Of a DNA stretch of 64,000 nucleotides, positions 1-64,000 are shown in pieces (positions within the stretch are counted from its first letter, which is position 1; each line of letters starts with the position of its first letter). Made by a program: the position numbers and the translations under genes. The DNA comes from Candidatus Poribacteria bacterium (GTDB taxonomy: Bacteria; Poribacteria; WGA-4E; B28-G17), in assembly GCA_021162805.1 (NCBI GenBank), contig JAGGXZ010000003.1, forward strand, positions 8,372 to 72,371, given 5' to 3'. A model generated the notes under the pieces. The model did not search any database. It worked only from the letters and a program-made list of their open reading frames with translations, and had not been told where the DNA came from.

Positions 1-846
1 AACGGCCATGAGCTTTACGGCCACGTCCACGTCGCCCTTGACATCCTCAGGTGGGGATTCGTAGATCGATTTCAGATATCCCACCAACTTCCTCCTCAGA
101 TCGTATGTTGACGATCTGGAGTAGAGCTCCGTTCTCTCTATGAATCCTCTGATCTCCTCGGGGATCATGCCGGATATATCCCCTCCGGCGGCCACCTTCT
201 CCCTGACGAGTGTAGATGAGAGATGGGCGAGTCGCTCCGGAATCTCCATTGCCAGAACCTTATCGGAGAACTTCGATCTGGAGGGATGTCTCATAAATCG
301 GAGCACGTCATCGATCGTTTTATCCCCCCTGGTGAAGACGATGAGCCGCGCTTTATCGAAAAGCTCCCCTATCTCTCCTTCGGGGTTTTCGTAATATTTG
401 GGGTCGAATATCCTGACGAGGGTGTCGTATCCGACTATGAAGAAAGGAAAGACGTGCGGAAAGCTCGATCTTATCGCGCGGGCCTTATCCACGAATCTCC
501 CGTGGCTGGATATGCCGACCCAGAACCTATCGTACATCCTGGCGACGAGGTGGAGCATCAGGAGTCTGTCGGTCAGAGTCGCTCCGAAGAGCCTTTTATC
601 GACGTTGACCTTCGTCAACAACAGCAGTATCCCTCCCAGTTGGATCTCCTCTCTGGTTTTAAGGGCCATCTCCAGATGGGCGTTAGTTATGGGATTGAAG
701 GAGGCGGAAAGCACGCCTAACCTTTCGGGGAGGGTCTCATGGGGGGCATACGTTATCTCGATCCTCGGCTGGCCGGAGGGATCGAGCTCGTCTACGAGCC
801 TATCGAGCCTTAATATCTCATCTATACGATCGACCTGCTCGCTCAT
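1..846 (-). CDS. cytidylyltransferase-fold nucleotide adenylyltransferase (NadD/NMNAT-like); the 3' end of the gene runs off the left edge
   Basis: Absent from the ORF track because there is no stop in the window. My translation from the ATG at 846 reads MSEQVDRIDEILRLDRLV...GVLSASFNPITNAHLEM...HLSSTLVREKV. SFNPxTxAH matches the (H/T)xGH-type motif and SSTxxR matches ISSTxxR. The frame stays open to position 1. Confidence 0.6.
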   Translation of the reverse strand, partial: MSEQVDRIDEILRLDRLVDELDPSGQPRIEITYAPHETLPERLGVLSASFNPITNAHLEMALKTREEIQLGGILLLLTKVNVDKRLFGATLTDRLLMLHLVARMYDRFWVGISSHGRFVDKARAIRSSFPHVFPFFIVGYDTLVRIFDPKYYENPEGEIGELFDKARLIVFTRGDKTIDDVLRFMRHPSRSKFSDKVLAMEIPERLAHLSSTLVREKVAAGGDISGMIPEEIRGFIERTELYSRSSTYDLRRKLVGYLKSIYESPPEDVKGDVDVAVKLMAV

Positions 847-850
847 TACT

Positions 851-1135
851 CTAGTATACCTCATCGTGCGAACCAATATCGATCAGAATGATCATTTCCT
901 TACCGGAATCAGGATCAGATTCAAAGGTGAAGACTATTCGACAGTCATATTCCACCCAGCAAGCCCATAAACCTTCCAACTGTCCGCGCAATTTATGGGT
1001 TCTTAAGGCTGGAATGAAGGGATCTTCCACTAACAGTTCCAAGACCTCAAAAATTCGATCTTTTAACCGGGGATTTCCCCTTATACATCGTTTAAAAGCC
1101 CGGCGGAAACTTGTATGCCATACAAGGGTTTTCAT
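851..1135 (-). CDS. type II toxin, RelE/StbE/YafQ-like mRNA interferase
   Basis: 94 aa. '...HKLRGQLEGLWACWVEYDCRIVFTF...IILIDIGSHDEVY' is the typical RelE-family C-terminal pattern. It overlaps the upstream small gene by 4 nt (ATGA). Confidence 0.8.
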   Translation of the reverse strand: MKTLVWHTSFRRAFKRCIRGNPRLKDRIFEVLELLVEDPFIPALRTHKLRGQLEGLWACWVEYDCRIVFTFESDPDSGKEMIILIDIGSHDEVY

Positions 1136-1365
1136 TCTTCTCTCAACAGATCATCCTTAAGATCCTCAATTGTTCCTCGGCATGCCTTACCCTCGCGCAG
1201 AGCTCTCAGGGTTTCTTCAGCATTATGAGCTATCTCCGCACGTCGTCGCTCTATCAATCTTCGCTTGATAAGCTCCACCAGAATCTCTTGATCTTCCGGT
1301 GGAAGCATCTCCACATATTCGATGACCTGTTGAAACGATAATCCCCCTCTGCTATTCATTTCCAA
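1132..1365 (-). CDS. putative antitoxin partner of the RelE-like toxin
   Basis: 77 aa, charged and helical. It lies immediately upstream of the toxin with a 4-nt overlap, the classic antitoxin-first type II arrangement. Confidence 0.6.
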   Translation of the reverse strand: MEMNSRGGLSFQQVIEYVEMLPPEDQEILVELIKRRLIERRRAEIAHNAEETLRALREGKACRGTIEDLKDDLLREE

Positions 1366-2212
1366 CCTCCGGTTGTCCCGTGATCACCTCGCCGGGGGAT
1401 CTCCATACGGCGTAGGAGAAGCCCTCCTTTGTGGCTGCCGCGCCGAAGGAGCCGTCTTTGGACAGGGCGATGAAAGCAGCCATGATCTCTTTATCTTCGG
1501 GCTTTTTACCTAAGATACGTCTGACGGCATATTCGCAGGCCTCCTGTGGCGAAAATCCGTCGCGCATCTTCTCGACGATCAGGAAGCTGCCGCAGAACTT
1601 CATGATCTCCTCGCCCACCCCCGTCGCCGCCGCTGCGCCGATATCGTTATCCACGTAGACGCCCGCACCGATTATGGGCGAATCTCCAACACGACCGGGG
1701 AGTTTATACGCAAGGCCGCTCGTGGAACACCCCACCGTTAGATCCCCGTTGGAGTCGAGGGCGATGAGGCTGACGGTGTCATGCGATTCGACCTCCTCGT
1801 TGGATTTCCTCCATTCCAGCCACCTCCTCCTGCTCTCTTCCGTCAGCAGTTCCATCTTTTGAAAACCACATTGTAGGGCGAACTTAAAGGCGCCCTCCCC
1901 CACAAGCATGACATGCCTGGTCAGCTCCATCACCTTTCGGGCGACCGAGATCGGGTTCTTTATGTATCTCAATCCGGCGACGCTCCCGGCGTTGTGGGTG
2001 GGGCCGTGCATGATGGCGGCGTCAAGCTCGACGTATCCACTGCTGTTCGGCAGTCCGCCGTAGCCGACGGAGGTGACCTGAGGGTCGTCCTCCACAACCT
2101 TAATCCCCTCCTCAACGGCATCCAGGGAGCTGACGCCTTCTCTCAGAAGCTCACCGGCTTTCAGGACGGCCTGTTTTCCGAACCACCAGGTGGATATCGC
2201 TATTGGTTTCAT
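1352..2212 (-). CDS. Ntn-hydrolase, asparaginase-2 family (isoaspartyl peptidase / glycosylasparaginase-like)
   Basis: 286 aa with 'HDTVSLIALD' (autoprocessing Thr context), 'GRVGDSPIIGAGVYVD' and 'GAAAATGVGEEIM'. A GAGGA ribosome-binding site (RBS) lies 4-5 nt before the ATG. Confidence 0.8.
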   Translation of the reverse strand: MKPIAISTWWFGKQAVLKAGELLREGVSSLDAVEEGIKVVEDDPQVTSVGYGGLPNSSGYVELDAAIMHGPTHNAGSVAGLRYIKNPISVARKVMELTRHVMLVGEGAFKFALQCGFQKMELLTEESRRRWLEWRKSNEEVESHDTVSLIALDSNGDLTVGCSTSGLAYKLPGRVGDSPIIGAGVYVDNDIGAAAATGVGEEIMKFCGSFLIVEKMRDGFSPQEACEYAVRRILGKKPEDKEIMAAFIALSKDGSFGAAATKEGFSYAVWRSPGEVITGQPEVGNE

Positions 2213-2371
2213 CTATCCTCGGTTTATACGCTGGGCTATTTGTATCGCGCCTATTCAGACCAGGGATGATCCCAGCAGGCGCTATTTCCCCGGCCATAAA
2301 TTCATTATCCTCTCCCTCCCAGATCAGCCAGCACAGCTTGCAGAAGCGAATCTCCTCTAAGGTTTTCATCT

Positions 2372-3229
2372 TTAACTTGTCCCTCGGCTACGCCCCGGTT
2401 TCCTGTCCTCGGGGACCAAAAGATAGGGGATACCGTTTTTAATCGGATAGGCTATATCACATCTGTGACAGATTATCTCATTTCTCCTCCATTCCACCTT
2501 CCCCTTGCAGAGGGGACAGACGACTATATCCTTAAGCGTTTTGGCAGGCGGCTTACGTCGCCTTGCCAGGAAGGATTTGATCTTGACCTTCCATCTCTGA
2601 GGCATCGAGTTTTTGATGTAAGAGATGAAGAAGTCGAAGAGCGATTCCTCCGGCGCGTTCATCAGCAGCTCCTCCACCGCCTGAGCCGACTCCAGTTGGA
2701 GCGGCGACGGGTCGGGCGGCAGGATGGTGTAGTTTATCCTCCCCTCCCACTCATACCGCACGAGGAAGAGGTGGTGGTACCTCTGATGGAATCTGGCGAA
2801 GTCCTTATCGTGAGCTGCAAGGCAGTGGAAAAGCTGGCCGAACTGGTTTCCCCCCACCTTTTTCTGTATCACCAGCTTCCCGTTTATCAGGTTGACGATC
2901 CAATTATGGTACGGCCAGCCGTAAAGCCTCTCTGCGATCTCAGAGGGCGTCTCGATATATCCCCTGTAGCTAACCCTCATGAGCTCCTTAAGCAGCAGTT
3001 CGGGATCTTCAACGTGTTCCAGGACGTGTGAGCAGATGGTGTAGTCGAATGATTTATCCGCGAAGGGAAGATACTGTCCGTCTGCGGCGACGAGCATCCT
3101 ATCGGCCACGATCGGTCCGCCGCGCTGCGTGTCATCCTCGATGAACTTATCGCATAACACATCCGATCTGATTTTTGGATCGTGGCCGCTGCCTATCTCC
3201 AGAACGAAATCGTCAGGTCTGATGTTCAT
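2372..3229 (-). CDS. class I SAM-dependent methyltransferase with a C-terminal Trm112-like zinc ribbon
   Basis: 'VLEIGSGHD' (motif I) and 'FDYTICSHVLEHV'. The C-terminus 'VVCPLCKGKVEW...ICHRCDIAYPIKNGIPYLL' is a CxxC...CxxC Trm112-type ribbon. Confidence 0.75.
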   Translation of the reverse strand: MNIRPDDFVLEIGSGHDPKIRSDVLCDKFIEDDTQRGGPIVADRMLVAADGQYLPFADKSFDYTICSHVLEHVEDPELLLKELMRVSYRGYIETPSEIAERLYGWPYHNWIVNLINGKLVIQKKVGGNQFGQLFHCLAAHDKDFARFHQRYHHLFLVRYEWEGRINYTILPPDPSPLQLESAQAVEELLMNAPEESLFDFFISYIKNSMPQRWKVKIKSFLARRRKPPAKTLKDIVVCPLCKGKVEWRRNEIICHRCDIAYPIKNGIPYLLVPEDRKPGRSRGTS

Positions 3230-4029
3230 ACTCTATCGCCTGCCTTGTGCGGTTTTTTGAAAACCATGCTGATATAAAGCCCCATACGAGGCATGATTCG
3301 AGCCATGATCTTCCCCTTAATTCCCACTCCCACGCATAACCTTTCGATCCTGAATCCCCTGAGCTTGAAATATCTCTCGAGGTCTATCGGCGAGGCGAGA
3401 TAGGAGCTATCGGAATCGCCTCCTATGACCTTATCGTCGAGATCCGGCTCGCGATATATAAAGCGAGGTCTTGCCGATAGCCTCTTTCCGATGGAGATGA
3501 GGAAGTTCTTCAGGCATAACTTTAGCCCCTCGCCTATCGATCCGGCCCAGACGATCTCATCATGTCGTCCTAAAGCCTTTTTGATCAGATCCATCAGCGG
3601 AAGTATAGGCGAACAGAGATTGGGACCGACGATCACGATTCTGCCCCCCGGTTTAACCACCCTCATCATCTCATCCAATCCCATCTTGACGTCCGGCAGG
3701 TGCTCGATCAGCTCGTTTGAACAGACGAGATCAAAGCTCTCATCCTTGAAAGGCAGCTCTAGGGCATCGCAGGCGATATATGAGAGATCGGGTCCGATCC
3801 ATCTTGAGCTCTCCGCCAGGAAGAAGGGTGAGAGATCCGTCCCCACCACCCTATACCCTTTACGGGCCAACATCATAGATGAAAGCCCGTTGCCACAGCC
3901 CAGCTCCAGTATGAGCTCTCCTGGATCGGCGAAGGCCGAGACCAGATCGACATACGGCCTGAGATACCCCTCATCATGCCTGCGCAGGAATCCCAGATAC
4001 ACTTCGGAGGTCAGATAGAACCTCCGCAT
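3226..4029 (-). CDS. class I SAM-dependent methyltransferase (type 11-like)
   Basis: 'ILELGCGNGLSS', 'VVGTDLS', 'FDLVCSNELIEHL', 'LKPGGRIVIVGPN'. The track ORF extends to 4122, but that would overlap the upstream gene, so I use the ATG at 4029 (MRRFYL...). It overlaps the next methyltransferase by 4 nt. Confidence 0.75.
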   Translation of the reverse strand: MRRFYLTSEVYLGFLRRHDEGYLRPYVDLVSAFADPGELILELGCGNGLSSMMLARKGYRVVGTDLSPFFLAESSRWIGPDLSYIACDALELPFKDESFDLVCSNELIEHLPDVKMGLDEMMRVVKPGGRIVIVGPNLCSPILPLMDLIKKALGRHDEIVWAGSIGEGLKLCLKNFLISIGKRLSARPRFIYREPDLDDKVIGGDSDSSYLASPIDLERYFKLRGFRIERLCVGVGIKGKIMARIMPRMGLYISMVFKKPHKAGDRV

Positions 4030-4075
4030 TTTGTCTCTTATCTCTTCTCCCTTCACGTTAGAAATTATACTACAT

Positions 4076-4714
4076 CTATCTCGATGAATCCAAGGGTTTG
4101 AATTCGGTCGGTATGAGCACACCGGCCGAGATTATCAGCTTCAGTCCCTCCTCGACGCTCATCTCCAGAGGGACAACCTGATCTTCAGGAACGATCAGGA
4201 GAAAGCCTGAGGTGGGGTTTGGAGTGGTGGGGATGAAAACGTGTATGACGTTTCGATCGAGCGTCCTTGCTATCTCCCCCTTTCCAAATGAGGTGACGAA
4301 GCCTATCGAATATATCCCCGCTCTGGGATACTCCAGTAGAACCACCTGTTTAAATATGCTCTTCCTATCCCCCGACCTGATAAACGCATCGGCTATCTGT
4401 CTGACCGTGATATAGATCTTGCTCAAAAGCGGTATCCTGGATATGATCTTTTCCCAGTATCCGGCGACCTTTCTGCCGATGAAGTTGGTGGTGGCCAGGC
4501 CCACGAGGATGATGAAGCCCGTCGCGATGATCAGACCCAAACCGGGTATTTTGCTTATGGGCCTGAGCCACGGTATCTCCGAGAACCTCGCCAGCACGAA
4601 CTCATCTATCGGTGCGACTAGCTTAAAGACGAGCAGAACCACGACTATGGTCGGAAGCAGGGCGAGCAGGCCGGCGAGGAAGTATCTTCTGAGTTTAATT
4701 ATCGCCCTCTTCAT
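4076..4714 (-). CDS. DUF502-family membrane protein
   Basis: Two N-terminal TM helices plus 'RIPLLSKIY', 'GFVT' and 'FIPTTPNPTSGFLLIVP', which I recognise as the DUF502 signature. Confidence 0.85.
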   Translation of the reverse strand: MKRAIIKLRRYFLAGLLALLPTIVVVLLVFKLVAPIDEFVLARFSEIPWLRPISKIPGLGLIIATGFIILVGLATTNFIGRKVAGYWEKIISRIPLLSKIYITVRQIADAFIRSGDRKSIFKQVVLLEYPRAGIYSIGFVTSFGKGEIARTLDRNVIHVFIPTTPNPTSGFLLIVPEDQVVPLEMSVEEGLKLIISAGVLIPTEFKPLDSSR

Positions 4715-5978
4715 CTGATTTCCTCGGAACCTCTATCCTGACCTTTATCGCCTTTCTCTCATCGGCCTCCAGCACTGTGAATTTGACCCCCCCGTATTCG
4801 ACCTCATCCCCCGGGTCAGGTACCCTACCTAGGAGTTCGGCGAGCAGTCCGCCAATGCTTTCAACCTCATCGGCTGGCATCTCTATACCGAGCTTCTCGT
4901 TCACCTCATGTAGATCGATCCTGGCGTCGACGATGTAAGTGTTCTCATCCAGCTTCTGAAAGCTCTGATCCTCGAGATCATATTCGTCCTGTATATCGCC
5001 GACGATCTCCTCCAGGATATCCTCCATCGTCACCAGCCCCGCCGTCCCGCCGTATTCGTCGACCACGATCGCTATATGCCGTCTCGAGAGCCTCAACTCC
5101 CTGAAGAGATCCTTGACGTTCTTCACCTCGGGCACGAAGAAGGGTTCCCTGATGATCTCCGCCAGATTCACCTGAGAGATCCCGTCTCTCCAGCATCTGA
5201 GCAGGTCTTTCACGTATAGGACGCCTATGATGTTGTCAATGGTGTCCTCGTAGACGGGTATTCTGGAATGTCCCGACTCCACCGCGACGTCCAGGACCTT
5301 TTGGATATCGGACTCGACGTTCAGACAGACCATCTCCGTTCTGGGGACCATGATCTCACGCACGAGCGTATCGGGCAGCTCCCAGATCCTGTGTATCATC
5401 TCCCGTTCTTCCTCTTCCAACACCTCATCGCTATCGGCCACCATCTGCAGCGCTTCCAGATCCTCCTCCGAGACCATTCCGTTTTCACCGTCCGGAGTTC
5501 CTCCAAAGGCCCTGATGACTATGTTCCCTCCCCAGAGGAGGGGCTTGATGAGGGGATAGAGGAGCATATAGGTGTATTTCAGCGTTGATATCGCGTGCAC
5601 GACCGAAGTGGGGCCTCTGTTCTTCGAGTAGTTATAGGGGATAATTTCGCCCAGTAGAACGATCAGGGTCGAAGCTATGGCGAAACTGATCAGATTGCCG
5701 TAGATCGGCGAGGCGACTATGGGCCGGAAGAGCATGAAGCAGAGGATTGTGCTCACGACAAGGCAACACCCTTTGATGATAAACGCCGCTCCGAGGTATT
5801 TCCTCGGGTTTCGGAGGTAATCCGTCACCCTGTCGGCGTCCGATCCTCCTTTATCGACGATCTCCTTCACCTCCTCGCGCCTCAGTCGGTTGAGCAGCAT
5901 CTCCATGCTCGAGAAAACCGCCGAGGCGATGGAGGAGAGAAACAGACCGAAAAGCTTTAAAAAAGAGGATGCGTCCAA
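4695..5978 (-). CDS. hemolysin-family protein, DUF21 + CBS pair + CorC_HlyC domain
   Basis: 427 aa with an N-terminal 4-TM DUF21, 'REIMVPRTEMVCL' and 'HSRIPVY' (CBS), and a CorC-type C-terminus. TTG start preceded by AAGGAG. Confidence 0.85.
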   Translation of the reverse strand: MDASSFLKLFGLFLSSIASAVFSSMEMLLNRLRREEVKEIVDKGGSDADRVTDYLRNPRKYLGAAFIIKGCCLVVSTILCFMLFRPIVASPIYGNLISFAIASTLIVLLGEIIPYNYSKNRGPTSVVHAISTLKYTYMLLYPLIKPLLWGGNIVIRAFGGTPDGENGMVSEEDLEALQMVADSDEVLEEEEREMIHRIWELPDTLVREIMVPRTEMVCLNVESDIQKVLDVAVESGHSRIPVYEDTIDNIIGVLYVKDLLRCWRDGISQVNLAEIIREPFFVPEVKNVKDLFRELRLSRRHIAIVVDEYGGTAGLVTMEDILEEIVGDIQDEYDLEDQSFQKLDENTYIVDARIDLHEVNEKLGIEMPADEVESIGGLLAELLGRVPDPGDEVEYGGVKFTVLEADERKAIKVRIEVPRKSDEEGDN

Positions 5979-5987
5979 AGCTTCTCC

Positions 5988-6449
5988 TTACCTCCTTTCC
6001 AGTTTCATGAGGGCCTCGGCCTCCTTCTTTCTCATCATAGCCGAGCTTTCCTCGTCTTGATCGTCATATCCCAATAGATGTAACACACCGTGAACGATCA
6101 GGAGGGCGATTTCCTCGTGGAGGGTATTGTTATACTCCTGAGCCTGTCTCACGGCGGTGTCCACGGAGATCACCACATCCCCCCATATCTTCTCTCCTCC
6201 GCCCGATCGAACCTCTTCGCCCTCCATCATCGAGAAGGCCAGCACATCGGTAGGCCGATCGGCGTTGAGATAGGTTTTATTGAGCCTTTTAATCTCCTCA
6301 TCATCCGTTACCAACACACTGACAATTCCGTCCTCACCTTCCATCTCCAGGGTGGTTAGGGCGGCCCTTCGTATCAGATCCTTGATCTTCTCGCTGTCAT
6401 CGATCTTGCCCTTAGCTTCTTCGGAGAAGATGATCTCAATCTCAGCCAT
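5988..6449 (-). CDS. ybeY: rRNA maturation endoribonuclease YbeY
   Basis: 153 aa with the 'HGVLHLLGYDD' zinc-binding motif. It sits in the conserved phoH-HD-ybeY context. Confidence 0.9.
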   Translation of the reverse strand: MAEIEIIFSEEAKGKIDDSEKIKDLIRRAALTTLEMEGEDGIVSVLVTDDEEIKRLNKTYLNADRPTDVLAFSMMEGEEVRSGGGEKIWGDVVISVDTAVRQAQEYNNTLHEEIALLIVHGVLHLLGYDDQDEESSAMMRKKEAEALMKLERR

Positions 6450-8781
6450 CCGATTTCCTTCGTCTTCTAGCCGAATCGATCGGTATCACCTCATCCTCCC
6501 TCACCTCAAGCTGAGGGTACTCTATCCTCTGGTGGAACATGCCGACGGTAGCTTTGATGAAAGTATCGGATATGTCCTTTATATCCTTGAGTGTGAGGTT
6601 GCTCTCGTCGAGCTGGTCGTCCTCGACCTTCTGGGCTATTACGTTCTGGACGAGCTCTCTGATCTCATTATAGCTGGGATTTCCCTTGGTGAAGGTGGAT
6701 CTAACGGCCGATTCGACCGAATCGGCGAGCATGATAAGGGCGGCCTCTTTCGTCTGGGGTTTAGGCCCCGGATACCTGTAGTCCTCCTCGTTGACGCTCT
6801 TTTCGCCTTTGAGCGCCTTATGGTAGAAATAGGTTATCAGTGAGGTGCCGTGATGTTGTTGGATGATGTTCTGAACGATCTTGGGTAGTTTCTCCTGTTT
6901 GGCTATCTCGACGCCATCTTTAACGTGTGAGATGATGATCCTGGCGCTCATAGCGGGGCCGATTCTATCATGTATGTTCTCTCCGTTCTGGTTCTCTATG
7001 AAGTAGAGCGGATGTCTCATCTTTCCGATATCGTGGTAATAGGCACCGACCCTGACGAGCAATGGATTAGCCCCTATCTCCTCTGCAGCCGCCTCGGCCA
7101 GCTTTGCCACGTTGATGCTGTGATAATATGTGCCCTGAGCAACCCTCTCGAGCTCGGCGAGGATAGGGTTTTTCAGATCCGAGAGCTCCAGCAGCTTTAT
7201 CTCCGTAGTGGTTTGGGCGATATATTCGAAGAAGGGAAGCAATCCCGGTGTGAGGAAGGCCACAGTGAGCCCGCTGGCCATCCCTGAGAGAAGGTTAACG
7301 ATCATCACGTTCAACCCTTCGCTCTGCAATAGCGAAAGGCTCAGGGCGAGGGCGATATTGGCGATCGATACGTAAAAACCGGCCACTATGAGCTCACGCC
7401 GATGCCTCAGCTTTGACAGAGCATATATGGCGACCATCCCTCCGATGAAAACCATGGCGAAATATCCGATCGCTATCTCCAGCGTTTTGCCGCACATCAC
7501 GCTTAAGAGCACGCCTATCATCACGGTAACCAGCATGGCCAGGTGCGGACTGACCAAGACGGCGGTAATGGCGGATGTTATGGCGGTCGGAACCAGCAGC
7601 TCAGGCATGGGCAGGGAATTGGAGCCGTACCTGATTATCAACCTGCCGATACCCATTATCAGGAGGACGGAAAGACATATCGTCATAAGTTTTCTATATT
7701 CATCCAGTATCTCCGGCTCGAATTTGAGGATATAATATACGATCGATAGGAGCAGGGCGACTACGAGGAGGGCAACGCCTACCATAAGCGTGAAAGAGAA
7801 ACCCCTCTGCGACTTGGAAAGCATAGTCAGTTTATCGAGATCCGATCTCGTCAGCTTTTCGCCTTTCGAGACGATCTGTTCGCCCTTGCTCACCTGCTTG
7901 TAGACGTCCTTGACGGCGGCAGCGGCCGCCTTACGCCTTTGAGCGGTTAATTTGGGATCGAAAGAGACGTTCGGCCTTATCAGGTTCCTGACGATCTCCC
8001 CCACCACGTCCTTGAAGGGATAATTCCCCAGCCTCTCGATCTCCCTTTGAACGGCTTCCACCGCTTCGGCCCATAGATATAGCTCCCCAGCTTTGATGAT
8101 GTTCCCATCCGGCTGGATCTCCACGGGCATCCTGGCGGCTATCTCCATATCGGACGGCTGTCGCTCCAGCTTAGAACGCAGCTCCGCCACCGTCTCCCTC
8201 CACCTTCTACTTCCTCCGAGCTCGGATTTCAGCCGTTGAGCAAATTGGCTTGGGACTATCCCACGATCGAGAATCTTCGACATTATGGAAGCAGCCCTGT
8301 CCCTTATCCCATCTATATCGTCATCGCTCGTATCGACCAGTATCTCTCTGGTTTTGAGGGAGAGATAATCCCCTATGATCAGGTCGTTGGCCATCCTTTC
8401 TATTTTATCCCTGCGCGGGATCTGAAGGGATCGAACCCGTTTTACGACCTCGAACATATGGTTGAGATCGTCTATCTGAGATTTCCTGTCTATGTCGAAG
8501 ACGGGCGGAGTTTCGGCTTCGATCTCGGCCTTTCGACGTCGGGTGGCTTCCGAATCGAGGTAGGAGAAGCTTATCGGGGATGTGATCGTATATGGGCTGG
8601 GTTCATTTAGCTTGAGCTGCCCTACGTCTATAGGTTGATACTTAAGAGGCATTGAAAGCCAAACGAGAGCTACGGCGAATATCAGCCCCGTAAGCCACCA
8701 GTGTAGCTTCAATCGCTGCCATAGCGGCGCCGTTTCCACGTCGCCGTTCGAGCTCCTTCTGCCGATCCCTCTCCTTCTCAT
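6442..8781 (-). CDS. 7TM-receptor / HD-domain phosphohydrolase (YqfF/PgpH-like)
   Basis: 779 aa with an extracellular N-domain, a 7-TM block and a C-terminal HD domain ('GAYYHDIGK', 'IIQQHHGTS'). It overlaps ybeY by 8 nt and phoH by 4 nt. Confidence 0.85.
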   Translation of the reverse strand: MRRRGIGRRSSNGDVETAPLWQRLKLHWWLTGLIFAVALVWLSMPLKYQPIDVGQLKLNEPSPYTITSPISFSYLDSEATRRRKAEIEAETPPVFDIDRKSQIDDLNHMFEVVKRVRSLQIPRRDKIERMANDLIIGDYLSLKTREILVDTSDDDIDGIRDRAASIMSKILDRGIVPSQFAQRLKSELGGSRRWRETVAELRSKLERQPSDMEIAARMPVEIQPDGNIIKAGELYLWAEAVEAVQREIERLGNYPFKDVVGEIVRNLIRPNVSFDPKLTAQRRKAAAAAVKDVYKQVSKGEQIVSKGEKLTRSDLDKLTMLSKSQRGFSFTLMVGVALLVVALLLSIVYYILKFEPEILDEYRKLMTICLSVLLIMGIGRLIIRYGSNSLPMPELLVPTAITSAITAVLVSPHLAMLVTVMIGVLLSVMCGKTLEIAIGYFAMVFIGGMVAIYALSKLRHRRELIVAGFYVSIANIALALSLSLLQSEGLNVMIVNLLSGMASGLTVAFLTPGLLPFFEYIAQTTTEIKLLELSDLKNPILAELERVAQGTYYHSINVAKLAEAAAEEIGANPLLVRVGAYYHDIGKMRHPLYFIENQNGENIHDRIGPAMSARIIISHVKDGVEIAKQEKLPKIVQNIIQQHHGTSLITYFYHKALKGEKSVNEEDYRYPGPKPQTKEAALIMLADSVESAVRSTFTKGNPSYNEIRELVQNVIAQKVEDDQLDESNLTLKDIKDISDTFIKATVGMFHQRIEYPQLEVREDEVIPIDSARRRRKSDG

Positions 8782-9821
8782 TCTGTTCCCTCCCTAGAGT
8801 AATCCCGGTTCTCATAAGCCTCTATGATTCTCTGCACCAGCTCGTGTCTCACCACATCCTCGCCGGTGAAGTAGACGAAAGCAACCCCATCGATTCCGGA
8901 AAGCACCTCTTGAACGTCCACCAGCCCGGAGACCTTCTTGGAGGGCAGGTCGATCTGCGTGATATCGCCTGTGACGACCGCCTTTGAGTCGAATCCGAGC
9001 CGCGTCAGGAACATCTTCATCTGTTCGACAGTGGCGTTTTGGGCTTCGTCGAGAATTATGAAGGAGCTGTTGAGCGTTCTACCTCTCATGAAGGCCAGCG
9101 GCGCGACCTCTATGATACCCTTCTCCATGTACTTGGCTATGGTGTCCGGCGGGAGCATGTCATAAAGGGCGTCATAAAGAGGCCTAAGATACGGGTTGAT
9201 CTTTGCCTGTATGTCGCCCGGGAGAAATCCGAGCTTCTCGCCAGCCTCAACGGCGGGCCTCGTCAGGATGATACGGCTCACGCGTCCGGATTTGAGCGAG
9301 GCGACCGCCATGGCGACCGCCAGGTAGGTCTTGCCCGTTCCTGCCGGCCCTATTCCGAATACCAGATCGTGGGTCTTTATCGCCTCCACATATCTCCGTT
9401 GCCCCGGCGTCTTCGGCCTTATAAACCCGCGCTTGGAGAGAACCGGGATGGTTTCTCCGACTTCGACGATCTTATCCTGACGTTTAACCATACGAATGAT
9501 ATATCTGACATCGTTTATACCTATGCTCTGACCGCTTCTAAGGAGGGCGAGAAGCTCCTCAATTACCTTGGCAGCTCCCTGAGTTTCCTCCTCACCTCCG
9601 ATTACCTCGAACCCCTCTCCTCTCAGAAGAACACTGGTGTTGAACTTATCCTCTATCAGCCTCAGATATTCATCATGCTGTCCCGAAACGGCCTGCGCTT
9701 CGGATATGCTCTGAACCGCCACCGTGAGGCTGTTTACCTTACCTGCTTTCCTTGAGATTCCTCCCATGATTTGAGATCTTCCCCTTTTCCTCCTCCTTAC
9801 ATAGCTCGTGTTTTCAAGCAT
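8778..9821 (-). CDS. phoH: PhoH-family ATPase
   Basis: Walker A 'GPAGTGKTYLAVA', Walker B 'FIILDEAQN', 'VVTGDITQIDLP'. The start is ambiguous: the ATG at 9821 coincides with the predicted transcription start site (TSS), and an alternative ATG at 9767 (MGGISRK) lies downstream of an AGGAGG-rich stretch. Confidence 0.9.
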   Translation of the reverse strand: MLENTSYVRRRKRGRSQIMGGISRKAGKVNSLTVAVQSISEAQAVSGQHDEYLRLIEDKFNTSVLLRGEGFEVIGGEEETQGAAKVIEELLALLRSGQSIGINDVRYIIRMVKRQDKIVEVGETIPVLSKRGFIRPKTPGQRRYVEAIKTHDLVFGIGPAGTGKTYLAVAMAVASLKSGRVSRIILTRPAVEAGEKLGFLPGDIQAKINPYLRPLYDALYDMLPPDTIAKYMEKGIIEVAPLAFMRGRTLNSSFIILDEAQNATVEQMKMFLTRLGFDSKAVVTGDITQIDLPSKKVSGLVDVQEVLSGIDGVAFVYFTGEDVVRHELVQRIIEAYENRDYSREGTE

Positions 9822-9826
9822 CCTTA

Positions 9827-9855
9827 ATTATAACAAGGCGCGATGGGAAAATCAA
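9827..9855 (-). promoter_or_regulatory. sigma70-type promoter with extended -10 (TTGATT-N17-TGTTATAAT) upstream of phoH
   Basis: Read on the minus strand: -35 TTGATT (9855-9850), 17-nt spacer containing TG, -10 TATAAT (9832-9827). The predicted TSS is about 9820. Confidence 0.4.
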
Positions 9856-9859
9856 CTTC

Positions 9860-10132
9860 CTATCCTTTCCCCCCATCCCCCTCTAGATCGCGTGCGGCCT
9901 CGAGAATGGCCCGCCGCATCGCCTCCAATCTGACGATGAGGCTGTCCTCAAGCTGCTTTAAATGGAGCAGCCACGCCTCGCGGGAGCTGTTCTCATCGTC
10001 GCCGAAGCCGTTGGTTATCGAGAGTCGGATGAACTTCAATCTCTCCTCTTGAAGTATCTTCTGTTGCTGATCATAATCCGCGAGCCCGACGTTTAGGAGG
10101 CTCGACAGCTCCCTGATCCTCTCTACGCTCAT
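9860..10132 (-). CDS. hypothetical small helical protein
   Basis: 90 aa. ATG preceded by GGTGGTGA. The composition looks coding, but I recognise no family. Confidence 0.45.
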   Translation of the reverse strand: MSVERIRELSSLLNVGLADYDQQQKILQEERLKFIRLSITNGFGDDENSSREAWLLHLKQLEDSLIVRLEAMRRAILEAARDLEGDGGKG

Positions 10133-10171
10133 GATATCACCACCGTTATATAAATGTCATTCGCTCTTATT

Positions 10172-10840
10172 TCAAACCCTCTTCGCCAGCCACCGGACGC
10201 CGTTGGCGATTATCCTTCTCACCTCGTCCATATAGTAGATCGGAAAGGTCTCGTGTCCGGGGCGGAAGTAGAAAACCCTGCCGTTGCCGACCGTCCAGAC
10301 CAAGCCGTCCCTGGCCAGCTCCTTTCCGTCGCAGTAAAGCCCTGCGATTATAACCGCCTCGGGTATCGGCACATCATACGGCTCGCCGTACCATTCCTCG
10401 CGCGGGATGACGAAATCGCTAACCCCCTCAGCTATCGGATGGTCCGGATTGACCACCTTGATGTAGCCCGGTTTGCCGTCCTCTACATATGCCCGCCACG
10501 CGCAACTTGTTCCGAGAAGCGCCTTGAGGGGTCTGGCGAAGTGGGAGGAATGAAGGGCGAGGTATCCCATTCCCCTCTCTTTGACGTGTCTAACCACCCT
10601 TTCAACCGTCTCATCGGTCACATCGCCGTGCCTGACATGGCCGAACCATATCAGGACATCGGTCTCGCTCAATTTCCCCTCGCTCAGCCCCTGATCGGGC
10701 TCATCGATGTTGGCCGTCTCGGCGACGATATCGCCGAGGGTGTTGAGATATTCGGCCAGAGCTCCGTTTATCCCGTTGGGATAGACCGATTTCGGCTCGG
10801 AGAGCTCCGACCAAGCCAGGACTTTGATCTTTTCGACCAT
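10172..10840 (-). CDS. ThuA-domain protein (trehalose-utilisation-like)
   Basis: 'VLIWFGHVRHGDV', 'MGYLALHSSHF', 'VFYFRPGHETFPIYY...IIANGVRWLA' match the ThuA pattern. Confidence 0.85.
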   Translation of the reverse strand: MVEKIKVLAWSELSEPKSVYPNGINGALAEYLNTLGDIVAETANIDEPDQGLSEGKLSETDVLIWFGHVRHGDVTDETVERVVRHVKERGMGYLALHSSHFARPLKALLGTSCAWRAYVEDGKPGYIKVVNPDHPIAEGVSDFVIPREEWYGEPYDVPIPEAVIIAGLYCDGKELARDGLVWTVGNGRVFYFRPGHETFPIYYMDEVRRIIANGVRWLAKRV

Positions 10841-10845
10841 CTCAC

Positions 10846-11505
10846 CTACCCTCCTCTTATCTCTCGTCGGGCATTTCGCACCGCCTCGACGAGTTGCTTA
10901 GCGGTCTCCGTCAGCAGATCGAAGTTGCGCTCGGCGATCGCCTTTTTGCTTACAAGAGCTCCCCCCACGCCGAGGGCCGTCGCCCCCGCCTTGATGAAAT
11001 CGGCGGCGTTTTCGACGTTCACCCCTCCCGTGGGGATCAGCTCCACCTGAGGGAGCGGCGCCTTGACCGCCTTGATATATCCGGGACCGACGATCGACGC
11101 GGGGAAGACCTTGACGTAATCCGCGCCTCTCTCCCACGCATCCAGTATCTCGGTGGGCGTCAAAGCGCCCGGCATGACTATCTTGCCGTATCGATTGCAC
11201 ATCTCTATGACGTCGGGCTTCACCACGGGCGACACGATGAACTCCGCGCCTGAAAGCATGGCAGCCCTGGCGGTCTCCCCGTCCAGAACCGATCCGACCC
11301 CCAGATAGACCTCATCCCCGTATTTGGCCCTCACGGCCTCGATGACCTTCAGGGCGTCGGGGGTTGTCATCGTCACCTCGATCACATCGACGCCTCCCTC
11401 CTTGATCGCGGCGGCGACATCTATCAGCTGTTGGGAGGATGAGGCCCTTATCACGGCGATCACGCCGCATCTCTCTATCCATCTCTTTCCTTCAACCTTC
11501 GTCAT
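10846..11505 (-). CDS. eda: KDPG / KHG aldolase
   Basis: 'VIAVIRASS', 'GGVDVIEVTMTTPDALKVIE', 'GVGSVLD', 'VKVFPAS', 'IPTGGV' are canonical Eda motifs. Confidence 0.85.
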   Translation of the reverse strand: MTKVEGKRWIERCGVIAVIRASSSQQLIDVAAAIKEGGVDVIEVTMTTPDALKVIEAVRAKYGDEVYLGVGSVLDGETARAAMLSGAEFIVSPVVKPDVIEMCNRYGKIVMPGALTPTEILDAWERGADYVKVFPASIVGPGYIKAVKAPLPQVELIPTGGVNVENAADFIKAGATALGVGGALVSKKAIAERNFDLLTETAKQLVEAVRNARREIRGG

Positions 11506-11625
11506 ATCCTAACCCTCTAGTTTGATTCATCCCCCCTTGATCTGGAGACTTACAAATTTTAAAACCTCAAACGGTCTATGTCAATAAGGATGTCCGATCT
11601 CCCGTCTGAACCTCGGTCCATCGCC

Positions 11626-11654
11626 TTGACATGACACGGCGGCTATGTTAAATT
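11626..11654 (+). promoter_or_regulatory. sigma70-type promoter TTGACA-N17-TAAATT
   Basis: TTGACA at 11626-11631, exact 17-nt spacer, TAAATT at 11649-11654. It lies 33 nt upstream of the ATG at 11687, which has a GGTGAGGTG RBS. Confidence 0.45.
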
Positions 11655-11686
11655 TCCTTAGCTCATCCCCGCGGTGAGGTGATCAG

Positions 11687-12250
11687 ATGGCTCAAACAAC
11701 CCTGCAGGAGAGGGTTGATAGACTCGAAATAGCGCTTGAGAGGCTGTCCGGAGAAGTGGAGGAGACCTCCCGCTCCGTGAGACAGCTATCCCTGGAAATG
11801 CGGCTCTTTAAAGAGGAGATGAACAAAAGATGGGGAGACCTTGCCAACAGGCTTGGAACGCTGGTTGAGGACATCGTTGCCCCCGCCCTGCCCCAGGTGA
11901 TCAAAAGACGATTAGGACTGGAACTGGACGACATCATGATCAGGCGGAAGAGAAGAAAAGGAGAGCTGAGAGAGGAGTTCGACGTGATAGGAATCGCCGG
12001 GGATGTGATCTTCGTCGCGGAGGTCAAAAGCCAGTTCAAGGCGGATCATGTCGATAGGTTCTCCGAGAAGCTCAGGAGATTCAGGGAGCTCTTCCCCGAA
12101 TATGAGGATAAGCGACTGATAGGCGTGATAGCCTCGCTTTACTTAGATGAGGGTGTGATCCGTTATGCTACGGCCAAAGGATACTACGCGATGGGGATGA
12201 AGGGAGATTACATGGACTTCCTCAATGCCGAGGAGCTTTCCGCCGGGTGA
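11687..12250 (+). CDS. coiled-coil + PD-(D/E)xK-like protein (short paralog; DUF3782-like architecture, recalled from memory)
   Basis: 187 aa. N-terminal heptad-like region, then 'EFDVIGIAGDVIFVAEVKSQ' (D...E-x-K nuclease-like core), then '...FRELFPEYEDKRLIGVIA'. Confidence 0.75.
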   Translation: MAQTTLQERVDRLEIALERLSGEVEETSRSVRQLSLEMRLFKEEMNKRWGDLANRLGTLVEDIVAPALPQVIKRRLGLELDDIMIRRKRRKGELREEFDVIGIAGDVIFVAEVKSQFKADHVDRFSEKLRRFRELFPEYEDKRLIGVIASLYLDEGVIRYATAKGYYAMGMKGDYMDFLNAEELSAG

Positions 12251-12265
12251 GTCAGCCGAACATAA

Positions 12266-14086
12266 TTAACGTCTCCTATGATAGGCCCACCACTCCAGGA
12301 TCATCAAGAGGACCCCGGCGATGGCGAACCACTTCCACAACTCTCGCCTGGATAGCGTTACCCTGATTTTCTCCCCCTGGACCGTCCTGCCGGTCGGGAC
12401 GGATAGATCGGATTCGGAGCTATCTATCATATTGGCGGCAAACCGTCCCACCTCCTTTCCGTTGACAAGCACATCGTAAATTCCCCTCGTCAAAGGTCTG
12501 AAAACGGGTCTATCGGGATCGAGCTTCACCTTGCGGCCTTGAGGTGTGACGACCTCGAGCTGATTCACTTCGGAGTAGCTTATCGTATTCAGCGTGATAT
12601 CCCGGCCGACTCTTACCCAGGGCGGAGCGACATATCTCACATTCGAGAACCACTCGATCAGGTTTTCCATCATGATCGGGCACTCGGGTCTGAGAGGGAA
12701 ATCGGTGACATCGGGGTTAAAGGCGTCGAAACAGAATACCAATCCGCGCCTATGCACGTCCTCGCCGGCCCAGATCAGCGGCTGACCGTCCGTCTCGACC
12801 AGGGGGATGGCCCAGGATGGCATCTCCATCTCCAACATGCCTCTCATCCTTATGCCCGATAGATCCAGGCCTCTCATGATCGGATGCGTTCGATCCCAGT
12901 TAAGTATGAGGGGATTGGGTCGATAGCGCACAACGGGAGCCGACGGCAGCCCTGAGCGCGGGTTGATGAAGACAAAAGAACCCTGGGGCAGCTCCGGGGG
13001 AACCCAGTTATCGAAGATCGTGAGGTCGAATCCCGACCCGGGCAGATATCCCTCCGGTCTCACAGATCTGACATCGGCCATCGGGCTCGAACGAAGCGAT
13101 CTTTCGAGGAAAAACCCCGTCCTCTCGGAGCCTGTCACGAGTAGAATTCTGAGCTTGTCATGCGGGGGCAGGATCAGATCGGCCGAGTTATCGATGTCAA
13201 GAGCATCCTTAACCTCCAGTTTCAAGCTGATTCTCCTGGTAGCCAACCTCTTATTCAGCTCAATTGTCACCCGGCCCGGCGAACCCTCCTGAACTTGAAC
13301 CATTTTTGCCAGGAACGGTTTATCATCGGCGTAGACCCACAGTGTAATTCGACGAGGCGGGGCGTTGAATGCTGCGACGGTGAGGCTGAGAAGCTCCCTA
13401 TCCGTAAGGGGATCATACGCCACCCGGAGACCGGTTATCCCGTAGTTTGGCCTGTCTTTACCGACCCGATAGATCATCAACCTATTTGAGATTCTATCGG
13501 GCAGGGAGGAGATATCCACCATCTTATCGGTTATGAGAGCGATAGCGGACATCTCTTCGGAGAAGATCAACATAATGGCCGCCCTCAGATCACACGGGCC
13601 ATCTGAAGGGGATATTCCGTCCACAGCCTTTTGGATTAAACTTAGATCGGAGCTCCTTCTGACCAGCGTTTTCACCTTCACACCCGCTTCGACGAGGGTA
13701 ACGCTTTGGGGTTTCAAGGAACGGATGATCGAGCGGGCGACGTTCTTCGCCTGGGAAAGCCTCGTCCCGCCGTCCTCATGGGCGGCCATGCTCGCCGAGG
13801 AATCTATAACCAGAAGAAGCTCCCCTTTGATCGGCGTCACGGCCGTGGTCACCGGCCTTGCAAGCGCCAGCACCAGACAGGAGATGATGGCGATCTGCAG
13901 GGGAAGCTGAAGCGACCTTCTGATCCGGGCGGAGAAGAGGTTGGAGCCGGACTCCTGGACGAGCTCCCTCCACAACATGACGCTCGGCACGATCCGATCA
14001 CCGCGCCGCAGTTTAAGGAGATGGAGTAGAAGTATCACCGGTATGAGAGCAAGCAGGAGAAGGGAACGGCCTTCGATGAAGATCAT
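12266..14086 (-). CDS. BatA-like protein: N-terminal double-TM aerotolerance domain + VWA domain + C-terminal TM
   Basis: 'LLLLALIPVILLLHLLKLRR' (BatA_N-like), 'LLLVIDSSASM...GGTRLSQAK' (VWA MIDAS motif), and a C-terminal hydrophobic helix. Confidence 0.7.
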   Translation of the reverse strand: MIFIEGRSLLLLALIPVILLLHLLKLRRGDRIVPSVMLWRELVQESGSNLFSARIRRSLQLPLQIAIISCLVLALARPVTTAVTPIKGELLLVIDSSASMAAHEDGGTRLSQAKNVARSIIRSLKPQSVTLVEAGVKVKTLVRRSSDLSLIQKAVDGISPSDGPCDLRAAIMLIFSEEMSAIALITDKMVDISSLPDRISNRLMIYRVGKDRPNYGITGLRVAYDPLTDRELLSLTVAAFNAPPRRITLWVYADDKPFLAKMVQVQEGSPGRVTIELNKRLATRRISLKLEVKDALDIDNSADLILPPHDKLRILLVTGSERTGFFLERSLRSSPMADVRSVRPEGYLPGSGFDLTIFDNWVPPELPQGSFVFINPRSGLPSAPVVRYRPNPLILNWDRTHPIMRGLDLSGIRMRGMLEMEMPSWAIPLVETDGQPLIWAGEDVHRRGLVFCFDAFNPDVTDFPLRPECPIMMENLIEWFSNVRYVAPPWVRVGRDITLNTISYSEVNQLEVVTPQGRKVKLDPDRPVFRPLTRGIYDVLVNGKEVGRFAANMIDSSESDLSVPTGRTVQGEKIRVTLSRRELWKWFAIAGVLLMILEWWAYHRRR

Positions 14087-14494
14087 CTATGCTCCGGACG
14101 CCGTCTCCTCCGTTTTCTGCTCCTGCTCCAGCTTCTGCGAAACCTCCTCGGCGTCCTGTCTTCCCACCTCGCCGAACTCCTTGAGCTTTTCGATCTCAGC
14201 CCTCGCCTCATCGAACATTCCGAGCCCGATATAGATGTTGGCCAGGTTTTTGTGCATCTCGCGGAAAACGCCGGGCCAATTTTTCTTCCCCTCAAGACTT
14301 ACGATTTTCTTCGCGACCTTTATCGCCTCGTCGATGGTCTCGTCCATCTCTGCTTTCTTCTCCGGGTCGTCGAATGCCTTCGGGTTTTCCTTATACTTTT
14401 TGAGCATATCCAGAGCTCTATCGCAAGCCCTGTAGCTTCTCTCTATATTGATCATTCCGTCAAACAGGTTGAAGATATCCCACTTTATCTTCAC
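14087..14494 (-). CDS. hypothetical helical (TPR-like) protein, directly abutting the BatA-like gene
   Basis: 135 aa with a GTG start. GGAAGGAGG lies 12 nt upstream. The stop is adjacent to the start of the next gene. Confidence 0.55.
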   Translation of the reverse strand: MKIKWDIFNLFDGMINIERSYRACDRALDMLKKYKENPKAFDDPEKKAEMDETIDEAIKVAKKIVSLEGKKNWPGVFREMHKNLANIYIGLGMFDEARAEIEKLKEFGEVGRQDAEEVSQKLEQEQKTEETASGA

Positions 14495-14534
14495 CGGCGC
14501 CGGATACCTCCTTCCTCAGGGTTTTTAACGCTCT

Positions 14535-14768
14535 TCAAATTATAACAAACCGCTGATCGGCAAACAAGCTCATGGAACGCCGGAGTCGTTCCATACTACG
14601 TCGGATCCCCTCAGGTGAAACCAGATCCGGATTAAGCTCAAGACAGAGGGCGCCCTTATATCTGGCCGATACCAAACCGGAGAACAGATCATCGAAATCG
14701 ACAAGTCCTGTTCCGACCTCGATGTGATCGTGTATGTCGTCGTCAGCGGTGAGATCGACATAAGGCTG
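14535..14768 (-). pseudogene. C-terminal remnant of a sugar-phosphate isomerase/epimerase (xylose-isomerase-like TIM barrel)
   Basis: Own translation: QPYVDLTADDDIHDHIEVGTGLVDFDDLFSGLVSARYKGALCLELNPDL... This resembles the 'H.p.G.G.idf..l...L...gY.G.l.lE' tail of that family. There is no start codon, and it begins in frame right after the ispH stop. Confidence 0.5.
14539..14567 (-). promoter_or_regulatory. candidate promoter TTGTTT-N17-TGTTATAAT for the 14494 gene
   Basis: Minus strand: extended -10 TGTTATAAT (14547-14539) and a weak -35 TTGTTT (14567-14562). It is embedded in the TIM-barrel remnant. Confidence 0.35.
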
Positions 14769-15623
14769 TTAATCGCGGACGCTCAGACCTCTCAACCTTT
14801 CGACGACGCCCTGGATGATGAAATCGGGCGTGGAAGCCCCTGCGGCGATCCCCACCAATTCCGCACCCTCAAGCCATTTGGGATCGATCTCATCCGCTGT
14901 CTCTATGTGATACGCCCTGGAGCCCGCATCCCGACAGATCTGTAACAGCCTTCTCGTGTTGCCGCTGTTTCGACCGCCCACTACCAACATCAGATCGGCT
15001 CTCCGAGCCAGATCACGGGCCGCCGTCTGCTGGTTTCTTATGGCGTGACAGATGGTGTTATGAACCTTCATCTCGTCCGATTTGAGCAGAAGCTTAGTCA
15101 ATATCTCGCCGAAGCTTTCCAGCTCCTGAGTCGTTTGGAAGACAACCCCCACCCTTTTCATCTCCGGCAGCCCCTCAACATCCTCTAGATTCTCGATGAC
15201 GTATGCTTTCCCACCGGCATGCGCTATGATCCCTATCACCTCGGGGTGCTCCTTCTCACCGAGTATCACCACCTGATATCCCTCATCGGCCAGTTCCTTC
15301 GCTTTGCTCTGAGCGCGTTTGACAAAAGGGCAGGTTGCATCTACCACCTTTAACCCTCTCTTCAGCGCCCTATCGATGAGCTCCGGCGGAACCCCGTGAG
15401 ACCGGACGATTAACACGCCCCTGTCCACTTCATCCAGGTTTGATATCGGATAAACTCCTTTCTCCCTCTTCAGCATCTCGACGGCCTGAGGGTTGTGGAT
15501 GATCGGACCTAAGGTGTAAAAAGGGCCTTCTCCGTCATGTTCCCGGACGGCTTTCTCCACGAGCGAGAAGGCCCTTCGCACGCCATAACAGTATCCTGCG
15601 TTTTTAGCTATTTCGATCTTCAT
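14769..15623 (-). CDS. ispH: 4-hydroxy-3-methylbut-2-enyl diphosphate reductase
   Basis: 'AGYCYGVRRA', 'GPIIHNP', 'DATCPFV', 'HNTICHAIRNQQ' are the IspH Cys-containing motifs. Confidence 0.9.
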   Translation of the reverse strand: MKIEIAKNAGYCYGVRRAFSLVEKAVREHDGEGPFYTLGPIIHNPQAVEMLKREKGVYPISNLDEVDRGVLIVRSHGVPPELIDRALKRGLKVVDATCPFVKRAQSKAKELADEGYQVVILGEKEHPEVIGIIAHAGGKAYVIENLEDVEGLPEMKRVGVVFQTTQELESFGEILTKLLLKSDEMKVHNTICHAIRNQQTAARDLARRADLMLVVGGRNSGNTRRLLQICRDAGSRAYHIETADEIDPKWLEGAELVGIAAGASTPDFIIQGVVERLRGLSVRD

Positions 15624-15626
15624 CTT

Positions 15627-17948
15627 TCACCTTAACGATTTGACCCTAAAAAACCTCTCCCTGCCTTCATCGGGGGTCCATCTTATCCTCAGGATCACAT
15701 CCGGATCCTCATCGGGCGATAACGCCTCAGGTTCAATTACGGATGAAGCTCTCACGATCGCCCCCGGAAATTTGATCTCTACGCCGGCCCAACCCGGTTC
15801 GAGCTCGATCGGTCCTCCATCGAATTTCTCCCCCGGACCTTCGACGAGCGCGAAGGCGGCTATCCTCTGAGATTCGGACCTCCGACGGGTGGAGGCTTTG
15901 AAGTGATAATGGTTCGGCATACTCCTATGATACTTCGATGGAATTCCCTCATTGTAAGGGGTCTCGAACTGATCCGTATATGAGAAGCTGAATCCCCCTG
16001 GGGTGTAAAGCCATATCCTCATCTTCGCTCCCTTACGTCTGGAGGTCACGCTCTGACCATCCTCATCCATCTCGAACGGCTCGAAGGCATGTAGCAGCCA
16101 TTGGAAGGTGGAGGGTTTCGGGGCGACGAGCTCGTCGATAATGCAGACGAGTCCAGGGCGGACGAGGAAGATATATCTCAGGAACTTCGTCAGTTTTCCC
16201 CCATATGCCTCCGTCGCATCGCCGCAGACGAATCCGCAATGGCTGTACGTATCGAAGACGATGATCCTCCCGCGTGCCTCGGCCGAGCGAGAGATCTGAC
16301 CCTCCCCATCCACCAGGATCCCGCAGTGGGCTTTGGTCTGACGCGTCCATTTGACGTGGTGTGGCATCCCATATGCGGGGCCGTAATATCCGGAGGATGT
16401 GGCGAGGGCTTTGCCGCCCTTAAGAATGCAGAAACAGTTCTGATCGGCGTGGCTGTGGCTGACGGAGCCGTAGGGAGACGATTTGAAAAGCACGAACGTA
16501 TCGTTCTCCGGATCGGCTATGTCGCTATGCAGCGCTGCCCATCCCACGCCTCTGAAGACGGCGTCGGGAGGCATATCCGTAGGAGGCTTCGGCTTCACCT
16601 CGTCGGGCAGGATCAGATTGATCAGGCTCGCCGATCTCCGGGCGTTCGGATCGGCCACCTGAGCCCACCATCTGCAGGCCGGATCTTTGAAGAGCTGGGC
16701 GTGATGGATCATGAGCGGTGCTCCGCCTCTCGGAGAGCCAGTTGTGCCTCCGTCGCCGAAGGGGGTGATCTCCCCGATGGGCGAGGTGCAGTAGAAGAAA
16801 AAGCGCCTCACCTTTCGGAAGAAGGGGCGTTGCCAGAGGTTGATGCCCAGAGCGGACCGCACCGCCTCAAAGGGTGGGAGTAGGATGGAGTTGTAGGCCC
16901 GCCCGTATCCGATCCCCTCAGCCCATCCCCCATCATGTCCGCCCCAATGGGGAAAGACGGTGTAGATCGCCCGCAGAGCGTAATCCAGCCACGCCCGCGC
17001 CTCCGGCTCCTCCGCCAAAGCGATGGCATGTTCACACAGATACCCGGGCAATCTCCCAGCATGGCTCTCCTCGGGAAAGGCGAGGAAATCGCAACGATCC
17101 TTCAGACGCCGCAACATCTGGTTCCCCCTGGCTATTAACATCCGCCGCACAAGTTCCCTCTCCGACTCATTCATCAGGTCGTAGAGCCAATCGTAACAGT
17201 GGGCACCGGTTTTGACCAGGCTCAGCCCTATCTCATCACCATACGGCGCCAGGATGGACGAGATCCCCTCAGGATCCCACTTAGCCACCTGAATCAATAT
17301 TTTGAGTGCAGCCTCGCCATATCTGCGATCTCCGGTGAATAGATATGCTAAGGCCAGCGGTTCCATACCGTTATTTATCACCCTGCGGAAATCGCGGAAG
17401 GCGTAGACATAGGCCATTCTGCGTTCAGCAGGATCATCTATCCGATCGTAGGTGGGTTCCTCGGGCGGATCAAGCGATAAGCATCTTTCGGCATGTGAGA
17501 TCAGGGCCTCAATGGGTTCCTTACGCGTGTCCTTGGCGCTTTCGCGAAGGCGATCCAGATCGGATTTGAGAAATATCACCCTGGGATGTTCGGATGGAAC
17601 CCGCTTGAGGAGCTCGTCAGCCGGTATCCACGGCTGTTGGGGAACATCTTCGGCGATGGAAAAGGACTTTGGCCCCCATATGTCCAGAGTATTGCCGGAT
17701 TCATCTATCGCCGAAACCTGCCAGCTATACTCACCCGGCGGAAATATCCGATCCGGCACGTGAACCGGATCGATCAGGTTATCGGCCTGATAGATCGTTC
17801 TTCCATCAGAGTTCCGTATTTCGAACCGATAGCTTCGCGCCCCCTCCGCGCGCCACCAGCAGAATCCTGGAGGGTTGATCCCCACCCTTTCCCCATCCGC
17901 CGGCCTGGGGAAACTACCTCTCGGTGGTCGTTTCTCCGGAAAGGCCAT
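15627..17948 (-). CDS. heparinase II/III-family polysaccharide lyase-like protein (DUF4962-like N-terminus)
   Basis: 'INPPGFCWW' in the N-domain and 'GSVSHSHADQNCFCILKGG' in the heparinase II/III C-domain. The track start at 17972 is TTG; I prefer the ATG at 17948, which has GAGGAGG 8 nt upstream. Confidence 0.8.
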   Translation of the reverse strand: MAFPEKRPPRGSFPRPADGERVGINPPGFCWWRAEGARSYRFEIRNSDGRTIYQADNLIDPVHVPDRIFPPGEYSWQVSAIDESGNTLDIWGPKSFSIAEDVPQQPWIPADELLKRVPSEHPRVIFLKSDLDRLRESAKDTRKEPIEALISHAERCLSLDPPEEPTYDRIDDPAERRMAYVYAFRDFRRVINNGMEPLALAYLFTGDRRYGEAALKILIQVAKWDPEGISSILAPYGDEIGLSLVKTGAHCYDWLYDLMNESERELVRRMLIARGNQMLRRLKDRCDFLAFPEESHAGRLPGYLCEHAIALAEEPEARAWLDYALRAIYTVFPHWGGHDGGWAEGIGYGRAYNSILLPPFEAVRSALGINLWQRPFFRKVRRFFFYCTSPIGEITPFGDGGTTGSPRGGAPLMIHHAQLFKDPACRWWAQVADPNARRSASLINLILPDEVKPKPPTDMPPDAVFRGVGWAALHSDIADPENDTFVLFKSSPYGSVSHSHADQNCFCILKGGKALATSSGYYGPAYGMPHHVKWTRQTKAHCGILVDGEGQISRSAEARGRIIVFDTYSHCGFVCGDATEAYGGKLTKFLRYIFLVRPGLVCIIDELVAPKPSTFQWLLHAFEPFEMDEDGQSVTSRRKGAKMRIWLYTPGGFSFSYTDQFETPYNEGIPSKYHRSMPNHYHFKASTRRRSESQRIAAFALVEGPGEKFDGGPIELEPGWAGVEIKFPGAIVRASSVIEPEALSPDEDPDVILRIRWTPDEGRERFFRVKSLR

Positions 17949-18109
17949 GATTTCGTCCTCCTCGATAAGCAACTTCGAGCATCAGGCTTTAAAGCATATC
18001 ACAGTCGAACGAGAAAGGGAAGGGGAAATTTCCTTCGCTTTTATTTCCCTTGTGTTAATGCGCTGAACACCGAGAGCTTAATTAGTGTTTGCGCGGAGCC
18101 GAATCCCGA

Positions 18110-18118
18110 TGTTATAAT
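18110..18118 (+). promoter_or_regulatory. extended -10 element TGTTATAAT upstream of the aldo/keto reductase
   Basis: The same 9-mer occurs at the phoH and 14494-gene promoters. It lies 38 nt upstream of the ATG at 18156. The -35 is weak (TTGCGC at 18-nt spacing). Confidence 0.35.
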
Positions 18119-18155
18119 TTCCCATGTCGGGGAAAAACAGCGGAGGGGGTACACG

Positions 18156-18932
18156 ATGCGAAGGGTTCCGCTAGGAAAAACGGGATTGGCCGTTTCAAGG
18201 TTGGCGATCGGCACGGGGACTAACGGATGGGGATATAACTCCGATCAGACCAGAAGGGGTTTCGACTGGCTGGTCGATCTCCTTAAGCTCGGTTACGATC
18301 TGGGCATCAATTTCTGGGACATGGCCGATCAATACGGATCGCACAAACACGCCAGGGAAGCGCTGAAAGGTATAGATAGGGAGGATATAGTCATAACGAG
18401 CAAGACCACCTCTCGAGATCACGATGCATGCAGTCGGGATGTGGAGAGGTTTCTCAGGGAGATCGGGACGGATTACGTGGATATCGTCCTGCTTCATGCC
18501 AAGAGTTCCGGCGACTGGAACGTAAGCTGTAGGGGAGCGATGGACGCCTTGGCTGAGGCCAAGGAGAAGGGCTTGGTGAGGGCTGTTGGGATCTCATCGC
18601 ACGGGCTCGACGCCCTGAAAACCGCCGCCTCTGAGCCGTGGGTGGACGTCATACTGGTCAGGATCAACTATGCCGGGATCAGGATGGATGCCCCGCCCGA
18701 GCAGGTGATCCCGGTACTGGAGAGAGCCCATAACGCCGGCAAGGGAATATACGCCATGAAAGTTCTCGGCTGCGGTCCGCTCGCATCCGATCCCGAAAAG
18801 GCGATCAAATACGTCCTGAACCTCAAATGTGTCGACGCCATGACGATCGGGCCTACCGAACATGAGCATTTGAGGCAGAACGCGGAGATAATCGAAAGGC
18901 TGGATGGGCAAGTAGATGCATCTGGGAGGTGA
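18156..18932 (+). CDS. aldo/keto reductase
   Basis: 'MRRVPLGKTGLAVSRLAIGTG', 'INFWDMADQYGS' and 'DIVLLH' are AKR motifs. The ATG at 18156 has a GGAGGGGG RBS. The track ORF's upstream extension (17586-18155) is antisense to the lyase gene. Confidence 0.85.
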   Translation: MRRVPLGKTGLAVSRLAIGTGTNGWGYNSDQTRRGFDWLVDLLKLGYDLGINFWDMADQYGSHKHAREALKGIDREDIVITSKTTSRDHDACSRDVERFLREIGTDYVDIVLLHAKSSGDWNVSCRGAMDALAEAKEKGLVRAVGISSHGLDALKTAASEPWVDVILVRINYAGIRMDAPPEQVIPVLERAHNAGKGIYAMKVLGCGPLASDPEKAIKYVLNLKCVDAMTIGPTEHEHLRQNAEIIERLDGQVDASGR

Positions 18933-18938
18933 TCGAAA

Positions 18939-19487
18939 ATGAGGATACTCGGTGTTTCGGGAAGCCCCAGGGAGGGCGGCAACTCCGACACGGCGGTCCG
19001 GAAAGCCCTTCAGATGCTCGAAGATCTGGGGGAAACTAGGTTCATCAGGGTGGCGGATTACAACATAAAACATTGTATCGGATGCAGGGAGTGCATGAAG
19101 CTGATGAGATGTGTCATCGATGACGACGAGTTTCAGCTCGTCTTCGATGAATGGCTTAATTCCGACCTGATCATAATCGGCGATCCGGTCTACTGGCATA
19201 GCCCGCCCGGCGTGATGAAGGATTTCATAGACAGATCCCACGCCGTATATGCCCATACCGATCCCCCGTTCAGGGGTAAGAAGGTGGCACTGATAAGCGT
19301 CGCGACCGGAGGAGGTTTCGAAACGCATGATAAGATCTTCTCCACATGGCTCAGACATTACGGCGCCGAGCTGATCGGTAAGGTCAGACTCTACGCTCAG
19401 GAGAAGGATGATCTGCTGCGTCGCCCCTCACAGATGAATAGGCTTGAGAGCTTCATTTCTGATCTGAGGGGGAAGATCACGGGATGA
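18939..19487 (+). CDS. flavodoxin-like fold NADPH-dependent FMN reductase / iron-sulfur flavoprotein-like
   Basis: 'MRILGVSGSPREGGNS', 'CIGCRECMKLMRC' and 'IIGDPVYWHSPPGVMKDFIDR' give an Isf/NADPH-FMN reductase pattern. Confidence 0.75.
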   Translation: MRILGVSGSPREGGNSDTAVRKALQMLEDLGETRFIRVADYNIKHCIGCRECMKLMRCVIDDDEFQLVFDEWLNSDLIIIGDPVYWHSPPGVMKDFIDRSHAVYAHTDPPFRGKKVALISVATGGGFETHDKIFSTWLRHYGAELIGKVRLYAQEKDDLLRRPSQMNRLESFISDLRGKITG

Positions 19488-19843
19488 AGGTGCTGATTGG
19501 CATAGGGAACGAACTCGGCGGCGACGACGCCGTTGGGCTCTATGTGGCCAAACTGATAGACGGGGAAAACGGCTGGATCGGATTCCGATGCGGGACAGCG
19601 CCCGAGAATTTCATCGGCAAGATCGAAAGGCTCGATCCTGAACTCGTGGTTCTGGTGGACGCCGCGGAGATGGGGATCGAACCCGGGGAGTTCAGGGAGA
19701 TCGAACCGGAATATGCCGATACGATCTTCGCTAGCACCCATTCCATCCCAATCTCCTTCCTCCTTAAATGGCTGAGACAGTCTGTCGGTAAGGTGTTCCT
19801 CATCGGAATCCAGGCCAAATCGTTCAATATAGCGGCCCGCTAA
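19484..19843 (+). CDS. hydrogenase maturation endopeptidase (HycI/HybD/FrhD-like), 3' end apparently frameshifted
   Basis: 'VLIGIGNELGGDDAVGLYV', 'VVLVDAAEMG', 'STHSIP'. The conserved tail 'GPLSDEVRKGAKRLVEAL' is encoded in another frame at 19834-19929. Confidence 0.7.
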   Translation: MKVLIGIGNELGGDDAVGLYVAKLIDGENGWIGFRCGTAPENFIGKIERLDPELVVLVDAAEMGIEPGEFREIEPEYADTIFASTHSIPISFLLKWLRQSVGKVFLIGIQAKSFNIAAR

Positions 19844-19953
19844 GCGATGAGGTGAGAAAGGGGGCGAAGAGGCTGGTCGAGGCTTTAACCGAGGGCTTCC
19901 CGCCGATCGACCGCTATGTATGTCAATAGAAACCCTCTGAGCGGGCTGGCGGG

Positions 19954-19982
19954 TTGACTTTCACAATGAAATAGTGTATCCT
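19954..19982 (+). promoter_or_regulatory. candidate promoter TTGACT-N17-TATCCT
   Basis: TTGACT at 19954-19959, 17-nt spacer, TATCCT at 19977-19982. It lies about 40 nt upstream of the activase start. Confidence 0.4.
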
Positions 19983-20022
19983 TTGCTATGACCAGAGGAA
20001 ATCTGATCGGACAGGTGTGAAG

Positions 20023-23000
20023 ATGGTTAACCTTGGAATCGACGTGGGGTCGATAAGCGTCAAAGTTGCCGTTGTAGGAGATAAGGAGGATCGGGAGCTA
20101 TTTAGAAAGATCGATGAAAACAGCTATAACCTTTCCTTGGTGAATAACTCCTTTATCGACAGACCAATTTTGATATCATCCTACCGGAGGATAAAGGGGG
20201 AACCGCTTAAGGTAACGTTTGAAATACTTGATGAGATATATAAGCTCATCCCCGAAATTCAGGGGGTAAGGGTGACAGGAGTAGCTGCAAAGCTGGTGGC
20301 TGATCTGCTGAACGCCCCCGTGGAGAACGATTTCAAAGCTGTAGCCGTGGGAGTCGGCATGCTCTACCCTGAGGTTAGAACGATTTTCGAGATGGGGGGT
20401 GACATATCGAAGTATATACTTATAGATCGTGACTCCTTCGGCAGGATAGGGATCTTGGATTACGAGAAGAACGGAGAGTGTGCGGCCGGAACCGGATCTT
20501 TCATAGATCAACAGGCATCCAGGCTCAAATATGACGTCGAAGAGGTCGGAGATATCGTCCTCAAGGCCGGAAAGCCTCCCACCATAGCCGGAAGATGCTC
20601 GGTGTTCGCCAAATCGGATATGATCCACGCTCAGCAGAGGGGATATCAGCCCCCTGAGATCCTTAAAGGGCTATGTGAGGCGGTGGTGCGTAATTTCAAA
20701 GGGACTATAGTCAAGGGCAAAAAGGTGATCCCGAAGGTGATCTTTATAGGAGGGGTCGCAGCGAATAAGGGCGTCGCCCTCGCTATGAAGGAGGCGTTCA
20801 AGCTTTCGGACGAGGAGTTCTTCGTGCCCGAATATTACGCCTGGATGGGAGCGATCGGAGCCGCTCTGATCGAAGCGGAGAACGAGGAGAAGACGGAGCT
20901 TAGGGGAATTGAGACCCTGGAATTTCACTCAAGAAAACAGCGTTCCGATTTCCCCACCATGCCCCCGCTATCGATGGAAAAGGTTATCCTGCTGAGGGAT
21001 AGGGTCAAACCGTACTCCTTTGAGGGCAAGAGTTTGCCCGTGGACGCCTATCTGGGAGTGGACGTCGGATCGGTAAGCACCAACTTCGCCGTACTGGATG
21101 AAAACGGCGATCTGATCATGGAGATCTACACCCGGACCCAGTCCAGACCGATAGAGGTTGTCAGTGAGGGACTGAGGGAGATCGAGAGGAAGATAGGGGA
21201 TAAAATCAGGATCAGAGGTGTGGGAACGACCGGATCGGGCAGGGAGTTGATCGGAAAGCTCATAGGGGCCGATATCATCAAGGACGAGATCACGGCGCAC
21301 AAAACGGGGGCGACCTTCGTCGGGGAGAGGCTGATAAACCGCACGCCGGATACCATATTCGAGATCGGAGGACAGGATTCCAAGTTCATCAGCATCCAGG
21401 AGGGGATAGTCGTCGATTTCACCATGAACGAGGCATGCGCCGCCGGGACGGGCTCGTTCCTTGAGGAACAGGCTGAGAGGATGGGCATAAACATCGTTGG
21501 GGAGTTCGCCCAGCTGGCCCTCAGCTCTAAATCCCCTATCAGGCTCGGAGAAAGGTGCACCGTCTTCATGGAGAAGGAGATCGGGCCGTATCTACAGCGG
21601 GGGGCGACGAAGGAGGATCTCTGCGCCGGATTGGCCTATTCGATCGCCATAAACTACCTGAACCGAGTCGTTCGAGGTCGGAAGATAGGGGATAGGATCT
21701 TCTTCCAGGGCGGAACGGCCTATAACGATTCGGTCGCGGCCGCCTTCGCCACCCTACTGGATAAGGAGATCATCGTCCCACCGTATAACGGCGTCATAGG
21801 CGCCATCGGCGCGGCGCTCCTGGCGATGGAGAAGGTCAAGGCCTTCAAGACTGAGACGAAGTTCAGGGGGTTTGATCTGAGCAAGGTGAAATATGAGCTG
21901 AGGGTGTTCACCTGTAGGGGATGCTCGAATTTCTGCGAGATCCAGCAGTTTAAGGTCGAGAACGAGGTGACTTATTGGGGCGATAAGTGTTCCGATAGAT
22001 ACAGGAAACACATCAAGAGCGAACGCGAGCCGGTTATCCCCGATATAATGAAAGCGCGGCAGGAGCTGCTCCTCCGCGAATATGAGCCGGATAAACATGA
22101 TGGAGCTAAAATCGGATTCCCAAGGGCCATGTATTTCTACGACAGGTTCCCCTTCTGGGCCAAGCTGTTAGATGAGCTCGGCCTTAACCCGGTTATCTCT
22201 GATCCCACCAACAGGAAGATCACCAAGGCCGGGGTGGATTCCGCCGTAGCTGAGCCCTGTTTCCCGATCAAGGTCGCCCATGGCCATGTGGCTGATCTTC
22301 TGGATAAGGGTGTGGATTTCGTCCTAATCCCCAACGTCATCAACGTCGAAACGGAGTTTCCAGAGGTCAACTCCCATCTCTGTCCCTGGGGTCAGACGAT
22401 GACCTATGTCATCGGCCATTCGCCCCTTATGGAGGGCAGGGAGGAGATGATACTGAGGCCCAGGATACATTTCCGCGACGGAATGGAGAAGGTGAAGAGG
22501 GAGATATACGAGGGTTTATCGCGCCGGTTCAAGATATCGCGTAGGCGATCCGACAGAGCGGTCGAGGCCGCATATGAGGCTCAGCGCAGATTCGAAGAGG
22601 ACCTCCTCAAGATCGGAATCGAAGCGATCGAGAAGCTGGAGGAGACAGGTGAGCTCGGCATCATCCTGATAGGCAGGCCTTATAACATCAACGACAGCGG
22701 CATCAACCTGGACGTGCCCAGGAAGCTCCGCGATTACTACGGCGTAAACGTCATCCCGTATGATGCCCTGCCGCTTAAGGGGATAGACATAAGCGACGTC
22801 AACGATAACATGTACTGGAACTACGGGCGTAGGATACTGCAGGCTGCCAAATTCGTTCGGGATCGCCAGAATCTGCATTTGATCTACATCACCAATTTCA
22901 AGTGTGGTCCGGATTCATATATCAAACACTTCGTCTTCGACGCCTCAGGTAAACCATATCTCACCCTTCAGTTGGATGAGCACGCCAACGATGCCGGGAT

Positions 23001-23073
23001 AATCACAAGGATCGAGGCATATCTGGATAGTAAGGGATTCCTGAGATGGTGGGCCAGGGAGAAGGTGGCGTGA
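20023..23073 (+). CDS. BcrAD/BadFG-family double ATPase ('CoA-substrate-specific enzyme activase') fused to a Cys-rich DUF2229-type region
   Basis: There are two actin-fold ATPase modules ('LGIDVGSISVKVAVV'...'ECAAGTGSFIDQQA' and 'LGVDVGSVSTNFAV'...'EACAAGTGSFLEEQA'). These are followed by 'FTCRGCSNFCEI' and 'AEPCFPIKVAHGHV'. I use the ATG at 20023 (AGGTG RBS) rather than the GTG at 20017. Confidence 0.85.
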   Translation: MVNLGIDVGSISVKVAVVGDKEDRELFRKIDENSYNLSLVNNSFIDRPILISSYRRIKGEPLKVTFEILDEIYKLIPEIQGVRVTGVAAKLVADLLNAPVENDFKAVAVGVGMLYPEVRTIFEMGGDISKYILIDRDSFGRIGILDYEKNGECAAGTGSFIDQQASRLKYDVEEVGDIVLKAGKPPTIAGRCSVFAKSDMIHAQQRGYQPPEILKGLCEAVVRNFKGTIVKGKKVIPKVIFIGGVAANKGVALAMKEAFKLSDEEFFVPEYYAWMGAIGAALIEAENEEKTELRGIETLEFHSRKQRSDFPTMPPLSMEKVILLRDRVKPYSFEGKSLPVDAYLGVDVGSVSTNFAVLDENGDLIMEIYTRTQSRPIEVVSEGLREIERKIGDKIRIRGVGTTGSGRELIGKLIGADIIKDEITAHKTGATFVGERLINRTPDTIFEIGGQDSKFISIQEGIVVDFTMNEACAAGTGSFLEEQAERMGINIVGEFAQLALSSKSPIRLGERCTVFMEKEIGPYLQRGATKEDLCAGLAYSIAINYLNRVVRGRKIGDRIFFQGGTAYNDSVAAAFATLLDKEIIVPPYNGVIGAIGAALLAMEKVKAFKTETKFRGFDLSKVKYELRVFTCRGCSNFCEIQQFKVENEVTYWGDKCSDRYRKHIKSEREPVIPDIMKARQELLLREYEPDKHDGAKIGFPRAMYFYDRFPFWAKLLDELGLNPVISDPTNRKITKAGVDSAVAEPCFPIKVAHGHVADLLDKGVDFVLIPNVINVETEFPEVNSHLCPWGQTMTYVIGHSPLMEGREEMILRPRIHFRDGMEKVKREIYEGLSRRFKISRRRSDRAVEAAYEAQRRFEEDLLKIGIEAIEKLEETGELGIILIGRPYNINDSGINLDVPRKLRDYYGVNVIPYDALPLKGIDISDVNDNMYWNYGRRILQAAKFVRDRQNLHLIYITNFKCGPDSYIKHFVFDASGKPYLTLQLDEHANDAGIITRIEAYLDSKGFLRWWAREKVA

Positions 23074-23081
23074 GATAGGTC

Positions 23082-23945
23082 ATGAATACGCTGAAGATTT
23101 ACGACGAGCTGAAAGATGCTCTGGGTGAACAAGCTGCTAGGGCTATAGCCAGGGTGATAGGCGATCTATATGAGTCGGAGCTTCTCAGATTGAGAGAGGG
23201 TTTCGAGAAGCTGATAGAATCTCATAGGCAGAGCCTCGGCAGATTGGATAGGATAGAGCAAAGCATTGGAGAACTGGCGGAGGCACAGAGGAAAACTGAG
23301 GAGAGGCTGGAGGAACTGGCTGCAAGAGTGGATACGCTGGCTGAAGCGCAGAGGAGGACTGAACAAAGGGTTGAGGAGCTGGCGGAGGCACAGAGGAAAA
23401 CTGAGGAGAGATTAGAAAACCTTGCTGCAAGAGTGGATGCGCTGGCGGAGGCGCAGAAGAGAACCGATCGGAAGGTCGAGGAATTAGCCGAAGCTCAAAG
23501 AAGGACTGAGGAGGAGCTGAGAAAGCTGGCAGCAGCCCAAAGGGAGACGAGAAGGCAATTGGGAGGACTCGCTCACACGGTGGGATACAGGCTGGAGGAC
23601 GAAGCGTTCAAAGCTTTGCCGAAGCTGTTGGGAAGGGATCTGGGAGCCAAGCTCGTAGGGAGACTGAAGAGGGATTATATCGAGATCGCACCCGATAGAT
23701 ACGTCGAGATCAACATACTCGGCAGGGCGGTCAAAGATAGTAAGGAGTTCGTCATCATAGGGGAGGCGAAGAGCCAACTGAGAAAAAGGGATGTGGATGG
23801 ATTTATCAAAAGGTGTGAGGGATTGAAGCGATTTCTTGGGGAGGATCAGATCAGGGTTTTGGTCGTCTACCAGGCACCACCTCAGGTTCAGAGGTATGTT
23901 AGGGAAAAGGGAATCATGCTCTACTTCTCCTATGATTTCAGCTAG
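23082..23945 (+). CDS. coiled-coil repeat + PD-(D/E)xK-like protein (paralog 2)
   Basis: 287 aa with repeated 'LAEAQR(K/R)TEERLE.LAARVD.LAEAQ.RT...VEE', then 'YVEINILGRAVKDSKEFVIIGEAKSQLRKRDVDGF' (E...E-x-K core). It lies 8 nt after the previous stop and 14 nt before the next start. Confidence 0.8.
   Translation: MNTLKIYDELKDALGEQAARAIARVIGDLYESELLRLREGFEKLIESHRQSLGRLDRIEQSIGELAEAQRKTEERLEELAARVDTLAEAQRRTEQRVEELAEAQRKTEERLENLAARVDALAEAQKRTDRKVEELAEAQRRTEEELRKLAAAQRETRRQLGGLAHTVGYRLEDEAFKALPKLLGRDLGAKLVGRLKRDYIEIAPDRYVEINILGRAVKDSKEFVIIGEAKSQLRKRDVDGFIKRCEGLKRFLGEDQIRVLVVYQAPPQVQRYVREKGIMLYFSYDFS
23276..23485 (+). repeat. in-frame 105-bp (35-aa) tandem duplication inside paralog 2
   Basis: 'ggcggaggcacagaggaaaactgaggagag' recurs at 23276 and 23381, an offset of 105 nt. 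A third, more diverged unit follows. Confidence 0.6.
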
Positions 23946-23959
23946 AGGAGGATTTCATA

Positions 23960-25297
23960 ATGGCTAAGCTGTCCAGAGAGGAGAAGAGATTGGAGAAGCT
24001 TCTACGGAAGAGGATGCTGGCCGAGCAGAGGGCCGAGCTCAGAAGGCGTAAGGTCTATATCCCTCAGATGAACTACCCAGGATCGAGAGCATTGGCGGCC
24101 GTTTTGAGATCCGCCGGGATAGATGCCGATGTGTCGCCCGACGACACGAGGAAGGCCATAGACCTCGCCGGAAGGTATCTCTCCGGCGATGAGTGTCTTC
24201 CGGAGAAGATCACGCTGGGCGGACTTCTCAAGGTTCTGATGGAGGAGGGCGTGGACCCCGGCAAGGTCGCCTTTTTCATGCCGACGGCCGGCGGGCCGTG
24301 CAGGTTCGGACAGTACAGGGTCCTCGTCAAGAAGATACTGGACGATCTAGGTTACAGGGATGTGCTGATCGTATCGCCATCGAGCAAGGACGGATACAGG
24401 GGAATAGCGGAGGCGTCGACCGAGCTGATCCGAACGGCATGGTGGGCGGTCGTCGCTTCGGATACGCTCATGAAGATGCTTCACAGAACCAGGCCATACG
24501 AGGTAAACAAGGGCGATACAGATGAGGTCTTCGAAAGGGGAACCGAGCTTATATGTAAGGTGTTAGAGCAGAGGATACCGCTCAAGGAGAAATTCAACCT
24601 GCTCAGGCAGACAATGGAACAGATCAGAGATGAGTTCAGAGCCATTCCGGCCATATACGATCCCGAAAGGCCGCTCATCGGCGTCGTGGGCGAGATATTC
24701 TGTAGGATGAACGTGCTGAGCAACGAGGATCTGATACGAAAAGTTGAGGAGTTGGGCGGAGAATGCTGGCTGTCGGATGTGTCTGAGTGGATATGGTATA
24801 CGAACAGGGAGACGATCAAGAGGATAATCGACGCGGGCAAGAGGTTCTCGGTGGATATGATCATAGAGAAGATAAAGGCACGGATACAACGCCGGGATGA
24901 GCATCTCCTGCTTGAGCCTTTTAAGGAGGATCTGCGCGGCTATGAGGAGCCGGATGACATCAACGTGATCCTGGAGGCAGGACTGCCATATCTGCCTGTG
25001 GACGGCGCCTTGGGCGAGATGGTTCTCAGCGTCGGCAAGGCCGTATATCTCTATCGCAAGGGCGCCGACGGCATAATCGATATCAGCCCCTTTACCTGCA
25101 TGAACGGCATCGCCTCCGAAGCGGTATACCCGCATCTCAGCCGCGATCACGACAACATCCCCATAAAGAACTTCTACTTCGACGGCACGCTGACCGATCT
25201 GGAGAGGGATCTCAGCATTTTCCTGGAACTGGCCCGAAACTATCAGAAGCGAAAAAAGGTGAAAAGGGTCTATCCGAAATGCTTCGGGGTGAGCTGA
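23960..25297 (+). CDS. activase-related / 2-hydroxyacyl-CoA-dehydratase-like (DUF2229-type) protein
   Basis: 445 aa with '[15 protein letters not shown]', '[15 protein letters not shown]' and 'ISPFTCMNG'. These are typical of the C-terminal part of the long activase polypeptides. A GAGGAGG RBS is present. Confidence 0.75.
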
Positions 25298-26106
25298 GAA
25301 GACCGCCCGTCGCCATGACGATAGCCGGATCTGACTCAGGTGGCGGGGCGGGAATACAGGCCGATCTGAAGACCTTCGCCTCCATCGGCGTCTTCGGCTG
25401 CTCGGTGATCACCTCGCTCACCGCTCAGAACACCAAGGAGGTCTTGTCGATATATGACCTCCCTCCCCACTTCATCGCCTTACAGTTCGACGCTGTCCTA
25501 AGCGACATACCGGTCGACGCGGCCAAGACTGGAATGCTCTCACGGGCTGAGACGATCGAGACGGTCGTCGGGAAGATAGGCCAGTATGGGATCACAAAGC
25601 TGGTGGTTGATCCGGTGATGGTCGCCACAAGCGGGGATAGGCTCCTGAGCCGGGATGCCGAAAGGACGCTCGTCGATAAACTTCTGCCGATGGCGACGAT
25701 CGTCACGCCGAATCTCCTTGAGGCCGAGGTTCTGAGCGGCGTGAGGATCAGATCCATCGACGATATGAGATCGGCGGCCGAGAGGATAAAGATCCTCGGC
25801 CCTAAATTCGTCCTCATAAAGGGCGGACATCTGGGGGAAGGGCAGAACGGAGATGCCGTGGATATCCTATACGATGGCGCGGAGTTCCACGAGATCAGAT
25901 CGAATAGGGTGAAAACCGATAGATTACATGGGGCGGGCTGCACCCTCTCATCCGCCATCACGGCATATCTGGCCATGGGATACGAACCGATTGAAAGCGT
26001 GAATTTGGCCAAAAGATACATCCATCGCGCCATCCTCGGCGCCATGAGGATCGGCTCCGGTGGACTCGTACTTGAGTGGAGGGGAGGTTATGAAGAGGAT
26101 AACTGA
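25279..26106 (+). CDS. thiD: hydroxymethylpyrimidine / phosphomethylpyrimidine kinase
   Basis: '[19 protein letters not shown]', '[12 protein letters not shown]', '[11 protein letters not shown]'. An alternative start at 25315 is possible. Confidence 0.9.
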
Positions 26107-26899
26107 GCGCATATGGGTGGAGACCGAATATGAGGGCGCTAACGTCGGCTTCATCCTGACGCAAAAGGGAGTTATATGCGTCGAAAGCCCGATGTCCCCG
26201 CCGGATATCAGGGATTGGATCTCCAAGATCAGATCGATAACGGAGGCCGAGATCGCCTACGTGATAAGCACCGATCACCACTTCGACCACTCCATCGGCG
26301 ATTGGCTCCTCGGCGGCAAGGTCATAATGCACGAATCCTGCCTCGAAGGACTAAGCGAGGTGAGGGAGAACTTCAGGGAATTGTTCAGACACTTCTTCGA
26401 GTGGAAATACGAGGAGGTCAAGGAGGAGCTGGAGGAGATCAGAGTTGAGGAGCCGGATATCACCTTCTCCGAAAAGCTCTCGCTGCTGTGCGGCGATGTG
26501 ACGGTGGAGGTAGTTCATATAGGCGGTCATTGCGAGGGGACCAGCTACGTCTATGTGCCGCAGGAGAGGGTGCTCTTCACGGGCGACGCCGTCTCGATCG
26601 GACAGCATCCATACCTGGGGGATGCCCTCTTCGACGATTGGATCAGAGGGTTGGAGAGGATGATGGAGCTCGATGTGAGGTATCTGGTGCCAGGCCACGG
26701 GGAGGTCGGCGATAAATCGGACATCGAAAGGCTATTGCGTTTCTTCGAGATGATGGGGGAGAACGTCGAGAGAGGTAAGGAGGATATCGAAGCGTTATAT
26801 AACTTCTACCCGGTCCGTCCCGAAAGGAGGGAGATGCTGAAGGATTGGCTGAGGGATGGACTAAGAAGGATGAGGGAACAGAGGGAAGGTAATGAGTGA
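26090..26899 (+). CDS. MBL-fold metallo-hydrolase
   Basis: 'ISTDHHFDHSIGD' (HxHxDH) and 'VPGHG'. I prefer the ATG at 26090, preceded by GGAGGGGAGG, over the track's GTG at 26060. Confidence 0.8.
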   Translation: MKRITERIWVETEYEGANVGFILTQKGVICVESPMSPPDIRDWISKIRSITEAEIAYVISTDHHFDHSIGDWLLGGKVIMHESCLEGLSEVRENFRELFRHFFEWKYEEVKEELEEIRVEEPDITFSEKLSLLCGDVTVEVVHIGGHCEGTSYVYVPQERVLFTGDAVSIGQHPYLGDALFDDWIRGLERMMELDVRYLVPGHGEVGDKSDIERLLRFFEMMGENVERGKEDIEALYNFYPVRPERREMLKDWLRDGLRRMREQREGNE

Positions 26900-27965
26900 C
26901 TTCATATTCATCGATAGGTTTAAACGGGAGGAGATAGAGGGGCTCTTCGAGCTAACCGATGATATCAAAAGCAGACCAGATCTATTCGCGTCGAAATGCA
27001 GGGGGAAGATACTGGCGACCCTGTTTTATGAGCCGAGCACCAGGACGAGGCTTTCGTTCGAAAGCGCCATGTTGAGGCTCGGCGGATCGGTTCTGGGCTT
27101 CGCTGACGCCAAGGTCTCATCCGCCGCTAAGGGCGAGACGATAGCCGACACCGCCAGGATGGTCTCCAACTACGCCGATCTGATCGTCATCCGCCATCCC
27201 CTGGCAGGTGCCGCACAGGTGATGGCCGATTACTCGGAGGTGCCGGTCATAAACGGCGGGGATGATAGCAATCAACATCCCACCCAGACGCTCCTCGATC
27301 TTTACACCATCTCCAGATGTAAGGGGAGGATCGAGGGGCTTAACGTCGGAATATGTGGCGATCTGAGGTATGGACGGGCACCACATTCCCTCGCTCTCGG
27401 CCTAGCCATGTTCGGAGGGAAGATCATCAATATCGCCCCTCAAGGGCTGGAGATGCCCCGTCATGTCATCGAGAGACTCCGCATCCTCTACGGAGCTGAG
27501 GTCGAAACCGTCCGCGATCTTAAGGGGGTGATCTCCGATCTGGATGTGCTTTATGTGAACAGGCTTCAGAAGGAGCGACTGCCAGAAGACGTGGATTATG
27601 AGGCGATCAAGGACAGCTACGTCATCACGCCCGACTCGATCCGTAGCTCGAAGCCCGACATGATCATCATGCATCCCCTTCCCCGCGTGAATGAGCTATC
27701 GTATGAGCTGGACGATGACGGCAGGGCGATGTATTTCGAGCAATCCCGAAACGGGCTTTTCGTCCGCATGGCGCTGATCTTGGCCCTGACAGGAAATACC
27801 CACTTGGAGCTCAACCCCGTCGAGAGGGAGAGGATAGAGTTGGAGGTTAAGTGCGGCAATCCCAGATGTGTGATCGATCACGAACCCTACCTCCGTCCCG
27901 TCTATGAGGCCCTATCCTCGGAGGGCGAGGAGAAGTTCTGCGTATACTGCGGATATAGGCTTTAA
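26892..27965 (+). CDS. pyrB: aspartate carbamoyltransferase catalytic chain with a C-terminal PyrI-type zinc-ribbon extension
   Basis: 'FYEPSTRTRLSFE', 'HPTQTLLDLYTI', 'HPLPR', 'NGLFVRMALI'. An extra roughly 55 aa reads 'VKCGNPRCVIDHEP...FCVYCGYRL' (C-x4-C...C-x2-C). Confidence 0.9.
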   Translation: MSDFIFIDRFKREEIEGLFELTDDIKSRPDLFASKCRGKILATLFYEPSTRTRLSFESAMLRLGGSVLGFADAKVSSAAKGETIADTARMVSNYADLIVIRHPLAGAAQVMADYSEVPVINGGDDSNQHPTQTLLDLYTISRCKGRIEGLNVGICGDLRYGRAPHSLALGLAMFGGKIINIAPQGLEMPRHVIERLRILYGAEVETVRDLKGVISDLDVLYVNRLQKERLPEDVDYEAIKDSYVITPDSIRSSKPDMIIMHPLPRVNELSYELDDDGRAMYFEQSRNGLFVRMALILALTGNTHLELNPVERERIELEVKCGNPRCVIDHEPYLRPVYEALSSEGEEKFCVYCGYRL

Positions 27966-28205
27966 CCCCGTTCCTTCCGATCCCTTTTCGTCCGCCTTTG
28001 CCTCCTCGACCCAATCGGGTGTGAAGTTCGGATCCTCAACCAATCTCAGGAGCATCGGATCTTTGACAAAGGGAACCCTTCCGTCCCATCCCTCATGCCG
28101 CGTTACCTTCCAAACCTCAGGGCAGGCTGGTTGCTCTGAAACATCTGAAAAGGCCATGAAGGCGAAGATCATCAACTCGATCATCTCGAGCCCCTCAAAG
28201 GCCAT
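27912..28205 (-). CDS. hypothetical small protein (uncertain)
   Basis: 97-aa ORF that starts 11 nt inside the uvrB 3' end (AAGGGGAG before the ATG). Its last 18 codons overlap the convergent pyrB 3' end. The central part '[37 protein letters not shown]' looks protein-like. Confidence 0.3.
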
Positions 28206-30216
28206 ATCTCCCCTTGAGCTCCTTTATCTGATCTCTGATAACAGCGGCCTTTTCGAACTCCAACCTCTCCGCTGCCTCTCTCATCTCCCTTTCCAACTCC
28301 TCTATCGTCCGCTTCACCTCTTCAGGATCCATCTCCTCCAGGGGAGCATATAGCTCCTCGTCGGGTTTCTCCCTGAGCACCTCCGAGATAACCTTTGGCT
28401 CGGCCCTGCTTACCTCCTTCTCCCTCTCGATATCTATCAGATCCCTTATCGCCTTTTCGATCGTGGCAGGAGTTATACCGTGTTTTTCGTTATACTCGAG
28501 CTGGATCCTGCGTCTCCTCTCGGTCTCATCTATGGCCTTTTTCATGGCGTCGGTGATCCGATCGGCGTAGAGGATGACCTCGCCGTCGACATTTCTGGCC
28601 GCCCGTCCAGCCGTTTGAATGAGCGACGTTTCCGATCGGAGGAAGCCCTGTTTATCGGCATCGAGGATCGCCACAAGAGAGACCTCAGGCAAATCTAGTC
28701 CTTCCCTCAGCAGGTTAACCCCGACGAGCACGTCGAACTTCCCCTCTCGCAGCTCTCTGAGTATGTCGGCCCGTTCCAGCGTGTGTATCTCGGAATGCAG
28801 ATACTTGGCCCTTATTCCCATCTCGGCCAGATATTCCGTCAGATCCTCGGCCATCCGTTTGGTGAGGGTGGTCACGAGCACCCGCTGTCCCTTGGTTACC
28901 CGCTCGCTGATCTTGCCTATCAGGTGATCGATCTGGCCCTCCACGGGATGGACGGAGATCTTCGGGTCGACCAGACCTGTGGGTCTGATGATCTGCTCGA
29001 CCACCTGCTCGCTGCGTTCGAGTTCGAACCTGCCAGGGGTCGCTGAGACGAAGATCGCCTGGTTGATCAGCTCCTCGAACTCCTCGAACTTCAGAGGGCG
29101 GTTGTCCAACGCTGAAGGCAACCTGAAGCCATATTCGATCAGGGTCTCCTTACGGGTTCTATCTCCGTAATACATCCCACGAAGCTGAGGTATGGTCACG
29201 TGTGATTCATCTATGAAGACCAGAAAATCGTCGGGGAAATAGTTTATGAGGCAGTAGGGAGGTTCGTCCGGCCTCCTTCCGGAGAAATGTCTGGAGTAGT
29301 TCTCTATCCCTCTGCAGTAGCCCGTATGTCTGAGCATCTCCAGATCGAACCTCGTTCGCTGTTCGATCCTCTGTGCCTCGAGCAGCTTCCCTCGTGAGAG
29401 AAAATACTCTATCCGCTCCTGAAGCTCGGCCTCGATGTCCAAAAGCGCCTGTTCGAACCGTTTGGGGCTGGTCATGAAATGCCTTGCGGGGAAGATATCC
29501 ACTGAGTCGAGCTCCTCCAGAACCTCCCCCGTCAGCGGATCTATCATGGTTATCCTCTCCACCTCGTTGTCGAAGAGCTCCACCCTGTATGCGACATCCT
29601 CGTATGCCGGATATATATCTATCACATCGCCTCTCGCCCTGAAGGTTCCCCGTTGAAGGACCATATCGTTTCGCTCGTATCTTATGTTGACCAATCCTCG
29701 CATTATCTCCCTGCGCGAGACCAGATCGCCTTTCCTGATGGATACCCGCTGTTGGAAATACTCATCGGGCGATCCGATTCCGTAGATGCACGAGACGCTG
29801 GCGACGACGATCACGTCCTTTCTGGAAAGCACGGCGGAGGTGGCGGCCAGGCGGAGCTTATCTATCTCCTCGTTTATCCTAGCGTCCTTCTCTATGTAGG
29901 TGTCCGTCTGAGGGATATAAGCCTCGGGCTGGTAGTAATCATAATAGCTGACAAAATACCGGACGGCGTTTTTCGGGAAGAAGGTCCTGAACTCGCTGTA
30001 AAGCTGAGCGGCAAGGGTCTTGTTGTGTGAGATGACGAGCGTCGGACGTTGGACGTTCTGAATGATATGGGCCATCGTGAAGGTCTTGCCTGACCCCGTC
30101 ACGCCCAGCAGAGTCTGATATCTATATCCCTTAAGCAGGCCCTCGGTCAGCCTTTCTATCGCCTGAGGTTGATCCCCCTTAGGTTCGAAATCGGACACGA
30201 GTTCGAATTTCGGCAT
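28195..30216 (-). CDS. uvrB: excinuclease ABC subunit B
   Basis: 673 aa with '[12 protein letters not shown]', 'DYYQPEAY' and 'DESHVT', plus a C-terminal UVR domain '[15 protein letters not shown]'. Confidence 0.95.
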
Positions 30217-30223
30217 TCGGATC

Positions 30224-31087
30224 TCACCTCCTGCACGAATCTATCCAGGCTTTCAGGGCCTCCTCCCAGAAGGAGATCACACCGTCACGCATAAGGGCGA
30301 CCTTCTCCAAACGCGCTGCCTCTTCCGCTCCCAAAGTTGTTTTTTCTCCCGCGGCCACAGGTATTGCCTGATATCCCGCCTTTCTCAACAGCCTCGCTCT
30401 CCTTGCAGCTCTCTCCACATCCGTGCGATCCACCGTTGCTGAGATCTCCACCGCCAGCCATACCTCCCTATCTTCGGCGTGACGTAACCTGCCCTTTACC
30501 AGGAGGTCAAGGAGCAGCAGGTCGTTAAACTCCCCCGGGCTGAGTTCGGATTCCAATCTGTCCTCGAGGGAATGGGTTTCCACCACCTGAACACGCCTTA
30601 AGAACCTTCCGAAGTAGGCTCCCGCTCGTTTCGCATAAAGCAGCTCCAGCATTTGCCCTATCATCTTTCCAACCCTATCCTCAAGTCTCCCATGTGCCGT
30701 GGCAAGGGTATCCATATGCGTCGTAAGCGTCTCAATCTTCTCTGCGAGCGATTCAAGCCTTTCCTCAGTTCTTCTTTGAGCCTCGGCTAGTTCCTCAACC
30801 CTCCTTTCAAGCGTTTCGAGTCTCTCTGTGAGCGCCCCGATCCTCTCCTCAGTTTTTCTTTGAGCCTCAGCTAGTTCCTCAACCCTCCTTTCGAGGGTTT
30901 CAAGTCTCTCTGTGAGCGTCTCGATCCTCTCCTCGGTTCTCCTCTGCACTTCGACGAGCTCCCTGAAGGCTTCGGGAAGTTTCAAGAGCTCATCTGTAAG
31001 AACGAGCCTTCTGAGCTCCTCCCTCCACTCCGGTTTCTCCTCAAGGAGCTTGATGAGGTCATGAAACTCCTCCACCGTAAATCTCAT
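30224..31087 (-). CDS. coiled-coil repeat + PD-(D/E)xK-like protein (paralog 3)
   Basis: 287 aa with '[10 protein letters not shown](K/R)TEER...[10 protein letters not shown]' repeats, then '[12 protein letters not shown]...[24 protein letters not shown]' (D...E-x-S/K-type core). Its stop lies 7 nt before the uvrB ATG. Confidence 0.8.
30763..30930 (-). repeat. in-frame 84-bp (28-aa) tandem duplication inside paralog 3
   Basis: Units begin at 30763 and 30847 ('cctcagtt(c/t)ttctttgagcctc(g/a)gctagttcctcaaccctcctttc...'), with only a few mismatches. Confidence 0.6.
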
Positions 31088-31131
31088 CTTTATCCCCTTC
31101 CTTGTCTCGCAAGCGTTATTGCTTTTTAATG

Positions 31132-31161
31132 GTTATAGGGTTCGTTGGGTTTACCGGATGA
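31132..31161 (+). repeat. left member of an inverted-repeat pair flanking the GH78 gene; overlaps a 12-bp-stem hairpin
   Basis: GTTATAGGGTTCG-N9-CCGGATGA. Both blocks reappear as reverse complements at 34441-34482. The hairpin stem is 31140-31151 / 31173-31184. Confidence 0.45.
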
Positions 31162-31224
31162 GCCTTCAACGGAACCCAACGAACTCAATGAACCTTGTCC
31201 CTCCGGAACGGGAGAAACCTGAAT

Positions 31225-34200
31225 TCAGCGCAACATGGCGGTGAAGCGATAGCTGCCCGACTCGACCTCATAGACCGCCAGGTTCTCCTCTGACCGCAGG
31301 AGTTTCACCCCATCCGCCTGATCGACCGGCTTGCCGCTTTCCGTTACCGTCGCCGGATCTTCTGTGGGCACATATACCTCGGCGGTAATGTTGGCCGGGA
31401 TCACAACCGACAGGTGCAGTTTGTCCCCCTCAACGTTCCATTCCACGCCTATACGGCCTCGGATGGAGTTGTAGCTCGCTCGAACGAACCTCATATCCCC
31501 TTCAAGGCGAGGTCGGATGATCACCCTCCTGAAGCCGGGTTCCTGTGGCTCTATGCCGGCAACAGCCTCGAAGAGCCACTCCCCCACGCATCCGAAGGCG
31601 TAGTGGTTGAAGGAGTTCATGTCGGGCGTCTGGAAGCCTCTCTCCTCCGTGTATCCGTCCCATCTCTCCCACATCGTCGTAGCGCCCATTCGGATCATAT
31701 AAAGCCAAGAAGGAAAACTCTCCTGAAACAGCAGCCGATAGGCGACGTCCGCTCGGCCGAACTTCGTCAGGGCGAGCATCAGATGCCGCGTGCCGACGAA
31801 TCCGGTCGACAGATGCCACCCTCGCCTCTCGATATCGGCGATTAAATGCTCGAGAGCGAGCGGGCGGAGATCCTCGGGCAGCAGATCCAGATCCAACGCC
31901 AGCGCGTAGACCGTCTGCGTCTCGCCCTTAATTCTACCATCGGGCTGCACGTAGGCTTGGTTGAAGGCCTCTTTGATCTTCGCCAACAGCTCGGCGTATT
32001 GCTTCGAATCATCCTCCCGACCGATCGCCCCCGCCATCTCCGACATCAGCTTGACCACATATGCGAAATACGCCGTCGCGAGCACATCTCTGGGGGTGCT
32101 GGCGCCGGCCGGAACCCAGTCGCCGTAGCCGATCTCCGGCCTCAGATATCCCTGACTGTTTTGAACGAGATAATCCACGTAACGGGCCATCTCCCCGTAA
32201 TACCGCTCGATGGCCCTCATGTCGCCGTAGAACTGATAGAGCGTATGGGGTACAACCACACCTGCATCGCCCCAGGCCGGCGTTCCGAAGCCGGCTCCGG
32301 TCACAGGGGCCACATCCGGATAGGCGCCATCCTCCCTCTGTCCGTCGTTCAGATCTATCAGCCATTTCGTCATGAAGGCCCCCATGTCGGCCAGCCAGCT
32401 CGCAGTACGAACGAATATCTGAGCGTCTCCCGTCCATCCCTGTCTCTCATCCCGCTGGGGACAATCCGTCGGCACCTCCAGATGGTTGCCGCGGAGGCTC
32501 CAACGGATGTTCTCCACCAAACGATTGACCAGGGGATGCGAACACTCAAACTCCCCCGTCATCGGGAAGCCCGAATGCAGCACGATACCCGTCACGGCGT
32601 CCAGCGGAGGTGCTCCGGGATATCCCGTCACCTCCACATATCTGAACCCCCTGAAGGTGAAGCGGGGTTCCCATACCTCCTCATCATCTCCCCTGCAGAT
32701 ATAGGTGTCGATGTCGCGGGCTTTCCGCAGGTTGGTCGTGTAGATCGTTCCGTCGGGGTTGAGCACCTCGGCGAAACGCATGACGATCTTTCTACCCGGC
32801 TCAGCGCCCTTCACCTTCAGCCTCGCCACGCCGACCATGTTCTGCCCCATATCGAATACGAAGGTCCCCGGTCTGATCTCATTGACGGATTGGGCGGGTA
32901 TCTCCATCACCTTGCGGACCGGCTCCCCGGGATGCGCCGTAAGCTTTAAGTTTATATCCTCGCTCAGGACGACCGGCTTCCAATCGGTGTCATCGAATTC
33001 GGGCGTATCCCACCCATCCATCTCCCGCCGTGCGTCGTAGCTCTCGCCCATGTAGAAATCGGCCTCCAGGATCGGCCCGTAAGCGGCTTTCCAGCTTCCA
33101 TCCGTGATGATAATCTCTCTCGTCCCATCATCAAACTCGATTTGCAGTTGTGCCAGCAGGCGCGGCTCACCGCCGAAACGGTTACGCTGTCCCCACCCGC
33201 CGCAGTATCCGGCATACCACTCGTCCGCCAGGATCGCGCCGATGCAGTTTCCGCCCTTTCGTAACATATCGGTGACCTCATAGGCTCGGTAGTAGACCCG
33301 TTTTCGGAAATCGGACCAGCCGGGGATGAAGTAATCGTCGCTGACACGCTGTCCGTTGAGGCGGAGCTCGCAGCTCCCCAGGGCGCTGACGTAGAGCATC
33401 GCCCGTTTGACCGACTTGTCGAGGGTGAAGGTTTTACGCAGAAACGGCGGGGGAGGGACGTGGACGCCGATGCCGCCGGGGATGCACCACGGCGGGGAGC
33501 CGAGGCCGCCGATCTCACGCGCCTCGTCCCAGCCTTCGTCGTCGAAATCGCTCCGATACCATCCCTCTTCCATTTCGGCGGCGGTCTTCCATCCCTTGTC
33601 CGTGGCGACTATCACCGGTTCACCCGTTTCGAACTCGATCACGAGCTTCCCCAGCACGCCTGCCGGGCCGCCCTCGTTGGTGGCTTCAACGGCTAGGAGG
33701 TTTCGACCGCCCTTCAGAGAGCCTGTTATCTCAAGGATTTTCGGGCGCGTCCATGCATCGGGCTGACCATCGCTGCGAGCGATCTCCTCTCCGTTCACAT
33801 AGAGCGTGAACTGGTCGTCGGCGGTCAGGATGATCCGCGCTCTCGATATTTTACGATCGGAGGGCAGTTCGAAGGTGCGACGGAAATATCGCGTCCCGAC
33901 GGGTGCATCGTGGCGTGGATCGCCCTCGGGGAACCAGATCCAGCGGCATCCCTCGAAGGTTAAAAGCCTCTCCTCCCATTCGGCCGGCTCGTCATAGCCG
34001 ATCCATTTAGCCTTCCAATCCTCTTCATCCAGCAGTCCCATCGTCCATCGAGCCGGCTCGCTCCATTCGGACGGGTTGCCGTTTTTATCCCAGACCCGAA
34101 CCTTCCACCAGCACTCCACTTCCGATCCCAGCGGTTTGCCGGCGTAGACGATATGTGTTGTCTCATCCGATTCGACCTTCCCCGTGTCCCACAGATCCCC

Positions 34201-34383
34201 TTTATCCCCGTCCAGCTTTTCCCGGTTGGTGGCGACGAGGATCCTGTAGGCGGTTTGACGTTCTCCCCTGTTGGCCGGGTCGACCGTCTCCAGCGTCCAG
34301 CTGAGTCGGGGAGTGAGAACATCTATGCCTAGCGGATCTATTCGATACTCACATCGCAGTCCCTTCGGCTTCAATCCTCCCAT
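31225..34383 (-). CDS. alpha-L-rhamnosidase (GH78)
   Basis: 'LRCEYRIDPLGIDVLTPRLSW' and 'VPTDCPQRDERQGWTGDAQIF', with a six-hairpin region. I prefer the ATG at 34383 (GAGGAGG RBS) over the track start at 34419. Confidence 0.9.
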   Translation of the reverse strand: MGGLKPKGLRCEYRIDPLGIDVLTPRLSWTLETVDPANRGERQTAYRILVATNREKLDGDKGDLWDTGKVESDETTHIVYAGKPLGSEVECWWKVRVWDKNGNPSEWSEPARWTMGLLDEEDWKAKWIGYDEPAEWEERLLTFEGCRWIWFPEGDPRHDAPVGTRYFRRTFELPSDRKISRARIILTADDQFTLYVNGEEIARSDGQPDAWTRPKILEITGSLKGGRNLLAVEATNEGGPAGVLGKLVIEFETGEPVIVATDKGWKTAAEMEEGWYRSDFDDEGWDEAREIGGLGSPPWCIPGGIGVHVPPPPFLRKTFTLDKSVKRAMLYVSALGSCELRLNGQRVSDDYFIPGWSDFRKRVYYRAYEVTDMLRKGGNCIGAILADEWYAGYCGGWGQRNRFGGEPRLLAQLQIEFDDGTREIIITDGSWKAAYGPILEADFYMGESYDARREMDGWDTPEFDDTDWKPVVLSEDINLKLTAHPGEPVRKVMEIPAQSVNEIRPGTFVFDMGQNMVGVARLKVKGAEPGRKIVMRFAEVLNPDGTIYTTNLRKARDIDTYICRGDDEEVWEPRFTFRGFRYVEVTGYPGAPPLDAVTGIVLHSGFPMTGEFECSHPLVNRLVENIRWSLRGNHLEVPTDCPQRDERQGWTGDAQIFVRTASWLADMGAFMTKWLIDLNDGQREDGAYPDVAPVTGAGFGTPAWGDAGVVVPHTLYQFYGDMRAIERYYGEMARYVDYLVQNSQGYLRPEIGYGDWVPAGASTPRDVLATAYFAYVVKLMSEMAGAIGREDDSKQYAELLAKIKEAFNQAYVQPDGRIKGETQTVYALALDLDLLPEDLRPLALEHLIADIERRGWHLSTGFVGTRHLMLALTKFGRADVAYRLLFQESFPSWLYMIRMGATTMWERWDGYTEERGFQTPDMNSFNHYAFGCVGEWLFEAVAGIEPQEPGFRRVIIRPRLEGDMRFVRASYNSIRGRIGVEWNVEGDKLHLSVVIPANITAEVYVPTEDPATVTESGKPVDQADGVKLLRSEENLAVYEVESGSYRFTAMLR

Positions 34384-34403
34384 CACAGACCTCCTCAATA
34401 TAT

Positions 34404-34483
34404 GGTCATTTGTAGTCAATTAGGTCGTTTGGCTTCGCCGTCATCCGGATTTCCGGGTTCATCGTGTGGCGAACCCTATAACT
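34404..34483 (+). repeat. REP-like dispersed repeat, copy A (GTCATTT modules plus the right member of the GH78-flanking inverted repeat)
   Basis: The 41-nt core 'ggtcatttgtagtcaattaggtcgtttggcttcgccgtcat' aligns with 38118-38158 and 56443-56483. It is followed by TCATCCGG...CGAACCCTATAAC. Confidence 0.7.
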
Positions 34484-34513
34484 CCCCTCCAAGCTGCCTT
34501 TGATAGCCGATTG

Positions 34514-34542
34514 TTGATCGTTTTATCTGCGCTTTTTATAAT
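34514..34542 (+). promoter_or_regulatory. strong-looking orphan promoter TTGATC-N17-TATAAT
   Basis: TTGATC at 34514-34519, exact 17-nt spacer, consensus TATAAT at 34537-34542. It lies about 220 nt upstream of the next annotated start. Confidence 0.4.
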
Positions 34543-34699
34543 ACCAGCGACACGATCCGTAGTCAACAGCGGAGAATCACGGGAATTCGGTTTGCCGAAA
34601 CCCTGACTTCGATAGGAAGATCAATGGCGTCCTCACAGGGGATTGCCCATATGCCGGCAGTAAATCATACTGCTATCAGTTGTAAAACCACCTCCGCTC

Positions 34700-34728
34700 T
34701 TGAAAAAAGGATATCGTTATGATAAAGT
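34700..34728 (+). promoter_or_regulatory. candidate promoter TTGAAA-N17-TAAAGT for the tautomerase/waaA unit
   Basis: TTGAAA at 34700-34705, 17-nt spacer, TAAAGT at 34723-34728. A GGAAGGAGGGGGG RBS precedes the ATG at 34762. Confidence 0.45.
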
Positions 34729-34761
34729 AAATTAAGATGAGGACTGGGAAGGAGGGGGGTT

Positions 34762-34953
34762 ATGCCCTTTGTGATGATCGAAGGTCCTAAAATATCCATC
34801 GATAAGAAGAGGGAGCTTGTGGCGAAGATCGCCGAGGTTGCCAGTTCCGTCTACGGGCTGCCGAAACAGGTTATAACTGTAGTCATACACGAAAACCCGC
34901 CCGAAAACGTCGGCCCCGGCGGCGAACTGCTTATAGATAGAAAAAGGGGATGA
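34762..34953 (+). CDS. 4-oxalocrotonate tautomerase-family protein
   Basis: 63 aa. 'MPFVMIEGPK...' has the catalytic Pro after the initiator Met, followed by the typical beta-alpha-beta pattern. Confidence 0.8.
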   Translation: MPFVMIEGPKISIDKKRELVAKIAEVASSVYGLPKQVITVVIHENPPENVGPGGELLIDRKRG

Positions 34954-34962
34954 TGGAACCCC

Positions 34963-36273
34963 ATGACGGAGATCTGGAGATTAGCTTACAACCTGCTCGC
35001 CGTTCCGATGCTTCTTCTCTATTTCCGTCTCCGTTCTCTCCGAGATGAAAAGGTGCGGGAGGGAATTGAGGGAAGACGTGATCTATTCGACCGGCTGAGA
35101 CGACAGCTTGAAGTGGGACGGCGGATGGATAGGACGATCTGGTTCCACTTCACATCGGTCGGCGAGTTCGAACAGGCCAAGCCGGTGATAGAGGATATTA
35201 AGGACGAGGCTCGCATCGTGCTGACGTACTTCTCCCCCTCCGTTCAGGGGAACGTCGAGAGATATCCCCATAAGGACGCGGCCTCATACCTGCCGATCGA
35301 CACCAAATGGAACGCCCAAAGGATGTTCGATCTGATAGAACCGGATCTTCTTATCTTCTCCAAGTTCGATATATGGCCGAATCTGGTCTGGGAGGCAGCG
35401 AGAAGAAAGGTTCCGATACTCCTCATAGCCGGCACGCTTCATGCCGAATCGAAGAGGATATCCCCGATCGCAAAGCCGTTTTTCAGCGCCGTACACAGAT
35501 ATATCGACATGCACTGTGCCATATCGGAGGCCGATGCCAGGAGGTTTGAGAGCCTCTGTGGAGATCCATCCCGTGTTCTCGTCACGGGCGATACCAGGTT
35601 CGATCAGGTATATCGCAGGGCGATGAGGGTTGATGAGAGAGGGCTGATACCGAACCAAGATAGGATCAAGAGACCTGTGGTGGTGGCCGGAAGCACCTAT
35701 ACCCAGAGTGAGAGGGTGCTTCTGGAGGCCTACAGGAAGATCCGAGCTGAAAAAAGTGAGGAACATCCCTTCACCTTGATCCTGGTGCCACACGAGCCGA
35801 CGGAGGAGAGGATGAGAGAGATAGAGGAGCTTCTGGATGAGGGCGGTTTAAGCTATGTGAGATTCAGCCAGATCACCGAAGAAACAGATCTCTCGAGCTT
35901 CAACGTGCTGGTTATAGATACGGTCGGCCTGTTGGCGGGGCTTTACAAGCTGGGCGATGTGGCGTTTGTGGGCGGAAGCTTTCGGGGCAACGTGCATAAC
36001 GTGATGGAGCCCGCTGTGATGGGCAAACCCGTTATCTTCGGCCCCTATATAGCCAATTCGTTCGAGGCGAAGGTAATGCTGAGGAGGGGCGGGGCGATAA
36101 TGGTCGAGGATGCCGATGAGATGGCCTCGACCATCTCATCGTTGATAGATGAGCCTCGAAAGAGGGATAGAATCGGCAGGATCGCCAGAGAGGTGATTAT
36201 CTCAAACCTCGGTGCCGCCGATAGGACGGTCAGAGAGGTCAGAAGGTTCCTGGGGGTGACGGCTAATGCCTGA
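34963..36273 (+). CDS. waaA: 3-deoxy-D-manno-octulosonic acid (Kdo) transferase
   Basis: 'IWFHFTSVGEFEQAKPVI' (compare 'W.HA.SVGE') and a C-terminal GT-B half 'FVGGSF...HNVMEPA'. Confidence 0.8.
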   Translation: MTEIWRLAYNLLAVPMLLLYFRLRSLRDEKVREGIEGRRDLFDRLRRQLEVGRRMDRTIWFHFTSVGEFEQAKPVIEDIKDEARIVLTYFSPSVQGNVERYPHKDAASYLPIDTKWNAQRMFDLIEPDLLIFSKFDIWPNLVWEAARRKVPILLIAGTLHAESKRISPIAKPFFSAVHRYIDMHCAISEADARRFESLCGDPSRVLVTGDTRFDQVYRRAMRVDERGLIPNQDRIKRPVVVAGSTYTQSERVLLEAYRKIRAEKSEEHPFTLILVPHEPTEERMREIEELLDEGGLSYVRFSQITEETDLSSFNVLVIDTVGLLAGLYKLGDVAFVGGSFRGNVHNVMEPAVMGKPVIFGPYIANSFEAKVMLRRGGAIMVEDADEMASTISSLIDEPRKRDRIGRIAREVIISNLGAADRTVREVRRFLGVTANA

Positions 36274-38116
36274 TTTCATGCGTCAGATCCGCGAGGAGCA
36301 TAAGGCCGGGGTTGCTCACACCTTCCTGCTGCATTTCAACGTGACGGACCTCGCAAGAGATCCGATATTCGGATATCTCACCATGTTGGATTACCTGATG
36401 GAACAGTTAAACGATATCGGCTGTGATGTGGTGGTCGCATACGATAGGTCCCAGGGTGTGATATTCCCCAACGTGGGACTCCGTTCGGAGTATCAAAAGC
36501 TGCTCGGACTCGATATCAAACTGCCGGAGGGAACGGAGGTCAAGCGTCCTCCCATCAATTCAAAGCTTCACATCAAGAAGGCCGGTATACCACGTGAGCC
36601 TGAGGATGCGTTGCCTAGGCTGGAGCAGCTTCTCAGACAGAGGCTGGCGGGGTTGAGAATAGGTGTGATAATCTATTTCGTGGAGAGGATCGCTCCCAAC
36701 GGCGATCCGGTCGACCTGCCCGAAGAGACGTTGGTAAACATCGAGACGATCGAGCGATGGGCGATGGACCTGGAGATGAAGTTCCTCGGTAGCATCGTGC
36801 TGCTTGTTGCCGAGAACCTTGCTGACGTTTCACCCCAGATAACGACCAACACGCACATCCGCATCGTGGAGGTGCCCCTACCGGATTATCAGGATAGGCT
36901 CGAATTCATAAAGCACCTCCTGAACCTCCCTGAGCCCGAAAAGAAGGATTCGAGGATGCAATTGGTCAATAAGCTCCGGCTTGAACGGAACATGTCGCCG
37001 GAGAAATTCGCCGCTATGACAGCTGGACTAAGGCTTATAGATATCCACGATCTCGCCTTGAAAGCCGAAGAGGTGAATAAGCCCATAACGGAGGAGATAG
37101 TCATTCAGCGCAAATACGAGTCCGTCCTCTACAGGAGCAGAGGGTTATTGGAGCTGATAAGGCCCTCTAACGTCCTTCAGTTCGTGGGCGGATTAGATCA
37201 CGCATCGAGATATTTCAGGCCCGTCATAGAGATGCTTATGAGGGGAGATCCCGAGACACCGATGGGAGTTCTGCTGGTAGGTCCTCCCGGAACGGGAAAA
37301 ACGCTGACCGTCGAGGCGATGGCGGGGATAAACGGGTTGACCTGCGTCAGGCTCAAGACGGCCAGAGAGGTATGGCTCGCCCAACAGGCAGGAACCTTTG
37401 AAACCTGGGAGAGGATGTATGAAAGGGATCTATCACTGGCTTTGACGACGATAAGAAACCTCGCCCCGGTGGTGGTTTTCATCGACGAAATGGAGAGATT
37501 CACGTTGGAGAGAGGCACGGGGTTTCAGAGAATACTCCCCATAGAGCTGCTCAACTTCATGGATAACCCGCAAAACAGGGGAAAGGTTCTGTGGGTCGGA
37601 GCGACGTCCAGGCCGGATCTGATAGATCCCAGCTTCAGAAAGGCGGGCAGGTTTGACGATAAGCTTGTATATCTGATCCCCCACAGGAAGGACAGGGCGG
37701 ATATCCTCAGAAAGATGTTCGCCAAACACAGAATCCCACATGCCGATAATCTGGATCTCAATAAGCTAGCTGGCGGGGATTTCCCCGAGGAGATAACGGG
37801 CGCCGATCTGGAGCTTATCGCTCGTAGAAGCCTTACGATCGCTCAGGCAAGTGGGCACAAGCAGGTGATGCAAAACGATCTTATGGCTGCAGCGAGGGAT
37901 TTCGTGCCCAGATACTCGCCCCAGGTCTATGAGTTTCTCTCCCTGCTGGCTTTGAGGGAGGCGAACTCGCGATTCATGGTGCCGGAAAGGGTCCCTGACT
38001 CGATAAGGAAGATCGCCTTCGATGGTGAAAGAATCGATAAGGCGAAGATAGAGTCCCGCCTCATAGAGCTTGAGAGGGAGCTCAGGATAAGACAGGGCAG
38101 CCGCTATAACTTTTAA
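36266..38116 (+). CDS. AAA+ ATPase with a large non-catalytic N-terminal domain (Ycf46-like architecture)
   Basis: Walker A 'LLVGPPGTGKTL', Walker B 'VVFIDEME', 'SRPDLIDPSFRKAGRFD'. The N-terminal ~330 aa lack a P-loop. It overlaps the waaA stop by 8 nt (ATGCCTGA). Confidence 0.8.
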   Translation: MPDFMRQIREEHKAGVAHTFLLHFNVTDLARDPIFGYLTMLDYLMEQLNDIGCDVVVAYDRSQGVIFPNVGLRSEYQKLLGLDIKLPEGTEVKRPPINSKLHIKKAGIPREPEDALPRLEQLLRQRLAGLRIGVIIYFVERIAPNGDPVDLPEETLVNIETIERWAMDLEMKFLGSIVLLVAENLADVSPQITTNTHIRIVEVPLPDYQDRLEFIKHLLNLPEPEKKDSRMQLVNKLRLERNMSPEKFAAMTAGLRLIDIHDLALKAEEVNKPITEEIVIQRKYESVLYRSRGLLELIRPSNVLQFVGGLDHASRYFRPVIEMLMRGDPETPMGVLLVGPPGTGKTLTVEAMAGINGLTCVRLKTAREVWLAQQAGTFETWERMYERDLSLALTTIRNLAPVVVFIDEMERFTLERGTGFQRILPIELLNFMDNPQNRGKVLWVGATSRPDLIDPSFRKAGRFDDKLVYLIPHRKDRADILRKMFAKHRIPHADNLDLNKLAGGDFPEEITGADLELIARRSLTIAQASGHKQVMQNDLMAAARDFVPRYSPQVYEFLSLLALREANSRFMVPERVPDSIRKIAFDGERIDKAKIESRLIELERELRIRQGSRYNF

Positions 38117-38117
38117 C

Positions 38118-38190
38118 GGTCATTTGTAGTCATTGAGTCATTTCGCTGCGCTGTCATTATGAGGATAACCACAAATGACGATAAATGACA
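38118..38190 (+). repeat. REP-like dispersed repeat, copy B
   Basis: 'ggtcatttgtagtcattgagtcatttcgctgcgctgtcatt' carries 4 GTCATT modules, followed by inverted 'acaaatgacgataaatgaca'. It starts 2 nt after the AAA+ stop codon. Confidence 0.7.
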
Positions 38191-38222
38191 GCAGGTGATA
38201 TCCCAGGGCGGGTGATGAAATC

Positions 38223-41108
38223 ATGAGACCTTTCTTGATATCGGCCATTTTCTTTCTGGCTATTCTGATAGAGCTCGGTGTTATCATCGGGTCCATTCTT
38301 CTACTACGCCGTGGTGTGAGGAGGCGCAACCGAGTTGATAAGGTAAAAGGGTATGTCCTGCTCGGTGTGGGCAGCTTCCTCAGCCTGATCATGGCCCTCC
38401 CTTCAGCCGCCTACCTCTACACGGAAAAGCTCTGGTATGAGCATCTCGGGTACTCCCAGGTCTTTTGGAAGCTTCTTATGACTAGGTGGGAGCTCTTTTT
38501 CCTGTATGGAGGTATATCGGCATGCTTTATGCTGCTCAATCTCTTCATCGCAAGGGCGATCTGTCCAGTTCCTCAGGCCTTCAGAAGATGGGCCGATCAG
38601 GGGACGAAGGCCTTCCACAGGATGATGGTGAGCGTGATACTGCTTATCTCCATCATATTCGGGATAGCTGCTGTGCCGTTCTGGCAGGATTATCTCATGA
38701 ACCGAAACAGGGTCGAGGTGGGTGAAAAGGACCCGATATTCAACAAGGACATAGGGTTCTACATGTTCTCGTTGAGATTTAAGGATTTCACCACCGCCTG
38801 GATGAAGGCGCTGGTATGGCTCAGCGCGGGGTTGCTGCTTTGGATCTATAACTTCTACTCCAACAGAGATCCACAATCCCTGATACGAGCCAGATCCGGG
38901 ATCCTATATCACGGCACCGCCCTTTGGATCGCCGCCCTTATCGTTTCGATTCTCCGATCGCGCATATCCATATGGAAAACGCTTTTCTCGAGCAGAGGGA
39001 CGGTTTACGGTGTCGGATATGCCGAGGCACATGCCCATATTCCCGCTCTGAAGGCGCATATCGTCATCCTGATCCTGATCGGACTCGTGCTCCTGTTTAA
39101 TCTCAAGTTCCGTAAGAAGATTGTCTGGGTGACGGCCTGTGCTGTTTGGTTTTTAAGCTATCTCTTAGGGGTTCAGCTTTACCCTTTCCTCGTCCAGGAG
39201 TTTAGGGTCAAGCCCACCGAGAGGGTGTTGGAGCTGGAATACCTTTCGAATAACATCAAGATGACGCGTAAGGCATACGGGCTGGATAAGATCGAGGAAG
39301 AGACGGGATTGGTCAATAAGCTCGCCACGCTTGATGTGATAAGGGGAAATCAGTGGATACTCGACAACATGCAGCTATGGGATCGGAAGGCGCTTTACAA
39401 GACATTGACCGACCTGCAGGAGTTGAGGCCGTATTATAGCTTCTACGACGTGGATGTGGACAGATACATGGTCAACGGGCAATATCGTCAGGTGATGATA
39501 GCAGCTAGGGAGATGAATCCTGAGAGAATTCCGAAGTTCGCCAGAACGTGGGTTAACATGAGGTTGAAATACACCCATGGATATGGGGTGGTGATCGTGC
39601 CGGTCAACGAATTCACACCTGAAGGCAGGCCGAACTACTGGGTTAAGGATATACCGCCTTCGAGCTCCTATCCCGAGTTCACCATAACACAGCCGGAGAT
39701 CTATTTCGGTGAGATGACGAAGGAGCATATCTTCGTCAACACGGGTGAGCCGGAACTGGACTATTCGATTCGATCCCCACAAGGAGAGGGGGAGGAAAAC
39801 GTCTACACCTTCTACAAAGGACGGGGAGGCGTGCAGCTAGGTCGAGGTTTCAGGAGATTGGCCTTCATGTGGCGTTTCGCCAAACTCAACGTCATCCTCT
39901 CGAAATACCTTCAACCTCAAAGCAGAGTTATGTATCGAAGGGCCGTTCTGGATAGGATCAAGGCTCTGGCACCTTTTTTGATGTTCGATAGGGACCCCTA
40001 TATCGTCGTCGGGAAATCGGGAAAGCTGTGGTGGATAGTCGATGCCTTCACACATAGTAAGCATTATCCGTACTCCGAGCCCTATCCCGGCCCGCAGCCT
40101 AAACCGGAGACCAAATACGCTCCCGATTGGGGGCTTAGGAATAAGTTCAACTATATCCGTAACTCCATTCAAGCCATGATAGATGCCTATAACGGCGACG
40201 TATACTTCTTCATCCGCGATGAGACCGACCCGATGGTACAGGTCTATAAGAGGATCTTCCCGGGGATGCTGAGGCCACAGGAGGAGATACCCGACGGCCT
40301 GATAGATCATGGCCGATTCCCCGACATCCTCACCCTCATACTCTCCAGGATGTACACCGTCTATCACATGCAGGATCCGCAGGTCTTCTACGGACAGGAG
40401 GACAAGTGGGAGCTACCGCTGGAGCTGTACTACACCAAGGAGAAACGGGAGATGGTCCCCTATTATGCCACGATCAAGCTTCCCGGAGAGAAACACGTGG
40501 AGTTCGTCAACATGATGCCCTTTACGCCCACGGCGGGGAAAAGGAATCTCATAGCTTGGCTGGTGGCCAGATGCGATGCCGAGTATTACGGCAGGCTCCG
40601 GGCGTATATACTCCCCAAGGGCAGGGAGATAGATGGGCCAGAGATCATCGAGGACAGGATAGACCAGGATCCCGATATGTCCAAACAGCTATCGCTGTGG
40701 GATCAGGGAGGGTCTTCGGTCATCCGAGGAAATGTCCTGACCATCCCCGTTGAGGATACCCTCTTCTATGTCGAGCCGATCTATCTACAGGCCAAGGACG
40801 CCAAAAGGCCGGAGCTGAAACAGGTCGTCGTGGCGGCGGGCGATAGATTAGCATGGGGCGCGAACTTCATCCAGGCTTTAAACAGGATCTTCGTGGGGCA
40901 GGTCGTCCAGGAGGAAAAGACGAGCGAGGAGAAACAGCCCAAACTCACCTGGAGGGATCTGGCCGCGACTGCTAAAACCTCCTTTGAAAACTACAAGAAG
41001 CTCATGGGTGAGGGTAAGATCAAAGAGGCCGCCGAGGCTCTCGAACAGCTGAACAACGCACTCAACGCTCTGCTGCAACAGGCCCAAACTTCATCAGGAG
41101 GTTCCTGA
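38223..41108 (+). CDS. UPF0182-family large membrane protein
   Basis: 961 aa with an N-terminal ~7 TM helices and then a large soluble region ('RLKYTHGYGVV', 'VEPIYLQA'). Size and topology fit UPF0182 as I remember it; this needs a profile search. Confidence 0.65.
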   Translation: MRPFLISAIFFLAILIELGVIIGSILLLRRGVRRRNRVDKVKGYVLLGVGSFLSLIMALPSAAYLYTEKLWYEHLGYSQVFWKLLMTRWELFFLYGGISACFMLLNLFIARAICPVPQAFRRWADQGTKAFHRMMVSVILLISIIFGIAAVPFWQDYLMNRNRVEVGEKDPIFNKDIGFYMFSLRFKDFTTAWMKALVWLSAGLLLWIYNFYSNRDPQSLIRARSGILYHGTALWIAALIVSILRSRISIWKTLFSSRGTVYGVGYAEAHAHIPALKAHIVILILIGLVLLFNLKFRKKIVWVTACAVWFLSYLLGVQLYPFLVQEFRVKPTERVLELEYLSNNIKMTRKAYGLDKIEEETGLVNKLATLDVIRGNQWILDNMQLWDRKALYKTLTDLQELRPYYSFYDVDVDRYMVNGQYRQVMIAAREMNPERIPKFARTWVNMRLKYTHGYGVVIVPVNEFTPEGRPNYWVKDIPPSSSYPEFTITQPEIYFGEMTKEHIFVNTGEPELDYSIRSPQGEGEENVYTFYKGRGGVQLGRGFRRLAFMWRFAKLNVILSKYLQPQSRVMYRRAVLDRIKALAPFLMFDRDPYIVVGKSGKLWWIVDAFTHSKHYPYSEPYPGPQPKPETKYAPDWGLRNKFNYIRNSIQAMIDAYNGDVYFFIRDETDPMVQVYKRIFPGMLRPQEEIPDGLIDHGRFPDILTLILSRMYTVYHMQDPQVFYGQEDKWELPLELYYTKEKREMVPYYATIKLPGEKHVEFVNMMPFTPTAGKRNLIAWLVARCDAEYYGRLRAYILPKGREIDGPEIIEDRIDQDPDMSKQLSLWDQGGSSVIRGNVLTIPVEDTLFYVEPIYLQAKDAKRPELKQVVVAAGDRLAWGANFIQALNRIFVGQVVQEEKTSEEKQPKLTWRDLAATAKTSFENYKKLMGEGKIKEAAEALEQLNNALNALLQQAQTSSGGS

Positions 41109-41114
41109 TCCGCT

Positions 41115-41258
41115 ATGAAATACGATCCTAACATATATCACCGCCGATCGATTCGGTTGAAAGGTTATGATTACAGCCGTCCGGGAGCATATTTCATCAC
41201 CATTTGCACCCACAACCGGAGATGTCTGTTTGGCGAGGTGGTGGCATCTAGACCCTGA
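41115..41258 (+). pseudogene. N-terminal remnant of a RAYT / IS200-like Y1 (HUH) transposase
   Basis: Own translation: MKYDPNIYHRRSIRLKGYDYSRPGAYFITICTHNRRCLFGEVVASRP*. This matches the very conserved N-terminus of REP-associated tyrosine transposase-like proteins. It stops after 47 codons, before the HUH motif. Confidence 0.6.
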
Positions 41259-41333
41259 AAACCCCTATCGGATGGGACGCGAGGCAAACCACTCCGGACA
41301 AGCGGTGGACGTTATGTTCGAGGCAGGAGGTAA

Positions 41334-45013
<3,680 letters not shown>

Positions 45014-45084
45014 TCAGGCAACCTCCCCTTTTTGAAAAGAGCTTAAACGTGGCTATGAGCTGCGTCTGATCGTTATCGCTATGA

Positions 45085-45996
45085 TCATGAACCATCCTCA
45101 AATAGCTTAGGCGATTTATACTCTATTAGAAATTCCCTTATCCTCCTTTCCGCTAATTTCACATATTCCTCCTCTATATCGTAACCCACATAATATCTCC
45201 CCGTTTTTATCGCGGCGATAGCCGTTTGGCCGCTTCCCATAAATGGGTCTAACACGACATCGCCTTCGTATGTGTAAAGTTGTATACATCTGTAGGGGAG
45301 CTCCACGGGAAAGGGCGCGGGATGACCTATTTCCTTTGCGGATACAGCCGGAAACGTCCATACACTCTTCGTGTACTCCAGGAACTCCTCCTTTGAAATC
45401 GTGTCTTTTTTCTTGCTCGGGTTTTTCCTCTGAAAAGTGCCTTTAGAAAAGATCAGGATATACTCGTGAACATCCCTGAGCGTAGGATTTGCCGCGGAGC
45501 ACCAACTTCCCCATGCGGTAGATGAACTCGCGGAAGATGCTTTGTTCCAGATAACCTCTCCTCTCATAAGGAAGCCGATGTCGAGCATGTCTTCTATAAC
45601 GAAGGCATGCAAAGGAATATATGGCTTTCTGCCGAGGTTAGCGATGTTTATACATGCTCTTCCACCAGGAACGAGAACCCTGTAAACTTCCCTCCAAACC
45701 CTTTTTAAGAATTCCAGATATTCTTTAAGCGTAAAATCCCTATCGTATTCCTTCCCCACATTATAGGGTGGTGAGGTTACCATCAAATGCACACTATTAT
45801 CCGGTAGCTCCTCCATTTCTTCGGAGGATTTACGGAAGATTTTGTTTAAGACCTCCTGGGGGAGCGGATTTTCCTCATATTTAACCTTTTGTTCTCTGGG
45901 GAGTCCCTCATATAACTTACTTGTGTAAAACGGTGTGGAATCGTGATTTATCCTACCCGGTGAGCCGAATGAGCTGGTCCTTGTCCCTCTTTTCAT
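45085..45996 (-). CDS. beta-class DNA methyltransferase, SPPY motif (N4-cytosine type likely)
   Basis: Motif IV 'MVTSPPYNVGKEYD' precedes motif I 'VLDPFMGSGQTAIAA', which is beta-class order. The gene is clearly AT-richer than its neighbours. Confidence 0.85.
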   Translation of the reverse strand: MKRGTRTSSFGSPGRINHDSTPFYTSKLYEGLPREQKVKYEENPLPQEVLNKIFRKSSEEMEELPDNSVHLMVTSPPYNVGKEYDRDFTLKEYLEFLKRVWREVYRVLVPGGRACINIANLGRKPYIPLHAFVIEDMLDIGFLMRGEVIWNKASSASSSTAWGSWCSAANPTLRDVHEYILIFSKGTFQRKNPSKKKDTISKEEFLEYTKSVWTFPAVSAKEIGHPAPFPVELPYRCIQLYTYEGDVVLDPFMGSGQTAIAAIKTGRYYVGYDIEEEYVKLAERRIREFLIEYKSPKLFEDGS

Positions 45997-46131
45997 TGAT
46001 TTTAATGTTCCCTCCGGTTAGATACGAAACGACCTGACGGATCTGGCGATCATGCTGCTTCATATAGGTTATCGTATCCCATCCATAGCCGATCCTTATT
46101 TTTCAGAGATTCGTCAACCCTTTCAGATAAA

Positions 46132-47439
46132 TCATAGCACATCCCTCCTGAATCTATCGGCCAGGTCCAGCGGGATCTTGGGGTAATCCAGTTTCATCGT
46201 GAGCAGATCGTCCAGCAATTCATACACTTTGCTCGGTTTGCCCGATTTTTTGGCCTCCTCCAACCTCTTAGCCCACGGCTCCTCCATCAAGATCCGGGCG
46301 TAGGTTCGATATTTGCTTATCTGATTGATCGAGGCTATAAAGGCTCTGAGCCTGTCGTCGTCCTTCGGGAAGATATCGGGCTCATATGCCCCGTCATATC
46401 CTTTTGATACCTCGTAGTAGCACGCCTCGAGGGCGTCGAGCGGATGATACTTGCCGAAGATATCGTCCGTATCGATTTTCCCCAGCGAATCGTTCGGATG
46501 GCGCAGGAAAAGCCTTCCCGCTTCCAGACAGAGATCCACCGCATCGGCCACCGTCTGATGCCCGCCGAGGAGGTAGACGTGGGCGTCCTCTATGTTCACG
46601 CCCATCTTTCCCCTGTAATTTGACTCGAAGAGCATCTCGCCTTCCTCTTCACCGTAGGCGTGGATCAGCGTCTGACGCACCTCCTCCTCGACCTCCATAC
46701 ACATCCTCAGAGCGGCGTTAACATCCGGTATGACCGCCCTCTCACCCGGGTCGTAGGGCTTGAACTCGATCGCATATCCCACCTCGCCGTTGACCGATAT
46801 GAGGTTGGTGGCGTAGATCTGCCGGGTCCATCTCCACTTTTCGGAGGCGGCGTGGATAAAGTGTCCAGCCAAGGCATCCCTGCCAGCCCAATCGGTCTGG
46901 AACCTGCATCCGTACCTTTTGCCCAGCTCCTGTGCCCTCATGTTCATCAGAAGCGCTATCTCGCGGATGCGGGGATCGTTATTGGACGGCCCGCCGGCGC
47001 TGAAGATGGGGTATGAGAAGGTGTTGGCCGCTATGGAGGCTATATACATGCCCCTCTCTGAAAGCATCTCGTTGATTTTGGCGTGATTATCCTCGCCCAG
47101 CTCGCCCGGGTAATGGAAGGAGATGCCGCGCACCCCCAGGCGGTATAGGAACTCGAAGGCCACCTCAGGAGACATTCCCCCTTCCACATATGAGAGGCCG
47201 AACCTGTCGCGAAGGGCATCGTTTTGAGGGTCCGGAACGGCGAGGTACCATATCCCGGCCGTTATCTTCAGGTTTTCCGTTACCCTGATCGCCTCCTCAT
47301 ACTGTTCGCCCTTTTTAATCTCTCCCACGGACATGCCGGAGAAATCTATCTGACCCTTGAGCTCCTCGCGGAGCACCGCTATCCTATCGTCTTTGGGCTT
47401 TTGTAGCTTCGCTATCTCCTCTTTGGTTAAATTCATCAT
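46132..47439 (-). CDS. xylose-isomerase-like TIM-barrel sugar isomerase
   Basis: 'ITAGIWYL...DRFG', 'ISFHYPGE', 'YAIEFKPYDPGE' (compare EPKPxEP), 'NIEDAHVYLLGGH'. Substrate unknown. Confidence 0.65.
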   Translation of the reverse strand: MMNLTKEEIAKLQKPKDDRIAVLREELKGQIDFSGMSVGEIKKGEQYEEAIRVTENLKITAGIWYLAVPDPQNDALRDRFGLSYVEGGMSPEVAFEFLYRLGVRGISFHYPGELGEDNHAKINEMLSERGMYIASIAANTFSYPIFSAGGPSNNDPRIREIALLMNMRAQELGKRYGCRFQTDWAGRDALAGHFIHAASEKWRWTRQIYATNLISVNGEVGYAIEFKPYDPGERAVIPDVNAALRMCMEVEEEVRQTLIHAYGEEEGEMLFESNYRGKMGVNIEDAHVYLLGGHQTVADAVDLCLEAGRLFLRHPNDSLGKIDTDDIFGKYHPLDALEACYYEVSKGYDGAYEPDIFPKDDDRLRAFIASINQISKYRTYARILMEEPWAKRLEEAKKSGKPSKVYELLDDLLTMKLDYPKIPLDLADRFRRDVL

Positions 47440-47475
47440 TGCCTCTCCTTTCCTCTATATTCTTTCCGGGATGGG

Positions 47476-48081
47476 TCACCTTTTGAAGAGTATGGTCAAT
47501 ATGATGGTGACCCACATCGGGAACAACACGCCGATAATTATCCCCACAAGCCATCTGAAGTTCTTATGTATCTCAGATTTTAGCTCACCTATTTCAGATC
47601 TCAACCCGGTTATCTCCCCCTGCATATCGAGCCTCAGTTTTTCTATCTCGCTCATTATCTCTGACCTCAGCTTGTCCATCCTAGATTCCATTTCCGATCT
47701 CAGCCCATCAATCCTAGTATGCATCTCTGCCCGCATGTCGCTCATCTCGGATCTCAGACCGGTTATCTCACCCAGCATCTCTGATCTCAGCCCGTCGATT
47801 CTAGTATGCATCTCCGCTCGCATGTCGCTCATCTCAGATCTCAGACCGGTTATCTCACCTAACATTTCCGATCTCAGCCCGTCGATTCTAGTATGCATCT
47901 CTGCCCGCATGTCGCTCATCTCGGATCTCAGACCGACAGTCTCTCCTCTCAGCGTATCCGTCTCGGACTTCACAGCGTTGCGTAGATCGCTTATCTCCAC
48001 CTCTATATGGTTCAACCTCTGGTTGATCTGTTCCATTATCCCCTCAAGCCTTGCTGTTCTTTCCTCCGTGGTTTCCTCCAT
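47476..48081 (-). CDS. tandem-repeat coiled-coil protein with a C-terminal TM anchor
   Basis: 201 aa with AGGAGGT 9 nt before the ATG. Three near-identical 29-aa units 'GLRSEMSDMRAEMHTRIDGLRSEMLGEIT', and a C-terminus 'FRWLVGIIIGVLFPMWVTIILTILFKR'. Confidence 0.75.
   Translation of the reverse strand: MEETTEERTARLEGIMEQINQRLNHIEVEISDLRNAVKSETDTLRGETVGLRSEMSDMRAEMHTRIDGLRSEMLGEITGLRSEMSDMRAEMHTRIDGLRSEMLGEITGLRSEMSDMRAEMHTRIDGLRSEMESRMDKLRSEIMSEIEKLRLDMQGEITGLRSEIGELKSEIHKNFRWLVGIIIGVLFPMWVTIILTILFKR
47690..47934 (-). repeat. 87-bp in-frame tandem repeat, about 2.8 copies
   Basis: Units run 47690-47776, 47777-47863 and 47864-~47934, with only a handful of substitutions between them. Confidence 0.9.
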
Positions 48082-48139
48082 TCTTCCACTACCTCCTATC
48101 TATCAGGGGGGCAAAAACTTGTAACAGGCGGGATCTACT

Positions 48140-48760
48140 CTAAGAGGTTTGAACCCTTTCGCCCAGCTTTCTCTCCGTGCCGTTTATAAGCCTTTTTATG
48201 TTGCCTATGTGTCTGATAAGGCCCATGACGGCTATCGCCCCGGCGGCCATGATCATATAGGTATATCGATTCGACCATCCCTCCACCGCCCCGAAGATGG
48301 CGACCCACACGGGGAGACTGCAGACGAAGAGGATGGAGCCGAGCGAGACGTATCTGGTCAATCCCACCGTCACAGCCCAAACGCCCAATCCCAGGAGGGT
48401 CAACATCGGGTCAAGGGCAAGGAATGCGCCGATGGTCGCCGCTATGCCTTTTCCCCCCTTAAACTTCAGATAGACGGTCCAGTTGTGGCCGATGATGGCT
48501 GCCACACCACAGGCTGCTGTGAGATATGGGACTTCACCTCCCAGCCTCGATACGAATCTCGCTGAGATATAAGCCTTTAGGACGTCCAAAACCAACGTAG
48601 CGAACCCCGGTCCGGGACCGGCCACCCGGAGCACGTTGGTGAAGCCTATGTTTCCGCTGCCGTATCTCCGAACATCCACTCTCTTCCAGCCTTTTGCGAT
48701 TATCAGCCCGAAGGGGATCGCTCCGATGAGGTAGCTTAAGAGTAAGGATATCCAGATCAT
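48140..48760 (-). CDS. plsY: glycerol-3-phosphate acyltransferase PlsY
   Basis: 'LIGAIPFGLIIAK...RRYGSGNIGFTNVLR' and 'KGGKGIA'. Confidence 0.9.
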   Translation of the reverse strand: MIWISLLLSYLIGAIPFGLIIAKGWKRVDVRRYGSGNIGFTNVLRVAGPGPGFATLVLDVLKAYISARFVSRLGGEVPYLTAACGVAAIIGHNWTVYLKFKGGKGIAATIGAFLALDPMLTLLGLGVWAVTVGLTRYVSLGSILFVCSLPVWVAIFGAVEGWSNRYTYMIMAAGAIAVMGLIRHIGNIKRLINGTERKLGERVQTS

Positions 48761-49143
48761 CCTCCTCCCCCCTCAAGGCGGGCTTTGATCCTCTCCTTCA
48801 GCTCCGTCAGATCGCCCGACTTTATCACATAGTCATCCGCGCCCCACACCACAAGATCCCGCTTATGGGTTCCGTATGCGGTACAGATGATGATCGGCAC
48901 TTTCTTGTCCTTCTCCCTGACCCTGGTCAGGAATTCTATCCCATCCATATTAGGCATACGGATATCAAGGGTTATGAGGTCGAACCTCTCCTTGGAGAGC
49001 TTATCCAGCGCGTCAATCCCGTCCTCCGCCACGACCACCTCATATCCCTCCTCCTCGAGCTCCATCTTCAACAGTTTCCTTATGCTGAGCTCATCGTCTA
49101 TCACCAGAATCCTTTTCCTCTCGTCCATCCTTATCCCCCTCAT
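48757..49143 (-). CDS. stand-alone response-regulator receiver domain
   Basis: 'ILVIDDELSIRKLL', 'DLITLDIRMPNMDG' and 'IIICTAYG..K' give the CheY-like D/D/T/K pattern. It has 4-nt overlaps with both neighbours. Confidence 0.85.
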   Translation of the reverse strand: MRGIRMDERKRILVIDDELSIRKLLKMELEEEGYEVVVAEDGIDALDKLSKERFDLITLDIRMPNMDGIEFLTRVREKDKKVPIIICTAYGTHKRDLVVWGADDYVIKSGDLTELKERIKARLEGGGG

Positions 49144-50342
49144 CCTGGCTGTGATATCTTATCCTTCAACCTATTTATATAACCCTCGTCTATCTCGTTT
49201 GACGGGTGAGCCGGTTCGGAATGCGGCTCGGGGAAGTCTTTGAGCAGTCTCTCATACTCCTGAATAGCCTTGACGTAATCGCCTTTCTTCTCGTAGATCC
49301 TACCTATGGCATATTGTGCGCTGCGGCGGGTATCGTAATCGAGGGATTTATTCTCGGCGATCTTTCGATACATCTCCACCGCCTTTTCCGTCTGTCCCAG
49401 ATTCACATAGATCCGCGCCATCACCTTGTAGGCGGTGCTGAGGAACTTCGTGCTTGGGTATTTCTGCAGGAGATTTTGAAACTCCTTTAAGGCTTCCTCT
49501 CTCTTGCCCTCCACGTCGTATGTCCAGGCTATATTGAACTGAGCCTCCTCCGCCATCTCATCGTTCGGATATCTCTCGACCACTTCTCTGAAGGATTCTA
49601 TGGCGTCCTCATACTCCTTCCTGTTGAAATGTATGAGTCCTATCTGAAAGAGCGCCTTGGGGGAATATTTCTCGTTGGCGAGGTCAACCAGGTTTTTGAA
49701 CTCCACAAGCGCCTTATCATAATCCTGCTCGTTATAGTATATCATGCCTATGTAGAACCTCACGGCCGGCATAAGCTCGCTGCTGCGGTACTCCTCCTCG
49801 AATTTCGTGAACTCCTCCATCGCCCTCTTCCAATCCTGCAGTCCATAGTAACACATCGCCCTGTTGAACTTCGACTCATCCACGAGCGGGCTGGTGGGAT
49901 ATTGCTCGATAAGCTGTGAGAAGACCCTCATCGCCCTGTCGTAATTCTTCTTCTTGAAATGGCCCATACCTATGGCGTAGAGGGCGTCATCCACATAGTC
50001 GCTATCCGGATATTCCCTTATGAGCTTCCTGAAAAGGATGAAGGCATCCTCATCGCCGGGAGGGATTCTAGAGGCAAGAGTGAAGAGGGCGTCATCGGCA
50101 ACGGAGCTATCCCTGTATTTCTCAAACACCTTTCTATAAAGGCCGAGCACCTTCTTGAGCCGTTTGGGCTCATCGGAGCTGACCGGAGGGGTATCAAGTT
50201 TGACCGCTTTCTGATAGGCTTTGGCAGCGTCGTCATAATAGTTACGAAAATATCTGTCCTCGCTCATCATAGCTCGCCCGATGAAAATCCCCAGGACAAA
50301 GGCAGCTAAGACGATGGCCTCGATGATGTAGAACTTCTTCAC
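49140..50342 (-). CDS. TPR-repeat protein with an N-terminal TM/signal anchor (YbgF/BamD-like)
   Basis: 400 aa with repeated 'A.Y..G..YY....Y..A...F' TPR units. GTG start with GGAGG 6 nt upstream. Confidence 0.75.
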   Translation of the reverse strand: MKKFYIIEAIVLAAFVLGIFIGRAMMSEDRYFRNYYDDAAKAYQKAVKLDTPPVSSDEPKRLKKVLGLYRKVFEKYRDSSVADDALFTLASRIPPGDEDAFILFRKLIREYPDSDYVDDALYAIGMGHFKKKNYDRAMRVFSQLIEQYPTSPLVDESKFNRAMCYYGLQDWKRAMEEFTKFEEEYRSSELMPAVRFYIGMIYYNEQDYDKALVEFKNLVDLANEKYSPKALFQIGLIHFNRKEYEDAIESFREVVERYPNDEMAEEAQFNIAWTYDVEGKREEALKEFQNLLQKYPSTKFLSTAYKVMARIYVNLGQTEKAVEMYRKIAENKSLDYDTRRSAQYAIGRIYEKKGDYVKAIQEYERLLKDFPEPHSEPAHPSNEIDEGYINRLKDKISQPG

Positions 50343-50470
50343 GGTTCGCCTCCGAAGAGGAATTGGAAAATCTAAGTGAATTCTAGCATCGAGATGGATT
50401 GTATGTCAAGAGCTGGTTACTAGTATACGCTAAAACCCAGGTGAAATCAAGCAGCCCGGATCGTTAAAGC

Positions 50471-50500
50471 TTGAGCCGCGATAACCGTTGATGCTATAAT
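50471..50500 (+). promoter_or_regulatory. candidate promoter TTGAGC-N18-TGCTATAAT with no intact gene behind it
   Basis: Extended -10 TGCTATAAT at 50492-50500 and -35 TTGAGC at 50471-50476. It is followed only by a 9-codon ORF and the sulfatase remnant. Confidence 0.35.
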
Positions 50501-50540
50501 GCGATTGAATATGGCTAAAGATACCGGAGGGAAGAGATGA

Positions 50541-50825
50541 ATTTCCACCTCACAGATCATCGCCGTCACATCGCCCGGGCTGTCCGATAACCCCAAAAGA
50601 CCGGTCTGCTCCAGCATAACGGACGGCATCTGGACGCTTCATTACAGGGGACCGGATTATCCGGCGGAGCTTTACAACATCGAGGACGATCCGGCTCAAG
50701 GGCATAATCTCTATCCCGAGCGGATGGAGGAGGCGAAACGGCTTCACGACGCTTACCTCGAACTACTGAGACATGTTGGAACCGATGAGAGGAAGATATC
50801 GCTGCGCGAGAGATTGCCCAGGTAA
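50541..50825 (+). pseudogene. C-terminal remnant of a sulfatase
   Basis: Own translation: ...DGIWTLHYRGPDYPAELYNIEDDPAQGHNLYPERMEEAKRLHDAYLELL...*. The 'ELYNIEDDP.....NL' pattern is the typical arylsulfatase C-terminal signature. There is no start, and a stop lies immediately upstream. Confidence 0.5.
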
Positions 50826-50843
50826 CCGCTCCGTTTTCCTCAC

Positions 50844-50872
50844 TTGACAGGGGTTCGAGCTTGTGTTAAGAT
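50844..50872 (+). promoter_or_regulatory. candidate promoter TTGACA-N17-(TGT)TAAGAT for the LamG gene
   Basis: Consensus -35 at 50844-50849, 17-nt spacer ending in TGT, -10 TAAGAT at 50867-50872. An AAGGAGG RBS precedes the ATG at 50905. Confidence 0.45.
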
Positions 50873-50904
50873 GACACCGAATATCACACAAGGAGGTTAT
50901 CCGA

Positions 50905-51693
50905 ATGAGAGAATCTTGGATCGTTTTAATTCTCGGTGTGATGCTCCTGACGAGTCCGATGGCGATAGGCGACCTAGATCCTTCCATCGTGATCTATTTC
51001 TCCTTCGATAAGATCGAGGGCGATAAGGTCCCTGACCTCTCGGGCAACGGAAACGATGGAACGATCCATGGTGCTAAGGCGGTAGACGGTAAATATGGCA
51101 AGGCGTTGGAGTTTGACGGCAAGAACGCCTATGTCGAAGTGCCTGCCAACCCCACTTTAGATATCTCCGACGGGATAACGCTGATGGCGTGGATCTTCAA
51201 GCCTGAGATACTGCTTGGAAACCTGGGCGAGACGATCATATCCAAGAAGCAGGGTGGCGCGTACTGTCTGGAAGTCAGCGGCTGGGAGAACGCTGTACCG
51301 GAGAAGCTGGACTCCGAAATGCGGATCTCCGGCACTTACCACAGAATCGCCGATTCAGATCCGCTCCCTCTCAATAAGTGGGTGCATGCGGCGGTTACCT
51401 ATGATGGCAAAAAGATACGGTTATACCGCGACGGCAAACAGGTGGCGGAGGGAAATTGGCCGGGGAAAATAGACATAAACACCGCTAACCTTTACGTCGG
51501 AGCCGAGTCGGACGGAGCCAAACCGGATGCAAGGCACGGCCGGTTTAAGGGGATAATAGACGAGGTGATCGTCGCCAATCGTCCGTTCTCAGAGGATGAG
51601 ATCGGGGAATATATGACGGGATTCACCCCTGTCACCTCAAAGGGGAAGCTCACCCTGATGTGGGGTAAGATCAAGACGGGTTGGAGTCGGTGA
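50905..51693 (+). CDS. secreted LamG-domain (concanavalin A-like lectin) protein
   Basis: Signal peptide 'WIVLILGVMLLTSPMAIG', 'DLSGNGNDGTIHGAKAVDGKYGKALEFDG', 'ITLMAWI', 'GIIDEVIVANRPFSEDEI'. Confidence 0.75.
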   Translation: MRESWIVLILGVMLLTSPMAIGDLDPSIVIYFSFDKIEGDKVPDLSGNGNDGTIHGAKAVDGKYGKALEFDGKNAYVEVPANPTLDISDGITLMAWIFKPEILLGNLGETIISKKQGGAYCLEVSGWENAVPEKLDSEMRISGTYHRIADSDPLPLNKWVHAAVTYDGKKIRLYRDGKQVAEGNWPGKIDINTANLYVGAESDGAKPDARHGRFKGIIDEVIVANRPFSEDEIGEYMTGFTPVTSKGKLTLMWGKIKTGWSR

Positions 51694-51694
51694 A

Positions 51695-53647
51695 TCACCA
51701 TCTGAGATACACCACTCTGATCCCCATGGCCGAGCTTATGATGCTGAAAATGGATGCTGTCATGGCATCGCCCATTATCAAACCTAAAAAGAAGGGCATC
51801 GCTCGTCTGTATCCCTTTGCTCCGCCATAGCTGAGGATGAACCGCTTGGATAACCAGGCTATGAGGATCGGAAACCATAATCCCGTAAACGTCCACCAGC
51901 TCGAGACGACATATCCGACCGGATGAAGCGGAAACCACAGAAACCTCTTCCGCAGGTTCAGAAGGGATACGGTGAAGAAAAATCCGACTCCCGTGAAGAT
52001 GATGTTGTTTTTATTCGGTCCTGTAGGATTATACATCCACGATGCCAGACGGTTATAGGCGGCCCTTGCATACCATGACCTGCACAGATCCAGCCCGAGG
52101 TGATATGATATGTGCAGATGACCCCACGCCGCCGTGATCGTACCGAGAAGAGCTCCCAAGATCAGGAAGAACGCCAGCCTTCGGGCGTTGACCTTGGTCT
52201 GTCTTGCGAGCCACAGCGCCTCCAGTTGATGGGGCATGGGATGGGCCCGATAGGATAGGTGGTTTATCCAGAAGAAGAGCGTCATCGCACTCAGGCTTTC
52301 CTTTCCGATTCGTCGTGTGCCCAAGAAGGAGGTCAGGATGGTATCAGGACCGGCGTTATAGAAATCATGCGCGGGCGGACCGAGCTCGGCTCTGACGCGG
52401 GTGACCGTGATCGACATGGCGAGATATATCCCGAAGAAGAGCAGAGCGAACCACAACGACATCCCCATCCTCCATCCAAATATGATCATGAAGGTTGAGC
52501 CCAGAATCGCCCCCCAAACCGCCATCCTGTACCTCATCGCCTCTCCGGTATCGTCGATCCTCTTTTCCCTGCCGAAGGCCGATCGGAAAACGGAGAGGAA
52601 ATATCGCCTGCCGCTCCATATGGCGAATATGAAAAGGCCGATCCATGTTCCCTGCAGCTGTGCCGTGCGAAACGGAAAACCCACCGCCCGCCATCCCATG
52701 GCGCTCCCCAGGACCCTTTCAAAATGCCAGAACAGATGGAAGAACCAGCACGAAAAGGCGAGATCGAGCGGTATGAAATATCCCAGCCCTATAGCGAAGG
52801 GGAAGAGGGAAAACCCCAGCCCTGGGCTGTTCATCGCATTCCAGGGCTTCTCTGAGAAGTGAACCTCCTTGTATAGGGGCAGAAACGGCATCTGCGGGAA
52901 GATCTGACCCAGTTCGCTTATAGCGTTTATGGCGGAAGCTATGCCAAATCCCAGCCACATCAATCTATTACGGAACAGGTTCAAATCCGACCTCTCCTTC
53001 GTCATCTCAAGTGGAAGACGCACGATCGGATAGGTTAATTTCTCATGTTCGCTCCACCGCTTTCTCAGTATCACGCTCAAACACAGCATCGTGAAGCTCA
53101 TCACCCCGATAAACCCCGTCCATATGGCCAGCGGTCTCACCCACGGCCGCCAGTGACCCGCCTCGTATAGCGAGGAGTTCCCCTCGTAAAACCCGCGCAG
53201 TATCTTCCTATCCGGCACCACCAGCCATTTGGGCAGGTAACTATGAAACAGCTCCGCCCATTCGTTTTCAGGCCTCGCATACCAGAATCCGTTCCCCAGA
53301 AGCGGCACCAACACTTGGATCATATCTCGCCCAGCGAAAGCCGAGGCCTGACAGAGCATGGCGTATATCGTCAGAAGCTCCACCTGACTCAGCGCCCCGC
53401 GGGGTATAATCCTCCTGATCAGCGAATTGAGCGCTATGAGGATAAGCATGATGAATATGACGTTGAAAAGAAGTGCTATGCTGGTGGGCCTGTTTGAATC
53501 GAAGACATAACTCAGATACAGAATCCAGTAGCTGTTAAAGGGTATAATCAAGATCGCTATGAGCGCCGACCGGAAGGAAACTCGTTCGTAATGATGGGCC
53601 TCTTCCTTCAACTCCACCCCCTTAACTCCATCCTGTAAAACCCACAC
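51695..53647 (-). CDS. hypothetical polytopic membrane protein (12 or more predicted TM segments by eye)
   Basis: 650 aa, hydrophobic throughout, GTG start. I cannot confidently name a family. Confidence 0.7.
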   Translation of the reverse strand: MWVLQDGVKGVELKEEAHHYERVSFRSALIAILIIPFNSYWILYLSYVFDSNRPTSIALLFNVIFIMLILIALNSLIRRIIPRGALSQVELLTIYAMLCQASAFAGRDMIQVLVPLLGNGFWYARPENEWAELFHSYLPKWLVVPDRKILRGFYEGNSSLYEAGHWRPWVRPLAIWTGFIGVMSFTMLCLSVILRKRWSEHEKLTYPIVRLPLEMTKERSDLNLFRNRLMWLGFGIASAINAISELGQIFPQMPFLPLYKEVHFSEKPWNAMNSPGLGFSLFPFAIGLGYFIPLDLAFSCWFFHLFWHFERVLGSAMGWRAVGFPFRTAQLQGTWIGLFIFAIWSGRRYFLSVFRSAFGREKRIDDTGEAMRYRMAVWGAILGSTFMIIFGWRMGMSLWFALLFFGIYLAMSITVTRVRAELGPPAHDFYNAGPDTILTSFLGTRRIGKESLSAMTLFFWINHLSYRAHPMPHQLEALWLARQTKVNARRLAFFLILGALLGTITAAWGHLHISYHLGLDLCRSWYARAAYNRLASWMYNPTGPNKNNIIFTGVGFFFTVSLLNLRKRFLWFPLHPVGYVVSSWWTFTGLWFPILIAWLSKRFILSYGGAKGYRRAMPFFLGLIMGDAMTASIFSIISSAMGIRVVYLRW

Positions 53648-53705
53648 TTTGAATTTTACTATTCGAAGAACATGCTGTCAAAGCTCAAGTCGGATCATCA
53701 CATAA

Positions 53706-54125
53706 TTACATCCTCCATCGATATCCGCACTCATCACATCTCCATTTTCTTTTAAGGAGTAGGAACGGTATACCTAGGAATAACCACGAAAGATACATAA
53801 ACCGGCGCGAGTATCTCTCATAATGGACGTTGGCGGAATTACATCTAGGGCATCGGGGCCGCATGGGACCCTCATCTAGCTCCTCCCAATCTGAAACCTC
53901 GACATCGGATGGCCCCATGCTGAGGATCTCCGAGGCTCTTTCCAGATCGGACTCCCTCACCTGTAGCTTAACTCCTCCAACGGCGTTCGAATAGAGCCAG
54001 TTAACGGTGACGATGAATTCGTCAGAGAGGAAACACTCTATCCCACTTGATTCCAGTCTGGATTTAGCTAGATGAGCCTTAAAGGGATTATCGAAGGTCG
54101 CAACTGTAATAAACCTTTCGGGCAT
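53706..54125 (-). CDS. DUF2007-like small protein with a zinc ribbon and a TM segment
   Basis: The N-terminus 'FKAHLAKSRLESSGIECFLSDE' looks like the putative signal-transducing DUF2007 fold. Also 'CPRCNS...' and '...CDECGYRW', with a hydrophobic 'MYLSWLFLGIPFLLL' between them. Confidence 0.55.
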   Translation of the reverse strand: MPERFITVATFDNPFKAHLAKSRLESSGIECFLSDEFIVTVNWLYSNAVGGVKLQVRESDLERASEILSMGPSDVEVSDWEELDEGPMRPRCPRCNSANVHYERYSRRFMYLSWLFLGIPFLLLKRKWRCDECGYRWRM

Positions 54126-54155
54126 CTCCCATCACCTCTGGATCATTGAAAGGCT

Positions 54156-55208
54156 TTATTCGATCAGGCGCGATTTGAGAACCCCGATCCTTTCAACAGG
54201 TGTAGGATTTTCCTCATTCAAAACGGCAAGATAGAAGCTGACGAAGTCGCCGATGTATATCAGCGAAAGCAATCGAGCCAAAATCCCCTCTCCCCTTGAG
54301 AATACCTCACTTATTCCGTCCGGGTATCCCTCGATAAGCTCTTTAGTGATATCCATTCTCCTCTGAACGCGTTCATGGTCAAATCTATCACGCAGCAGGA
54401 TCACATGAAGCTTACCCAGAAGCCCGGCGGGATGCCTCCATCCCTCGATCTCGTTGTGATTCATCTCCGGGAAGCAGTTACCATAGGCAAGCGACTTGCT
54501 GTTTTCACTCATTTGCCCCTTCCATCTGACATAAACAGCCTCAAGATCCTGGGAGGCGTAAAAGATGGGTATCTTACCGTAGATCCTTCGGGCGATCTGA
54601 ATAGAGAGATTATCTGGATTTTGGGGGCTCAGCTCCTGCGACATACCCTCCAGTATCGAGATCGCCTCATCCAGCTCATATTTGAGATTGAAGTTCGGGG
54701 CGAATCCAAGGCGACAGATTGCTGTCAGGACGGGAATGAAGGTATATCCCAAGGCACATCTGGGCGGCATTCCGGAGGGTATTTTAATAGTGGGGATATA
54801 GTAGTCAACGGCAAGCCTCTCTAACTCACCGTTGCTCGTTATCGCCATGCACATCGCCTCTGCCTCTATCGCATCACGAAACGCCTCAATGCTTTCCTCG
54901 GTATTCCCCGAGTAACTTGAACTGACAAACAGCGTTTTCTCGTTTACGAACTCGGGTATCGAGTAATGTCTGTTGACGATTATCGGCACGACGGTGTATC
55001 GATTCAGAACGCAACGGATCAGATCTCCGCCTATCGCAGAACCGCCCATACCTGATATGACGATATTCTGAGCGTATCTGTAACTTTTCGGTAGATCGAC
55101 GCTTAATCCTATTCGATATGCCTCACGACACTGATTGGGAAACCCAACAAGCAGCTCAAGCATGTTTTCGGTATCATACTGCGCTATAGCCCTTTCATTC
55201 AAGTCCAT
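54156..55208 (-). CDS. bifunctional phosphoglucose/phosphomannose isomerase (SIS domains)
   Basis: 'ISGMGGSAIGGDL', 'FVSSSYSGNTEE', 'CFPEMNHNEIEGW' give a PGI/PMI family pattern. Confidence 0.8.
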   Translation of the reverse strand: MDLNERAIAQYDTENMLELLVGFPNQCREAYRIGLSVDLPKSYRYAQNIVISGMGGSAIGGDLIRCVLNRYTVVPIIVNRHYSIPEFVNEKTLFVSSSYSGNTEESIEAFRDAIEAEAMCMAITSNGELERLAVDYYIPTIKIPSGMPPRCALGYTFIPVLTAICRLGFAPNFNLKYELDEAISILEGMSQELSPQNPDNLSIQIARRIYGKIPIFYASQDLEAVYVRWKGQMSENSKSLAYGNCFPEMNHNEIEGWRHPAGLLGKLHVILLRDRFDHERVQRRMDITKELIEGYPDGISEVFSRGEGILARLLSLIYIGDFVSFYLAVLNEENPTPVERIGVLKSRLIE

Positions 55209-55468
55209 TCTCTCCTCCTTTAGAATCCATGCGAGTACACGAATAAATTATACTTTCGCTGTTGCCATGAGGCAAGGGTAAGCCAGGACTTCTCAAAATT
55301 CCAACACTATTCTCTCGAAGCTTTCGCGAAGTTCTGCACCATCCTGGCGGCGCCGATGAACCTGATCTTTGCCCTCCTCTTCGCCGGATTGGTCCTGGAC
55401 GAGACGGTGATGGGATGTTTCTGGGCGCTTATGGGACTGGCCTTTAGAATACCCATCTACAGTTGGTT

Positions 55469-56350
55469 CTAGACCGATTCCTCCGAACGCCTGTAGATCC
55501 TGTAGGTCGGATATGCCAGCTCCACGTCATCCCTCTCGGAAAAAGCGTCAAGTATCTGCGTCGAGATCTCGACCTCAGATGAGCGGCGTTTGTGAACCTC
55601 GGTCAGATATCTGAGGGTCAGCTTCACGCCATAATCGGATATCGTGACGTAAACTATCGGCGTGAGATATCGATAGTAGATCATATACCGCTTGCTCATC
55701 GCGTGAATCTGCCGCTGAACCCGTTCTTTAACCTCCTCGTTGAAGTTCTTGTACGCGATATCGGTGATGATCTGTCTCGCCGCCTTCCAGTTGCTTTCAA
55801 ATGTGACGACGAGGGATATCTCGTTCCATATGAAGTTGAATCCCTTGGTGTAGTTGAAGACGTTCTGTGTGAAGATGGTACTGTTCGGACAGGTGACGAG
55901 ACGACCGGTGCTCTGCTCGGCCTCAACCCACTCGCCGACCTCAAGCAGTGTCGTCCAAAAGAGGCTCACGTCCACGACATCCCCCTTGATCTGGCCGATC
56001 TGCACCCTATCGCCAGGTCTGTAGGGGCGTCTGATCATGATGATCAACCATCCCGCCATGTTGAGGATCGTCTGGTGAAGGGCCAGAACGCCGCCCCCGC
56101 TCACAGCGCTTATGAAAACGGCGGCGTTCGATAGGGAGCTCAACCAGATCAACGTCAGCACGATGACCGACAGGAAGGTTGCTCCGTAGAAGGCGATCTT
56201 GTTCGCGGCATACCGTTTTTTGGGATCGGTTATCTTCGAGAAGAGGTATCTGCGCAGCAAAATGAGCACGGTGTAGATGACGGCGAGGGTGATGAAGGTG
56301 GCTATGAGCTCTTTGGTAGTATAGGCCGAAAAATCGATTCCCAACCTCAT
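55469..56350 (-). CDS. MscS-family mechanosensitive channel
   Basis: N-terminal TM helices, then 'RRPYRPGDRVQIGQIKGDVVDVSLFWTTLLEVG'. Confidence 0.8.
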   Translation of the reverse strand: MRLGIDFSAYTTKELIATFITLAVIYTVLILLRRYLFSKITDPKKRYAANKIAFYGATFLSVIVLTLIWLSSLSNAAVFISAVSGGGVLALHQTILNMAGWLIIMIRRPYRPGDRVQIGQIKGDVVDVSLFWTTLLEVGEWVEAEQSTGRLVTCPNSTIFTQNVFNYTKGFNFIWNEISLVVTFESNWKAARQIITDIAYKNFNEEVKERVQRQIHAMSKRYMIYYRYLTPIVYVTISDYGVKLTLRYLTEVHKRRSSEVEISTQILDAFSERDDVELAYPTYRIYRRSEESV

Positions 56351-56441
56351 CTGATCTCCTCACTCACTTAAACGAGATTGCTCTTACTTTCCTTGAGTGT
56401 AATATCCATCTATGGCCAATTGTCCACCGTCCACAGCTCGA

Positions 56442-56527
56442 CCGTCATTTGCTGTCATTAGGTCATTTGGCTTCGCCGTCATTGAAAATGACCATAAATG
56501 ACGACAAATGTAAATGACCTATAATAA
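56442..56527 (+). repeat. REP-like dispersed repeat, copy C (most complete, imperfect palindrome)
   Basis: The left arm 'cgtcatttgctgtcattaggtcatttggcttcgccgtcatt' has 4 GTCATT modules. A 'gaa' centre follows, then the right arm 'aatgaccataaatgacgacaaatgtaaatgacc'. It lies between the thiE stop and the mscS-like start. Confidence 0.75.
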
Positions 56528-56542
56528 GAATCTCTGCTAAAC

Positions 56543-57184
56543 TCAGCGGTAATATGAGCGATGAGTTTTTATGATCTCAGTGAGAACTTTGGCCGCCCGA
56601 CGGACATCGAGGGCGGACACGACCGCTGAGATAACGGCGATGCTATCCGCCCCCGCCTCTATGACCTGTCTGACGTTAAGCGAGTTTATCCCACCTATCG
56701 CAACCACAGGCACATCCACGGCCTCCTTCACCCTACGGATCATATCCACGCCGGCGACCGGCCCCGCGTCCGGCTTTGTCGTGGTGGGAAATATCGGGCC
56801 GATGGCGACGTAGTCCGCACCCTCCTCGACGGCCCTGATCGCCTCCTCCTCGTTATCCACCGATGCGCCCACGATCCTCCTGCCCATCAGCCTGCGAGCG
56901 TGTCCTATCGGCATATCCTCAGCACCCAGATGTACCCCGTCTGCCTCGACGGCCAACGCCACGTCAACCCTATCGTTGACTATAAAGACCACTTCCGCCT
57001 CATGTGTGATCCGTCTCAATGTCTCGCCGATTTGAACGAGCTCTCTCGTCGAGGCGGATTTATCCCTGAGCTGCACGATCTCCGCCCCACCTGCTATCGC
57101 CTCGCGGATTACCTCCACATGGCTTCTGCCACGAGACAGGTTCGGATCGGTCAGTACGTAAAGCGATCTCAGAGGAAACCTCAT
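56543..57184 (-). CDS. thiE: thiamine-phosphate synthase
   Basis: 'LYVLTD', 'IVQLRDK', 'FIVNDRVDVALAVEADGVHLG', 'IGPIFPTTTK', 'VVAIGGI'. Confidence 0.9.
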   Translation of the reverse strand: MRFPLRSLYVLTDPNLSRGRSHVEVIREAIAGGAEIVQLRDKSASTRELVQIGETLRRITHEAEVVFIVNDRVDVALAVEADGVHLGAEDMPIGHARRLMGRRIVGASVDNEEEAIRAVEEGADYVAIGPIFPTTTKPDAGPVAGVDMIRRVKEAVDVPVVAIGGINSLNVRQVIEAGADSIAVISAVVSALDVRRAAKVLTEIIKTHRSYYR

Positions 57185-57187
57185 CGC

Positions 57188-59452
57188 TTAAGTGACCTCG
57201 ATCTCGGTGAAGACCGTCCTCGGCGAGACGACCTCCCGCCTTTCGCCGACGATTTGGAAGCTGCCTTTAAGCCTTATGTTCTCAGAGGAGCTCCCGACCA
57301 TCACCTCGAACGTCCCGGGCTCGACGACGAGCTTGACGGATTTATCGTAGAAGGCCAGTTGATCGGCTGAGAGCTTAAAGGTAACCTTTTTCTCCTCGCC
57401 GGGTTTCAGCGTCATCCTCTTAAAGCCCTTAAGCTCCTTGACCGGCCTCGTGACGCTCGCCACCACATCGCGGATGTAGAGCTGCACCACCTCATCCCCC
57501 TCACGATCTCCGGTGTTTTTAACCTTGAGACCTATAGTGACCTGCCCTGCCGGTCCGATCTTATCGGGGTTTATCTCCAGATTGCTGTATTCGAAGGTGG
57601 TGTAGCTCAGTCCATGCCCGAAGGGGAAGAGGGGTGTGCCCTTGGTGAAGACGTAATCCCTATGTGAGGCCGGCTTGCGGTTATAATTGATGGGGATCTG
57701 GCCGACCGTACGGGGCACGGAGATGGGCAATCTGCCCGCGGGGTTATAATCGCCGAACAGCACGTCTGCCACGGCGTTTCCTCCTTCCTCACCCGGCAGC
57801 CATGCCTCCAGGATCGCCCCGGCGTTCTCCGCGATCCATTCCTCGGAAAACGGCCTACCGTTTATGAAGACCACGACCACCGGTTTTCCCACACTGAGTA
57901 TAGCCTCGGCGAGCTCGCGCTGATATCCTGGCAGACCGAGATCGGCTCTGTCCCGGAATTCGCCACACGTATCGGTGCCCGAAAGACCGGATTTCCCGCC
58001 CAACACTAGGATCACGACATCGGAATTTTTGGCCGCCTCGATCGCTTCCGGGAATCCATCCTTCGTCCCACCGAAGACCTCGCATCCTTTGGCATATCGG
58101 ACGACGGTCCCCTCCGATACCTTGGCCTTGATCCCCTCCAGCACCGTTACTATCGGCACGGCCGACTCACCCAGGGAGAGATGGGCCGTATAGGTGTAAT
58201 CGCCGAGCATGTTTCTGGCGCTATCAGCGTTGGGCCCTATGACGGCTACCGAGCCGAGATCCTTCTTAAGTGGCAGAAGCCCATCATCGTTTTTAAGCAG
58301 GACGATGGATTTACGTGCGATCTCCAGAGCCAGCGATCGGTGCTCATCGCAGTCGAAGATAGCGGGGGCGTCATCCGGGCTGACGAAGGGGTTATCGAAA
58401 AGACCGAGCTCCATCTTAACCTTCAGCACCCTTCTGACGGCCTCATCTATCAGGGATTCGGATACAAGTCCCTCTTCAACGGCCTGAAGCAGAGGTTCGC
58501 CGTAGCAGTTTATCCCCGGAAGCTCCACGTCGATTCCCGCCTCCAGGGCCTGAAGGGCTGCCTCCTTTTTATCGGCGGCCGTATGATGTGCGGTACGGAG
58601 CATATCTATCGCGCCGTAGTCCGAGACGACGATCCCATCGAATCCCCATTCTCCTCTCAGTATGTCGGTCAGGAGCTCTCTGGACGCCGCACAAGGCACG
58701 CCGTCGAGGTCATGGTATGCGTTCATGACCGACTTAACCTTCGCCGCTCTGACGGCGGCCTCGAACGGGAAGAGGAAGATCTCCCTGAACTCTCGCATCC
58801 CCATATGCACGGGCGCCCAGTTCCTACCGCCCTCGGGAAAGCCATGGGCGGCGAAGTGTTTAACGGTCGCTATCACGCCCTGTCTGAGATCATCGCCCTG
58901 TAATCCCATCACATAGGCGACGCCCATACACGCTACCAGGTAGTGATCTTCGCCCAAGGTCTCCTCGACCCTGCCCCATCTCGGGTCCCTTAGCACATCC
59001 AGCACGGGTGAGAGACCCTGATGGGCGCCCACCGCACGCATCTCTCTGCGTATAGCCGATGTCATGCGCCGGATCAAATCGGGTTCCCATGTGCTTGCGA
59101 GCCCTATCGCCTGGGGATATGTCGTGGCCTTGTCGGCCATGAACCCGCTCAGACACTCCTCGTGAACTATGGCCGGTATCCCGAGTCTTGTCTCCTCCTT
59201 AAGGAACTTTTGAATATCGTTTGCCAATTCGGCAGCCTCTTTGGGCGATAGCTTTGACCATCCTGCCACACGCGTTATCTGACCTATGCCATCGGGTATG
59301 AGTCTGCGGGCCTTTTCGGGCGAAAATCTGCCTCCTTCCATGAGATCCCTCACCGAGATCGAGCCGAGTTGAGCTATCTTCTCCTTCAGGCTCATCTTCG
59401 ATATTATCTCCTCTACTCCCATATTCTCACCCCGATATGAGTTGATTATCAC
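57188..59452 (-). CDS. GH3 beta-glucosidase
   Basis: 'MSLKEKIAQL', 'GIPAIVHEE', 'GFDGIVVSDYGA' (nucleophile Asp context) and a fibronectin-like C-domain. The start is either the GTG at 59452 or the ATG at 59422. Confidence 0.9.
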   Translation of the reverse strand: MIINSYRGENMGVEEIISKMSLKEKIAQLGSISVRDLMEGGRFSPEKARRLIPDGIGQITRVAGWSKLSPKEAAELANDIQKFLKEETRLGIPAIVHEECLSGFMADKATTYPQAIGLASTWEPDLIRRMTSAIRREMRAVGAHQGLSPVLDVLRDPRWGRVEETLGEDHYLVACMGVAYVMGLQGDDLRQGVIATVKHFAAHGFPEGGRNWAPVHMGMREFREIFLFPFEAAVRAAKVKSVMNAYHDLDGVPCAASRELLTDILRGEWGFDGIVVSDYGAIDMLRTAHHTAADKKEAALQALEAGIDVELPGINCYGEPLLQAVEEGLVSESLIDEAVRRVLKVKMELGLFDNPFVSPDDAPAIFDCDEHRSLALEIARKSIVLLKNDDGLLPLKKDLGSVAVIGPNADSARNMLGDYTYTAHLSLGESAVPIVTVLEGIKAKVSEGTVVRYAKGCEVFGGTKDGFPEAIEAAKNSDVVILVLGGKSGLSGTDTCGEFRDRADLGLPGYQRELAEAILSVGKPVVVVFINGRPFSEEWIAENAGAILEAWLPGEEGGNAVADVLFGDYNPAGRLPISVPRTVGQIPINYNRKPASHRDYVFTKGTPLFPFGHGLSYTTFEYSNLEINPDKIGPAGQVTIGLKVKNTGDREGDEVVQLYIRDVVASVTRPVKELKGFKRMTLKPGEEKKVTFKLSADQLAFYDKSVKLVVEPGTFEVMVGSSSENIRLKGSFQIVGERREVVSPRTVFTEIEVT

Positions 59453-59637
59453 TCCTCCCTGAAGTTAACTAATACCACAATTGGGATTCTAAGTCAACGG
59501 GGGATGCGACGAGCCTCCGCAGAAAGCTGGGGAATTTCTGTCCGTCCCATGATGAAGTTGACAGAAGAATCGCGGATAAGTTACCATATGGTTTCAGAGG
59601 CGAGCGACCGATTCCGCCCTTTAAGGAGGTTAGAGGT

Positions 59638-60681
59638 ATGCCGGAGCTAAGAAGAGATCCGATAATCGATAGGTGGGTTATCATCTCCACCGAACGCGGA
59701 AAGAGGCCATCTGATTTCGGATCCGCCCAGCCCAAAAGGCGGGGGGGATTTTGCCCCTTCTGTTATGGGAACGAGGAGATCACACCGCCTGAGATCCTGG
59801 CTTACAGAAAGCCCGGAACGGAACCGAATACGCCGGGATGGCTGACAAGGGTCGTCAGCAATAAATTTCCCGCCCTGAGGATTGAAGGCGAGCTGGAGAA
59901 GGTGGGCGAAGGTATGTATGATAAGATGAGCGGGATCGGCGCTCATGAGGTGATAATCGAAACTCCAGAACACAACTCCACTATGGGAACCATGGATAAG
60001 ATCTTCGTCGTCAACACCCTTAAGGCCTATAAGGAGAGGATCATAGATCTCACGGGAGATAAAAGGCTTAAATACATGATGATATTCAAGAACTATGGAG
60101 AGGCGGCGGGAGCTTCACTGGAGCATCCCCATTCCCAACTCATTGCTACTCCGATCGTGCCCAAGCGCGTGGTCGAGGAGCTCAACGGATCGAAGAGATA
60201 TTACTCCTACAAGGAGAGGTGCGTCTTCTGCGATATGATCAGACAGGAGCTGAAGGATGAGATCAGATTGGTCGAGGTTTCGGATAACTTCATCTCCTTC
60301 GAGCCATATGCCTCCAGGTTTCCGTTTGAGACCTGGATACTCCCCCGTAAACATATGACCAAATACGAACATATCGACGATGAGCTGATAGAAGAGCTCG
60401 CTATTGTGCTCCAATCGACCATAAGGAAGCTGGAAATCACCCTGAATTATCCGCCGTATAATTACATACTTCATACGACTCCCTGTCGGGAGCCGGACGA
60501 TCTGGAATATTATCACTGGCATATCGAGATAATGCCCCGGCTGACGAAGATGGCCGGCTTTGAATGGGGAACGGGATTCTACATAAATCCGACACCGCCT
60601 GAGGAGGCGGCGGGATACCTGAGAGAGGCCTCTGAGGAGAAGGAGGGGCTTAAGGAGGCTGTGACGGCAGATGTCCATTGA
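59638..60681 (+). CDS. galT: galactose-1-phosphate uridylyltransferase
   Basis: 'LRRDPIIDRWVIIS', 'CPFCYGNE' and 'HPHSQL' (HxHxQ active site). An AAGGAGG RBS is present. Confidence 0.9.
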   Translation: MPELRRDPIIDRWVIISTERGKRPSDFGSAQPKRRGGFCPFCYGNEEITPPEILAYRKPGTEPNTPGWLTRVVSNKFPALRIEGELEKVGEGMYDKMSGIGAHEVIIETPEHNSTMGTMDKIFVVNTLKAYKERIIDLTGDKRLKYMMIFKNYGEAAGASLEHPHSQLIATPIVPKRVVEELNGSKRYYSYKERCVFCDMIRQELKDEIRLVEVSDNFISFEPYASRFPFETWILPRKHMTKYEHIDDELIEELAIVLQSTIRKLEITLNYPPYNYILHTTPCREPDDLEYYHWHIEIMPRLTKMAGFEWGTGFYINPTPPEEAAGYLREASEEKEGLKEAVTADVH

Positions 60682-61486
60682 ACGATCAAAAAACACCCTC
60701 TTCTCACTGACCATATCACTCGTCCTCCACCTTTTTCTGGCGGCCATAGGATATCTCGTGATATCGGGGAAAAACCAGGAGATCAGCGAGGATGCCATCT
60801 CCATCGAGATGGTAACTCGGGAGAGACAGAAAGCTCCCCGTCCGTTTATGCATAAAGAGCCCGTCTCTCCCGCACCTCCGTCCACAGTGGGCTTAGGGCA
60901 TAAGATGAGAATAGCCCGTCACGTTGATCTGCCGCGGACATATGCGGATATCGGATTATCAGCGAGGGAAACCGGGCTGATCCCCCCTGAGGAAGATCAA
61001 GGCAGACCGTTTGTAGGCGATATCCTTGTGATGGAGCCCGTGAATGGCGTCAGATTCGACCGCGCCATACGGTTTACAGCGCCTTCAAGCCGACCCGAAC
61101 CGGATCTGATTCCGGAGATCAAACCGGAGTCGCCGGGACTTCAATCCTTCCTCTCATCCTCCTCATCCCCTCAGATCCCGCTGGGCAGCATGGAGGATCT
61201 GATCCAGATCATCCGTCGCAAGCTCGAATCGGCCAAACGGTATCCTCCTGAAGCCCGTCGGGCCGGATATGAGGGCACGGCGGTGGTCTCGTTCACCATC
61301 AACTTCGATGGAACCCTCAGCGATGTGAGGGTTATAAGCTCATCCGGATATCCAGTTCTGGATCGGGCGGCGGTTATGACGATAAAGCGCGCCGCACCTT
61401 TTCCCCCTCTCAAATCATACACGATCGAACGAAGTCTTACCCTAGAGGTGCCGATAACCTTCAGATTAAAAGAGGATAGCCGATGA
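60671..61486 (+). CDS. TonB-family protein (N-terminal TM anchor, Pro-rich linker, TonB C-terminal domain)
   Basis: 'YPPEARRAGYEGTAVVSFTINFDGTLSDVRVISSSGYPVLDRAAVMTIKRA.PFPP'. It overlaps galT by 11 nt. Confidence 0.75.
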   Translation: MSIERSKNTLFSLTISLVLHLFLAAIGYLVISGKNQEISEDAISIEMVTRERQKAPRPFMHKEPVSPAPPSTVGLGHKMRIARHVDLPRTYADIGLSARETGLIPPEEDQGRPFVGDILVMEPVNGVRFDRAIRFTAPSSRPEPDLIPEIKPESPGLQSFLSSSSSPQIPLGSMEDLIQIIRRKLESAKRYPPEARRAGYEGTAVVSFTINFDGTLSDVRVISSSGYPVLDRAAVMTIKRAAPFPPLKSYTIERSLTLEVPITFRLKEDSR

Positions 61487-62652
61487 GACGATGGCTCTGT
61501 ATCATCATAATGATAGCTTTTCTCGTTGCATCCCTGGGATGTGGAGGAGATCAAAAAGGGAAAAAGGGGAAAGAGCTCAAGGAACCGGATATGTCCATAT
61601 TGACCAAGGAGGAACGAAACCTGGTCGCTTCGATCAGAAGGCTGAGGGTACAGGTTAAGGAGAGCATTCGGAAAGGGGCACAATGGCTCAGGGGCAAGTG
61701 CAACGATGACGGATCATATCCCGGCGGATTGGGCGTAACCTCCCTGGCGATGATGGCCCTGATGAAACAGCCTTCCTTCAAAGATGGTTTTATCCCGAGG
61801 TATATATCCGACAGCGCGGAGTATATAGCTCGAAATCTCAACCTTTCAGCGCCGATAAGGGGTAAAACGGGGTTATGGGGGGATGTCGCACAGAAAGCTA
61901 TGGCCATCCTCGCCCTCATCCGGTTGAACGATCCGAGATACAGCGATCTTGTGAGAGGAGGTCTGAAGTTTCTCATACAAGCTCAGATGGACGAAGGGGA
62001 GGGGATATCGCCGAATGACCCCAATTACGGCGGATTCGGCGATATCTACGCGACCATCTTCGCGCTTATGGCGATGAGAGAAGGGAAGATCGCCCCTGAT
62101 GATCCGGTCTGGAACAAAGCTGCCAAATTTCTGGAACGTTGTCAGTATTACGATGAGGTGAACGATCAGCCGTGGGCGAGCGTTAACAGCGGCGGTTTCA
62201 TCACCTCACCTTCAACCAGTCTCGCCGGCGTAGATGATAGGAACAGGCCGATTCCCTACGGCAGCGCCACGTATGCCGGATTGCTGGGATATCTCTACTG
62301 CGGTTTCAAACCGTATGATATGCCCGTCAGAGCCGCCTTCAAATGGGTGATGGACAACTTCAATTTCGACGTCAATCCCGGACTGGGGTATAAGGAGGTG
62401 GGGCCCTATTACTACTTCATGTCCAAAAGCCTGAAATCGCTGGGAAATTTCACTGTTCTCGACTCCCACGGCGTTCAGCACAGATGGTTTAACGAGCTTT
62501 TCTCGAAGCTGAAATCGCTTCAAAGTCAAGATGGCTTCTGGAGGTTTGAATCCCCTATCTCGGACACCGCTTTCGCCCTGCTCGCCCTGGAGGAGGGGTA
62601 TCCCAGAGGATACCCCATACCGGGGCTGGAGTTCAGGATAAAAGGTCGATGA
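61483..62652 (+). CDS. lipoprotein with prenyltransferase / squalene-oxidase-type alpha-alpha toroid repeats
   Basis: Lipobox 'LVASLGCGG' and repeated 'DGS(Y/F)...G....T..A..AL' units. It overlaps the TonB-family gene by 4 nt. Confidence 0.6.
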   Translation: MRRWLCIIIMIAFLVASLGCGGDQKGKKGKELKEPDMSILTKEERNLVASIRRLRVQVKESIRKGAQWLRGKCNDDGSYPGGLGVTSLAMMALMKQPSFKDGFIPRYISDSAEYIARNLNLSAPIRGKTGLWGDVAQKAMAILALIRLNDPRYSDLVRGGLKFLIQAQMDEGEGISPNDPNYGGFGDIYATIFALMAMREGKIAPDDPVWNKAAKFLERCQYYDEVNDQPWASVNSGGFITSPSTSLAGVDDRNRPIPYGSATYAGLLGYLYCGFKPYDMPVRAAFKWVMDNFNFDVNPGLGYKEVGPYYYFMSKSLKSLGNFTVLDSHGVQHRWFNELFSKLKSLQSQDGFWRFESPISDTAFALLALEEGYPRGYPIPGLEFRIKGR

Positions 62653-62685
62653 TGCCAAATCGGCATATGCTTTATCCACTTTTTA

Positions 62686-62698
62686 TGTCATAATGACA
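62686..62698. promoter_or_regulatory. 13-nt perfect palindrome TGTCAT-A-ATGACA overlapping a TGnCATAAT -10-like element
   Basis: Read directly from the sequence. It lies about 130 nt upstream of the response regulator / dnaK unit and shares the GTCAT half-site with the REP-like family. Confidence 0.3.
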
Positions 62699-62827
62699 GT
62701 AGCAGACGCAGGTCCCCTTTTTCGACCGCCATACATCGTATTTCATCTCTTCCCACTCACCTGGCATGCATATTGCTCCTCACTCCATCCGAACCGGCGT
62801 CTTGGCCATTGAGGAGAGGTGGTGACG

Positions 62828-63280
62828 ATGAAGGAGGGAAGAGCGGTGGTGCTGATCGTAGATGACGATATCAACTCGCTTGATGTGATCATGCAGAACC
62901 TTCAGAGGGCGGGATATGAGGCTGTGCCTGCTGTGGACGGCAGAACGGCCATGGAGATCGTCCGCCAAGGCGTCGTGGATTTAGCTGTGGTCGATTACAA
63001 TCTGCCCGACATGAACGGGCTACAGGTCCTCAAAGTCATCAAAGGGATCATGCCGGGCATACCCGTTATAATCATGAGCGCCTCGGAGATGAATCACAAT
63101 AATCTGCTCGACCTGTTGGAAGCGGGTGCCTACGCGTTCGTGCCTAAACCGATATGTGTGCCCGATTTCATAAGGACGATAGGGAGGGCGCTCTCGACAT
63201 CCGGGCGCTCAACGCCTCAATCCTCCCTTCGGAGCTCTATACTGGTCAGATGGACCAGTTGGATAATACGAAGGGGATGA
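62828..63280 (+). CDS. response-regulator receiver protein with a short atypical tail
   Basis: 'VVLIVDDDINSLDVI', 'DLAVVDYNLPDMNG', 'VIIMSAS', 'FVPKP'. The ATG at 62828 follows GAGGAGAGG; the track start is the GTG at 62819. Confidence 0.8.
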   Translation: MKEGRAVVLIVDDDINSLDVIMQNLQRAGYEAVPAVDGRTAMEIVRQGVVDLAVVDYNLPDMNGLQVLKVIKGIMPGIPVIIMSASEMNHNNLLDLLEAGAYAFVPKPICVPDFIRTIGRALSTSGRSTPQSSLRSSILVRWTSWIIRRG

Positions 63281-63314
63281 GGCGAGAAAGATTTCATAGA
63301 AAAAGGAGGAATGA

Positions 63315-64000
<686 letters not shown>

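Follow-up and report, generated by a model that had tools for sequence, protein, structure and literature searches.

The window analysed here, a stretch of 64,000 nucleotides from a Candidatus Poribacteria bacterium, contains an 864-nt open reading frame (ORF) that lies between an activase-type gene and the gene for its 445-aa partner. The features of this operon, and of two related genes elsewhere in the window, are given below by position, strand and supporting evidence.

11687-12250, plus strand: paralog P1, 187 aa, with a short stalk and a DUF8196-homologous domain bearing a canonical E-x-D...E-x-K-x-Q motif (alignment)
19954-19982, plus strand: promoter-like site, the sole one upstream of the operon (consensus scan, weak evidence)
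20017 or 20023-23073, plus strand: upstream host gene, activase-type, with two BcrAD_BadFG modules and DUF2229 (Pfam, NCBIfam)
23074-23959, plus strand: 886-nt segment between the insertion boundaries, in place of which L005/L006 have a 15-nt spacer (blastn and junction alignment)
23082-23945, plus strand: inserted ORF, ATG to TAG, 287 aa, encoding a coiled-coil protein of the DUF3782/DUF8196 family with a predicted PD-(D/E)xK fold
23082-23561, plus strand: N-terminal alpha-helical coiled-coil stalk, residues 1-160, including a weak DUF3782 match
23084-23870, plus strand: segment deleted in L177/L179 (blastn and junction sequences; the same junction in two independent assemblies)
23271-23513, plus strand: 105-nt (35-aa) tandem repeats built of 21-aa and 14-aa sub-repeats with LAEAQ(R/K)xTE (Tandem Repeats Finder; repeat-family search)
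23562-23942, plus strand: C-terminal head with E172 (codon 23595-23597), D173, E209 (23706-23708), N211 (23712-23714), E228 (23763-23765), K230 (23769-23771) and Q232 (23775-23777) (AF2, Foldseek, column conservation in 72 homologues)
23945-23951, plus strand: GAGGAGG Shine-Dalgarno (SD) sequence of the downstream 445-aa gene (sequence; junction comparison with L005 and L001)
23960-25297, plus strand: downstream host gene for the 445-aa activase partner, encoded separately in hundreds of genomes and adjoining the activase gene in L005-L010
30224-31087, minus strand: paralog P3, 287 aa, with a LAEAQRxTEE stalk and a DUF1626-type head (D194...E214-x-S216; weak PDDEXK_10 match)

The layout reported in the first-pass annotation was borne out by the sequence. 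The ORF is on the same strand as the two host genes and is separated from them by only 8 nt upstream and 14 nt downstream, and the GAGGAGG of the partner gene starts right at its stop codon, the first base being the G of TAG. At the L005-type empty site, the counterpart of this element is AGGAGGA. The consensus scan revealed no internal promoter in the operon and no plus-strand terminator-like site between 19400 and 28300. The flanking genes had also been read correctly: the upstream protein contains two activase modules and DUF2229 (residues 698-917), and the downstream protein, which gave no match in the Pfam profile search, has homologues of ~400-460 aa, many of them (including those of ~435 aa) with precomputed PF09989/DUF2229. 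Since stand-alone partners of ~400-460 aa are the rule, and the split of the activase into ~1018-aa and ~440-aa genes is the norm, we rejected the insertion as the cause of the two-gene arrangement.

Comparison of orthologous operons in close genomes showed this locus in three states: uninterrupted from the outset, carrying an insert maintained by selection, and having lost the insert by deletion. In L005/L006, L007/L008 and L009/L010, whose partner proteins are 90%, 83% and 70% identical to that of the window, the activase and partner genes are directly adjacent and the insert is missing. By blastn, window positions 20014-23073 correspond to L005 positions 4929-7985, and 23960-27956 to 8001-12001; the empty junction of the L005 type reads GTGGCGTGAAAGGAGGAGACCGCTATG (also given as …GGTGGCGTGAAAGGAGGAGACCGCTATGGCT…). 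An orthologue of the inserted ORF occupies the same site in L001, and the independent assembly L092 also keeps the gene there, called as a 287-aa gene. The strain represented by L177/L179, 96-98% identical to the window at the nucleotide level, has undergone a 790-nt deletion; both flanking genes are intact, and of the ORF only its start region and its final 75 nt remain. By these alignments, the gene was inserted, essentially as the ORF alone, in an ancestor common to the lineages of the window and L001, and it is dispensable, because a close strain has removed it by deletion. The existence of orthologous operons with empty sites indicates that the protein is not an activase subunit; the earlier proposal that the ORF is an insertion thus stood up to the synteny comparison.

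The inserted ORF has 699 homologues (best E = 7e-78), and its GC content is the same as that of the flanks. With respect to the L001 orthologue, its dN/dS is 0.08 at dS ~1, the neighbouring genes giving 0.06-0.24, which points to strong purifying selection. The three-state locus therefore rules out participation in the activase enzyme and shows a gene that is dispensable yet maintained. We are highly confident that this is a real gene, that it belongs to the family described below, and that it is an insertion rather than a subunit. It represents a clear-cut example of a gene gained and lost, not a new kind of system.

Apart from the ORF, the insert comprises just the 8 nt and 14 nt of the spacers. 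No terminal repeats or target duplications beyond chance were found at the ends of 23074-23959, and no flanking sequence is common to different insertion sites. In the absence of flanking repeats and of a recombinase as a conserved neighbour, a transposon, insertion sequence or integron cassette was rejected. Carriage by a mobile element was likewise rejected, as tblastn against plasmids and phages found no relative and, in IMG/VR, a relative is present in just 1 of 2.9 million contigs. The dS values of the flanking genes show no obvious co-conversion tract, a comparison limited to the downstream flank of one filled orthologous locus, L001.

The N-terminal part of the protein is a coiled-coil stalk that matches coiled-coil families and DUF3782 (PF12644) only. 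Its DUF3782 score of 17.6 bits (E = 4e-3) lies under the Pfam cut-off of 24.4 bits, and the homologue P0057 exceeds this cut-off with 25.6 bits. In the AF2 model, a long helix leads into the head domain. The 35-aa LAEAQRxTEE repeats described earlier can be recognised by eye and were confirmed by Tandem Repeats Finder, which gave 2.0-2.3 copies of the 105-nt unit with 78-82% matches; the LAEAQ(R/K)xTE core occurs five times at spacings alternating 63/42/63/42 nt, i.e., 3 + 2 heptads. Matches of the protein to tape-measure, SMC and JetC proteins in PHROGs and PADLOC were rejected as compositional.

The C-terminal 125 residues were modelled confidently (AF2 pLDDT 91), with the strand/helix order H-E-E-E-H-E-H-E. 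Foldseek ranked EndoMS/NucS, VC1899, MspJI, XisH, Cap4, Card1 and Can2 highest; all significant PDB matches are PD-(D/E)xK nucleases, and most of the named matches in a viral library represent restriction endonucleases, Mrr or PD-(D/E)xK proteins. A PDB sequence search with the head returned just a spurious designed-protein match. According to the model, the head thus has a PD-(D/E)xK fold of the NucS/Cap4/Card1 kind, as had been guessed from the sequence. The E/D...(D/E)xK motif suggested at the same time holds in part. Among 72 homologues, E172 is invariant (72/72), E228 is retained as 66 E and 4 D, and K230 as 64 K and 8 R. However, the position of the canonical PD-motif Asp is occupied by Asn211 in all 72 close homologues, with an invariant Glu (E209) two residues upstream; both P1 and P3 have Asp where the inserted protein has N211. 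This substitution of the canonical catalytic residue by an invariant Asn places the predicted nuclease activity in doubt, and catalysis may be altered or lost. The invariant change makes the family useful for studying how the active site of PD-(D/E)xK enzymes may be remodelled.

By sequence, the protein is a member of the predicted endonuclease family DUF3782 + DUF8196 (PF12644 + PF26618; reference, Hartmann et al.), whose members are often mislabelled "chordopoxvirus fusion protein". The head matches proteins with precomputed PF26618 at E = 1e-57 to 1e-64 (55-65% identity) and is 50-83% identical to many family members. Like them, the protein combines a variable LAEAQ(K/R)(K/R)TE coiled-coil stalk with a C-terminal head of ~125 aa and carries the signature HTVGYxLED ... 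E-x-N ... GE(A/C)K(S/T)Q. An exhaustive phmmer search gave 688 clusters at 50% identity, the domain being C-terminal in every one. Members come mostly from thermophilic bacteria, and related forms are present in archaea. The family is catalogued in Pfam, and in silico work had already described such coiled-coil PD-(D/E)xK proteins, in 2007 as DUF1626/COG5493 (PMC1913061) and again in 2016 (PMC4786415); genes for DUF1626-type restriction endonucleases have been grouped with conflict systems (PMC3710099). A literature search for "chordopoxvirus fusion protein" or "DUF8196" found no papers. We are thus dealing with a family of hundreds of clusters across thermophilic bacteria, seen as nuclease-like since 2007.

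The inserted gene shows no essential difference from other family members. What is particular is its location inside an operon and without an upstream region of its own, most members having upstream regions of >100 nt and mixed contexts, and the natural empty-site and deletion alleles at the window locus. Several paralogs occur per genome, and the distribution is patchy across phyla. Genomic neighbourhoods consist of housekeeping genes, not defence islands. Across 78 family loci, no conserved partner gene and no recombinase as a conserved neighbour were found; two large neighbour clusters proved to be antisense ORFs inside the purine-rich coiled-coil region, i.e., an artefact. Long-term syntenic retention was observed in Desulfacinum, Desulfosoma and Thermosulfurimonas/Thermodesulfatator. 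Among non-orthologous relatives, the nearest (L004, 75% identity) has a different genomic context. A Desulfofervidaceae genome (L020, L023) harbours two copies that are 93-95% identical at the nucleotide level, the identity being confined to the ORF plus ~45-60 nt before the ATG and 2-4 nt after the stop codon.

NucS/EndoMS, which cleaves mismatched DNA in archaea and actinobacteria, is the best structural match of the head (PDB 5gke, 2vld; Foldseek E = 6e-5, probability 1.0); the two share a PD-(D/E)xK core with E/D...ExK. In contrast to NucS, the inserted protein has a coiled coil instead of the N-terminal DNA-binding domain and Asn at the Asp position; identity is 15-18%, and the TM-score is 0.4, a low value partly because the model includes the long helix. 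Neither the Pfam/NCBIfam profiles nor PDB sequences linked NucS to the protein. RmuC (PF02646), which is implicated in recombination at inverted repeats, combines a coiled coil with a C-terminal PD-(D/E)xK domain, and its long helical N-terminal part followed by a restriction-endonuclease-like head is reproduced here; the inserted protein, however, is much smaller, has no membrane anchor and does not match the RmuC Pfam model at E <= 0.1. Free-standing homing endonuclease genes are known as the seg and mob genes of phage T4, and a homing enzyme of the PD-(D/E)xK class is I-Ssp6803I. As with these, we see an ORF-sized nuclease-like gene between conserved genes, variable carriage among close relatives and a degraded or deleted allele, but the gene is chromosomal rather than borne by phages or plasmids, a coiled coil replaces the DNA-recognition domain, purifying selection is strong and long-term, and site-specific cleavage is only hypothetical here.

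Taken together, we favour, with a probability of about 0.5, the explanation that an accessory nuclease-fold gene landed in the activase operon and acts as a trans DNA endonuclease useful to the host. Apparently lacking a promoter of its own, the insert would be transcribed along with the activase operon, and ribosomes would re-initiate on it 8 nt beyond the stop codon of the activase gene, while the downstream 445-aa gene would keep its own ribosome-binding site. The stalk would oligomerise the protein and so bring two or more nuclease-fold heads onto DNA, as in dimeric NucS or Hjc, and the protein would act in trans as an endonuclease directed at particular DNA structures or at foreign DNA, of the kind involved in genetic conflict or genome maintenance. 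We propose that the host retains the gene because this predicted activity on DNA is useful. The protein probably binds DNA, and actual cleavage is slightly more likely than not; a host-beneficial defence or maintenance role, as opposed to pure self-propagation, is an even bet. Several observations run against the accessory-nuclease explanation: N211 stands in place of the canonical Asp, a self-mobile gene would account equally well or better for the ORF-tight boundaries and the multiple copies per genome, and the neighbourhoods are of the housekeeping kind, with no match to defence models beyond coiled-coil noise. In PADLOC, the protein matched SMC-, JetC- and ZorA-type coiled-coil regions only, and no sensor or immunity component was evident for the predicted nuclease, which without one would endanger the DNA of its own host.

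A homing-like selfish gene, the nuclease of which would cut insert-less alleles or chromosome copies at or near the intergenic target so that repair from a filled copy pastes in an ORF-sized unit, is the most serious competitor, though an unlikely one. Its model is the way in which free-standing endonuclease genes of phages home without an intron, and spread might take place after DNA uptake or, in polyploid thermophiles, from one chromosome copy to another. The clean series of filled, empty and remnant alleles at one locus agrees with it, as do an insert consisting essentially of the ORF without terminal repeats or duplications, the several paralogs per genome with their patchy distribution, the other context of the L004 relative, and the ORF-limited identity of the two Desulfofervidaceae copies. 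The last, however, could equally reflect gene conversion between pre-existing paralogs, and the tight boundaries may result from later trimming, since the insertion predates 13-19% nucleotide divergence. Moreover, the insertion sites have no flanking sequence in common, N211 replaces the catalytic Asp, and a dN/dS of 0.08 over dS ~1 at a fixed locus, together with cross-species synteny, is atypical of a fixed homing gene. This synteny and selection, and the upstream regions of >100 nt that most members possess, also tell against the selfish coloniser of intergenic spacers put forward in the first-pass annotation. There is a small chance that the DUF3782/DUF8196 genes are self-propagating, homing-like chromosomal nuclease genes outside phages and introns; if so, the alleles seen at the window locus would be snapshots of that life cycle. 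The empty junction supplies an exact candidate target sequence for cleavage: if the empty site is cut, chromosomal homing-like nuclease genes in bacteria would be established, and if it is not, a defence or DNA-maintenance role would be indicated.

Somewhat less probable still is a pseudo-nuclease, i.e., a coiled-coil scaffold or regulator whose head only binds DNA or another ligand. The universal Asn at the Asp position and the change of Lys to Arg in 8/72 homologues speak for it, and D-to-N mutants of related nucleases serve as inactive forms, for instance Card1 D294N (6xl1). On the other hand, E172, E209 and E228 are invariant or nearly so, along with K230 and Q232, and E209 is placed by strand register on the same predicted beta-hairpin face as N211, E228 and K230; this invariant pattern suggests a working active site. 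A DNA repair or recombination helper resembling RmuC or NucS and recruited to housekeeping operons seems improbable, even though EndoMS/NucS is the best structural match of both the inserted protein and P3, the family is concentrated in thermophiles, and only 7 nt separate P3 from the downstream uvrB (28195-30216) in the window and likewise in L177 and L178. This linkage is not conserved: P3 has orthologues in L177, L178 and L175, and in L175 the orthologue is followed by a sulfatase gene. Among the matches listed in a UvrB metagenome scan, the uvrB loci are distant (<=62-63% identity), and none of these 80 other loci has a family gene. The inserted gene is, moreover, dispensable in the sister strain, and its product gave no match to the RmuC Pfam model or to the N-terminal domain of NucS. 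That the protein serves the activase/DUF2229 enzyme pair as a dedicated third subunit or regulator, as the same-strand position with 8-nt and 14-nt spacers and its conservation in L001 and L092 might suggest, is the least credible explanation of all. The gene is missing from the orthologous operons of L005/L006, L007/L008 and L009/L010, it has been deleted in L177/L179 with the flanking genes intact, and family members elsewhere have unrelated neighbours; by synteny, this explanation is effectively refuted by the empty sites.

The two paralogs reported earlier both exist, but P3 is on the minus strand, and its head belongs to a different subfamily (D...E-x-S). The C-terminal domain of P1 matched the family loci in tblastn at E = 1e-5 to 1e-18, and P1 gave a weak CARF_PDDEXK match in PADLOC (E = 7.6e-4). 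P3 has at least 849 homologues, was modelled with an AF2 pLDDT of 93 and finds EndoMS as its best Foldseek match. It fits the type of DUF1626/PDDEXK_10/COG5493 (Knizewski et al. 2007, PMC1913061), with E-x-S replacing E-x-K, whereas the inserted protein keeps the motif III Lys (K230) and carries Asn in place of the motif II Asp. DUF1626 resembles the family of the inserted protein in being predicted in silico only and in occurring in both thermophilic archaea and bacteria. The hhalign comparison of the inserted head with the P3-family head was not significant (E = 0.24-0.26), so that P3 may be called a paralog only by virtue of the stalk and the shared fold; by sequence, it would be a distant relative of the inserted head, if related at all. 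The codon difference noted before is indeed present, the shared peptide being encoded by gaggagctggcggaggcacagagg in one gene and gaggaactagctgaggctcaaaga in the other.

The ORF picked out in the first-pass annotation is present exactly as described, and it lies, with two paralogs (P1 and P3) in the same window, among the following features.

11687-12250, P1, 187 aa, a short stalk and a head
20017/20023-23073, activase gene, two BcrAD_BadFG/acyl-CoA-dehydratase-activase modules and DUF2229 at residues 698-917
23082-23945, plus strand, target ORF, 287 aa
23960-25297, partner gene encoding a 445-aa protein
30224-31087, minus strand, P3, a stalk motif in common with the target and a DUF1626-type head

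The target ORF starts 8 nt past the end of the activase gene and ends 14 nt before the partner gene, whose GAGGAGG ribosome-binding site (23945-23951) begins right at the target stop codon, as previously claimed, on the last base of its TAG. The partner gene had no match in the local Pfam copy; DUF2229 is precomputed in many of its ~435-aa homologues. Since stand-alone homologues of the 445-aa protein, about 400-460 aa long, number in the hundreds and span many phyla, the two-gene activase/partner arrangement is normal, and the insert is ruled out as the cause of the gene split.

The gene-context look-up showed that the target ORF was inserted into a pre-existing two-gene operon, for in three sets of relatives the partner gene comes directly after the activase gene, with 15-18 nt between them:

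L005/L006, 445-aa protein 90% identical, genes adjacent
L007/L008, 83% identical, genes adjacent, protein labelled Candidatus Poribacteria by NCBI
L009/L010, 70% identical, genes adjacent, Spirochaetota MAG

This bears out the insertion proposed earlier; the alternative, a subunit role in the activase, is all but excluded. In blastn, window 20014-23073 pairs with 4929-7985 of the empty-site locus L005, and window 23960-27956 with 8001-12001, so that the window has 886 nt where L005 has 15 nt. The empty junction reads GTGGCGTGA-AAGGAGGAGACCGCT-ATG, and the filled one GTGGCGTGA-GATAGGTC-[ORF]-AGGAGGATTTCATA-ATG. The insert is bracketed by neither direct nor inverted repeats, its GC content is that of the flanks, and membership tests did not assign it to transposons or cassettes.

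A filled locus in another assembly, L001, has the ORF's orthologue in the corresponding position, followed by the same downstream genes; compared with the window, its 445-aa protein is 93% and its DNA about 85% identical. With the window as reference, dS of the 445-aa gene is 0.67 to L001 and 0.95 to L005, thus indicating that L005 is the outgroup, and it is more parsimonious to assume one gain in the common ancestor of the window and L001 lineages than three precise losses. The target ORF is under purifying selection, with dN/dS = 0.08 (dS about 1.1) for the nuclease domain between the window and L001, and 0.06-0.24 for neighbouring genes. All further assemblies of the strain to which the window belongs have the ORF. 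Locus L177, with a DNA identity of 96-98% to the window, lacks window ~23084-23870 and retains as a remnant GATAGACCAT, the final 75 nt of the target ORF, TAG and the ribosome-binding site. L179, from a second sample, is 99.8% identical to L177 and has the same deletion junction, which shows that the deletion is real and the target gene dispensable. The L177/L179 strain also lacks window 19591-19762 (172 nt within a HycI-like ORF, 19484-19843) and 26318-26717 (400 nt within a Lactamase_B ORF, 26060-26899), and close to the latter site some 445 nt of L177 are unmatched; deletions seem to be building up in this strain.

The C-terminal 163 residues of the target matched 699 proteins, the best being 83% (E = 7e-78) and 75% identical, with a long tail of others at 50-65%. 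PF26618 (DUF8196) is present on many homologues of the head, and the stalk gave a sub-threshold match to DUF3782, for which some homologues pass the threshold. The target, a coiled-coil stalk with a C-terminal nuclease-fold head, is a real gene and belongs to the catalogued DUF3782 + DUF8196 family; a view of this family as uncatalogued is not borne out. The label 'chordopoxvirus fusion protein' on several homologues is a misnomer stemming from the coiled coil. When 1.84 billion representatives were searched exhaustively with phmmer, 688 clusters at 50% identity matched (E <= 1e-3), and in these the DUF8196-type domain is always C-terminal to a variable N-terminal region. In related DUF1626/COG5493 proteins a PD-(D/E)xK domain after a coiled coil was predicted by Knizewski et al. 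2007 (PMC1913061), and Hartmann et al. 2016 (PMC4786415) likewise described coiled-coil PD-(D/E)xK proteins of the target's type in silico; the literature searched gave no experimental function for target-family proteins.

The AlphaFold2 model of target residues 125-287 (74 input sequences) had a mean pLDDT of 91, and all significant PDB matches in Foldseek were PD-(D/E)xK nucleases (EndoMS/NucS, VC1899, MspJI, XisH, Cap4, Card1 and Can2; E = 6e-5 for EndoMS/NucS 5gke). Among the matches from the viral structure library that bear a name, most were restriction-endonuclease, Mrr or PD-(D/E)xK proteins. At the level of the predicted structure the nuclease fold is thus confirmed, just as first read from the sequence. 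Over 72 close homologues, E172, E209 and N211 are invariant, D173 and Q232 are each kept in 71, position 228 is Glu in 66 and Asp in 4, and position 230 is Lys in 64 and Arg in 8. In the predicted hairpin register N211 would face E228 and E209 would face K230, which would place N211 in the canonical Asp position, occupied by Asp in both in-window paralogs. Catalytic competence is not assured.

The stalk contains a 105-nt tandem repeat spanning 23271-23513 (Tandem Repeats Finder), and the LAEAQ(R/K)xTE core occurs five times in the ORF, with spacing alternating between 63 and 42 nt, i.e., 21 + 14 residues or 3 + 2 heptads. The synonymous-codon difference from P3 claimed earlier proved real on sequence comparison. 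L093 and L094, assembled independently from the window's strain, both break at position 1, inside this repeat; the 105-nt repeats appear to split short-read assemblies, and the family could be under-called in metagenomes. Long antisense ORFs over window 23166-23777 (minus strand, 66-97 aa; up to 423 aa at other loci), where the coding sequence of the coiled coil is purine-rich, clustered across L011-L090; they were rejected as genes, being by-products of the repeat composition.

A scan of one genome per species gave 104 family loci, most in thermophilic or hydrothermal lineages, including Thermodesulfovibrionales, Desulfosoma, Desulfofervidaceae, Thermodesulfatator, Aquificales, Calescamantes, Desulfacinum and WOR-3, with two or three copies in several genomes. 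No conserved neighbouring gene emerged from a comparison of 78 loci, and no common flanking motif was found; two recurrent 'neighbours' turned out to be antisense ORFs inside the coiled-coil region. Neighbour orientation is variable and downstream gaps are often short, while upstream gaps mostly exceed 100 nt, so that most copies are probably expressed from a promoter of their own; a 75%-identical relative (L004) has a different gene context and its own leader sequence. A syntenic locus is common to Desulfacinum infernum, D. hydrothermale and one Desulfacinum MAG, and others to pairs of Desulfosoma genomes and one Thermosulfurimonas/Thermodesulfatator pair, indicating that long vertical retention is common. 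A single Candidatus Desulfofervidaceae MAG has copies at two separate loci (L020 4717-5497 and L023 4822-5476) that are 93-95% identical in nucleotides, with the identity confined to a segment that starts about 45-60 nt before the ATG and stops 2-4 nt beyond the stop codon; its part ahead of the ATG includes a promoter-like TTGCCA-17 nt-TAATGT. Their length difference equals three 42-nt (14-aa) repeats, so stalk length is fast-changing; the pattern indicates that either an ORF-sized unit moved recently or paralogs underwent gene conversion. No family members were found in 72,556 plasmids and 50,697 phage records, and IMG/VR had the family on 1 of 2.9 million contigs.

Taken together, we favour, with a probability of about 0.5, the reading that the target protein acts in trans as a host-kept DNA endonuclease of a conflict or maintenance type, expressed from the operon and working through paired heads. 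Expression would be carried by the activase operon, upstream of which lies the only promoter-like site (19954-19982), with no plus-strand terminator through 28300, both being weak evidence; translation would probably re-initiate 8 nt past the activase stop codon. The stalk may oligomerise the protein and present paired heads to DNA. The main rival, a homing-like selfish gene, agrees with the tightness of the insert around the ORF, the series of filled, empty and remnant alleles, and near-identical copies whose identity is limited to the ORF unit, but the strong long-term constraint, the syntenic retention of family members and the absence of a target common to insertion sites make it unlikely. 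The first-pass idea of a selfish coloniser of spacers is unproven. The locus is a useful natural experiment, as it provides the exact empty-site sequence for a cleavage test.

That the head merely binds DNA, without catalysis, is kept open by N211, and we consider it quite unlikely; a role in DNA repair, argued for mainly by fold similarity, appears improbable. The target resembles NucS only in head fold and RmuC only in overall design, and membership tests placed it with neither of them, nor with any known defence system.

In tblastn the P1 head proved homologous to DUF8196, at E = 1e-5 to 1e-18; P1 has a canonical E-x-D...E-x-K-x-Q motif and a weak CARF_PDDEXK match. Two delta-proteobacterial MAGs have, some 2.4-3 kb away from their DUF8196 gene, a short paralog resembling P1 (L069 1581-1970 and L090 1955-2344), with a match to the P1 head at 30% identity and E = 1e-18, and the family subtypes therefore co-occur in other genomes too. 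P3, claimed earlier as a paralog and linked to the target by the stalk motif, is on the minus strand, which had not been stated. Its head has conserved D194 and E214-x-S216, a weak PDDEXK_10 match and at least 849 homologues; its AF2 model (pLDDT 93) again matched EndoMS best (E = 0.015), and profile comparison with the target head gave no significant similarity. P3 lies 138 nt downstream of an alpha-L-rhamnosidase gene (1064 aa) in the window, a pairing preserved across three related lineages, and 7 nt upstream of uvrB (28195-30216, minus strand) in the window, L177 and the near-identical strain L178. L175 and L005 come from one sample; in L175 the same rhamnosidase gene stands before the P3 orthologue, but a sulfatase gene comes after it, so the P3-uvrB linkage is not conserved, uvrB having been rearranged away there. 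P3 is an older resident.

Upstream of the rhamnosidase gene, L178 (1-5806) carries N6_N4 methyltransferase (1032 aa) and ResIII helicase (1043 aa) genes, on the side where the window and L177 have a Kdo-transferase gene; this looks like a strain-variable restriction-modification-like insertion. The Poribacteria-labelled relative L007, without the insert, has at 1800-2951, upstream of the activase operon, two tandem genes of Uma2, another expanded PD-(D/E)xK family. A BatA/VWA gene stands immediately before this operon in L005 (2713-4812, minus strand) and about 6 kb away, adjoining P1, in the window (12266-14086, minus strand); between these relatives the region upstream of the operon was rearranged.

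Follow-up and report, generated by a model that had tools for sequence, protein, structure and literature searches.

Between the genes of a Candidatus Poribacteria contig lie short repeats built from GTCATT and AATGAC modules, and the question they raise is whether they belong to a REP system moved by a RAYT transposase, as an initial annotation proposed, or have another origin. We refer to the whole stretch of DNA that was analysed, 64,000 nucleotides in length, as the window. As annotated, the repeats form a dispersed, palindromic family, which is essentially intergenic and not explained by chance; the REP/RAYT mechanism that had been attached to them is not borne out. We consider it probable, at roughly 60%, that the copies in the window represent the gene-less form of small inserted elements that extend across phyla, the complete form of which is a cassette carrying a PF05635 gene.

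Three repeat copies in the window

As annotated, three copies are present: copy A at 34404-34444 (a solo left arm), copy B at 38118-38190 and copy C with its core at 56443-56519 (both two-armed elements). Sequence and module order place all three in one family. The pairwise identity of the 41-nt core is 36/42 between A and C, 34/42 between A and B and 33/41 between B and C. When up to two mismatches are allowed, the 16-mer GTCATTTGNNGTCANT has seven matches in the window, all within the A, B and C loci, against 0.92 expected, and none of 100 shuffles reaches seven. The same loci hold all ten GTCATTT heptamers of the window and 14 of its 20 GTCATT/AATGAC hexamers. At 10153 and 62686, where solo modules had been proposed, there is a lone hexamer each, which cannot be told from a chance occurrence. 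Each copy sits upstream of a gene, between protein-coding genes, and the modules recur at start-to-start spacings of the 8, 10 and 15-16 nt classes.

Copy A consists of four forward modules within 34404-34444 (GTCATT, GTCAAT, GTCGTT and GTCATC, three of them degenerate) with the mini-hairpin spacer GGCTTCGCC at 34431-34439. It has the forward arm only, with no AATGAC arm, and by its sequence it is a decayed solo arm. The copy ends 24 nt upstream of the start of a GH78 rhamnosidase gene (minus strand, ATG at about 34380), and a promoter-like site at 34566-34538 on the minus strand, a match to the consensus only, would put A in the 5' UTR. Relative to shuffled sequence there is no fold on the plus strand (z -0.41) and a weak one on the minus strand (z -2.06).

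In copies B and C the forward modules are followed by inverted AAATGAC modules, two in B and three in C, as had been described. Copy B carries four GTCATT modules (38119, 38129, 38137 and 38153), a spacer of hairpin size, CGCTGCGCT, at 38144-38152, and two AATGAC modules (38174 and 38184) beyond a centre of 15 nt; its predicted RNA fold of -17.3 kcal/mol (z -1.0) is no better than that of shuffled sequence. Copy C likewise has four GTCATT modules (56444, 56454, 56462 and 56478), with the same mini-hairpin spacer as A, GGCTTCGCC, at 56469-56477, and three AATGAC modules (56487, 56497 and 56513) beyond a centre of 3 nt. It is predicted to fold at -25.5 kcal/mol (z -4.5) on the plus strand and at -27 kcal/mol (z -3.9) on the minus strand.

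No Rfam family, and no rRNA, is matched anywhere in the window at the gathering score; a search with copy C at E values up to 10 returned nothing beyond noise, and eight element-rich loci also gave no Rfam match. Plasmid and phage collections hold no DNA match to copy C.

Sites that are empty in relatives

Copy B begins, as annotated, 2 nt past a stop codon, and lies between the stop of an AAA-ATPase gene (TAA, 38116) and the start of a UPF0182 gene (38223), all on the plus strand. In relatives whose LigA is 86% and 81% identical, the gene order is conserved and the B site holds 16-25 nt, the gap between the two genes being 106 nt in the window against 16 nt in L207 and 25 nt in L209. Judged from these empty sites, the insertion carrying B covers approximately 38098-38205, and no target-site duplication is seen at these approximate boundaries.

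Around copy C we recognise a larger composite repeat unit (56380-56560) with outer inverted segments, CTTGAGTGT...ACACTCAG and GTCCACCGTCC..., which are 79-85% identical to three non-syntenic sites (L052, L117 and L119) in the MAG CAZHVH01. The window copy of the composite has lost about 17 nt of its right outer arm, and it is predicted to fold at -55 kcal/mol (z -2.3), compared with -75 kcal/mol (z -6.7) for the intact copy at L052. Six further contigs from this organism carry copy C in identical form.

The C site is empty in a relative whose MscS is 79% identical, and the comparison gives 56362-56566 (minus strand) as the extent of the insertion carrying C, at which no target-site duplication was found. 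The thiE and mscS genes overlap by 4 nt (ATGA) in this relative, L211, and are 192 nt apart in the window. The last codons of thiE (...THRSYYR*) and its stop lie within the inserted segment, at 56543-56566 on the minus strand, and the protein ends in ...ERIKGVR* in the relative. On this comparison, the insertion of C separated thiE and mscS, which had overlapped, and the last codons of thiE are now encoded by it. The annotation had all copies strictly intergenic, which for C needs correction because the 56380-56560 repeat unit supplies the end of thiE; its placement of B behind a stop codon and of A upstream of the GH78 gene was accurate. Comparison with the relatives indicates that both B and C are lineage-specific insertions.

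Genome-wide avoidance of GTCATT was considered as a signal and rejected. About 45 kb of DNA from relatives contains no copy of the hexamer, and comparison with an order-3 model gives 6 observed against 16 expected, but the hexamer ranks 21 of 2031, like other A+T-rich hexamers.

Module arrays in many phyla

A motif search beyond the window shows that the repeat is not limited to three copies. The 21-mer GTCRTTTSGCTKCGCYGTCAT, common to the copies, was found at no fewer than 120 loci in at least 70 assemblies of several phyla, including Bacteroidota, Calditrichota, Ignavibacteriota, Nitrospinota, Desulfobacterota and others, against a chance expectation in the collection that we put, by rough estimate and without computation, at a handful of matches. 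The family spans far more lineages than the initial annotation supposed, and complete genomes in which the elements are plentiful include Spirosoma sp. KNUC1025, Mucilaginibacter flavus CECT 7857 and Fibrella.

We describe the architecture from 120 loci selected by their DNA, a set in which the search pattern itself favours arrays. In 121 clusters of modules, successive modules are both forward in 423 cases, both reverse in 319 and forward then reverse in 64, and are never reverse then forward, so that the order is always a GTCATT array and then an AATGAC array. Start-to-start intervals between GTCATT modules are 7-8, 10-11 or 14-18 nt, with the inverted modules coming after; of the 742 steps between modules of like orientation, 185 fall in the 7-8 nt class, one of the three main ones. 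Nearly all long spacers are GC-rich and able to form small hairpins (405 of 444), the stems of which covary (GGC/GCC, GCC/GGC, GCGC/GCGC and GGGC/GCCC) around loops that are mostly TTC, TGC or TAC and correspond to GNA on the AATGAC strand. The majority of modules have no hairpin next to them. The number of modules is very variable, reaching 89 in L091, and L156 and L162 are identical but for an 80-nt indel inside the right array, which shows that arrays change copy number at a fixed site. Complementarity between the left and right arm of an element does not exceed that between arms taken from different elements (0.52 and 0.50, p = 0.28), and the module numbers of left and right arms are uncorrelated (rho 0.04), so nothing shows selection for a particular stem. 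The orientation of the 21-mer relative to transcription is 41 against 27 (p = 0.11).

The elements are almost always intergenic, with flanking genes in tandem (73), divergent (16) or convergent (9), and they often fill the whole spacer between co-directional genes. This position could suggest a non-mobile signal selected by the host, either an intercistronic hairpin acting as terminator or mRNA stabiliser, or operator sites of a chromosomal regulator and its regulon, as could the location of each window copy upstream of a gene and the good folding of C and of the intact composite. However, the stems have no T-run: no intrinsic terminator (a GC-rich stem with a T-run) occurs at or adjoining A, B or C, the scan returning none in the B and C regions and in the A scan a single site at 34962-34947, about 500 nt from A; and convergent gene ends, with 9 of 98 cases, are the rarest context. 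The neighbours are unrelated, being GH78, UPF0182 and MscS genes in the window and ABC transporters, kinases and TonB receptors elsewhere, and clustering of 830 flanking ORFs gave ordinary abundant families only. The same 21-mer recurs across phyla, close relatives lack the element at the orthologous sites and can even have the genes translationally coupled there, and module number and spacing are unconstrained. A host signal is accordingly the least probable of the explanations we weighed, and the array of sites for a nearby regulator that had been envisaged as an alternative is unlikely for the same unrelated neighbours and empty sites.

A PF05635 gene between the arms

In four of the 120 DNA-selected loci (L014, L050, L086 and L092) a gene of 121-127 aa lies exactly between the arms; the gene-less copies are far more numerous, and their centres showed no remains of a gene. 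[quoted passage not shown] The window has no such gene, with no six-frame match at E < 0.01 and no tblastn match, and none was seen in five loci of a sister MAG.

Reciprocally, we took 80 metagenomic loci by similarity of the protein alone. At least two GTCATT modules upstream together with at least two AATGAC modules downstream were found at 65 of the 80, and neither at four; upstream, 348 modules are forward and 28 reverse, and downstream 11 are forward and 365 reverse. The arms are therefore linked to the PF05635 gene, and with their inward-facing arms these 65 cassettes have terminal inverted repeats able to form a stem. A dN/dS of about 0.12 shows purifying selection on the gene. The cassettes are about 0.5 kb long (median 524 nt in the protein-selected set), with the gene filling the space between the arms, and they lie in the sense direction, fitted into very narrow gaps between host genes that are themselves co-directional: the cassette gene is co-directional with both neighbours in 28 of 35 resolved cases, and the gaps to the neighbours are mostly below 60 nt. 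Around eight cassette loci Rfam gave no match and no rRNA, no target-site duplication or common target was found at cassette flanks, and searches of viral contigs with the cassette protein and with two other subfamilies found no relative.

Other PF05635 subfamilies are accompanied by arrays of other modules, namely GGTTGATGG/CCATCAACC, GATTTGG/CCAAATC and a GCTGATAGC-like module, and PF05635 genes on Nostocales plasmids by GGGTGTA/TACACCC and GGGAACA/TGTTCCC. The arrays of another subfamily, represented at L050 (1441-1824), are direct and not inverted, and a Pseudanabaena plasmid gene lacks arrays altogether. In the part of the literature covered, we found no link of PF05635 genes to flanking repeat arrays outside rRNA.

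The elements resemble MITEs in being small, non-coding, intergenic insertions with inverted ends that outnumber a longer gene-carrying relative (four gene-carrying loci in the DNA-selected set), and they could be classical MITEs of a DDE or serine/tyrosine transposon, the arrays being subterminal transposase-binding sites and the autonomous partner lying elsewhere. Inward-facing motifs repeated at both ends do look like such arrays, and relatives have empty sites where B and C are inserted. They differ from MITEs in that no target-site duplication accompanies B, C or the cassettes, in that the long form has no transposase, its inter-arm space being filled by the PF05635 gene in the protein-selected cassettes, and in the variable architecture of the arms, where length and spacing vary freely and copy number changes in place. 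In addition, the 120 DNA-selected loci have no transposase either enclosed by the arms or adjacent to them, and plasmid, phage and viral collections gave no match; we regard a classical MITE as very improbable.

Relation to REP and RAYT systems

Under the REP/RAYT explanation, REP doublets would be moved as single-stranded hairpins by a RAYT (a Y1 HUH transposase) located elsewhere, and the RAYT-like remnant annotated at 41115-41258 would be a relic of such a gene. The remnant is genuine. It covers 47 aa from the N-terminal end, and the proteins it resembles in databases carry the names RayT or putative transposase; taken alone it matches no Pfam or NCBIfam family. The elements share with REPINs a dispersed, extragenic distribution and inverted arms, and the GNA-loop mini-hairpins match the very stable DNA mini-hairpin d(GCGNAGC) (PMC13037366), which would suit recognition of single-stranded DNA. 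The fragment, however, has no GTCATT modules within its 231-nt spacer and is a separate lineage-specific insertion. A tblastn search with it found no RayT homologue in the 120 DNA-selected loci (about 0.8 Mb, the set searched), and no transposase family recurs among the neighbours there; one weak match, at L115, is spurious, being antisense in a histidine ammonia-lyase gene. The GTAG tetranucleotide, adduced for its likeness to proteobacterial REPs, is not conserved; it is created by 71 of 517 short spacers (14%), among which ATT, ATA, GTT and GTG are as common or commoner, and the modules for the most part stand apart from any hairpin. In published REPIN systems REPs flank the RAYT gene (PMC3116915), whereas the arms studied here regularly enclose a PF05635 gene. 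We judge a RAYT-driven system to be about as improbable as a classical MITE.

The preferred reading, a PF05635 cassette family with gene-less members, retains other likenesses to REPIN-RAYT systems, in which inverted doublets, short, extragenic and hairpin-forming, are abundant, decayed singlets included, and one protein gene between repeat copies covaries with the repeat (PMC3116915). It differs in that the associated gene encodes a four-helix bundle and not a Y1 HUH transposase, in arms that are module arrays instead of one REP hairpin with a 5' tag, and in an associated gene that in the data examined is not limited to a single copy per genome.

Possible mode of movement

For the movement and function of the elements we infer the following picture. 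Since the arms are common to both forms, the gene-less copies would derive from cassettes, and the window copies may be non-autonomous or relic derivatives, MITE-like in this respect and probably close to neutral. Transcribed with their operons, the elements would form hairpins in which the pairing register is free, since every GUCAUU can pair with every AAUGAC; these hairpins may bracket the gene as the terminal stem brackets the 23S rRNA intervening sequence, and by the same analogy could be cut by RNase III. As the module sequence changes with the protein subfamily, the module would be the unit that the cognate four-helix-bundle protein recognises. We know of no catalytic motif in the four-helix bundle, which thus cannot alone explain insertion.

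Another explanation is templated synthesis, in which a reverse transcriptase with an Avd-like protein, as in diversity-generating retroelements (DGRs), would make or extend the arrays by recopying a short template and the element would spread through RNA. Avd, the DGR accessory protein, belongs to PF05635 (PMC10053308), the short unit occurs in tandem copies of highly variable number, as in L091, and the cassettes lie in sense orientation within transcription units. Against this, the genes flanking the DNA-selected loci include no recurrent reverse transcriptase, and replication slippage accounts equally well for the change in copy number; we hold this explanation to be very improbable, a little more so than a MITE.

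Comparison with known elements

The intervening sequences of 23S rRNA (Leptospira, Coxiella and Xanthomonas type) enclose a gene of the same family (S23p/PF05635) between inverted repeats for which a stem is possible. That of Coxiella combines an S23p ORF, a 28-bp stem of terminal inverted repeats that is cleaved by RNase III and, in its 5' part, tandem GACAGAT heptamers whose number varies between strains (PMC4990558), and among rRNA insertions of CPR bacteria gene-carrying and gene-less forms coexist (bioRxiv 10.1101/2024.02.27.582315); heptamers and coexisting forms are likenesses to the present family. The present elements, in contrast, lie outside rRNA genes, between protein-coding genes of operons, and their arms are arrays of 6-nt modules where the intervening sequences have one continuous stem; the window copies have no PF05635 ORF, which complete members of the family carry.

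The STRRs of heterocyst-forming cyanobacteria are tandem intergenic repeats of about 7 nt, capable of forming hairpins, whose function is not known (PMC2670836). The 7-8 nt class of the present family answers to the same description, and heptamer arrays on Nostoc and Calothrix plasmids flank, in inverted orientation, genes annotated as four-helix bundle or 'S23 ribosomal protein'. STRR2 is reportedly TTGGTCA (Mazel et al. 1990), and its tandem array would then read (GTCATTG)n, a period-7 form that corresponds to the commonest spacing class of the present modules. The lineages differ, being here Poribacteria-like, FCB group, Nitrospinota and Desulfobacterota. We know of no connection between STRRs and PF05635 genes, and the part of the literature covered gave none.

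We tentatively propose, as a wider reading that may well fail and that we think somewhat less likely than its converse, that PF05635 genes and subfamily-specific arrays of about 7 nt constitute one widespread, unrecognised class of selfish or semi-domesticated cassettes, a transposase-less pair of co-evolving protein and repeat comparable to RAYT-REPIN, which would unite the S23p intervening sequences of 23S rRNA, the cyanobacterial STRRs and REP-like palindromes such as the three in the window. The protein would recognise its own module and drive the spread or maintenance of the array with a host or partner enzyme. If the link holds, PF05635/TIGR02436, a very large family with no known function outside DGRs, gains a testable partner in the adjoining arrays; several unexplained kinds of intergenic repeat in many phyla obtain a common origin; and a second case, after RAYT-REPIN, is added of a small gene co-evolving with genome-wide miniature palindromes.

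For annotation, insertions of this kind within operons can come between genes that are translationally coupled and replace the end of a coding sequence, as with thiE here. The elements also break metagenomic assemblies, the contigs L125 and L213 both ending inside an element.

Three related repeats in the window

The initial annotation described three related repeats in the window, and all three are present at the positions given: copy A (34404-34444), a partly degenerate forward arm of GTCATT modules, and copies B (38118-38190) and C (56443-56519), each with four forward modules and then, in inverse orientation, two or three AATGAC modules. The inverted modules reported behind the core therefore hold for B and C, and A has a forward arm only. 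Their cores are identical at 36/42 positions for A-C, 34/42 for A-B and 33/41 for B-C. With up to two mismatches allowed, a 16-mer pattern taken from the beginning of the core has seven matches in the window, all within the three loci, against an expectation of 0.92 and with no shuffle attaining seven; the loci also contain all ten GTCATTT heptamers of the 64 kb and 14 of its 20 GTCATT/AATGAC hexamers. Each of the supposed solo modules (10153 and 62686) is just one hexamer, indistinguishable from chance. Outside the three elements, the window taken together with about 45 kb of relatives' DNA (L207, L209, L211), where the hexamers are absent, holds 6 of them against 16 expected; we rejected avoidance as a signal, the depletion being no stronger than that of other A+T-rich hexamers (rank 21 of 2031).

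The DNA of the window is bacterial; the proteins nearest to its LigA are named Candidatus Poribacteria (60-66% identity). Copy A lies in a divergent spacer, 24 nt ahead of a GH78 rhamnosidase gene. The other two have co-directional neighbours: an AAA-ATPase gene and a UPF0182 gene on either side of B, thiE and a MscS-type channel gene on either side of C. The RNA fold of B is no better than that of shuffled sequence (z -1.0), z for A is -0.41 (+ strand) and -2.06 (- strand), and no T-run follows the stems at A, B or C.

B and C are lineage-specific insertions into very tight junctions, since relatives have a short gap or a gene overlap at the same sites. The gene order Kdo-transferase, AAA, UPF0182, LigA is kept in two relatives (LigA 86% and 81% identical), where the AAA-to-UPF0182 gap is 16 or 25 nt, compared with 106 nt in the window. 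In a relative with 79% MscS identity, thiE and mscS overlap by 4 nt (ATGA), whereas a 192-nt spacer separates them in the window; because the thiE product ends differently in the two (...EIIKTHRSYYR* in the window, ...ERIKGVR* in the relative), the last thiE codons and the stop lie within the inserted segment. We looked for target-site duplications at B and C and saw none. Copy C forms the middle of a larger unit (56380-56560), whose outer inverted segments recur with 79-85% identity at three non-syntenic sites of the MAG CAZHVH01; an intact unit there reaches -75 kcal/mol (z -6.7) in a near-continuous hairpin of about 200 nt, and the window unit, with part of one outer arm missing, -55 kcal/mol (z -2.3). 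The metagenomic contigs L125 and L213, from the same organism or a 94% relative, have their position 1 inside the element upstream of mscS, so the repeat breaks assemblies, and in the 94% relative the AATGAC arm at this site is built differently.

A repeat family across phyla

The three copies belong to a family found in several phyla. The 21-mer GTCRTTTSGCTKCGCYGTCAT, which fits all of them, occurs among the matches listed in at least 120 stretches from at least 70 assemblies, including Bacteroidota (Mucilaginibacter, Spirosoma, Fibrella, Bacteroidales, Saprospiraceae and others), Calditrichaceae, Ignavibacteriales, Nitrospinota, Desulfobacterota, Deferribacteres and Abditibacterium. The search pattern itself favours arrays among the 120 loci selected in this way; a second set, selected by protein, is free of this bias. 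Module order is strict in 121 clusters, the GTCATT array preceding the AATGAC array: forward modules are followed by forward ones 423 times, reverse by reverse 319 times, forward by reverse 64 times and reverse by forward never. Start-to-start spacings fall into three classes (7-8, 10-11 and 14-18 nt), and 405 of the 444 long spacers are able to fold as small hairpins whose GC stems covary and whose loops are TTC (151), TGC (46) or TAC (22). Read on the AATGAC strand these are GNA loops within GC stems, the same sequence as the very stable DNA mini-hairpin d(GCGNAGC) (PMC13037366). About half of the clusters are single arms like A, left and right arm sizes are uncorrelated, and arms of one element are no more complementary than arms of different elements.

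The elements are nearly always intergenic, many filling the entire gap between co-directional genes; there are 73 tandem, 16 divergent and 9 convergent flanking pairs. That the repeats form an array of regulator sites is unlikely, given that the neighbouring genes are unrelated, that the sequence is identical across phyla and that orthologous sites are empty in relatives. The longest array noted, in Mucilaginibacter flavus (L091 5962-6583), has 89 forward modules of period 7 over 620 nt, then 7 inverted, and is traversed by a long open frame.

The initial annotation had read the repeats as a REP/RAYT system, and the RayT-like remnant on which it drew is real: 41115-41258 (+) encodes 47 aa from the N-terminus of a RayT-like Y1 transposase, with database relatives named RayT or putative transposase. 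However, no GTCATT modules adjoin it, and it sits between UPF0182 and ligA, where relatives have 2-4 nt, indicating a separate insertion. No RayT homologue was found in the 120 DNA-selected loci (a weak match in L115 is spurious), and GTAG, proposed as a REP hallmark, is made by only 14% of short spacers. Defining features of REPIN-RAYT systems (PMC3116915) are therefore lacking, and this reading is not supported, although the general logic, a small gene between and co-varying with miniature inverted repeats, is strikingly similar. The best 120 database relatives of the fragment are all 39-83 aa long, and truncated N-terminal stubs of this family therefore seem to be common.

A PF05635 gene between the arms

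Clustering of all neighbouring ORFs of the DNA-selected loci gave no recurrent transposase. One small gene family lies exactly between left and right arm in L014, L050, L086 and L092, loci from different phyla. It encodes a protein of 121-127 aa that matches PF05635 (23S rRNA intervening-sequence protein, E 1e-26) and TIGR02436 (four helix bundle protein), and weakly the diversity-generating retroelement (DGR) protein Avd, as well as PDB 2GSC (E 6.6e-5). Reciprocally, we took 80 metagenomic loci for an encoded relative of this protein (67-81% identity), independently of any DNA motif. Both arms, counted as two or more GTCATT in the 250 nt upstream and two or more AATGAC in the 250 nt downstream, are present in 65 of the 80 and neither in 4; module totals are 348 forward and 28 reverse upstream, and 11 forward and 365 reverse downstream. 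The arms and the gene are thus linked in a cassette of median length 524 nt. In 28 of 35 resolved cases the cassette gene points the same way as both its neighbours, and its distance from each is usually no more than 60 nt; it is under purifying selection (median dN/dS 0.12). Two loci differ solely by an 80-nt indel within one array, and copy number therefore changes in place. Gene-less copies predominate, the gene being present in only 4 of the 120 DNA-selected loci.

Other PF05635 subfamilies carry other modules: GGTTGATGG/CCATCAACC in L163, GATTTGG/CCAAATC in L186, a GCTGATAGC-like module in L085 and TACTGCC in L050. The array-flanked layout recurs around cyanobacterial plasmid genes annotated "four helix bundle" or "S23 ribosomal protein", with inverted heptamer arrays of GGGTGTA/TACACCC type in Calothrix and Nostoc punctiforme and GGGAACA/TGTTCCC in Nostoc edaphicum; a Pseudanabaena plasmid gene has no flanking array. 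None of the nine genes in these sets has a GTCATT array of its own, and the module therefore goes with the protein subfamily. In L050 (1250-2420, minus strand) a four-helix-bundle cassette of GTCATT type is followed, head to tail, by one of another subfamily with TACTGCC modules, whose arrays are direct, not inverted. In Bacteroidota and Calditrichota, elements or cassettes are found in one spacer after another between tandem paralogous permease genes of the MacB/FtsX-type ABC class and their ATPase genes (L003 1175-3959, L077 2120-4754, L103 1703-1836, L163 1450-3200), and one ABC ATPase gene of L163 lies between two cassettes that differ in their modules.

Relation to known elements

The closest known things to the family are S23p-encoding 23S rRNA intervening sequences (IVS) and the STRR repeats. 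STRR2, which we take to be TTGGTCA, would read (GTCATTG)n as a tandem array. The STRR sequences of Nostocales are long-known, hairpin-capable heptamer repeats of unknown function (PMC2670836). The Coxiella 23S IVS consists of an S23p ORF and a terminal inverted-repeat stem cut by RNase III, with GACAGAT heptamers whose number differs among strains (PMC4990558), and so has the ingredients of the cassette: a PF05635-type ORF, inverted-repeat ends and a short-repeat array. We conclude that the family consists of elements of the same kind as these, located in operon spacers; this placement, the arms made of module arrays and the abundant gene-less derivatives set it apart from those known elements. 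In the literature searched, which was covered in part, nothing of this sort is described for the phyla concerned.

The window copies would be non-autonomous or relic forms. In RNA the arms could pair in any register, bracketing the gene as the IVS stem does, and may then serve as RNase III substrates, with the cognate protein presumably recognising the module. This model is weakened by the uncorrelated arm sizes, by arms that match no better within an element than between elements, by the folds of A and B and by the lack of T-runs after the stems. The mini-hairpins make a single-stranded-DNA mechanism possible, and the kinship to Avd a reverse-transcriptase-assisted one.

Other repeats in the window

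An 87-nt unit is present in three tandem copies (80-81% identity) at 47657-47946. Overlapping, staggered BLAST segments of L121, from the same organism, cover 47689-47935, and the copy number may differ there. Two further repetitive coding regions, at 23250-23530 (+; units of 42, 63 and 105 nt) and 30725-30936 (unit of 84 nt), are 73-86% complementary to each other across 7 kb, which points to a pair of related genes, rich in repeats (coiled-coil-like), on opposite strands.
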